Below, piece after piece: positions 1 to 29,492 of a stretch of 29,492 nucleotides of DNA. The notes under the pieces were generated by a model. The model saw only the letters and a program-made list of their open reading frames with translations. It had not been told where the DNA came from and ran no database searches. This DNA is from a bacterium (GTDB taxonomy: Bacteria; SZUA-182; DTGQ01; JAFGSM01). Both the position numbers and the translations under genes were made by a program. The DNA is taken from NCBI GenBank assembly GCA_049472355.1, contig JBLIRP010000048.1:1-29492 (forward strand), written 5' to 3'. Position 1 is the first letter of the stretch. Each line of letters opens with the position of its first letter.

Positions 1-1
1 C

Positions 2-763
2 ATTTACGGCACCACCGGTTATCCGCTCAGCTATCCCCTCGGGAGCATCTTCAGCGGATACTCTTCGTATAATCGGGGGTTGGGACTGTATGGAGGGCTC
101 TATGGCGGAGGGCTCTACGGAGGAATGTATGGCGGCCTGTATGGAGGATCGCTTTACGGTGGGCTGTATGGTGGATTGTACGGAGGCCTCTACGGCGGCG
201 GACTGTATGGTGGACTTGGTGGGCTGTACGGTGGATTGTATGGTGGATTATACGGCGGCCTCGGAGGGCTGTACGGCGGATTGTATGGCGGTGGCCTTTA
301 TGGAATGGGAAGCCTCCTCGGTATGGGCGGTCTAGGGCTCTATGGAGGGCTCCTTGGCGGAATCGGCCTGGGAGGTCTTGGCGGCGCCGTCAATCCACTC
401 TTTCTTGCCGCACAGGTAGGGACCTGGACAGGCACCTGGACCAACTTCGTGACCAGTGGACTGATGACCCTGAATATCGCCGAAGACCCGCTCACCGGAG
501 GGCTCTACGGCTATGCACAGCTTCTGGGTAACTTTTACCTGGACGCCCTGGTCGAGGTCACCGGCACGGTGTTGAACAGCCAGATATTCGTGGAAGGAAG
601 CGGAACCGGACTGGGCAACCAGAACTTCACGGTTGAACTGATCGGCACGCTCATCACCACATCCTCCATGACCGGCATCTACAACATGATCAACAACAGC
701 AGCGGCGGCACCATCACCGAACAGGGTACCTTCAAACTGGACCTGATCACACCGGTTATCTAA
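2..763 (+). CDS. Gly/Leu/Tyr-rich (GGLY-repeat) protein with a C-terminal beta-rich domain; 5'-truncated by the window edge
   Basis: The frame is open from position 2 (IYGTTGYPLSYPLGSIFSGYSSYNRG...), so the TTG at 80 is probably not the true start. About 17 [L/M]YG units are followed by a ~115-aa domain starting QVGTWTGTW. A terminator-like hairpin follows the stop. Confidence 0.8.
   Translation: MYGTTGYPLSYPLGSIFSGYSSYNRGLGLYGGLYGGGLYGGMYGGLYGGSLYGGLYGGLYGGLYGGGLYGGLGGLYGGLYGGLYGGLGGLYGGLYGGGLYGMGSLLGMGGLGLYGGLLGGIGLGGLGGAVNPLFLAAQVGTWTGTWTNFVTSGLMTLNIAEDPLTGGLYGYAQLLGNFYLDALVEVTGTVLNSQIFVEGSGTGLGNQNFTVELIGTLITTSSMTGIYNMINNSSGGTITEQGTFKLDLITPVI
83..385 (+). repeat. Coding low-complexity GGLY tandem repeat
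   Basis: (GG[G/S]?LY)n at protein level, with heavily varied synonymous codons (gga/ggg/ggc/ggt, ctc/ctg/ttg/tta, tat/tac). Confidence 0.9.
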
Positions 764-783
764 GAAAACGTGAAGATAGAGAC

Positions 784-823
784 AAAGGCCGGCCTCGGCA
801 CAGAACGAGCGCCGGTCTTTTTT
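784..823. terminator. Probable intrinsic terminator between convergent genes
   Basis: AAAGGCCGGC-CTCG...CGAG-C-GCCGGTCTTT stem followed by a T run, lying between the stops at 763 (+) and 826 (-). Confidence 0.6.
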
Positions 824-825
824 GG

Positions 826-1656
826 TCAGCTCACCTTGAATAACTTACGACAGAGAAAGCCGAAGGCAATGGCAATGAGCAGGAAGGCCGCCAGCCAGTG
901 AAGATGCAGGCCGAAAAACCCCATATCAAAGGAGCGGGGCTTGTATCCTATATCGATGGCCTCTAACGGTGCATCAGTTGGTAGGAGCCTTTCCAGGGGA
1001 TTGAACATCCTCTCCACGAATCCCTCCCGGCCCAGATGCGGGGAAAACGGACCCACCGGGCTTCCAATGAGAACCTTTTTGATATACGTCTCTCCGCCGG
1101 TGCGGAAGGAGAGGTCGAACGATCCGGTCTTGGTACCGGTGATCTTCCATTCGATCTCACTGCTTCCGGGGGAATGAAAGGCAGGGGAGACCGCCTCGAA
1201 CCCGAAGGGAAGAAAAAGGGTCACCTCACGTTGCTGGTCACCGCCGGGGTTATCCGCCATGGTGGCCTTAACGGTAAAGGCCTCCCCCGGGGAAATGGGG
1301 CTGAAGCTGTAGCGGATGTTTATTTGTGAAAGTATGAGGAGGACAATGGCCACAATGGGAACAGCCGGTTTTATGGTCTTCAGGAAGTAAAAGAGGTTGT
1401 ATTTGAGGATCTCCTTTTGCGCGATGAGGATCTGCCGCATGTCATCCCGGTAGAGGATGATCTCGGCAAAACGAAGCTTTATCTGGTTCATGATCTCCTT
1501 GAGTGCCTTCTGGTCGGAGACATACTTGAAGATCACCACCGCCAGGAACCCGGTAAGGAGGGCAACAAAGGCAAGTCCGAAAAAGGGAGGAAGCTCCCTG
1601 AACGGCATGATCAGGAGATCGAAGAGCGCTCCGATAATTGAGAGAAAGGTTTCCAT
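826..1656 (-). CDS. Membrane protein, DUF106/EMC3/TMCO1-like (Oxa1 superfamily-like) with an inserted soluble beta domain
   Basis: N-terminal hydrophobic helices, then a charged helical segment (FKYVSDQKALKEIMNQIK), a TM starting PAVPIV, a ~140-aa beta-rich soluble region and a final TM HWLAAFLLIAIAFGFLCRKLF. RBS-like GAGGGA upstream. Confidence 0.55.
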   Translation of the reverse strand: METFLSIIGALFDLLIMPFRELPPFFGLAFVALLTGFLAVVIFKYVSDQKALKEIMNQIKLRFAEIILYRDDMRQILIAQKEILKYNLFYFLKTIKPAVPIVAIVLLILSQINIRYSFSPISPGEAFTVKATMADNPGGDQQREVTLFLPFGFEAVSPAFHSPGSSEIEWKITGTKTGSFDLSFRTGGETYIKKVLIGSPVGPFSPHLGREGFVERMFNPLERLLPTDAPLEAIDIGYKPRSFDMGFFGLHLHWLAAFLLIAIAFGFLCRKLFKVS

Positions 1657-1674
1657 GATTGTCCCTCTGCCTTG

Positions 1675-1872
1675 CTAAGAGATGTAGCCCAGTCCTTCCA
1701 GGCGTTTTTTTACCTCTTCCTCCGACTCGTCCCCCGAATCGAACTTGGAGATCTCACGCTCCAGGATATGGGTAATGAATTCCTCCACCGATGCATACCC
1801 GGATTTTGCGGCAAACGCTTCCGCCCGATCGAGCAATCCTTTTTCAAGCTTGATCTTCCTTCCACCGAACAT
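1675..1872 (-). CDS. Small ribbon-helix-helix/CopG-like protein with C-terminal EEEVKKRLEGLGYIS tail
   Basis: 65 aa with a GAGGAG RBS. Strand-helix-GY-S-helix pattern (KIKLEKGLLDRAEAFAAKSGYASVEEFITHIL). In operon position between the AlkP gene and the membrane protein gene. Confidence 0.75.
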   Translation of the reverse strand: MFGGRKIKLEKGLLDRAEAFAAKSGYASVEEFITHILEREISKFDSGDESEEEVKKRLEGLGYIS

Positions 1873-1956
1873 GTCTGTGTCTCCTCAAACCGATTAAGAA
1901 TAACACCAGCCTTCTGCTACCCTCCGTCACCTCTATTTGTTCCCCTATTACCTCTT

Positions 1957-3912
1957 TCAGAACAACGGCTTACCCACCATCTCAGGCAGGGGCTCAATAC
2001 CGAACTCCTTGAGGATGGTGGGGGCGCAATCAACCAGCGCCGGGTCATCCTTTTTGATCGGACGGCTGGTAACGAGTATCCCCGGCACGATGTCCGTATC
2101 GATGCAGTGATCACCGGTCCACTCGGTCGTATTGTCCCCAATGATTTCCCGCGGGGTCGCCCCCTGGGCGGTCCACCATGACGCCCGGTAGTTCCGGTTG
2201 TATCCGATGATCAGATCGGGGCTGTTTTTCACCCAGGCACCTGAATACACCGTGGCGGGATTGAACACCTGGGAGATTACCTGCTCGCCGTTTTCGGGAT
2301 CGCGGAATGCCTCGAGCTTGCGAATGAGCTCCTCCAGGAGGGCATCCTTATCGCCGGGATTCACGATGCCAAGCCCCTCTCTTCCCTTGAGGTTGATGTA
2401 CAGCCCATTGAGACCGAGTCCATAGGCCTTCGTTCGTTTCCAGTCGATATTCTCGAAAAATTCCCCGCCCCGCCCCTTGTACTCCTTGATGAATCCCAGG
2501 TATCCCTCCTTGTGGAGCCAGGTGTTGAGGTTGAAGTACCGGCGGAAGGGAACGAAGCCGTGGTCGGAGAGCACCATGATGAGGGTATCCTCATCCATGC
2601 GCTCCATGACCATTCCCAGGACCTGATCCATCTTCTGGTAGGTGGTGGGGATGACGTGGGCGTATTTCTCTGCCTTTTCCTTGTCAAAGGCAGGGTGCTG
2701 CGGATCGATGTGCTCCATGAACATATGCTGGATGGAGTCGGTGATCGAAAAGTAGCAGAAGAGCACCCCGTGGGTGAACCGATCGAGCTCCATCTCGAGC
2801 ATCCCGATCCGCTCCTTGAGTGGTATCTCGCTCTGGGCGAGAAATTCATCCTCGTTCAGCACCCCTCCGTTAAGGGCCCAGGTGTCTTCGGGCATTCCCT
2901 GGGTGTAGAAGAGGCCGATCTTTTCAGCGATTTCCCGGGCGTATTTTTCCGGGTGCGAGATAGGGAGCGAGGGATTGTAGGGATCGATATTCAGAGGGGT
3001 CACATAGAGCTGAAACTCGGGTCTCACCGATTTCAGGTAGAAGCGGCAGATGGCGGAGGTTGTGGTGAAGGCCATCATCTTGAACTCGATCCGCACCCAG
3101 TCGCTCCATCCTCCCTCGGAAAGGATGATCTCCCTGTCCTGGATCACGATCTTGGCTACGGGATTTTTGGGGTCCACGTGCACGGTGAAGGGTATCTCCG
3201 TTTTGGGTCGTTCCTCCTTAAAGGGGTTGGTCGGCCCAACAATCTTCGTAGTGATGACGTTCTCCTTTACCTCCACCGGATAGACCCTCCCGCTCGTCTG
3301 TTCCCCTTCGCGGCTGACCGCGGTGGAGTAGAAGAGAAAGGTGCCGTACGTCCCCAGCACATCCGGGGTCCCCATCCCCGAAAGGGAGCGTCCTCCCCCG
3401 GTGGCAGGGGGGAAATTCGAGGGCACCCGCAGGATGATGGCAGGCACGTCGCGGTCGTCGAGCACCTCCCAAAATGGCGTGCCCTTGCGGTATCCGACCA
3501 CCTCCACCTTGGATATGGGCGTCACCCATCCGAACAGCCTCAGCTTCCGCTTCGGCTCCTTGACCTCCGAGGTGGAAAGGTAGGGGAGGTAGGTATTCGG
3601 GTCCCGGGCGATGAAGTCGTAAATATTGTGCCCGCCCGGATTCAGCCCGGTGACAAAATTCGACCACGCCACGGGGCTCTGGGGAGGGACGCTGGTCCTG
3701 AGGGGCCTGAAGTCCCCCCGATCCGACAATGTCTTGAAATGGGGCAGCCGGCCCTCGTCAATCCATTTTTTGGTCAACTGAGGGTCCATGCCGTCAAAGC
3801 CCAGGATCACCACCTTTCGATTCGTCTTCCGGGCGGCGTGGGCATTCCAGGGCAGCAGCACGACGGCCAAAAGAATAAATACAAGAAGCATACGGTGTTG
3901 TGTGCGATTCAT
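1957..3912 (-). CDS. Alkaline phosphatase superfamily protein (type I phosphodiesterase/nucleotide pyrophosphatase-like), Sec signal peptide
   Basis: VILGFDG (metal Asp), PPQSPVAWSNFVTG (Ser nucleophile region), SDHGF and GDH motifs. The signal peptide ends AHA. AAGGA RBS. Confidence 0.9.
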   Translation of the reverse strand: MNRTQHRMLLVFILLAVVLLPWNAHAARKTNRKVVILGFDGMDPQLTKKWIDEGRLPHFKTLSDRGDFRPLRTSVPPQSPVAWSNFVTGLNPGGHNIYDFIARDPNTYLPYLSTSEVKEPKRKLRLFGWVTPISKVEVVGYRKGTPFWEVLDDRDVPAIILRVPSNFPPATGGGRSLSGMGTPDVLGTYGTFLFYSTAVSREGEQTSGRVYPVEVKENVITTKIVGPTNPFKEERPKTEIPFTVHVDPKNPVAKIVIQDREIILSEGGWSDWVRIEFKMMAFTTTSAICRFYLKSVRPEFQLYVTPLNIDPYNPSLPISHPEKYAREIAEKIGLFYTQGMPEDTWALNGGVLNEDEFLAQSEIPLKERIGMLEMELDRFTHGVLFCYFSITDSIQHMFMEHIDPQHPAFDKEKAEKYAHVIPTTYQKMDQVLGMVMERMDEDTLIMVLSDHGFVPFRRYFNLNTWLHKEGYLGFIKEYKGRGGEFFENIDWKRTKAYGLGLNGLYINLKGREGLGIVNPGDKDALLEELIRKLEAFRDPENGEQVISQVFNPATVYSGAWVKNSPDLIIGYNRNYRASWWTAQGATPREIIGDNTTEWTGDHCIDTDIVPGILVTSRPIKKDDPALVDCAPTILKEFGIEPLPEMVGKPLF

Positions 3913-3961
3913 TCCTTCATTACCTTTACGCGTTGAGTTCTTGTCATGCGAGGTATGTCCT

Positions 3962-6091
3962 TCATTCGAAGAGCGCCTTTCCCTCCATATAGGGAGGGAT
4001 CTTGAGACCGAACTCCCACAGGAGGGTCGGGCCGATATCGATGAGCCCCGGTCCTTCCTTGTCTATCGGCCTGCTGCAAAAGAAGACACCGGGGACATGT
4101 TCGGAATCGATGCAATGGTCGCCGCTCCAGCATCGGGTATTGTCCGTAAAGACCGAATCGGTGACGGTTCCGGTGGCAGCCTCCCATGAGGCACGGTAGC
4201 CGGGGCCGTACCCGATGATCAGCTCGGGCCCGTCCTGGCTATATGGACCATGGTTGACCGTGGTGCTGTCGTACACCGCAGAGATTGCCTTTTCGCCGCG
4301 TTCCTTGTCCTTGAGACCGGTGAGTTTTGTTATCAGTTCATTCTTAAGTGCATCGGCCTCCGCACCCGGAGAAACGATGCCCTGTGATTCCCTTCCTTTG
4401 AGATTCAGGAAGATGCCGCTCAGGCCCAGGGTAAACGCCCGTGTCCTTGTCCAGTCCACCCCCTGAAGCCACTCCTCCCTCCCTGATATCCCCTTCTTGA
4501 GGGCAAGGTATCCGTTCTTGTGAAGCCAGGTGTTCAGATTAACCCCCCGCTGGAAGGACTTGAATCCGTGGTCGGAGATCACCATCAGCAGGGTATTGTA
4601 ATCGAGCATATCCAGCACCTTCCCCACCATGGCATCCATCCGTTTATACAGGTCCTCCAGGACCCAGGCATAGGTAGTGGGGTCGAACCCCTTCATGGCG
4701 GGGTGGGCTTCTCCGTCCCTGTATCGCCAGAACATGTGCTGGATCCTGTCCGTGGTATCGAAAACGCAGCAGCATACCCCCCGCCGCAGCTTGGTGAGCT
4801 CGCTGAAAAACATCTGCTCGCGCTCCTCATGATTCAAATAGCACTGTTTGAGGAATGCGTCCTCGTCGATCACCCGCTCGTTGAGCGCCCAGGTGTCCTC
4901 GGCAAGGCCAAGGGTGGCATAGGGGCCGATGAGCCGGGAGAGGTAAGCCGAATAGATGAACGGCGAGGAGATGGGGAGGGCAGGGGACTCCGGATCGATG
5001 TTGATGGGGGAAAGGTAGAGCTTGATGTTGTCAGGGTCAAGGGACATGGGGAAGAAGCGTGCGATCCCGTAGGCCTTCCTTCCGAATCCAAGGCTGAAGG
5101 GAAGTTTTATCCAATTTGTATATGCACCCTGGCGAATCCTGTACCTTTCACCCTTTATCTCAAGGACAGGCCCTCCTTCCCCTGCAAGAATAAGGGAGAA
5201 AGGAAGCCTGGTCGCCTTCGGCCTTTTGAGAAAGGCGCTTTCCGGGCCGGGGATAAAGGAGGAAAAGATCCCGGTGCTCTCCTCTTTGAGGAATATGCGC
5301 GTCCCTCCGGTATGAGCCTGTGGATCGCCGTTTTCCGTGGTATAGTAGGTGAAGCTCCCCTGGGTGCCCCTCAGATCGGGCACGCACATGGCAGAGAGAA
5401 GCCTGCCGGTGAACCTCTCAGGGGGAAAGGTGACCGGCACGCGGATGATGGAGGAGGTGATCCCCGCCTCCCCCAGGAGTCTCCAGAAGGAATTACCCCG
5501 GCGGAGAAACCTGACATCCGGCTTGCCCAGGGGTATGCGGTATTTTCCCAGACTGAGTGCGCGGCGCGGTCTTCCGATATGCACGGAAGAAAGCCGCGGC
5601 AGATAGGTATTCGTATCCCTGGTGAAAAAATCATAAATCCCGTGCCGTGCGGGATTGGTACCTGTCGAAAAGGAGGACCAGGCCACAGGGGATATGGGAG
5701 GGCACGTGGTGCGCAGGGAAGAAAAGGTGCCCATCTCCATGAGCTTGCAGAAATTGGGAAGCAGTCCCTTTTGCATGAACTCCTTGGTCAATTCCGGGTC
5801 CATCCCGTCCAGCCCGATGACGATGGCCCGATGCGTCCTCACCGTACCCGGCCGCATCAGCCGCTGCTGTATCTTGCGTTTCTTGAACCGCGCCATCACC
5901 ATCCTGATCGGCCAGAAGAGGAAAAGGGCGAAGGCAAGCAGAAAGGTCACCAGGAATATAAGGAAGGAGCTGAAAAAGGCAATGCCGGCACCGGGACCAA
6001 TATAGGCCTGGGCAAGGGTTACAGGGCACAGGCAGCACAAGGCAGCCGCTGCAAGTATTGTAATGATGAATGGATATCGATTGTTGTTCAT
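3962..6091 (-). CDS. Alkaline phosphatase superfamily protein with signal peptide, AYIGPGAG motif and TM anchor (paralog of the neighbouring gene)
   Basis: IVIGLDG, PPISPVAWSSFSTG, SDHGF and SGDH motifs. The N-terminus reads LAQA-YIGPGAG-hydrophobic-RFKKRK. The start is uncertain (6091, 6112 or further upstream). Confidence 0.88.
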   Translation of the reverse strand: MNNNRYPFIITILAAAALCCLCPVTLAQAYIGPGAGIAFFSSFLIFLVTFLLAFALFLFWPIRMVMARFKKRKIQQRLMRPGTVRTHRAIVIGLDGMDPELTKEFMQKGLLPNFCKLMEMGTFSSLRTTCPPISPVAWSSFSTGTNPARHGIYDFFTRDTNTYLPRLSSVHIGRPRRALSLGKYRIPLGKPDVRFLRRGNSFWRLLGEAGITSSIIRVPVTFPPERFTGRLLSAMCVPDLRGTQGSFTYYTTENGDPQAHTGGTRIFLKEESTGIFSSFIPGPESAFLKRPKATRLPFSLILAGEGGPVLEIKGERYRIRQGAYTNWIKLPFSLGFGRKAYGIARFFPMSLDPDNIKLYLSPINIDPESPALPISSPFIYSAYLSRLIGPYATLGLAEDTWALNERVIDEDAFLKQCYLNHEEREQMFFSELTKLRRGVCCCVFDTTDRIQHMFWRYRDGEAHPAMKGFDPTTYAWVLEDLYKRMDAMVGKVLDMLDYNTLLMVISDHGFKSFQRGVNLNTWLHKNGYLALKKGISGREEWLQGVDWTRTRAFTLGLSGIFLNLKGRESQGIVSPGAEADALKNELITKLTGLKDKERGEKAISAVYDSTTVNHGPYSQDGPELIIGYGPGYRASWEAATGTVTDSVFTDNTRCWSGDHCIDSEHVPGVFFCSRPIDKEGPGLIDIGPTLLWEFGLKIPPYMEGKALFE

Positions 6092-6350
6092 GGTGTTAAA
6101 TCGTTTCTGCATGTATATTGTATTATCGGATGCAATCTTTAAACCCTCCATATGTATACCATATCTTCCCACAAATCAAATCATAATTATAGCACATCAG
6201 CATATCCGTGTGAATTTCAAAAATGAAATCCCTTCAGACATTGAAAATCTCATGGAAATTCACTATAGTTTGAGCGAGATAGGGTAGTACGGGGGGAAGG
6301 GGGAGGCCTTTTGTTTCGGCTCCCTTTCCCACAGGATGAGGACACATGAA

Positions 6351-7064
6351 ATGTTTGCCAGTATCGTTTCCTGGATTGCAGGGTTGATCATCTTTATCGC
6401 GGGAAGCCTCCTCTCGATCGCGTCCTTCCCCTTTGACCGCTGGTATAACCGCAGGGGAGACCTCGTTCACATCGTATCCCGTTATTTCGGTCGGAGCCTG
6501 CTGTGGGCAGGCCGCATCAATGTAGAGGTGCACGGACTGGAAAACATCCCCCAGGATCGCCCCTGCCTCATCTGTGCCAATCATCAAAGCCTCTTCGACA
6601 TTGCCCTCCTCGACGGCTACCTTCCCCTGCAGTTCCGCTTCGTGGTAAAAAAGGAGCTCTTTTCAGTCCCCCTCCTCGGCCTCTGCCTTATCATGGAACA
6701 TCAGATCAAGCTGGACAGAAAAAACCGCAGGAAGGGGATCGAAAGCATCCGAAAGGGCAGTGAGCTGATCAAAACCGGAAGATCGATTGCGGTCTTTCCC
6801 GAGGGAACCAGGTCACCCGACGGCATGGTAAAACCGTTCAGAAAGGGGAGCCTCATCATCGCCACCGATTCACGAATCCCGGTGGTGCCCGTGACCATCA
6901 ACGGCAGTTACGGCATCATGTCCAAGGGGAGCTTTCGCTTGCATCCCGGCACGGTCAAGGTGATCGTGCATCCCCCCATTGAAACCGAAGGCCTCTCGAG
7001 AGAGGACCATAAGGTACTTGGGGAGAAGGTGCGACAGGTGATTATCGAGGGAATGGAACGATAA
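6351..7064 (+). CDS. plsC: 1-acyl-sn-glycerol-3-phosphate acyltransferase (lysophospholipid acyltransferase family)
   Basis: NHQSLFD, FVVKKEL, FPEGTRS and PVVPVTI motifs with an N-terminal TM. ATG 6351 follows GAGG; ATG 6336 is also possible. Confidence 0.9.
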   Translation: MFASIVSWIAGLIIFIAGSLLSIASFPFDRWYNRRGDLVHIVSRYFGRSLLWAGRINVEVHGLENIPQDRPCLICANHQSLFDIALLDGYLPLQFRFVVKKELFSVPLLGLCLIMEHQIKLDRKNRRKGIESIRKGSELIKTGRSIAVFPEGTRSPDGMVKPFRKGSLIIATDSRIPVVPVTINGSYGIMSKGSFRLHPGTVKVIVHPPIETEGLSREDHKVLGEKVRQVIIEGMER

Positions 7065-7077
7065 GGGTGACGACGCA

Positions 7078-8436
7078 CTAATTCCTGAGACTGCTGATCG
7101 GGGCGGGTATGCGTCCCCCGCGCGCGATGAACGCCGTGCTCGAAAACCTGCTCACCGCCATGATGGGTGCCTTTCCCAGCAGCCCTCCGAACTCGGCGAT
7201 TTCTCCTACCTTCTTCCCGATGACCGGTATGATGCGCACGGCGGAGGTCTTGTTGTTCACCACGCCGATAGCAGCCTCGTCCGCGATAACGGCGGCGATG
7301 GTCTCGGCGGGGGTGTCGCCGGGGACCGCGATCATGTCGAGCCCCACCGAACATACGCAGGTCATTGCCTCGAGCTTCTCGATGGTGAGGGAGCCCTTGG
7401 CCACCGCTTCCATCATGCCCTCGTCCTCGCTCACCGGGATGAAGGCGCCGCTCAATCCCCCCACGTGCGAGGAGGCCATGGCACCCCCCTTCTTCACCGC
7501 ATCGTTCAGGAGCGCAAGGGCGGCAGTGGTGCCCGGGGCCCCGCACGCCTCGATCCCCATCTCCTCGAGGATGCGCGCCACGCTGTCCCCAATGGCGGGG
7601 GTCGGCGCAAGGGAGATGTCCACAATCCCGAAGGGCACGTTGAGCCGTTTCGCAGCCTCGTGCGCAACGAGCTGTCCGAGCCTGGTGATCTTGAATGCCG
7701 TTTTCTTTATGGTCTCGGCCAGGGTGTCGAAGTTCGCCCCCTTGAGCTTTTCGATTGCCGCCAACACCACCCCGGGCCCGCTGATCCCGACATTGACGGT
7801 GCACTCCGGCTCGCCTGCACCGTGGAAGGCCCCCGCCATAAAGGGGTTGTCCTCCACCGCATTGGCGAACACCACCAGCTTCGCACATCCCACGCTGTCC
7901 CTCTCCCTGGTGAGATGGGCGGTCTCGGTGATGATCTCCCCCATGTGCCGTACCGCGTCCATGTTGATGCCGGTCCTGGTGGTGGCTACATTCACGGATG
8001 CGCATACCCGTTCGGTTACTGACAGGGCCTCGGGTATGGAGGTGATGAGCTTCATCTCCCCCTTGGTATACCCCTTGTGCACCAATGCCGAGAATCCCCC
8101 GATGAAGTTCACCCCCACTGCCTTGGCCGCGGTATCCATGGTCTTCGCAAAGGCTACGTAATCCTCGTCATCGCTCGATTCTGCGACTATGGACATCGGG
8201 GTAACGGAGATCCTCTTGTTGATAATGGGAATGCCGTATTCCAGTGCAATATCGTCACCCACCCGCACCAGGTTCTCCGCATAGTAGGTAATCTTGTCGT
8301 AGATCCTCCTGCGTGCCTCATCCCCGTTCGAATCAGCACAGTCCTTCAAGGAGATCCCCATGGTTATGGTCCTGATGTCCAGATTTTCCGCCTCGATCAT
8401 GCGGATCGTTTCGATTATCTCACTCGGATTGATCAT
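7078..8436 (-). CDS. UPF0210/DUF711 (PFL-like) family protein
   Basis: Characteristic [47 protein letters not shown] and [15 protein letters not shown] motifs, ending [13 protein letters not shown]. Confidence 0.93.
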
Positions 8437-8513
8437 AATGACCCCTTATTCATTCTCTGCCCGTACGCTCCGTTGCAATAATTCCCTGTATGCGTCATTC
8501 ACCTTGCCCGGCC

Positions 8514-8783
8514 TCAGACATGATGCATGGCCTTGAAGACCTCTTCCCGCTGAATCTTGATCTGCAGCCCGATGATCTTCCCCTTATCCGACAGCCTGTT
8601 ACTGAGCTCCGCAAACGATGGCTTCATCTTCGAAAGATCAACGAGCATGATCATGGTGAAATAGTCCTGGAGTATGGTCTGGCTTATATCCAGGATATTG
8701 ACCATGTTCTCCGCGAGCACCGCACTCACCTGGGCAATGATCCCTATCTTGTCCTTTCCGATGACGGTCACGATTGCCTTCAT
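8514..8783 (-). CDS. ACT domain protein (UPF0237), usual partner of UPF0210
   Basis: MKAIVTVIGKDKIGIIAQVS...NILDISQTI...FTMIM...QREEVFKAMHHV, with an AGGAGAGG RBS. Confidence 0.93.
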   Translation of the reverse strand: MKAIVTVIGKDKIGIIAQVSAVLAENMVNILDISQTILQDYFTMIMLVDLSKMKPSFAELSNRLSDKGKIIGLQIKIQREEVFKAMHHV

Positions 8784-8937
8784 ATTTCCCTCTCCTTTGA
8801 TGATTCCGGTTGAGAGTAAAATCCCGATATAAAAAATACACCACAACAATGACGACTATTGTAGCATTTTGCTTTCTTATTTCAACATGTTAATGTATTA
8901 TGTCACACAAGCACGGTATAATATCTTGAAATTCTTA

Positions 8938-8993
8938 TTATCTTTAAATATTATCTTTAAATAATTGACATAAAATATAATGAGAAATATACT
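8938..8993 (+). promoter_or_regulatory. Sigma70-type promoter preceded by a 13-bp tandem repeat
   Basis: TTGACA(8965-8970)-N17-TATACT(8988-8993), with TTATCTTTAAATA twice at 8938-8963. Confidence 0.75.
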
Positions 8994-9088
8994 TATCATA
9001 CACTATTTAGATTGGTATTCCGACAACCAGGCCTGTGAGGCCCCGTGTTCCGCGAAGGTGGAAAAATGGTAACAACAGGAGCACAAGG

Positions 9089-9541
9089 ATGGAAAAGACC
9101 GATTCAATAAAGTCCTTTGTGGCAGACTTCATCCTGCTCGCTGATAAGTTATCTGGTGAAACGAAGGATGCGGAAGACAGGAAGATCTATAGGATGTATC
9201 TCACCCACGCTGCTCTCATATTGGCAAAGGTTGAAAAGGGAAAAAGCTGTGAGGAGGACATCATCAATGCGGAACCCCTATTTGACCGCTCGCGACCCAA
9301 GGATGCAACGGCATATGATGCCTTGCACCAGATATGGTCGGCCTTAACAACGTTACTCACCAAACCCTCGTTTGAAGGGATGTCGGTCAACGAACGGCTT
9401 TTCGCATTCGGGCTCTTCGATCAATTCGATGATGCGGTATCGAGGCGCGATTTCCGGATGCTCAGGCAAATCCTCGAAAAATGCATGTACGAGGAGTCAG
9501 AGATCAAGGAGATCATCGAAAAGGAAATGGGAACCGGATAA
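9089..9541 (+). CDS. Hypothetical protein (150 aa)
   Basis: AGGAG RBS before ATG 9089, downstream of a consensus promoter. The C-terminal segment GMSVNERLFAFGLFDQFDDA looks like a small domain. Confidence 0.75.
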   Translation: MEKTDSIKSFVADFILLADKLSGETKDAEDRKIYRMYLTHAALILAKVEKGKSCEEDIINAEPLFDRSRPKDATAYDALHQIWSALTTLLTKPSFEGMSVNERLFAFGLFDQFDDAVSRRDFRMLRQILEKCMYEESEIKEIIEKEMGTG

Positions 9542-9597
9542 CGGCGTATCATTGGGATGCCACAAGTCGATGTGCCTTTCAATCCCGGGCAGGCGAT

Positions 9598-10104
9598 TCA
9601 GCCTCCTCTCATTGCGGACAATATTGCGGAAATGACCTCCTCGTGGTTTTTGCCGCTGCAGTCGACATCAATCTCTGCATATCTCCGGTAGAGGGGGACC
9701 CTTTCATTGTATAACTCGCTCAGGCATTGGCCTGGTCTGCGCACAACTCCTCGATTCGCAAAGTTCTTCAACCGCTTCTCAATCAAGTCGAGAGAAAGAT
9801 CGAGATGGATGATGGTCCCGCTCGAGCCCAGATGTTCCATTGCCCTCCTGCTGTAGACGACGCTCCCTCCGGTGGCGATGACGGTTTTCGTGCAGGCAAG
9901 TGACAGCACCGTACGTTCCTCGATGCAAAGGAATGCCTCCAGTCCCTTACTATCAATGATCTCCTGAAGGCTTCGGCCTTCCTGCACCTGGATGAGCACA
10001 TCGGTATCAATGAAACGCATCGACATTACCTTTGCAAGGATAACACCGATGGTGCTCTTGCCTGAGCCCGGCATCCCGATAAGGACGATATTCCCTTCAC
10101 TCAT
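9598..10104 (-). CDS. aroK: Shikimate kinase
   Basis: NIVLIGMPGSGKSTIG P-loop, FIDTD, VIATGGSVV and ER-PLY motifs. Confidence 0.92.
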   Translation of the reverse strand: MSEGNIVLIGMPGSGKSTIGVILAKVMSMRFIDTDVLIQVQEGRSLQEIIDSKGLEAFLCIEERTVLSLACTKTVIATGGSVVYSRRAMEHLGSSGTIIHLDLSLDLIEKRLKNFANRGVVRRPGQCLSELYNERVPLYRRYAEIDVDCSGKNHEEVISAILSAMRGG

Positions 10105-10261
10105 TGCGTCCGGCACGGCTGCGACCTTTCGTATTGAAGAAGCTGAAATAGGTCTGCAAGCAGGGGATGTCACCACGCTGTGACATGCCCACACTCGTTG
10201 ATCTACACAGTCTATTTCAATTGATCGGCGTTGAGTTACACTTTACGCTAACTTCTTTCCC

Positions 10262-10289
10262 TTGACTTTTTAAAATCATGGTTTAAAAT
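10262..10289 (+). promoter_or_regulatory. Possible sigma70 promoter with no credible downstream CDS
   Basis: TTGACT-N16-TAAAAT in an AT-rich patch. Confidence 0.4.
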
Positions 10290-10403
10290 AGTTATAGATT
10301 GTTTATACCCATGTAAAAGTGATAGGGCATTATCGAATATAACAAAAGGCCTTCCCAGGGCTTCCGGTTCTTCCGGTAATTTCGAGCCCTATGTAATATT
10401 TAA

Positions 10404-10444
10404 GGCAGGCATCCTTTTCACAGGGATGCCTGCCGATGTTTTTT
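10404..10444 (+). terminator. Intrinsic terminator-like hairpin
   Basis: Perfect 11-bp stem GGCAGGCATCC/GGATGCCTGCC followed by gatgTTTTTT. Confidence 0.65.
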
Positions 10445-10488
10445 CGTAAGGCACTGCCATCCAATCAGACATGGAGCATACTGCCGGT

Positions 10489-10830
10489 TCATTTTTCAAG
10501 TAATGTACCCTCACTTCTAATAATATACATATATCCCGGGGATTTCACGATTACGCTGATGGCACATCCCTTGCTGAAGACCGGTTCGAACGATCTCCAG
10601 GGCATCGTCAAATCTATCGACCGGCACCTGCTTAGCCATACCTTCCATGGCCTTGTCCAGGAATGGTTCCGTTCCTCATACTCACCAGGGGCCAGTGTCA
10701 CCGTTATGGACCAAATACCGTTCCCATCAATGGGAAGCATCCGGAACTCCTCGGTAATCTGCCGATCGTTGAATGTGCCTCCAAAATGAACGGAGTTGAT
10801 GCCCAGGTTGGTGCATATCGTGTAGGGCCA
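10489..10830 (-). pseudogene. Degenerate remnant: glycogen-binding (CBM48/AMPK-beta-like) fragment joined to a second gene fragment
   Basis: SVHFGGTFNDRQ...MLPIDGNGIWSITVTLAPGEYE resembles a CBM48 early-set domain but stops before the usual YKF..DG.W. A different frame then reads EPFLDKAMEGMAKQVPVDRFDDALE. Confidence 0.5.
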
Positions 10831-10959
10831 TGAAAAAAAAAGACGTTTCTGGTTCAATACCTTCACATAGGGCCTGTTGCATTTTTGCCTATCACCTATA
10901 CAGACGGAACACGAAAAGGTTACACCGACAAGGCGTAGGATACATGTCTTCCGATGGCA

Positions 10960-11739
10960 TCAAATAAGACCCGCCACAATGGGAGGCAGCGGCAACACGA
11001 CAGGCACAAAGGGAACCACTGCCGGGGCCACCGTGGTTACCACCGGAGCAGCCACGACCGTAGGTGCTGCAGGGGCCACCGGCGTCACTGCGGGAGCAAC
11101 CACAGGGGCAACTGCAGGGGCCACAACAGGGGCTGCTCCGGGGGCGATAAAGCTTCCGGTGAACACATAATTGGCCGGTACAAGTTCACCTGCGGTAAGG
11201 AGATTGGGGTAAATCCCATAAAGGGATTGATATGCCTGGTTAACAACGGGCAGCATGATATTGAGCCATTGAGCGGGATCGAAACTGATAAGATTTGCGT
11301 AATTGGCCGGCAATGGTATGGGTGCCGGAGTAATGGCGGTAGCGGCGAGCTGCAGCAGGGAGGGGGGGGGCCATACCCTGAAGGAATACGCGGGATTCAC
11401 AATGCCCTGGGCCGGGTCGAAATAGATCAATTCATTGAGCCCGCCGCCCACGGGAACATAGTTGTACAGAAGATGAAAAAAGGGCAGACGCGGGTCCCAC
11501 ACGAGCGCCGGCTGTACCGGCAGGAAGGTGGTTTTCGTGATCTCCGAAACCAGCGGGATGGGCAGTCCGGTGACGGGGTCCGGCGGGGATAACACGGGTG
11601 ACCACAGGGGCCACAGCACATTATAAGGCGGCAATGATTGCCATAACTGAGCAGAACAGGTATCAGGAACAATCCAGAGGGCGACAATTATAAGTAAACT
11701 GCATAAAATCACCATATATTCAATATATTTTGCCTTCAT
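10960..11739 (-). CDS. Secreted Pro-rich protein with an Ala/Pro/Val low-complexity C-terminal tail
   Basis: GGAGA RBS before ATG 11739. The signal peptide ends CSA, followed by QLWQSLPPYNVLWPLWSP. The tail is AAPVVAPAVAPVV... It has its own consensus promoter. Confidence 0.85.
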   Translation of the reverse strand: MKAKYIEYMVILCSLLIIVALWIVPDTCSAQLWQSLPPYNVLWPLWSPVLSPPDPVTGLPIPLVSEITKTTFLPVQPALVWDPRLPFFHLLYNYVPVGGGLNELIYFDPAQGIVNPAYSFRVWPPPSLLQLAATAITPAPIPLPANYANLISFDPAQWLNIMLPVVNQAYQSLYGIYPNLLTAGELVPANYVFTGSFIAPGAAPVVAPAVAPVVAPAVTPVAPAAPTVVAAPVVTTVAPAVVPFVPVVLPLPPIVAGLI

Positions 11740-11911
11740 GGTCTTCTCGTCTCCACGGTATGACAATAAGCTTTTTTATATTATGGGCCTCTTCCAATTG
11801 AATACAATCCTCTTTTCCCTCCCTCTTCTAAAGTTACGTGTATACTCAGCGGGTGTCTTGGAAATGGGAAATTCATGGTGTGGCCTTGAAGCAATTTCGA
11901 GATCTATCAAA

Positions 11912-11974
11912 AGAATAGCAAAAACATGAGGCCCTGTCAAAATAAGCCATCATGGTTGTCAAGCCATCATGGTT
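11912..11974 (-). promoter_or_regulatory. Sigma70 promoter for the 10960-11739 gene with a tandem operator-like repeat
   Basis: Minus strand TTGACA(11940-11935)-N17-TATTCT(11917-11912) with extended -10 TGn. AAGCCATCATGGTT occurs twice, at 11944-11957 and 11961-11974. Confidence 0.7.
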
Positions 11975-11986
11975 TCTAAGAAAAAG

Positions 11987-14900
11987 CTATGACCTGAAAT
12001 CGATGATCAGAATGACGCGTGCCGCATTAGGATCCTCGTCGATTTGGGTACTGCCCTGATGGGGATGGTGGCATAAGAGGCATGCATCATCCTGGTCCTG
12101 GAAATGGGCATCGATATGGCAGTCGTTGCAGAAGTCCTCGCGTTTGCCCGGATACCCGGCGTTCCCGCCGCTGCTGCGCAGGTAGGCGTCTCCCTGCTGG
12201 AGGTGCGGGTTGTGACAGGAGCCGCAGTAGAAGCCGTCATGGGGATCGGGTTGGGGCTTCGGTCCTGTGGGGATGACATCGTGATCGGATGAATCGCGGG
12301 GGAAGGTGTTGGGATCGTAGTAGGCCACACCCTCGATATCCGCCCAGTTTCGCATCACATGGTCCTCCAGGTAATCGCCCGGTATCTCTCCTCCGGGGAG
12401 GGCCTTTTTGAAGACCGACTCCGCGCCGGTCTTGGCGATGCCCGCGAGGTTGTGGCAGGTGAAGCAGAGCTGGCGGAAGCCCTGGAAGGGGCCGGCCCCG
12501 TAACCGGGCCGTGACCAGAGCTTTGGTCCGACTGCGCCGTGAGGGGTATGGCAGGCATTGCAGATCCCCCATTCGCTCCCGGAGAGTCCACCGCCTCCAT
12601 GGTCCCCTGAAGGGAAGTCGTATTCGGTCTCACCGAATGGATGGCAGGCCTTGCACAGCTCACTTCCAGGGCTGTGGGTGCCGCGCACGACGAAATTATC
12701 CTTGACCAGGAGGTAGCCATGGTCTTGATAAAGATCCGTACCGTTCTCTCCCTGCCATGAGGTTACCGCGGCATGGGTGTTGTGACAGGTGGTGCAGACC
12801 ATAGCGCCATATTCACCTTGAAGCGATCGACCGGTATTGGGATCGTAGGGATAGGTAATTCCCCCGGGCTTCCCGCTCCCTCCTTGGGAAAAGAGGGGGA
12901 GGGCATCGTTATAGGTATCCACGAAACTCGGCGCAGTGGGCGCACCTTGAATCGGATCAGGATTTGGGCCTCTGCCAATGGGATGGCTGCGGGATACAAA
13001 TATCCCATCCTTGTTGTGACACGCTTCACATAATCCATCAGGCTGATAGGCGGAGGGGTGGTTCCCCAGATAGGGTGGGGTGTGGTTGTCGTGCACATCA
13101 TGACAGGTGCCGCAATACATATGACCAGACTGCGTACCATAATCGTCGGTTATAACGAGATCCGTACCGTCTGAAACGAAAAACCCCTCGCCGATCATTC
13201 CCGGGTCGGCGTTCAAGCCGAAGGGGTGGGTAAAATGGACACATGGATTGAGGAGTGAGCCTGCATCGCCGATGCTACCAACCATATCCTGTTTTCCGTG
13301 ACAGCCGAAGCATAGATCCTCGTAGTCGCACGCATCGGTGTCATCCTCTTTATCTCCCCATGAAAGGTTGAAAGAGGGCTCCCTCATGAGGGCATCGACA
13401 TCCGGACGTATGCCAATATCCGGTATGGGGTCGGTCTGGCGTTCTTCGCCATCATGCATGAAATGACAGAACATGCAGCCACCCCTTCCGTTCGGAGACT
13501 CGTCAGCGGAAATCAGATGCCTTCCCCTGAGGGTAGAGGTCACCTTGTCAGTATGACAGGTGATGCAGAAATCGGGCTTATCCCTCTCATCTCCTTCATT
13601 CAATGCCCATCGCAGAAACGAGTTGGCCAGGCTTCTTGCCTCTGCATCCGGTCCGGAAAAGGGTCCGGAGCCATGCTGACCGTCATGGCAGGAGGTACAG
13701 GTCAGTTGCCCATTTTTATTGAGCAACTCGAGCGGTGTGCCCGGCGCCCTCACAAACATGCCGCTGACGACCTTTGTCGAATCATGAATACTCGCTTGGG
13801 TTCCCATGGGATGGTGTTCCTTCCTGACAAGAAACTCATCCCCCGATATGGAAGGTCTTCCTTCCCTCCGTGCATCCCGCTCATTATGACATCCGTAGCA
13901 TAATTGTGATGGACATTGTTCATTGGGATCATCCGTTATTTCGGGCACATTCGGGAGTGCAACCAGGGAGGGATACGGCTCCGTATCCGGAAGGATTCCG
14001 CTATGAGGTGAATGGCACGTTATGCAGCTTTCATTGGTGCCGGTGTGTGGGCTGGAATGGCAGTCCTCACAGGCCCCCCGATCCAGCGCCCTTACCAGGA
14101 GCCTTCCATGGTCAAGGAGATCGTCTCCATCGGCTCCCCCATCCCAGTTTGTTTGTGCCGTATGGACACTGTGGCAGGTTTGGCAAACCACGCTACCCTC
14201 TGCCGAGTCGAATGATATATCCCCATCGGTCAGGCCCCCTATTCCCCCGCTGTAGCCACTGTAATACAAGACAGGGACGCCTCCTTCCAGTGCCTTATCC
14301 AATGAATGATTCTGGGTGCCAAGATTCTCGTGCTGTGCAGTATGGCAGCTATAGCACAATAGTGATCCATAATTGTCAACGCGAAGATATGCTGATCGGT
14401 GTTCCCTGTAATCCTCCTGAATCTCCGGTGAGAACTGATTCTTGCGATGGACATCATGACAGCTCCCGCACCAAATCCTCCCCTGTTCAATACCATAATC
14501 GTTTATCACGCCTGTTCCCTTTCCATCCGAGATGCCGGGCATATTTTGGAGGGTCGCTGAAGGGAGTGCATTAAATCGGTGCGAAAAGAATCCATCCCTG
14601 ATGTTATCCAGGAGCAATGCATTTTCTTCGTTTGACGTCGATTCCTCCCCCACGATATCCGGTCTGGAATGGCATCCATAGCAGGCGTCCTCATAGTCCC
14701 TGGCGTCCGTATCGAGTATGGTATCGGACCAGGCCATGTTAGCCGGTGACACGCGCATGATAACGTCGACCGAGACCGACGAGTTACGCTGAGTCGCCTC
14801 TTCTTCACGGGTCTGATACAGGGCATCGGGATCACCCGGGGAATTGTGAATGGAATGGCAAAAGAGGCATTGATTATAAGGGGCAATCTTGTTGTGCCCT

Positions 14901-17900
14901 TCTCCGCGCGGTCCCAAGTCGGCGCATTGCTTGTCTGAATGGCATGCCGTACAAAAAGTTCCTGCATTGGCTGGATCGAATTCCGTAACAATGCGGGGAT
15001 TCAGGTAATGATCATTGGTCCCATCATGCACGGTATGACACGAGGAACAGTACAATTCCCCGGCAGGTGACAAGGGCCCCGCCGGTGTAGGTTGATGTCC
15101 CAAGGTCGAGGCATTTGCTCCCAGCCCCATCGGGTGGTGCTCCAAAGGATAGGATACATCGTCACCAGCCAACGGCGCGCCGATTGCGCCGGGAAATCCC
15201 GATCCCTTTCTGTGGCATCCGTAGCAGGCTGCAGCATATTCCGAGGAATCGGAGAAACCCGGGCAATTCGGTATCGCGGTGAATTGTATATGCGGCGTAA
15301 TGAGGATTGAAGAACCCATTTCTAATGCATTGTGGGGATGGTGGCACTCGAAGCACCCATGCACAGCCCCGTGACCATGGGCATCCCCTGAGACGAGGCC
15401 TTGATGGCACTGTGCACAGAAGGTGTATTCCTTATCCGAGGCATTTTCAATCAATCCGGGTGCCCTCTGCCTCAGGTAATCCCCGCCGCCTTTATCATCA
15501 ACAGGTGCATAGGGATTGCAGTGAGGGTCATGGCAGGAACCGCACGAGAATCCATCTCCTCCTTCGGTTTCCTTGAGCGGAAAAGGGGACCAATCGTTTC
15601 TCGTGACACTCCCGCCATTGATGAATGCGCTGCTGCCCATTACGTGATCATGGGTTATATCGCCCTCTGCCTCAAAAATCCCGAACCGATCCTTCGCCCC
15701 GTAGAGGCCGGTCCTGTGACAGAAGGCACAGAGTCGCTTGGTGCCGGTGAATGGGCCGGTTGTCGTGCGCGCCCATATCCTTTCATCAGCAGCATGATGG
15801 GGCATGTGACACGCATCACAGGGATTCGAAGAGAGAATGTGCGGGCCGTTCAGACAGACTTTATGACATGCGAAACAGAGTGCATTCTGAATATTGCTGC
15901 GTCTCAGGTAAAAAGAGGGATAGATGCTTCCCCTGGATTCCGTCATCTGAGAAACTGTGTCATCATCTCGTAATCGCATATACGCCTCACCATGTGGCTG
16001 GTGACACGTTGCACAGGTGATGGTATTGTTTGCATCCAGGTGGAGATCTTCGGGGATTTCCACCGCTTCAGAAGGCGCGATATCAACCGGATGCGAACTC
16101 CCCAGTGATTCTTCCGAATGACATGCACGACAGAGGCTTACCACATCCTCCCTGAATCGAAGGTCACGGTAGTCAGTAATCCCAAATATGGGCTCACCAA
16201 TGTGACAGTCCTGACATCGATCGGCATCATACATGAAGGCGTGGCCACCCTCCGGTATATCCCCGATCAATATGAGCCTGGCACGTCTCAATTCCTCGGA
16301 TGTCATACCTTCAACGGCTCGTGTGTCACCCCTGTGGGGATGATGACATTCCTGACAGTTTTCGCAGTCGAGGTGCGTGTTCCCTGTCTCCCAAGGGTCG
16401 TGGCACTGGGTGCAGAACCGTGTTCGATTTCCCGGCTCACCCACATCACCTGTTTTTGTCCTCAAGTAGTCACCATTCGTTTCATTTGCAGGGGGCTGCG
16501 TATGCGGATCATGACAGCTCCCGCAATAGAGGCCTGCACCACCTGTGTCCCACTCCGAAGGATGACCTGGAACGCAGTCCGTATCATTCGGATTCAGAGG
16601 AAAGGTACAGGCATCATAAGTTCCCAATGCACTATCGGCATTAGTGTCCGCAGATCCGTGCATAACGTGGGATTCAAATACAAAGCCGAAAACCGTGGCA
16701 ATGCCGGATGCCACGACTGGTGAATCGGGAGCATCGGGATTCAGCCCTTGGGTGAATGTGCCGTCATGGCAACTGTTGCACAACTGTCTCACCCCTCCGA
16801 ATTTGTTCAAAGGCCTTCTTGCCCATAGTGTTTTCCCCCTTGCTCCATGGGGGAGGTGACAATTCGCGCACACCCCCTGGGCATGCTGAATATTATGAGG
16901 TCCTGTCATTATCCGTGGATGACAATCCCGGCACATATCGCTTCCCTGATCGGTCATCCTGTTTTCCCTGACGGTCAACCGACCGTGTCCCTGATCCGCC
17001 TTTCCCGGAACCCTGCCGTCGAATGAGGTGGCGCTCGCATGAATGTTGTGACAGGTGAGGCATATGACCGTACCCTCGCCATTTTGGACGTCACCGGTAA
17101 TGCCCCCCGGCTCCCCATCTCCTCCCTGAAAGTAGAGGGCATCCCACACCGGTTCAGTTGAAGGCGGATTGGGGTCCTTATTCATCGGATGCCCAAATTG
17201 TAAGAACCTGCCCGAGCCATGATTCTCATCATGGCACTCCTCACAGAATCCATTGTCCAATGCAAGGTTTATGTCATCCTCTGCGTGATTGAGATATGGC
17301 CGGATCATTCCATTGTGCACAGTGTGACAGGTTCCACAATACATACGCCCTGCGTCCGTACCGTAATCATTTAGGGTCATAAGACCAGGGCCATCCGAAA
17401 GGGGATAGACGCCTCCCGGCTTCACCTTTAAGCGCGGCGGGCTATTGGGGTCCGGGACGCAGGTAAAGCGATGAGTAAAGTAGGCATTGGGCTGCAATAG
17501 CGATCCTTGAGAACCAAATCCGCCCACTATTGTCGGATCTCCGTGGCACCCATAGCACATGTCCTCATAGTCGTACGGATCGCTGTCTATGACACCCCTG
17601 CAGCTATCGTCAGCACCGATGTCCCCTACCACCCAAATCAGTGGGATTGCCGGCTGCCTCATGAGCGCATCCACATCAGCCCGGATCCCCTGGTCAGGCA
17701 AAAGGGTGAGCGTGGACTGGCGCTCGATGCCGTCATGGATGAAATGGCAGAACATGCAGCCGCCCCTTCCGTTGGGGGAATCATTCGGAGAGAGCCAATG
17801 TTTTCCGTCATTGTGTGATTCAGTCTTGTCCGGGTGACAGGCACCACAGAACGCGGGATCGTCCATTTTATCCGCGCCGTTGGCAAATTCCCAGCGCAGA

Positions 17901-20900
17901 TGATGGTTTGCCTTTGCCTTGTATGGGTCATCCGGATATGCCCCGGCACCGTGCATCCCGTCATGGCAGGATGTGCAGGTCACTTCCCCTGCCGGATTTG
18001 CGAAGGTGGCACCGGCAGGCATGGTTGCCCTGAGGCTCGTTACTGTGGCCTGGGTTCCCATGGGGTGATGCTCCTTACGCATTACCCCAGAATCATCTCC
18101 GTAGAGCACCGGTATGCCCATTGACGAGCCTGTCCCGGGATTGTGACATCCGTAACAGGTTCTGGACAAGGGTATATCATCATCACTGTCGTTGATTGTC
18201 GCAACATTGGGAAGTGCCCTGAAGGAAACACCCTGCCGATCGGTCCCGTCACAATCCTGATCGATGGTATCACCGGGGATATCCACGGCATCGGGATGCA
18301 CCAACGGGTCAGTGTCATCACAATCCTCAGGCCCGCACTGCGCGCCGCCAATGAAAAAACCGTCTCCGTCCGCGTCACGACACACCAGGATAGTGCCGAT
18401 GACCTGCACAGAGACATCCCTATTGGTCGCCGCAATGACCACCGTTCCGCTGGACAGGGCGGTAATCTTCCCGTCCGTGCTCACCGTGGCATTATTCGGA
18501 TCTGATGAGGAATAGGCCGTTCCGGATGAGCCCTTTGTTACATCACGCGTCGTACCGTCTGAATATCTTCCGGTCACCTTCAATTGTAACGTGCTTCCAG
18601 CCCCGGTGATGCTGAATGAAGAGGGCTCAACTACAAGCGATCGCAGTGTCGGGGAGGGCTTCGGTACCGGATGGAATGGCGGAAAATAGAGTGCCGAGGG
18701 ATAAACCTGGTTGTAGGGGAGAAAATTACCATACGGACCCGGTTGAGAAGGCCTATTGATGACGGCATTCCACATGGCGAATTGTGGTTTATACCAAGTC
18801 GATGCGAGAGAAGGATATATGTAAGATATGAATGTGGGCGTTTTGTACATTGTCTGATAGGAAGGGTACAGAAACGTCCCCAGATATGATGGCAAAGAAA
18901 ATGCTGTGGAGGACATCCCCAGTAAGGGTCCTTGAAATATGAGGGGATAGGTAAGGGGATATCGTAAGGGAAATAATCCCCAGGATTGTTGCCTGGGAAC
19001 ATTCCTCACCGTGATCCTAATGGTTTCAGAATCGAACCGTGGAGGCAGTCCATTGTCGGTAACAAAAAAGGTTATTTCACGATCCCCCGACTGGTCGAAG
19101 CCCGGTTTCCAGGAAAACTCACCTGTTTCCTGATTGAACCGGGCGCCGTATGGAAGCGGAGTGGCGGAGTAGGTCAAGAGATCACCATCAGGATCGGCGG
19201 CATGCACCGCAAAACTTAGTGATTCGCCCTCCCTCACGATCTTGTCGCCAATGAGCGCCAATACAGGATCGTTATTGGTGATGCCTATGATATCCACCAT
19301 GCCGTTGACGTGTCGATAAAAACCGGGATTTCCATCGTAGATCCCGTTATGTGGATGACACGTGGAGCAGTCCGACGAACAGAATGAATGATCCGTACCC
19401 TTGTCATCGGGTGGGGTGTGATGACAATTGTCACAGTAAATGAAATGGCCGTCCGCATCCATACAGGTGAGGGGGTCCCTGCAGAATTGTGATTGCTCCG
19501 ACCAGGTTATGTGCCCCGCGAACACCCCTTTTCCGTTGCTGTGGCAGTATAGATTCATACATGCCTTTGTGATTGCATCATATTCACCGAGGGGATTCAG
19601 AAATAAATCGAACCCGACAGGGGTATAGTTATTTAGATCGAATAGATAGTCGAGGTTTGGATCGCTATAGGGCTGACCAGAAGGGTCGATATGGCACCTG
19701 AGGCAGGGGTAATTATACCGCGCATGTGCCCTATGCGGATCCTGACCCAGATCCCCGTCAGGGAAAGGTGGAGGGGGCGTGCCGTGCCCTTTGCCGAAAA
19801 CCGTGGCAGAGAGATCGAACCCTTCAGCATCCGTGAATGTTTCGATATCGATGCGCTCGATCCCATGACATCGACAGGTGGGTGCAAATGCCTTTGAATT
19901 GAAGATCGAGAGGGGGCTTTCAAGCTCGAGCGCCGATTCCGGCTCGGGTCCCGGATCATGGACGTGGCAGGCGGTGCAGTCTGTGCCCCGGTAGTCGACG
20001 GTGCAGGTATCCGAATCCGGACACACCATCCCATCCGGGTTAAAGTAGTGCCGGGAACCGTTTGAGTGCTGAAATCCGTCAAGCCCACCCGGCCGTGACC
20101 AGAGACTCCTCGCCTTTGTCTGATGGCATACCTCGCATATATCCGTTGTTCCGGAGGGGATCGTCATGTCATTCTGCGAAGAGTCCTGTTCGCGGATGTC
20201 CTGTTTAAGCGGATCGAAAAGGTCAACCACCCAGACATCCTCATTTGGATCGGGATAGGGGCTGCCAAGTGCATACGGAGGTGGATAGGGGCTGCAGGGG
20301 GGTGACGTGAACTGGCTGAAATGGCAGTCGTTGCAAGGTTGTTTGGGGATGCTTCCGCGTATCATAAAGGCATTCGCGTTTCCCTGCTTGTCGCCCGAGC
20401 CGTGCGGATCATGGCAGACAACGCATTGTGATTGCCTCGGCGGCTGTACCGGCCTTTCGCGTCCGATCGATGGGCTTTTATATACGAAATGGGAGTATTT
20501 CGTGGGGTGACATTCCCTGCATTCCCGCCATTGGTGATGGGGAGAGGCGCTCACCTCATTCGGATCCCCCCATCGTTCATCGCGGTAATCGATGGTGTCG
20601 AGATGTCCGTTATACTTCCCTAAGGGTATTCCGTGAGGGTATTCAAATGACCCGGCGCATATCTTCCTTTTTGTCGTTTCATTCGACCAGTGACATTCCC
20701 AGCAGAAATTCTTCTTACCGTCATTCGGGTCAAGGTCCTCATCATGAAGGGTACAATCCATATCCATGGAAATCCCGCTGCTATTCATGGCACCCCTGTT
20801 CGGGTATCCTCCATGCAATGTCTTTGGGGAAGGATACCCCGTATCAAGGGTAGCCCCTGCATAGTAGTTCTCAGCCTTGACCCCGTGGCCGTTCTTTGAC

Positions 20901-21760
20901 CAGTAATTTTGACCGGAGACCTTATCCGGATCGGGAGCCACGATCTCGCACTCATCATAGATCCAGTCGTGATAAAAATGGGTATGATCGCGGTCAAAGA
21001 TAACGGCAGGATCATTTGATGAATAACGACTTTTGTATGACGAGTATCTCCCGCCATGCTCGGATGAATCGTCATGACATTGCAGGCACGTCACCGACCC
21101 GGGATCGCCCCAGTTAAGGACCTTCAGGGAGGAGGGGTCCCCCAGTGACGAGTCCATAATAGCAGCAGTGGACCCGAAGGGATAAAACCCTCCATGACAA
21201 TCGACGCACACCAGCGTCTGTGACAGCCTTTGGCCGCCTTTAAAATATATATAGCCATCCGAGGGGTGGAGGGTGTTGGGATCATCCTGTTGATACCGGG
21301 ACGGATCATGGCAATCGAAACACCAGCGTCCGAGGCCAAAGGGCTGATAGACGAGATGGCTCAGGTGGCCCCTTTTTCTTTGTGAATAGACACTACTGTC
21401 CGTGAAGTTTTCCGAATGAACAAGGCCCTGGAACCGTTCATTGGGCTCAAACGCCAAGGTGGAATAATCAAGAGGGTAGGGGAGCCCGTTGGGATCGGTA
21501 AAGCAGCAACAGTTTGGGTGTTCAGGGTACTCAGGATCCGGGGCGAGGTCGGGATACATATCCTTGTGACAGCGCCAGCATCCCTCATCGATCAGCGGAG
21601 AGGTAAGGATCGCGCGGATATCGTTATATTTAATGTACGCCCCTGTGGTCTCCAATGGAGGGGGTTGGGCGTAAGGCAAGGAAAAGGCGAGGAGATCAAG
21701 ACATATGATCAGGACAAACAAAAAAATACTGCATGTGAGAGGTATTTTTTTGTTTTGCAT
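11987..21760 (-). CDS. Giant secreted multiheme c-type cytochrome (~60-62 hemes) with Ig-like, Big_2 and MopE-like domains
   Basis: 3257 aa with a Sec-type signal peptide (..LPYA|Q). Manual count gives 60 CxxCH plus CMNLYCH and CRCH, and many CxxCHxxH and HP[MVI] distal-ligand motifs. The non-heme insert lies at about 18238-19276. Confidence 0.95.
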   Translation of the reverse strand: MQNKKIPLTCSIFLFVLIICLDLLAFSLPYAQPPPLETTGAYIKYNDIRAILTSPLIDEGCWRCHKDMYPDLAPDPEYPEHPNCCCFTDPNGLPYPLDYSTLAFEPNERFQGLVHSENFTDSSVYSQRKRGHLSHLVYQPFGLGRWCFDCHDPSRYQQDDPNTLHPSDGYIYFKGGQRLSQTLVCVDCHGGFYPFGSTAAIMDSSLGDPSSLKVLNWGDPGSVTCLQCHDDSSEHGGRYSSYKSRYSSNDPAVIFDRDHTHFYHDWIYDECEIVAPDPDKVSGQNYWSKNGHGVKAENYYAGATLDTGYPSPKTLHGGYPNRGAMNSSGISMDMDCTLHDEDLDPNDGKKNFCWECHWSNETTKRKICAGSFEYPHGIPLGKYNGHLDTIDYRDERWGDPNEVSASPHHQWRECRECHPTKYSHFVYKSPSIGRERPVQPPRQSQCVVCHDPHGSGDKQGNANAFMIRGSIPKQPCNDCHFSQFTSPPCSPYPPPYALGSPYPDPNEDVWVVDLFDPLKQDIREQDSSQNDMTIPSGTTDICEVCHQTKARSLWSRPGGLDGFQHSNGSRHYFNPDGMVCPDSDTCTVDYRGTDCTACHVHDPGPEPESALELESPLSIFNSKAFAPTCRCHGIERIDIETFTDAEGFDLSATVFGKGHGTPPPPFPDGDLGQDPHRAHARYNYPCLRCHIDPSGQPYSDPNLDYLFDLNNYTPVGFDLFLNPLGEYDAITKACMNLYCHSNGKGVFAGHITWSEQSQFCRDPLTCMDADGHFIYCDNCHHTPPDDKGTDHSFCSSDCSTCHPHNGIYDGNPGFYRHVNGMVDIIGITNNDPVLALIGDKIVREGESLSFAVHAADPDGDLLTYSATPLPYGARFNQETGEFSWKPGFDQSGDREITFFVTDNGLPPRFDSETIRITVRNVPRQQSWGLFPLRYPLTYPLIFQGPLLGMSSTAFSLPSYLGTFLYPSYQTMYKTPTFISYIYPSLASTWYKPQFAMWNAVINRPSQPGPYGNFLPYNQVYPSALYFPPFHPVPKPSPTLRSLVVEPSSFSITGAGSTLQLKVTGRYSDGTTRDVTKGSSGTAYSSSDPNNATVSTDGKITALSSGTVVIAATNRDVSVQVIGTILVCRDADGDGFFIGGAQCGPEDCDDTDPLVHPDAVDIPGDTIDQDCDGTDRQGVSFRALPNVATINDSDDDIPLSRTCYGCHNPGTGSSMGIPVLYGDDSGVMRKEHHPMGTQATVTSLRATMPAGATFANPAGEVTCTSCHDGMHGAGAYPDDPYKAKANHHLRWEFANGADKMDDPAFCGACHPDKTESHNDGKHWLSPNDSPNGRGGCMFCHFIHDGIERQSTLTLLPDQGIRADVDALMRQPAIPLIWVVGDIGADDSCRGVIDSDPYDYEDMCYGCHGDPTIVGGFGSQGSLLQPNAYFTHRFTCVPDPNSPPRLKVKPGGVYPLSDGPGLMTLNDYGTDAGRMYCGTCHTVHNGMIRPYLNHAEDDINLALDNGFCEECHDENHGSGRFLQFGHPMNKDPNPPSTEPVWDALYFQGGDGEPGGITGDVQNGEGTVICLTCHNIHASATSFDGRVPGKADQGHGRLTVRENRMTDQGSDMCRDCHPRIMTGPHNIQHAQGVCANCHLPHGARGKTLWARRPLNKFGGVRQLCNSCHDGTFTQGLNPDAPDSPVVASGIATVFGFVFESHVMHGSADTNADSALGTYDACTFPLNPNDTDCVPGHPSEWDTGGAGLYCGSCHDPHTQPPANETNGDYLRTKTGDVGEPGNRTRFCTQCHDPWETGNTHLDCENCQECHHPHRGDTRAVEGMTSEELRRARLILIGDIPEGGHAFMYDADRCQDCHIGEPIFGITDYRDLRFREDVVSLCRACHSEESLGSSHPVDIAPSEAVEIPEDLHLDANNTITCATCHQPHGEAYMRLRDDDTVSQMTESRGSIYPSFYLRRSNIQNALCFACHKVCLNGPHILSSNPCDACHMPHHAADERIWARTTTGPFTGTKRLCAFCHRTGLYGAKDRFGIFEAEGDITHDHVMGSSAFINGGSVTRNDWSPFPLKETEGGDGFSCGSCHDPHCNPYAPVDDKGGGDYLRQRAPGLIENASDKEYTFCAQCHQGLVSGDAHGHGAVHGCFECHHPHNALEMGSSILITPHIQFTAIPNCPGFSDSSEYAAACYGCHRKGSGFPGAIGAPLAGDDVSYPLEHHPMGLGANASTLGHQPTPAGPLSPAGELYCSSCHTVHDGTNDHYLNPRIVTEFDPANAGTFCTACHSDKQCADLGPRGEGHNKIAPYNQCLFCHSIHNSPGDPDALYQTREEEATQRNSSVSVDVIMRVSPANMAWSDTILDTDARDYEDACYGCHSRPDIVGEESTSNEENALLLDNIRDGFFSHRFNALPSATLQNMPGISDGKGTGVINDYGIEQGRIWCGSCHDVHRKNQFSPEIQEDYREHRSAYLRVDNYGSLLCYSCHTAQHENLGTQNHSLDKALEGGVPVLYYSGYSGGIGGLTDGDISFDSAEGSVVCQTCHSVHTAQTNWDGGADGDDLLDHGRLLVRALDRGACEDCHSSPHTGTNESCITCHSPHSGILPDTEPYPSLVALPNVPEITDDPNEQCPSQLCYGCHNERDARREGRPSISGDEFLVRKEHHPMGTQASIHDSTKVVSGMFVRAPGTPLELLNKNGQLTCTSCHDGQHGSGPFSGPDAEARSLANSFLRWALNEGDERDKPDFCITCHTDKVTSTLRGRHLISADESPNGRGGCMFCHFMHDGEERQTDPIPDIGIRPDVDALMREPSFNLSWGDKEDDTDACDYEDLCFGCHGKQDMVGSIGDAGSLLNPCVHFTHPFGLNADPGMIGEGFFVSDGTDLVITDDYGTQSGHMYCGTCHDVHDNHTPPYLGNHPSAYQPDGLCEACHNKDGIFVSRSHPIGRGPNPDPIQGAPTAPSFVDTYNDALPLFSQGGSGKPGGITYPYDPNTGRSLQGEYGAMVCTTCHNTHAAVTSWQGENGTDLYQDHGYLLVKDNFVVRGTHSPGSELCKACHPFGETEYDFPSGDHGGGGLSGSEWGICNACHTPHGAVGPKLWSRPGYGAGPFQGFRQLCFTCHNLAGIAKTGAESVFKKALPGGEIPGDYLEDHVMRNWADIEGVAYYDPNTFPRDSSDHDVIPTGPKPQPDPHDGFYCGSCHNPHLQQGDAYLRSSGGNAGYPGKREDFCNDCHIDAHFQDQDDACLLCHHPHQGSTQIDEDPNAARVILIIDFRS

Positions 21761-21801
21761 AAAAGGGGTAGTGATGAGATAAATGCGTTAAATGATTTTT
21801 A

Positions 21802-21830
21802 CTTATATATGAATGCATTCCTGTTGTCAA
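21802..21830 (-). promoter_or_regulatory. Candidate sigma70 promoter of the giant cytochrome
   Basis: Minus strand TTGACA(21830-21825)-N17-TATAAG(21807-21802), with the palindrome GAATGCATTC inside the spacer. Confidence 0.55.
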
Positions 21831-21965
21831 TAAGATTTCGGGATGCATGAACAGTCAAATGGATGCATGGAGTATTGTCCCTGTGCATGAGAAGCCGTAT
21901 GGCGGGGTACATTCAATCAAGCATCAAGATAGCACAATATTAAGACCGCATGGAGGAAGGGGCGA

Positions 21966-23564
21966 TCATGGCACGGAGATCCCCCGCCGATCGAGGAGGG
22001 AGCCTTCCAGGCGGTAGAGATCGATGAGCGCGGTGAGAAATCCCACGATGGCCTGAATCTCGGCGATCCTGCTTGCCACCAGGTCTCTCTGGGTCTGGGC
22101 GACGAGCAGGGAGGTGGATTTCCCCACCCTGAACTTCTCGGTTTCGGCCCGCATCTTCTCTTCCTGCAGGGCGCGGGTGGCTGCGGTGGCGGAGACCTGC
22201 TCCCGTGTCCGGTTGACCTCGATATAGGCCGAGCGGACATCCAGTTGAACGAGCTGTTCGAGGTTCCTCACCGACTCGTCCGCCTGTGAGCTGGAAAGGA
22301 CCGCCCGTTCATGCCGCGCCTTTGCATCCCGATTGAAGAAGGGGTATTCGAGGCTGATGCCCGCCCCGACATCGTAGTTCCTTCCGTCGAGGTCCTCGAT
22401 CGATCCGCTGAAGGAATCGGCATACCCTGACATGCCGAGGGTTATGAAGAAATCCATCCTCGGGAGGAGTCCGTTCCTGGTCTTGACCACCTCGAGGTCT
22501 CCCCGCTCCTGCTGCATCCGCGCCTGGTTCACGTCGGATCGCATGCGCAATCCCACATCCACGTGTGCGTCGACCCCGTCAAGACTGACCTCGGGCACGG
22601 CAGGCTGGTCCTGAAGTACAATCTCCCGGTCCCAGAGACCGGACCCGGACGGGTTGAGGAGACGAAGGAGCCGCAACCGGACCTTTGCCAACTCGCTCCT
22701 GGCATTGATGAGGTCCTCCTTGCGCAGCGCCACCTCCGCCTGAGCGGCTGCATACTCGATTTCCGGAAGCACCCCGATCCTGATCCGCTCCTCGGTCTCC
22801 TTCATCTGGTGTTCGGCCAGGCTCAGGGACTCGGTGAAGATCTCGATCCTTCGCAGGCTGAGCGCATACTCCCAGTAGGTCTTTTCCACGTCCGCGATAA
22901 ACGACTCCACGAATCCCCTGAACTCGTGCCGGGATGAAAACGTATCGATCCTCGCCTGCCTGAGGCTCGCCAGGTTCACCTTCCTACCGGCCCCCCTCAG
23001 CAGGGATTGGCTGAGATTCAAACCCGCCCGGGTGGTGTGCTGATCACCGTACAGATCCGACCAGGCTCGATCATTGGATAGCTCGACTCCGGCCCGGGTG
23101 CCGGTGGAAAACAGCTTTGAGACCTCGACACCTGCGTCTGAACCGCGCGTCTGCTCATCACCGGCCTCCTGGTGGGAATACGACGCATCACCCGAGAGCA
23201 CGGGATCAAAGGAGGCCGCCTCCTGGTCCTCGAACGTGCGACGAATGGCGGGATTCAGCCGCTCAATGGCCAGGGCGTGATTGTTTTTGAGTGCGGTGAG
23301 AAGCGCATCCCCGATGCCGATGGCGAGCGTATGTGGGTCCGAGGGTTCCTGTTCCTCTGTCGAATTGCCGGGTTTTGGGGAAGGGGAGGGGGGAATTGCC
23401 AGAGACTCATCAGAGGCGTTCATCCCGTCCCTGCTTGCCGCGATGAGGACTGCACCACGACCGGCTGCACTTGCACCTGCGCAGGGTATCAGTGCCAACA
23501 GGCTAATAAGGGCGATCCCGCACCCAAGCCTTATCAATACGTTGTGTTGTTTCGGCACCATCAT
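21966..23564 (-). CDS. TolC family outer membrane efflux protein
   Basis: The ATG at 23564 overlaps the RND stop (ATGA) after GGAGG, followed by a signal peptide. Motifs: ALKNNHAL, LSQSLLRG, VEKTYWEY, LLPRMD, VRSAY, EKFRVGKSTSLLVAQ. The longer ORF call to 23924 is an overlap artefact. Confidence 0.92.
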   Translation of the reverse strand: MMVPKQHNVLIRLGCGIALISLLALIPCAGASAAGRGAVLIAASRDGMNASDESLAIPPSPSPKPGNSTEEQEPSDPHTLAIGIGDALLTALKNNHALAIERLNPAIRRTFEDQEAASFDPVLSGDASYSHQEAGDEQTRGSDAGVEVSKLFSTGTRAGVELSNDRAWSDLYGDQHTTRAGLNLSQSLLRGAGRKVNLASLRQARIDTFSSRHEFRGFVESFIADVEKTYWEYALSLRRIEIFTESLSLAEHQMKETEERIRIGVLPEIEYAAAQAEVALRKEDLINARSELAKVRLRLLRLLNPSGSGLWDREIVLQDQPAVPEVSLDGVDAHVDVGLRMRSDVNQARMQQERGDLEVVKTRNGLLPRMDFFITLGMSGYADSFSGSIEDLDGRNYDVGAGISLEYPFFNRDAKARHERAVLSSSQADESVRNLEQLVQLDVRSAYIEVNRTREQVSATAATRALQEEKMRAETEKFRVGKSTSLLVAQTQRDLVASRIAEIQAIVGFLTALIDLYRLEGSLLDRRGISVP

Positions 23565-26500
23565 CCCTCCTGCACCGCCTCCGGGGCAGGGGGATGCATC
23601 CCCTGTCCCTCCCGTTTTTTGCGCTCGAAGATGGAATAGACGATCGGTATAAGGATAAGGGTAATGAGGGTGGAGCTCAAGAGCCCGCCGATGACGGCCC
23701 GGGCGAGGGGTGCCTGGGCCTCCCCGCCCTCTCCCACACCGAGGGCGAGCGGCACCAGGCCCAGGATGGTGGTCAGGGCGGTCATCAACACCGGCCTGAG
23801 CCGGTGGCGGCAGGCATTCTCGATTGCCTCGCGCAGGGGCATCGCGTCCCTTCGCCGCAGGAGATTGGTGTGATCGACAAGGAGTATGGCGTTGTTCACC
23901 ACGATGCCGCCGAGCATGATGCACCCGATAAAGGCCTGGATATTGAAGGTGGTATGGGTCAGGAACAGGGCGAGGACAACCCCGATCACGGCAAGGGGAA
24001 CGGAGAACATGACCACGAAGGGATCGCGCAGCGATTCGAACTGACAGGCCATGACCATGTAAACGAGGACAAGGGCCAGGAGGAAACTCAGGAGCAGCTC
24101 CCTGAACGCCTTCTGCTGCTCCTCGTATTCGCCCCCCAAGGTGATGCTGAAATCATTCGGCACCGGAAGGAGGGAGAGCCGTTCCCGGATATCCCCGATG
24201 ACCGATCCCATGTCGCGTCCGCTGATATTGGCGGTTACCAGGACCATGCGTTCCTGGTTCTTTCGCTCGATGCGCACCGGTCCGGAGCGCGGGCGCACCT
24301 CGACCACGTTCCGCAGCACCACCGGTTCACCCTCTCCATTGATGAGGGTGAGGTCCAGGAGATCCGGCACGCGCATGCGCTCAGCGTCCTTGACCTTTAC
24401 CAGGATCGCATATTCATCCCCGCCCTCACGGAAATTCCCCGCCTTGGTACCGGAGAGCATCGTCTGAAGGGCATCGGCGATCTGGGTCACCGTCAGCTTC
24501 ATGTCCGATGCCTTCATTCGATCGATCATGATCAGCTCCTCGGGGCTGCCTGCCTCGCGGCTCAACTGCACGTCGGTGATCCCGTCCACCTGCTCGACAA
24601 GGGCCTTTACCCGCTGGGCGAGCACATCGGCGGTGGAGAGATCGTGACCGCGCACCTCCACCTGCACCTTGTCCCCTTCGCTCGTCCCCATCCGCAGAAT
24701 GAAAAGCCCCTGTCCGGCCCGGGTCCTGATCTTCATCCCGGGGATTCCCTGGAGCCGTGCACGCAGATCGGCCGCAATCTCCTCGCTCGATCGCTCCCGC
24801 TGGGAGATGGGCTTGAGGGTGATCCTCATCTGCCCGGTGTGCGCCCCGGCGCTCCGCCACCCGCCGCCGATTCTCACGGAGATGTTCGCCGCCTCCGGGA
24901 CCGCCTCCTGGACGATATCCTCAATGGCCTTGAACCGTTCGCCGCTCACCTCGAGCCTCGTGCCTATCTCCATCTCCGCATCCACCCTGACCTCTCCCTC
25001 GTCGGCGCTGGGCATAAGCTCGACGCCGATAAGGGGAACGATGCTGATACTCCCGGCAAGGAGCAGAAGCGTCACCCCCACGACAACCCCCCGGTGATCG
25101 AGGGCGTATCGCAACAGTCGATGGTACCATTCATCAATGCGGGTCAGGAACTGCTTGCTCAGGAAAAAGATCCAGTTGACGGGGTGCGTCCAGGATGAGG
25201 CCGGGGCCTGTTCCAGGTGGAGGAGCTTCGAGGAGAGCATGGGCACGAGGCTGAGTGCAACAATGAGGGAACACAGGAGGGAAAAGGTCACCACATATGC
25301 CATCTGCTTGAACATGATCCCCGACATGCCTCGAATGAAGATGGTGGGCAGGAACACGGCAATGGTGGTCAGGGTGCTGGCGATGATCGCGGCGGTAACC
25401 TCCTCGCTCCCCTGCACTGCAGACCGATAGGGTTCCATTCCGGATTGCCTCAGCCGGTAGATGTTTTCCAGGACCACGATGGCATTGTCAACCAGCATGC
25501 CTACGCCGAGGGCAAGCCCGCCCAGGGTCATGAGATTCAGGGTGAAGCCGCCGAAGTAGATAAGGACGAAGGTGGCGATGATGGAGATGGGTATGGCGGT
25601 GCCGATGATCGCGGTGCTTCTGAAACTCCCCAGGAAGAAGAGCAGGACAAGGATGGCCAGTATGCCGCCGTAAATCGCCGCAGACCCGACATTCCTGATG
25701 GAGCGCCGGATGTAATCGGAGGTATCGATGAGGGGGATGAGGTTGAGTTGCGGGATGTCCCGGTTGATTCGTTCAAGCTCCCGCAGCGCCTCCCGCGCCA
25801 CGGCCACCGTATTCTTCCCCGACTGCTTGAACAGGGCGAGGTTGATCCCCGGCCTGCCGTTGACCCTGACCAGCCTGGTCACCTTCTCCCAGGCATCCTT
25901 CACCTCGGCGATGTCCCTCACCCGGATCGGTGCGCCGTCCCGCATGGCGATCACCGTGTTGCGCAGATCATCCAAGCTCGTGTATTCCCCCGGGGTGCGC
26001 ACGAGTATCTCCAGGTTTCCCCGCTCCAGGGTTCCCGCAGGCACGTTGACGTTCTCCGCCCTGATCCGGGCAAGGATCAAATCGAGGGGGAGGTGCAGGG
26101 CCTTCACCTTCTCCAGCTTCAGGCTGACGTGGATCTCTCGATCCAGGCCTCCCCATACGTCGAGCGAGGCCACGCCCGGCACACGCTCGATGCGATACTT
26201 TACCTGGTTGTCGATGATGCGGCGCATCTGGATGGGATCGAGGTCCCCGGATGCGCCGAGGATGAGCACCGGGAACCCGGCAAGGTCGAACTTACGCAGC
26301 ACCGGTCGGTCAGCCTCTTCGGGCAGGCGGGGAAGGATGCGGTCCAGCCGGTCGCGGATATCGTTTGCCGCAACATCCAGGTTGGTCCCCCACACAAAGG
26401 TCACCCGCACATTGCTCGAACCCTCCGTGGAGATGGAGGTGACCTCTTCGACCCCGGGCACCGCGCTCATGGACTCCTCGATGGGCCGGGTAATCAACTC

Positions 26501-26680
26501 CTCGATCTCCTCGGGACTTGCATTGGTATAGGAGGTGCTGATACTGAGGGTAGGGTAGGTGATGTCGGGCATCAGGTCAATGGGCAGGCGGGTCAGGGCG
26601 ACGACTCCCAGGAGGATGACGATCAGGGTGACCATAATCGTGAAGATGGGGCGATCGATTGCACTGCGGGCGATTCTCAT
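23561..26680 (-). CDS. RND efflux permease (AcrB/AcrD/AcrF, HAE1/SwrC-like)
   Basis: 1039 aa with [54 protein letters not shown] and [10 protein letters not shown] motifs. Confidence 0.96.
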
Positions 26681-26691
26681 GGACGTATCCC

Positions 26692-27867
26692 TTATTCCCT
26701 TTCATCCGGGGTGTTCTCGGGAAGAATGAGGGGAGAACCGTCCTCGAGAAGGTGCTGCCCCATGGTGACCACCAGCCCGGAAAGGGGAGGGCTCACCACT
26801 TCGGCTGCTTCGCCGTTTACGATGCCCAGGCTCACCAGGGTGAACACCGCCTTCATCCCCTCCGCATCCACGAGAAATACCCCCTGTTGCTCTCCACGCC
26901 GGGCGATAGAGGTCACCGGAACCAGGGTGACATTTTCGTGATGGGCAAATTCGATCTCCACCCTGCCAAACATACCCGGCTTGAGGAGCCACTCCGGATT
27001 GGACACCTCGATCTCCACCCGTGCCTGTCGGGATGCCTCCTTGAGCACCGGCGCAACGCGAATGATCCTCCCGGGAAAGGTCCTCTGGGGATAGGCGTCG
27101 GTGGTGAGGAGGGCGTCCTGACCGACCTGCACCTTGGGATAGTCGCGTTCGATCACGAAGATTACGGCGATCAGGGAGCTTATGTCGTATATGGAGACAA
27201 TGGGTGCATTCGCCGAGAGCATGGCCCCTTCGTCCACGAAACGCTCCCCCACCACCCGGTTTCCATCACCATCCTCCCATGACGCCCTGATCCGGGTGTA
27301 AGAAAGGCGCACCTGGGCAGCCTTCAGCGCGGCCTCCTTCTGAGAGACCTGTGCCATGGCCAGCTTGTGCTTGGCCTTGCCCACGTCGAGCCGCGCCTGG
27401 ACCGCATCGAGCTCCGACTCCGAGGCGATCTTCTTCTCACGCAGGGCGAGGATCCGGTCGAATTCCCGATGGGCGCTGTCGAGTTCACTGCTCTGTTCCT
27501 CAAGGGAGGCCTTGGCAACGGCAAGTTCCGCACGGGCCTCCTCAACCCCCTGGACATATTCGGCATCCTCCACCACGGCGATCAATTGGTCGCGTTCCAC
27601 GGTATCCCCGATATTGACCATAAGTCGTTCCAGCCGGCCTGCGATCTTCGGGGCCACGACGAAATGCGCCTTTGGTACGAGCGTACCGGTGAACCTCTGA
27701 ACATTGCGAATCGTGCCCCTGACGATCGGGGCGACCTCGACCGCCACCGCAGGGACCTTTCTGGCAGTATGTGTATCGTCCCGGGAAGAAATGAATCGCT
27801 GGGACATCCACCATCCCATGATGATGATCACGCCGAAAAGCGCCGACCACAAAAAAACCCTTTTCAT
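26692..27867 (-). CDS. RND efflux periplasmic adaptor (membrane fusion protein)
   Basis: N-terminal TM, VAPKIAGRLERLMVNIGDTV lipoyl half, coiled-coil hairpin, LKPGMF and LVPVTSI. AGGAG RBS. Confidence 0.95.
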   Translation of the reverse strand: MKRVFLWSALFGVIIIMGWWMSQRFISSRDDTHTARKVPAVAVEVAPIVRGTIRNVQRFTGTLVPKAHFVVAPKIAGRLERLMVNIGDTVERDQLIAVVEDAEYVQGVEEARAELAVAKASLEEQSSELDSAHREFDRILALREKKIASESELDAVQARLDVGKAKHKLAMAQVSQKEAALKAAQVRLSYTRIRASWEDGDGNRVVGERFVDEGAMLSANAPIVSIYDISSLIAVIFVIERDYPKVQVGQDALLTTDAYPQRTFPGRIIRVAPVLKEASRQARVEIEVSNPEWLLKPGMFGRVEIEFAHHENVTLVPVTSIARRGEQQGVFLVDAEGMKAVFTLVSLGIVNGEAAEVVSPPLSGLVVTMGQHLLEDGSPLILPENTPDERE

Positions 27868-28311
27868 AAACGCTCCTGCAACTTCCTTATATGCATCCTT
27901 ATATACTTAATATACTTACACGTCGAAATATGCGTCGAACGAAATGCCCCGACAAACGGTCATATTGTAGTGGTATTTTTTCCAATACGCAAGAAATTTA
28001 TGATTTATTTCCCCTTTGGGGCACCGCTCAATAAATGTCTGCATTTTTTTGCTCATTTTTCTAATTATAGTTATTATTTTTCACTATATGCATTTTTTTT
28101 CACCTGTTTCGATTGCCCATCGGTTTCTTTACGGTGCATTCGCAAGTATTAATCATTTTTAAACAGCTAATTAGCACATCTTGTATCGGGTGTTGAACAG
28201 GGTAGGGGGCATCAAGATATGGAATAAATTATGCTTAAATATTGTAAACCGAAATTACATTATGTTTCAACAATTCATTATGTGCCGCCATTACACGGGG
28301 GGAGGTTCCTA

Positions 28312-29106
28312 ATGCTCGCACGCAACCTGCACCATGCAATGCCTTACAGTATAGTCACCACCGTTCTCATGACACTGTTGCTTACCGTGACCGCACCGGG
28401 AACCGGAACGGCCCAATTTTTTGGTTTTTCAAACTCTTTTTATCCTCAATCCTACTTAAGCCCGTTCCAAAGCTCGTTCCAGAGCTCGTTCCAGAGCCCA
28501 TTCCAGAGCCAATGGCAAAGCCCGTGGCAAAGCTCGTGGCAAAGTCCTTTCCAGAGTCAATGGCAGAGCCCGTTCCAGAGTCAATGGCAAAGCCCATGGC
28601 AAAGCTCGTGGCAGACTTCGTGGCAGAGCCCATTTCAGAGCCCATGGCAGAGTTCATGGCAGAGCCAGTGGCAAAGCCCGTTTCAGAGCCCATGGCAAAG
28701 TCCCTATCAGAACCCTTACCAGAATCCATACCAGAATCCATACCAGAATCCCTGGCAACAGCAGCTTCAATATCAGGATGCGGATGTGGACCTGGACTCG
28801 GGTGACGACGAAACAACAATCACTGTTGATGAGGGTGACACCATCAGCATCGTGCTCGAGTCGAACGTAACCACAGGGTATCAATGGGTGCTCGATACCG
28901 GCGAACTCAATACCGATGTGGTTTCCAAAACGAGCAATCAGTACTTCCCCGGAAACACCACAGGCTTCATAGTAGGGGCAGGCGGGTTTGAGCAATGGAT
29001 CTTCGAGGCCGAGGGTGCCGACACCACTACAATTAAGCTTGATTACAAACGAACCTGGGAAACGACCGTGCAGGATACCTTCGAGGTAACGGTCATCGTT
29101 AAATAG
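28312..29106 (+). CDS. Secreted protein: Gln/Ser/Pro/aromatic tetrapeptide repeats plus a C-terminal chagasin-family (I42) cysteine protease inhibitor domain
   Basis: GGAGG RBS before ATG 28312 and a signal peptide ending GTA|Q. I42 loop motifs LESNVTTGYQW, VGAGG and YKRTWE. Confidence 0.88.
   Translation: MLARNLHHAMPYSIVTTVLMTLLLTVTAPGTGTAQFFGFSNSFYPQSYLSPFQSSFQSSFQSPFQSQWQSPWQSSWQSPFQSQWQSPFQSQWQSPWQSSWQTSWQSPFQSPWQSSWQSQWQSPFQSPWQSPYQNPYQNPYQNPYQNPWQQQLQYQDADVDLDSGDDETTITVDEGDTISIVLESNVTTGYQWVLDTGELNTDVVSKTSNQYFPGNTTGFIVGAGGFEQWIFEAEGADTTTIKLDYKRTWETTVQDTFEVTVIVK
28468..28755 (+). repeat. 24 x 12-bp coding tandem repeat, Q-[S/T/N]-[P/S/Q]-[F/W/Y]
   Basis: QSSF QSSF QSPF QSQW QSPW ... QNPY QNPY QNPY QNPW, uninterrupted over 288 nt. 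Confidence 0.95.
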
Positions 29107-29132
29107 ACCGCCGGCAAACCCTGGGGAATTAT

Positions 29133-29175
29133 AAAGAGGGAACGCACCGGACATCCGGTGCGTTCCCTCTTTTAT
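29133..29175 (+). terminator. Strong intrinsic terminator
   Basis: Perfect 18-bp stem AAAGAGGGAACGCACCGG-acat-CCGGTGCGTTCCCTCTTT, 27 nt after the stop codon. Confidence 0.85.
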
Positions 29176-29194
29176 TATGTATAACCATCAAAAT

Positions 29195-29243
29195 GGACAT
29201 TTCTATTTTGGTAAAAATAGGACATTTCTATTTTGGCTTGACA
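29195..29243. mobile_element. Solo terminal remnant resembling an IS1202/ISNCY-family IS end
   Basis: GGACATTTCTATTTTGG twice with a 25-bp period, ending ...CTTGACA (TGT terminus on the minus strand). No transposase in the window. Confidence 0.55.
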
Positions 29244-29259
29244 GCGGCTCACCCACTCC

Positions 29260-29288
29260 TTGACAAATAGGCAAGAAAATTATACTAT
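29260..29288 (+). promoter_or_regulatory. Sigma70-type promoter
   Basis: TTGACA(29260-29265)-N17-TACTAT(29283-29288). Confidence 0.6.
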
Positions 29289-29479
29289 ATAAATAAAAAT
29301 AAAGGTATATATAATCATTTCTTCATTATCGGCACTTTCTCTTCTTCACCTGAAAAAAAGGGGGGGTTAGGTGTGGGAAGCGAGCGCTTCAAACCTTTCA
29401 TTGCATTACATCATTTCAGCAGATCTGAGCCCCGGTCTTTATAACCACGTCCTATTGCATCCCTCCGGGAGGTAATCCT

Positions 29480-29492
29480 ATGAATGGGTGTA
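29480..29492 (+). CDS. Start of a CDS running off the window (MNGC...)
   Basis: GGAGG at 29468-29472 followed by ATG at 29480. Confidence 0.5.

Follow-up and report, generated by a model that had tools for sequence, protein, structure and literature searches.

We analysed a conserved, sulfate-linked inner-membrane cassette of four genes on the minus strand at 6091..826 of the window (i.e., the whole stretch of 29,492 nucleotides), which encodes two AlkP-fold paralogs (AlkP-A and AlkP-B, hereafter A and B), a 65-aa protein (C) and a membrane protein (D). We consider it quite possible, at slightly below an even chance, that the cassette relays sulfuryl from PAPS in the cytoplasm to sulfatase-fold transferases that the cell exports. 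D is a bacterial relative of Ylp1/DUF106 (Oxa1 insertase superfamily) with an added Ig-like domain, and a bacterial protein of the Ylp1 type that is predicted to bind an enzyme is a surprise with or without the relay. If the relay is right, it would show how bacteria sulfate outside the cytoplasm without PAPS export, give an Oxa1-superfamily protein a role beyond membrane-protein biogenesis, and turn many 'sulfatases' that lack a formylglycine motif (in Acidobacteriota, Planctomycetota, Aminicenantota and candidate phyla) from degradative into biosynthetic enzymes.

Gene content and conservation of the locus

According to the ORF reading, A (709 aa, an NPP-type two-metal AlkP-fold protein) lies at 3962..6091, B (651 aa) at 1957..3912, C at 1675..1872 and D (276 aa) at 826..1656, all on the minus strand, with intergenic gaps of 49 nt (A-B), 84 nt (B-C) and 18 nt (C-D). 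The four closely spaced same-strand genes reported in an earlier sequence-only reading are real and were confirmed at these coordinates; that reading had left the families of C and D unnamed, and so had passed over both the Oxa1-superfamily membership of D and the LGY tail of C. The start of A (ATG at 6091) is uncertain because another in-frame ATG lies 7 codons upstream. The sigma70-like promoter match upstream of A (6186..6214, minus strand; 11/12 matches, with TG) is a consensus match only, and such sites show no excess over chance (4 vs 3.1 in shuffles). The divergent neighbour gene encodes a PlsC-family acyltransferase by family match. It had been taken as a hint of a lipid link, though perhaps an incidental one; we rejected the link as incidental, since apart from the closest relatives (G009, G011 and 1 of 80 metagenome loci) no plsC was observed next to the cassette. 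Parts of A, B, C and D, and the A-B, B-C and C-D junctions, are covered by RNA-library contigs (90-99% alike); these come mainly from one study without a silent-DNA control, and are not counted as expression evidence.

Among the 80 metagenome loci, which were chosen by A alone, 64 contain all four genes together and 15 of the other 16 stop at a contig edge; the gene-neighbourhood check that the earlier reading had suggested thus comes out in favour of co-conservation. Two gene orders were observed, ABCD (21 loci) and BCDA (43 loci), and four-gene loci are found in 14 of 22 A clusters (70% identity); 42 of the 80 loci belong to a single cluster with closely related members. Contexts of D without A were sampled within the phylum, and a scan of genome contigs by D alone gave 1 locus only. 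The cassette is split in G014 (A-B apart from C-D), locus L066 has D-A without B-C in about 1 kb upstream, and only a fragment of A was found in G005 (91% complete). No match to A or D was found in G007, G008 and G010 (93%, 63% and 88% complete), though each contains 8-12 sulfatase-fold genes. The D profile recovered 698 clusters at 50% identity (E<=1e-30), so the system is a common one in soil and sediment; one D homolog was compared with plasmids and gave no match.

The AlkP pair and its predicted Oxa1-type partner

A and B each match PF01663 and share 44% identity over 628 columns. Both were said to keep the metal and Ser-nucleophile motifs, and indeed D95, S134, D448, H452, D507, H508 and H659 (A numbering) are each found in 70/70 A and 70/70 B sequences. 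The nucleophile position is Ser134 in A (5690..5692, minus strand; the Ser of PPISPVAW) and Ser79 in B, and the motif of both is S-P-V-A-W, not the formylglycine-type C/S-x-P-x-R. Several active-site differences between A and B are fixed (e.g. I133/Q, V443/Y, D445/S). The nearest folds to A are NPP, alkaline phosphatases and phosphonoacetate hydrolase; neither A nor B matches the LtaS/EptA family models, phmmer found no match to B in the PDB, and a B profile gave only weak NPP matches there. The Cys content of A is higher (8.3 vs 2.8), at most a hint.

The N-termini are as described from the sequence, with a signal, a second TM and a basic run in A and an AHA signal only in B. The signal of A ends in AQA and is followed by YIGPGAG (residues 30-36; 5984..6004, minus strand), a single hydrophobic segment, and RFKKRK (residues 68-73; 5873..5890, minus strand), and B has one hydrophobic segment, ending in AHA. 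YIGPGAG is the predicted mature N-terminus after AxA cleavage and a candidate outer tyrosine carrier: Y30, G32, P33, G34, A35 and G36 are invariant among A homologs, and the Tyr-to-WP spacing is fixed at 30 residues in 112/112 scored homologs. Residues 33-78 are predicted to form one continuous helix, in line with the topology given below. On average, A homologs have 7.0 K/R over the 22 residues after the TM and 0 over the first 10 counted from the Tyr. The N-termini of B homologs, as judged by eye, look like export signals of the Sec, lipoprotein or Tat kind.

D has three TM helices by hydropathy and in its AF2 model (pLDDT 95.4), a cytosolic coiled coil, and the Ig-like insert between TM2 and TM3. 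Its family profile matches MJ0480 (E 1.5e-8), and 22 of 150 family members match PF01956 at E<=0.05 (D itself only at E 0.0078, under the cut-off). Using VIA-align, the top match of the D model was 7tut_8 (Z 11.3, rmsd 3.4, 136 aligned) and YidC 3wo7 scored Z 7.7 (rmsd 6.6, 150 aligned), Z below 13 being weak for helical proteins; Foldseek returned mainly beta domains among the matches listed. Conserved polar residues of D include S32, S47, Q49, Y90, Q111 and S262, and no catalytic residue is invariant in the family. DUF106/Ylp1 is described as archaeal and eukaryotic in the accessible parts of the literature examined, and the text of a 2026 review on membrane insertion mentions neither Ylp1 nor DUF106.

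The A-D complex model scored 0.75, as compared to 0.00 for the best control, with a calibrated score mark that is reached by 116 of 157 solved pairs and 2 of 215 mismatched pairs. Contact agreement between runs was at least 34% and partner pLDDT at least 74; the score refers to A with D (C was not a scored partner, and no C contact is among those listed). In the model, the catalytic domain of A is predicted to dock on the tip of the D cytosolic coiled coil (residues 57-75; 1432..1488, minus strand), and the best-supported contacts involve this folded domain, not the TM of A. In A, but not in B, the docking patch is hydrophobic (5.5 vs 1.8 of its 8 positions), and its Tyr383 is found in 70/70 A sequences, the position being Glu in 54/70 B sequences. 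Docking on the cytosolic coil supports an opposite-face topology, in which the catalytic domain of A is predicted to be cytoplasmic and B periplasmic. A same-side outcome was looked for, and both the placement of A in the model and the export-like signals of B homologs agree with the opposite faces first proposed; likewise, the predicted A-D binding speaks for partner interaction over simple hydrolases. We note that A and D distances correlate (r 0.96); this comes from common descent, and we leave it out of the evidence.

D could instead be a dedicated insertase, chaperone or scaffold for A (perhaps also for exported sulfatase-fold enzymes), with A and B carrying out separate sulfate-ester or PAPS chemistry on each side and nothing crossing, a reading we find rather unlikely. 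It fits the retained Oxa1 core and the Ylp1 match of D, the signal-short loop-TM start of A, which resembles simple YidC substrates as the accessible part of PMC5868721 describes them, and the 5 of 80 loci in which A is almost without a signal and would need N-tail insertion. However, the genome already encodes a separate YidC, the best contacts of the model fall on the catalytic domain rather than on the TM, and the invariant Tyr30, the fixed Tyr-to-WP spacing and the staying of B and C with A and D would be unaccounted for.

The LGY tail, the sulfate context and the proposed relay

C is ribbon-helix-helix (RHH)-like, has no signal, and ends in KRLEGLGYIS; an LxGLGY tail is found in 65 of 65 C homologs, with Tyr63 invariant, and C is a candidate cytoplasmic carrier or regulator. 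C has no Pfam match, its neighbours in the atlas go under the name CopG family (0.95-0.96) without sharing a Pfam family, and the nearest PF01402 cluster is at 0.89 (27% share); a C paralog on contig C9 of the same genome matches PF01402. The LGY tail also ends 31 of 35 full-length sulfatase-fold proteins, and LGY-type tails are found on CysC and CysA. Plain LxxLGY often arises by chance (in 63 of 11,141 open frames), and selectivity is gained only with the longer acidic-helix form. For a tailed sulfatase-fold protein there were 85 solved relatives, and the three alignments listed among them are without the tail. A strict pattern gave no free-standing YxDPG-type peptides at the loci, but this negative carries no weight, as the pattern missed even the fused forms.

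Source records name C homologs CopG/Arc/MetJ regulators, which, with the RHH-like character of C, would suit a transmembrane sensor-regulator, in which B would sense (or cleave) a sulfate ester outside, A-D would signal, A would add or remove a group on the LGY Tyr of C, and C would control sulfate genes. In 4 of 6 regions from relatives, sat-cysC-AlkP operons start with a second RHH-LGY gene (compare PMC8268124), and the tail on CysA and CysC would suit a regulatory tag. We give this reading only a small chance of being correct, since the tail is commonest on exported enzymes, beyond the reach of transcriptional control, C sits inside the cassette and not at its head, without a Pfam RHH match, and both A and B have full catalytic sites.

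A sulfate-type neighbour was observed in 53 of the 80 loci, and none within the available flanks of the other 27. Neighbours include sulfatase-fold (32 loci), sulfotransferase (19), short AlkP (12), sat/cysN/cysC (8) and CysQ-like (7) genes, and PAPS-type genes are near the cassette in 11 of 22 A clusters. The source genome itself encodes the small sulfotransferase, sat, cysC, sulfate transporters and 7 sulfatase-fold genes. The query used gave no small sulfotransferase in G002, G003 and G014 (96-97% complete; four genes present), of which G002 and G003 carry the RHH-sat-cysC-AlkP operon. Fusions of D with an exported sulfatase-fold enzyme were observed at 3 related loci, and this fusion protein is on record from 12 Bryobacteraceae contigs. 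The nucleophile motifs of neighbouring sulfatase-fold proteins are mostly T-x-P/x-S-H or degenerate, and none is C/S-x-P-x-R; FGE-domain genes are present in the source genome (3 matches), and it is from the motifs, not from a loss of FGE, that we take formylglycine to be absent. The sequence-only reading had spoken of a phospho or sulfo group; by gene context (the sulfate-type neighbours) we favour the sulfo half over the phospho half.

In the proposed relay, Sat and CysC would make PAPS, and the Tyr of the LGY tail of C would be sulfated by the small P-loop sulfotransferase or by a short tail-less AlkP enzyme. A, held at the membrane by the D coiled coil, would accept sulfuryl on Ser134 and hand it on to a carrier in the membrane, which may be a lipid-like phenol or else a Tyr (for instance D-Tyr90) and would cross via a putative groove of D; the sulfuryl would end outside on the N-terminal Tyr30 of A. 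Groove scrambling by insertases is described in the accessible part of 10.1101/2023.09.01.555937. B would then accept on Ser79 and load Thr-type sulfatase-fold enzymes of the periplasm on their LGY Tyr, and the loaded enzymes would sulfate envelope glycans or secreted proteins. With sat and cysC/cysN making PAPS, and a CysQ-like enzyme that would remove PAP, outward flow is favoured. More tentatively, the Oxa1/Ylp1 fold may have been repurposed as a sulfuryl-relay channel (PAPS to the LGY Tyr of C, the Ser of A, the groove, the outer Tyr, the Ser of B, and the LGY Tyr of a large family of misannotated 'sulfatases'). The latter would then be sulfotransferases whose acceptors are envelope glycans and tyrosine-rich secreted proteins.

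Phosphorus is the usual target of two-zinc NPP sites, which transfer sulfuryl groups poorly; A and B could therefore cleave PAPS or APS at phosphorus instead. They would then be NPP-type phosphodiesterases or nucleotide-sulfate hydrolases (acting on PAPS, APS, PAP or nucleotide sugars) that recycle by-products, or enzymes of phospho transfer, with clean-up as the sulfate link. The NPP-like fold and metal site of both proteins agree with this, as does the speculation that the related archaeal PYCH_17550 degrades PPi (PMC8268124), but simple hydrolases would need neither D, C, the outer Tyr nor fixed A-vs-B site differences, which makes the account quite improbable. An inward relay, in which exported sulfatase-fold enzymes strip environmental esters and B, D and A import the group to remake PAPS/APS, would have the same anatomy as the outward one and suit sulfatase-fold genes as the commonest neighbours, but is highly improbable given that the sat, cysC/cysN and CysQ-like neighbours favour outward flow and that the formylglycine motif typical of hydrolytic sulfatases is missing from the exported enzymes.

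Comparison with known systems

No description of such a sulfation route was found in the literature searched (which took in few subscription papers and no supplements), and searches on COG3379, the LGY motif, a periplasmic sulfotransferase relay and YidC-sulfatase loci gave nothing relevant. D keeps the Oxa1 core of Ylp1/DUF106 (MJ0480, PDB 5C8J), TMCO1/EMC3/Get1 and YidC (PF01956), but it is bacterial, unlike archaeal Ylp1, has the Ig-like insert, and is encoded beside enzymes, not as a housekeeping gene, with a coiled coil predicted to bind a folded enzyme; YidC is encoded separately. A and B have the fold and two-metal ligand set of NPP, PafA/SPAP and phosphonoacetate hydrolase (PF01663), but at 9-13% identity only, with large inserts, the S-P-V-A-W motif, and paired paralogs with fixed differences. 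LtaS, EptA and OpgB, which transfer via a covalent Ser/Thr, combine a multi-TM domain with a sulfatase-like domain, whereas A, with one TM after its signal, and B, with none, have no multi-TM lipid-binding domain. Caprazamycin synthesis includes a two-step sulfation by an aryl sulfotransferase via an aryl-sulfate shuttle, and the fold of that enzyme is absent from A and B.

The copG-sat-pApase-type I phosphodiesterase-cysC cluster of Pyrococcus yayanosii (pych_17520-17560; PMC8268124) also ties an RHH gene and a PF01663-type enzyme to PAPS synthesis, and the same operon type is found in this phylum; neither a membrane-anchored/exported AlkP pair nor an Oxa1-fold gene is described for that cluster. 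Agl30/Agl31 of Halobacterium salinarum, AlkP-superfamily proteins genetically shown to sulfate glycans, are reported as membrane-bound and cytosolic and belong to a sulfatase-like branch, with no relay partners known from the accessible part of the source (PMC11980604). The Dlt/Pat acyl relays use Tyr shuttles (PMC12148441) with an FxYxxF motif beside MBOAT and SGNH proteins, and the likeness that we propose to Dlt (DltB-DltX-DltD) and PatA-PatB would lie in logic only (none of A, B, C and D has an MBOAT/SGNH Pfam or NCBIfam match), i.e., an inside donor, a membrane step, an invariant terminal Tyr and an outside Ser transferase; the cassette differs from both in its AlkP and Oxa1 folds, in having an enzyme on each face, and in the group moved, which is probably sulfuryl.

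Composition and conservation of the four-gene cassette

The four-gene cassette on the minus strand of the window is a real, widespread and apparently undescribed membrane system whose composition is unlike any known family. It encodes two paralogous AlkP-fold enzymes, A (6091..3962) and B (3912..1957), the 65-aa protein C (1872..1675) and the membrane protein D (1656..826), with gaps of 49 nt (A-B), 84 nt (B-C) and 18 nt (C-D); these coordinates bear out where the sequence-only reading had placed four co-oriented genes. A and B both match PF01663 (Pfam) and share 44% identity, and all seven catalytic and metal positions are kept in 70/70 homologs of each, as expected from the metal and nucleophile motifs first noticed in both paralogs. 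Our search of mainly open-access literature found no description of the cassette, of the C-terminal LGY tail or of a bacterial Ylp1-type protein.

Among 20 genomes in the phylum of the window genome, nine contain a D match. The A-B-C-D order is seen in six of eight relatives (two of these with unrelated inserted genes); in one of the remaining two, B-C-D lies at the start of a contig, and in the other the pairs A-B and C-D are separated. In two relatives a two-gene unit, presumably a nucleotidyltransferase and a HEPN-like protein, sits between B and C (L014:9734-10469; L016:6495-7206). Using the A alignment alone, we chose metagenome loci as the best 80 of 622 matches, and 64 of these carry the complete set (ABCD 21, BCDA 43). 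Fifteen of the 16 incomplete loci have too little contig left on the side in question, and L066 is a real exception. At 70% A identity the 80 loci form 22 clusters (the largest with 42 loci), 14 of which include a complete cassette, so the four genes are co-conserved. The lipid link suggested by plsC fell away, as plsC was found in 1/80 loci.

The insertase-fold protein D and the placement of A

D is an insertase-fold protein. Its single sequence matches PF01956 weakly (E 0.0078), a profile built from 20 D homologs finds 2,703 representatives at E<=0.001 (698 at E<=1e-30), whose weaker matches may include archaeal DUF106 proteins, and a 150-sequence profile matches the archaeal insertase Ylp1/MJ0480 (E 1.5e-8) and also picks up a trace of TM3. 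In the D model (pLDDT 95.4) an N-terminal helix comes before TM1; a long helical hairpin separates TM1 from TM2, and a beta domain resembling Ig folds separates TM2 from TM3. Searched against 48,161 chains, the model comes closest to a multipass translocon chain of 177 residues (Z 11.3), which we take to be TMCO1; YidC scores Z 7.7 in the same search. Atlas neighbours are unnamed bacterial clusters of Aminicenantota, Planctomycetota and Acidobacteriota, and Woesearchaeota DUF106 clusters (TM 0.71-0.74). In the relevant passages of earlier papers, DUF106/Ylp1 is described from archaea and eukaryotes, with a coiled coil in the cytosol (PMC5868721, PMC8887752, 10.1101/2020.12.20.422553). A separate YidC is encoded elsewhere in the window genome (G000). 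It is unlikely that D is a dedicated insertase or scaffold.

At L041, L042 and L052 (also L035 and L099) D is shortened, without its first helix, and is either joined to an exported TPR-bearing enzyme of sulfatase fold or encoded directly next to one, and A is nearly without signal peptide. The fusion is seen in three related loci, and such a protein is on record from Bryobacteraceae.

The A N-terminus shared by homologs reads A-x-A|Y-[IVA]-G-P-G-A-G, then a TM helix followed by a basic stretch (mean 7.0 K/R after the TM, 112 scored). This pattern is present in 78/79 metagenome copies (the other is interrupted by a contig end) and invariant in alignments of 118 and 144 rows. Residues 33-78 form a single helix in the model, hence one membrane crossing. 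D was the scored partner in a predicted complex that also contained A (29-709), C (31-65) and two zinc ions. The score was 0.75 (best control 0.00), a mark reached by 116/157 solved pairs and 2/215 mismatched pairs, counts only rough for this case, and a partner interaction is thus predicted. Runs share at least 34% of contacts, with D pLDDT at least 74, and the confident contacts join the D coiled-coil tip (57-75) to the A catalytic domain (210-230, 377-387, 434-437), which would put this domain on the cytoplasmic face. Of the eight patch positions, 5.5 are hydrophobic in A and 4.7 are charged in B; Tyr383 of the patch is found in 70/70 A homologs and is mostly Glu in B, a conservation that independently agrees with the modelled contacts; no solved structure of an A-D type complex was found. 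B homologs carry varied export signals (Sec-, lipoprotein- and Tat-like). The proposed opposite-face topology is supported, by modelling for A and by signals read by eye for B.

Five more distant genomes (G015-G019; L110-L114) have no D match and encode one fused YIDPG-TM-TM-AlkP enzyme each, whose second TM would bring the catalytic domain back outside. The G018 copy is broken (stops and a frameshift); the four intact copies are without the A patch and form a third clade beside A and B, with a hybrid active site (Q133 B-like; V443 and D445 A-like). These single enzymes thus link the outer Tyr to an outside enzyme, and D to A.

LGY tails and the sulfate context

C is a small RHH-like protein, and its C-terminal LxGLGY shows no variation across 67 aligned homologs (LGY ends 65/65 C homologs from the metagenome loci). 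The same acidic helix-LGY tail stands at the C-terminus of CysA and CysC in this phylum, and it also closes the catalytic domain in exported sulfatase-fold enzymes (31/35 full-length, including 6/6 from G000); it is absent from A and B. We consider it quite unlikely that the cassette is a sensor-regulator. The LGY-tailed genes include CysA (sulfate ABC ATPase) of G000 and similar genes in two relatives (L109:4977-6077; L123:7623-8765; L125:6484-6999). A second RHH-LGY gene comes first in sat-cysC-AlkP operons in 4/6 regions read from relatives, an operon type that matches a cluster described in the archaeon Pyrococcus yayanosii (PMC8268124). On another G000 contig, C9 (L002:9327-11043), the gene upstream of a short signal-less AlkP gene codes for an RHH protein (119 aa) bearing two LGY tails, with a Na/sulfate symporter gene divergent from the pair; since relatives have RHH-sat-cysC-AlkP there, this RHH gene looks fused to the CysC tail by deletion.

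The cassette is very probably sulfate-linked. Recurrent neighbours, assigned from scans of 40 and 16 chosen representatives, include sulfatase-fold proteins, often with TPRs (32/80 loci), a ~200-aa P-loop sulfotransferase (19/80), short AlkP paralogs without signal (12/80), sat/cysN/cysC (8/80) and a CysQ-like phosphatase below the family cut-off (7/80). At least one occurs at 53/80 loci, and PAPS-type genes occur in 11/22 clusters; in G000 all these kinds of neighbour gene are scattered on other contigs. A strict link is opposed by the distribution across genomes: 8/20 have a match to the sulfotransferase, three near-complete cassette-bearing ones do not, and three genomes rich in sulfatase-fold genes gave no cassette match.

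Small proteins that appear to be secreted are also greatly expanded in G000; they are Tyr/Gly-rich (GLYGG repeats) or start PPYNxLWPLWSP (90 frames through a loose filter, most of these types), two of them in the window (2..763, plus; 10960..11766, minus). Several of them, which are candidate acceptors of sulfate, flank exported sulfatase-fold genes. Next to tailed sulfatase-fold genes (L104:3313-5325; L031, L034, L040) lie genes for TPR-containing membrane proteins, some of which match PMT_2 weakly and are presumably TMTC-like glycosyltransferases. The window further encodes, on the minus strand, an ACT-domain and DUF711 gene pair (7078..8849), a shikimate/homoserine kinase-like gene (9598..10194), a 3,257-aa multiheme cytochrome c with Ig-like domains (11987..21760) and an RND efflux trio of adaptor, AcrB-type permease and TolC-type channel (21966..27867), and on the plus strand a chagasin (I42) domain protein (28231..29106).

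A possible relay and its known counterparts

Within the AlkP superfamily the AF2 model of A (pLDDT 91.8) groups with the NPP branch, at 9-13% identity. NPP-type hydrolysis or phospho-transfer by the cassette enzymes is rated very unlikely. The account of Agl30/31 offers a genetic precedent for AlkP-fold sulfotransferases (PMC11980604). An inward-running relay is the least credible reading. We tentatively favour an outward relay, in which a sulfuryl group would be handed on via tyrosine carriers; it is plausible and testable but unproven, and we infer all its chemical steps. The weakest are sulfuryl transfer at a two-zinc site and the membrane crossing. Polar lipid heads are described as able to pass through insertase grooves (10.1101/2023.09.01.555937). 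The outward relay is proposed by analogy with the Dlt and Pat systems, in which the acyl group is handed on by the invariant terminal Tyr of DltX or PatA and taken up outside by a Ser enzyme (PMC12148441).

What the first reader, a model, noticed from the sequence alone, without database searches (positions are those of the whole stretch)
11987..21760. Single-chain ~60-heme cytochrome with adhesin-type domains: candidate covalent molecular wire
Seen: a signal peptide, 60 CxxCH motifs plus 2 atypical ones, and no obvious C-terminal TM or lipobox. Ig-like, Big_2 and MopE-like domains split a 13-15-heme N-terminal block from a 47-heme C-terminal block. Known: CxxCH binds heme c, CxxCHxxH and HP motifs supply bis-His ligation as in doubled-CXXCH electron-transfer cytochromes, and characterised nanowires (OmcS, OmcE, OmcZ) polymerise from 4-8-heme subunits. 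Inference: one polypeptide encodes a pre-assembled conduit, tens of nm long if extended, for extracellular or interspecies electron transfer or charge storage.
Basis: partly seen in the sequence, partly recalled or inferred. Interest (0 to 1): 0.9.

Follow-up and report, generated by a model that had tools for sequence, protein, structure and literature searches.

The report
Giant cytochrome of fused nanowire units
An uncultured sediment bacterium has one gene for a secreted protein with about 62 heme sites, most of them in a string of units related to the building block of a known bacterial electrical nanowire; proteins this large are known, but this one suggests how they are built.

Summary
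The 3,257-aa ORF is real. It has 60 CxxCH motifs plus two conserved atypical ones, a signal peptide and Ig/MopE domains. It is not one continuous 60-heme wire: a 15-heme N-block and a 47-heme C-block are separated by 404 aa without a heme motif. The C-block is a chain of tetraheme units whose closest solved relatives by sequence are two OmcE nanowire subunits (E about 1e-11). A confident model of one 14-heme module aligns only to the wire proteins MtrA, OmcS and OmcE, at modest Z. That module is a building block across this uncultured order (14-, 21-, 24-, 26-, 28-, 49-heme proteins). This gene is a mosaic of three paralog lineages, under purifying selection, at a site that is empty in two congeners. 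Independent contigs bridge all module junctions but one. Histidine counts fit all-bis-His ligation, with three complementary open ends that could allow head-to-tail docking (untested). It is no size record: 63- to 86-heme proteins and the wire idea are in print, and relatives have 69 and 74. The scan noted other giant cytochromes on other DNA, but no sequence look-alike. Verdict: new variant of a known kind.

The parts
11987..21760 (-). Giant multiheme c-type cytochrome gene, 3,257 aa, 60 CxxCH + 2 atypical motifs; about 352 kDa apo, about 390 kDa with 62 hemes
21665..21760 (-). Sec-type signal peptide (aa 1-32; cleavage site judged by eye)
   Evidence: hydropathy
19286..21664 (-). N-block, aa 33-825: 13 CxxCH + CxCH + CxxxxCH (both atypical motifs in 10 of 10 aligned homologs), 15 conserved distal His; fold unknown; found only in this lineage, where it heads or ends 25- to 74-heme proteins
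19049..19273 (-). Ig-like domain (He_PIG / Big_9), aa 830-904
18626..18985 (-). Uncharged Tyr/Pro/Phe/Ser-rich low-complexity segment, aa 926-1045; similar windows in 34 ORFs of the genome
18392..18601 (-). Big_2 Ig-like domain, aa 1054-1123
18239..18388 (-). MopE-like Cys/Asp-rich putative metal-binding repeat, aa 1125-1174; copies occur in other proteins of the genome
16253..18229 (-). Circularly permuted 14-heme module (B1-B9 then A1-A5; hemes 14-27), closest to the 28-heme paralog; starts without the His expected before heme 14 and ends on an unpaired heme 27
15857..16252 (-). Single tetraheme unit (hemes 28-31), 59% identical to a stand-alone small cytochrome on contig C1
14036..15853 (-). 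Complete 14-heme module A1-B9 (hemes 32-45), closest to the 24-heme paralog; AlphaFold2 pLDDT 80.1, pTM 0.82
12626..14035 (-). 10-heme unit A5'-B9 (hemes 46-55), closest to the 49-heme paralog
11990..12625 (-). Terminal A1-A5 unit (hemes 56-60); the chain stops after an unpaired heme at the same break point as heme 27
12101..12724 (-). Probable gene-conversion tract: 86-96% DNA identity to the 49-heme paralog over about 12093-12692, against 63-75% over the paralog-aligned region from about 12693 to 13960
11946..21969 (.). Lineage-specific 10-kb segment holding only this gene; replaced by about 100 bp in congener G001, and absent between the same flanks in G003

Best explanation
A secreted, probably extracellular electron-conduit cytochrome with two heme arms. 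Its 47-heme C-block is a covalent string of OmcE-related tetraheme and diheme units: in one chain it has the links that OmcE filaments make between subunits. If extended it would carry electrons over roughly 40 nm (38-47 nm at 8-10 A per heme). The 15-heme N-block is a separate redox domain that may contact a partner. The Ig, Tyr/Pro-rich, Big_2 and MopE spacer tethers or positions the two arms. Shown: motif counts, modular architecture, sequence kinship to OmcE, His:heme stoichiometry, mosaic origin, purifying selection, maturation genes. Modelled: one 14-heme module folds confidently and aligns with linear wire proteins. Inferred: secretion beyond the periplasm, full heme loading, continuity across module joints, tethering, and a role in extracellular or interspecies electron transfer.
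For: A profile of the protein's own 9 tetraheme units finds G. sulfurreducens OmcE (7TFS, E 1.3e-11) and D. soudanensis OmcE (9YUQ, E 1.5e-11) over the whole unit, then OmcS (1.1e-8) and 6R2Q_A (2.7e-6) (same two top hits). The 14-heme model (pLDDT 80.1, pTM 0.82) has Z>=2 with only 3 of 48,161 chains: MtrA (Z 6.1, rmsd 6.8, 241 aligned, model 36-491), OmcS (Z 4.7, rmsd 4.7) and OmcE (Z 4.3, rmsd 3.3). Motifs alternate almost strictly, giving 47 distal-His candidates for 47 hemes; the N-block has 15 conserved His for 15 sites; there is no CxxCK. Synonymous sites are near saturation against paralogs (pS 0.75-0.81, dN 0.24-0.32), and dN/dS is about 0.085 in the conversion tract. The host is a diderm (LpxC) with CcsA and ResB, 5 secretin matches and 44 ORFs with >=2 CxxCH. 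Paralog clusters carry NHL propeller genes, as omcE clusters carry beta-propellers (PMC13712944, section 8).
Against: Fold Z-scores are below 8 and the Foldseek OmcE match is E 0.024, so they may reflect a common heme arrangement; MtrA, not a filament, scores highest. Only 14 of 62 heme sites were modelled with confidence, without hemes, and I could not inspect coordinates. The N-block model failed (pLDDT 27.6). 404 aa without a heme motif break the chain, and the heme 27/28 joint is irregular. No full-length ortholog was found (best cover 25%; 30 relatives), and the site is empty in G001 (97% complete) and G003, so the gene is dispensable for close kin. No porin or redox partner gene is adjacent.
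Confidence: 0.55

Rival explanations
1. Polymerising macro-monomer or branch node. The C-terminal unpaired heme 60 and spare His3219 dock onto the start of another chain's C-block (unsatisfied heme 14, spare His1270) by a reciprocal His-heme swap. A second socket at heme 27/His1796 would allow branching or docking of family members. The product would be a long or branched wire decorated with N-block and adhesion domains.
For: The start and the end of the C-block are the two halves of one repeat unit, broken at the same point; the same break bounds permuted modules in L048, L049 and P0033, and 4 of 4 permuted modules keep both spare His. The donor His of the first heme is present in 29 of 29 examined 14-, 21-, 24-, 28- and 49-heme proteins and in 0 of 10 26-heme proteins, as expected if it is kept only where a partner exists. 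OmcS and OmcE polymerise through a His from the next subunit (PMC9473688, PMC7096707, PMC13712944).
Against: The ligand register is borrowed by analogy from OmcS, and the identity of its donor His is recalled. In-chain counts also balance at each end, so spare His could fold back. MopE and Big_2 sit directly before heme 14 and may block docking. L049 has a His within 45 residues upstream of its first heme. The proteins counted are kin and not independent.
Confidence: 0.15
2. Electron store (capacitor): the protein mainly holds about 60 electrons near the cell surface or in the periplasm and has no directional long-range role.
For: Stand-alone gene with no porin or oxidoreductase neighbour. Heme number varies freely among relatives (14-74). 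Storage is offered as a possible role for an 86-heme protein (PMC12133095, passage).
Against: The closest solved relatives are wires. Ig and MopE domains are not needed for storage. Storage and conduction are not exclusive.
Confidence: 0.12
3. Polyprotein precursor: a protease cuts in the Tyr/Pro-rich or Ig spacer and releases a 15-heme and a 47-heme cytochrome, as Ig domains are lost from OmcZ.
For: The OmcZ filament lacks the C-terminal Ig domains of its precursor (PMC9473688, passage). A subtilase gene lies beside the 74-heme relative in L051. Both blocks occur apart and in either order in relatives.
Against: No protease gene lies beside this gene; the I42 inhibitor-domain gene lies 6.5 kb away. 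Of the nine N-block loci, I noted a subtilase beside only one, and I did not scan all neighbours.
Confidence: 0.08
4. Silent or accidental mosaic, or an assembly chimera of paralogs.
For: No full-length ortholog. The heme 27/28 junction is not bridged by any listed contig piece.
Against: 9.8 kb open frame with all motifs intact; purifying selection. The longest exact match to the rest of the genome is 66 nt, and no match of 21 nt or more lies near the unbridged junction. Independent contigs with 0-4 mismatches bridge the other junctions, and 12 runs hold half or more of the sampled words.
Confidence: 0.05
5. Terminal redox enzyme: the unpaired hemes (14, 27, 60) are five-coordinate catalytic or mineral-contact sites fed by the wire.
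For: Open ends in the His bookkeeping. A five-coordinate terminal heme was proposed as a possible catalytic site for OmcS (PMC7096707, passage).
Against: No CxxCK; total His equals total hemes in both blocks. Nitrite reductases rank below OmcE in profile searches.
Confidence: 0.05

Closest known systems
OmcE tetraheme nanowire subunits (G. sulfurreducens 7TFS; D. soudanensis 9YUQ)
   Same: Best sequence match to the repeat unit, with the four CxxCH motifs aligned in order and the His that follow motifs 1-3 matching; weak fold match to one unit; paralog clusters carry beta-propeller genes.
   Different: OmcE is a roughly 200-aa subunit that polymerises. Here nine full tetraheme units plus partial ones are joined in one chain, with an unrelated 15-heme block and Ig domains. 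No propeller or barrel gene lies at this locus.
MtrA/DmsE decaheme cytochromes (6R2Q_A; TIGR03508)
   Same: Single-chain linear heme wire of doubled-CXXCH units; top structural match, spanning ten consecutive hemes of the model.
   Different: TIGR03508 score 77.5 against a cut-off of 192.2; no MtrB found in the genome; six times as many hemes and 44 aa per heme in the C-block.
Giant multiheme cytochromes: PCC3 extracellular cytochromes (63 and 85 hemes), D. soudanensis 69, T. ferriacetica 58, D. acetexigens 86 (expressed)
   Same: Single polypeptides with 58-86 motifs; for PCC3, repeat units and a proposed molecular-wire role (PMC5566968, PMC7096707, PMC12133095; passages).
   Different: This gene is not in a porin/inner-membrane-protein cluster. 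Sequence homology to those proteins was not tested. The passages read do not tie their repeats to OmcE.
26-heme/16-heme/PPIase/propeller operon of SEEP-SRB and Desulfuromonadales (PMC5539420)
   Same: Paralog clusters in this genome have like gene content: PPIase + 26-heme on C67; PPIase + 25-heme + 16-heme + propeller on C80.
   Different: Applies to paralogs, not to this stand-alone gene; homology was not tested; no dsrA above cut-off was found in this 87.5%-complete genome.
OmcZ precursor
   Same: Signal peptide, multiheme domain and tandem Ig domains in one chain (PMC9473688, passage).
   Different: No sequence match to OmcZ among the listed hits; Foldseek E 7.8; here the Ig domains lie between two heme blocks.

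Membership tests
Doubled-CXXCH multiheme cytochromes (PF09699) | Pfam score above the gathering cut-off | tested here: met
   108.9 bits against 20.6
c-type multiheme cytochrome | Export signal, CxxCH motifs and a maturation system in the genome | tested here: met
   (CcsA and ResB adjacent on contig C76)
OmcE nanowire family | Tetraheme motif and distal-His pattern homologous to OmcE | tested here: met
   repeat-unit profile hits 7TFS and 9YUQ first, over the whole unit
OmcE nanowire family | Single tetraheme subunit of about 200 aa | tested here: not met
   3,257-aa concatemer
OmcE nanowire family | OmcE fold | tested here: inconclusive
   Z 4.3, rmsd 3.3, 131 aligned; Foldseek E 0.024
OmcE nanowire family | Gene cluster with beta-propeller lipoproteins and a large beta-barrel | tested here: not met
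   flanks are an RND pump and a small secreted protein; propellers occur only in paralog clusters
OmcE nanowire family | Polymerises through inter-subunit His-heme bonds and conducts | not testable with these tools
   needs cryo-EM and conductivity measurements; the complex prediction could not be run
MtrA/DmsE decaheme | TIGR03508 cut-off and ten hemes | tested here: not met
   77.5 against 192.2 bits
MtrA/DmsE decaheme | Adjacent MtrB porin | tested here: not met
   none adjacent; PF11854 not found in G000, 87.5% complete
PCC3 conduit | Cluster of porin, two large cytochromes and an inner-membrane protein | tested here: not met
   stand-alone gene
PCC3 conduit | Sequence homology to the PCC3 cytochromes | not tested
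   no named PCC3 sequence was fetched
GSu CxxxxCH/CxxCH giant cytochromes (TIGR01904) | Repeated CxxxxCH...CxxCH domains above cut-off | tested here: not met
   one stretch at aa 725-759, 17.4 against 27 bits
NrfA/octaheme nitrite reductase-type enzymes | CxxCK catalytic heme motif | tested here: not met
   0 CxxCK

The most novel reading that the evidence does not exclude
This uncultured order builds its nanowires from a kit of 14-heme OmcE-derived modules: open-ended subunits (14/24/28 hemes), capped ends (21/49 hemes) and closed pieces (26 hemes). The 62-heme protein is a permuted macro-monomer with one plug and two sockets that joins head-to-tail or branches the network by reciprocal His-heme swaps, while its Ig and Tyr/Pro-rich spacer anchors it. 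That would be a genetically encoded branch or anchor node for cytochrome nanowires, bearing directly on the open question of how such filaments start and end.
Probability: 0.15. Interest if true: 0.88.

Novelty: new variant of a known kind. Interest (0 to 1): 0.6.

Why it matters
Reviews state that it is unclear why cells encode single chains with 60-86 hemes (PMC7096707, passage), and that nanowire initiation, termination and anchoring are unresolved (PMC13712944, discussion). This family offers a graded natural series of one OmcE-related module (14, 24, 28, 49 and 60 hemes), in open, capped and permuted forms. Covalent versus polymerised wiring can therefore be compared directly by expressing the small members. 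It also marks an unnamed, roughly 20-genome phylum (Wood-Ljungdahl ACS and NiFe hydrogenases found, no dsrA above cut-off in this genome) as a likely electroactive group; the runs that hold this gene are labelled mangrove, marine sediment and estuary. The heme count alone is not remarkable.

Tried and rejected
Single-sequence PDB searches with the first C-block module and with the N-block gave nothing significant (best E 0.042 and 0.15), and the N-block profile gave one hit at E 0.18. The N-block AlphaFold2 model from 10 sequences failed (pLDDT 27.6) and was not used for fold search. ESM Atlas gave only generic multiheme clusters with low recognition values, so leads only. Alignment A4 was not folded: its short rows aligned to the wrong repeat. 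The complex prediction of the C-terminal unit with the start of the C-block could not be run because the queue stayed full, so there is no result for or against docking. No RNA holder was listed. Bin 16013-16513 had no depth in any of the 4 laid runs (59-76% of each run read); a hole proves nothing. One contig joint 13117>17733 had a 23-letter side and links repeat copies, so it was not taken as a rearrangement. The promoter/terminator scans gave counts near those of the shuffles. Internal tandem duplication as the origin was rejected: the three B modules group with three different paralog lineages, and forcing them together was rejected (p-AU 1e-45; test run after I had seen the tree). A size record was rejected. 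The original OmcE paper was not held, so its ligand list was not read. No supplements were read; they may list these proteins or describe the repeats of published giants.
Full report
1. Observation. The ORF at 11987-21760(-) encodes 3,257 aa with no internal stop. It holds 60 CxxCH motifs against a mean of 0.4 (maximum 3) in 200 shuffles, one CxCH (aa 629), one CxxxxCH (aa 734) and no CxxCK. The only strong hydrophobic segment is N-terminal. Pfam finds Paired_CXXCH_1 (108.9 bits), He_PIG, Big_2 and Cu-binding_MopE above cut-off. Heme 13 is at aa 798 and heme 14 at aa 1202, so 404 residues without a heme motif separate the blocks.

2. Is the gene real? 18 public DNA runs from 6 studies were listed; 12 hold half or more of the sampled words. 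Contigs of 4 runs from 4 studies were laid on the region (residue ranges). Listed pieces with 0-4 mismatches cover aa 1-1124 in one 3,532-bp piece, then 1126-1238, 1231-1344, 1335-1646, 1951-2241, 2008-2470, 2497-2890, 2881-3076 and the stop codon. These bridge every module junction except the one between hemes 27 and 28. No piece spans the whole gene, and 180 pieces were not shown. The longest exact match to the rest of the genome is 66 nt, inside a probable gene-conversion tract, and no match of 21 nt or more lies near the unbridged junction. Against paralogs, synonymous sites are near saturation (pS 0.75-0.81) while dN is 0.24-0.32; in the tract dN is 0.023 and dS 0.27. An assembly chimera or a dead gene is unlikely.

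3. Host. The genome has 3.49 Mb in 148 contigs and is 87.5% complete. It has 44 ORFs with two or more CxxCH (436 motifs; a few two-motif ORFs are probably chance), including 49-, 28-, 26-, 25- and 24-heme proteins. It has adjacent CcsA and ResB, LpxC, acetyl-CoA synthase, NiFe hydrogenases and five secretin matches. No dsrA above cut-off and no MtrB were found. Its phylum holds 20 genomes in this collection; close relatives are titled 'bacterium' or, in two cases, 'Pseudomonadota bacterium'.

4. Architecture. Typing each heme with local profiles shows a 14-heme module, which I label A1-A5, B1-B9. It occurs alone (14 hemes), doubled (28), tripled with a 7-heme cap (49), single with a cap (21, 26), or extended (24). 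It was found in 13 of 20 phylum genomes, 12 of the 13 in the order. The C-block reads B1-B9, A1-A5, one tetraheme unit, A1-B9, A5'-B9, A1-A5. Its parts match different paralogs: the 28-heme (58-62%), a small cytochrome (59%), the 24-heme (53% by BLAST over aa 1970-3042) and the 49-heme (68%). In trees of 44 rows the three B modules and the three A modules group with three separate paralog lineages (the A tree was the quick method). Forcing the B modules together is rejected (p-AU 1e-45, run after seeing the tree). The N-block occurs in 5 of 20 class genomes, heading or ending proteins of 25-74 hemes; in two congeners the two kinds of block are fused in the reverse order. No full-length relative was found: 14 hits among 6,964 candidates, the best non-self covering 25%. 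In congener G001 (97% complete, flanks 85-92% identical) the 10-kb segment is replaced by about 100 bp, and G003 also lacks it between the same flanks. The gene is a stand-alone, lineage-specific mosaic, in line with 'grafting and pruning' of heme modules (PMC9250108, passages).

5. What the repeat is. A profile built only from the protein's own nine tetraheme units finds OmcE of G. sulfurreducens (7TFS, E 1.3e-11) and of D. soudanensis (9YUQ, E 1.5e-11) over the full unit, then OmcS (1.1e-8) and 6R2Q_A (2.7e-6), among 177,635 sequences. Two other profiles gave the same two top hits; single-sequence searches did not. AlphaFold2 on aa 1970-2575 with 71 sequences gave pLDDT 80.1 and pTM 0.82. 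Of 48,161 representative chains only three reach Z 2: MtrA of the Mtr complex (Z 6.1, rmsd 6.8, 241 residues, across ten consecutive hemes), OmcS (4.7) and OmcE (4.3, one unit). All three are linear heme wires, but the scores are below the tool's level for a confident match and Foldseek gives OmcE only E 0.024. The related doubled-CXXCH repeat is widespread: 1,493 representatives at E<=0.001, many of them 14-48-heme tandem arrays. The N-block could not be modelled and has no solved relative.

6. Ligation. In the C-block, motifs followed by a His three or four residues later alternate with motifs followed by a more distant His. The one exception is heme 28. This gives 47 distal candidates for 47 hemes (my selection from the listed His). 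The N-block has 15 His conserved in at least 9 of 10 homologs for 15 sites, and both atypical motifs are in 10 of 10. All-bis-His ligation fits, with no need for a catalytic site.

7. Open ends. In OmcS, heme 5 is ligated by a His of the next subunit (PMC7096707, PMC12203936, passages); that this is the His following motif 1 is recalled. OmcE likewise has an unsatisfied heme at its interface (PMC13712944, discussion; PMC9473688, passages). Applying that register, the C-block starts with an unsatisfied heme 14 and a spare His1270, and hemes 27 and 60 are unsatisfied beside spare His1796 and His3219. Start and end are the two halves of one unit, broken at the same point, which also bounds the permuted modules of L048, L049 and P0033; 4 of 4 permuted modules keep both spare His. 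Among hand-picked complete proteins from the fetched loci, the first-heme donor His is present in 12 of 12 14-mers, 7 of 7 24/28-mers and 10 of 10 21/49-mers, but 0 of 10 26-mers. These are kin, some nearly identical, so the counts are not independent. The pattern fits a kit of open, capped and closed pieces. It is inference: spare His could also fold back within the chain, and the docking prediction could not be run.

8. Mechanism. Most likely (0.55) the protein is exported by Sec, matured by the CcsA/ResB system, secreted and held at the surface or in the matrix. There its C-block works as a pre-linked wire of about 40 nm if extended. That figure uses 8-10 A per heme: the upper value from MtrA, about 100 A for ten hemes (PMC5566968, passage), the lower from a recalled OmcE rise. 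The N-block is a second, separately wired redox domain. Rivals: polymerising or branching macro-monomer (0.15), electron store (0.12), processed polyprotein (0.08), silent mosaic or chimera (0.05), terminal enzyme (0.05). The direction of electron flow and the partner are unknown.

9. Known systems. It works like OmcE/OmcS/MtrA wires but is not a member of those families: subunit size, cut-offs and gene context fail (membership table). Giant single-chain cytochromes are in print: 63 and 85 hemes in PCC3 clusters, already read as repeat-built molecular wires (PMC5566968, passages); 58, 69 and 86 (PMC7096707, passage); an expressed 86-heme protein (PMC12133095, passages); up to 116 loosely defined motifs in peat metagenomes (10.64898/2026.05.27.727921, passages). 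Paralog clusters resemble in gene content the 26/16-heme operon of SEEP-SRB (PMC5539420, passages; PMC10553843, passages read for context). Searches returned no title or opening abstract text describing covalent concatemers of OmcE-like units or this family. The library lacks most subscription papers, the original OmcE paper was not held, and no supplements were read. Of PMC13712944 I read the abstract, sections 8, 9 and 12 and passages; of PMC13013709 and PMC12977616, passages only.

10. Earlier scan notes. No look-alike by sequence. 20 notes in at least 17 genomes concern other giant cytochromes (8 shown); two led me to the PCC3 paper. One note on this genome describes a possible inner-membrane conduit, which I did not test.

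11. Verdict. Observation confirmed; interpretation partly supported; new variant of a known kind; interest 0.6. The heme count is ordinary among giants. The OmcE-related modular build and the complementary open ends are what deserve follow-up.

Noticed in passing
window 10960-11766 (-): 259-aa secreted Pro/Leu-rich protein with an Ala/Pro/Val-repeat tail and no Pfam match.
   Followed up: partly
G000, 34 ORFs including window 18626-18985: Uncharged Tyr/Pro/Phe/Trp-rich stretches in 34 ORFs, most with signal-like N-termini by eye; possibly a lineage-wide matrix or anchoring tag.
   Followed up: partly
window 12101-12724 against G000:C67: Probable recent gene conversion between this gene and the 49-heme paralog.
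   Followed up: yes
L053, L054, L058-L060, L064, L068, L069, L072, L074: All 10 examined 26-heme proteins lack the donor His after their first motif; all 29 examined 14/21/24/28/49-heme proteins have it. The 21- and 49-heme forms end in a 7-heme cap.
   Followed up: yes
L044:7062-14855, L051:6100-14529, L047:5868-12401: Relatives with the same N-block followed by a different heme repeat: 69, 74 and 53 CxxCH; a subtilase gene precedes the 74-heme gene.
   Followed up: partly
L048:7894-13185, L049:2041-7353, P0033: Permuted 14-heme module placed first, followed by the N-block (reverse order to this gene) or by a long heme-free tail.
   Followed up: yes
G000:C80 (L065, L066): Cluster of 25-, 16-, 13-, 12-, 8-, 7-, 6- and 5-heme cytochromes with a PPIase, propellers and a 553-aa possible outer-membrane barrel (C80:13948-15606; no Pfam hit, picked by a C-terminal pattern).
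   Followed up: partly
L061:5747-9721: 23-heme relative ending in a duplicated motif that looks dockerin-like (recognised from memory, not tested).
   Followed up: no
window 2-763 (+) and 28231-29106 (+): An ORF with Gly/Leu/Tyr repeats cut by the contig start, and a secreted protein with a chagasin-type I42 inhibitor domain.
   Followed up: no
window 9598-10194 (-): Shikimate-kinase-like ORF scores best, just under cut-off, with the homoserine kinase model NF040667 (186.8 against 197).
   Followed up: no
window about 21790-21830 (-): A perfect -35 hexamer lies about 65 nt upstream of the start codon, with an A/T-rich hexamer 17 nt later that the scan did not call; the downstream gene has its own promoter-like site.
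   Followed up: partly
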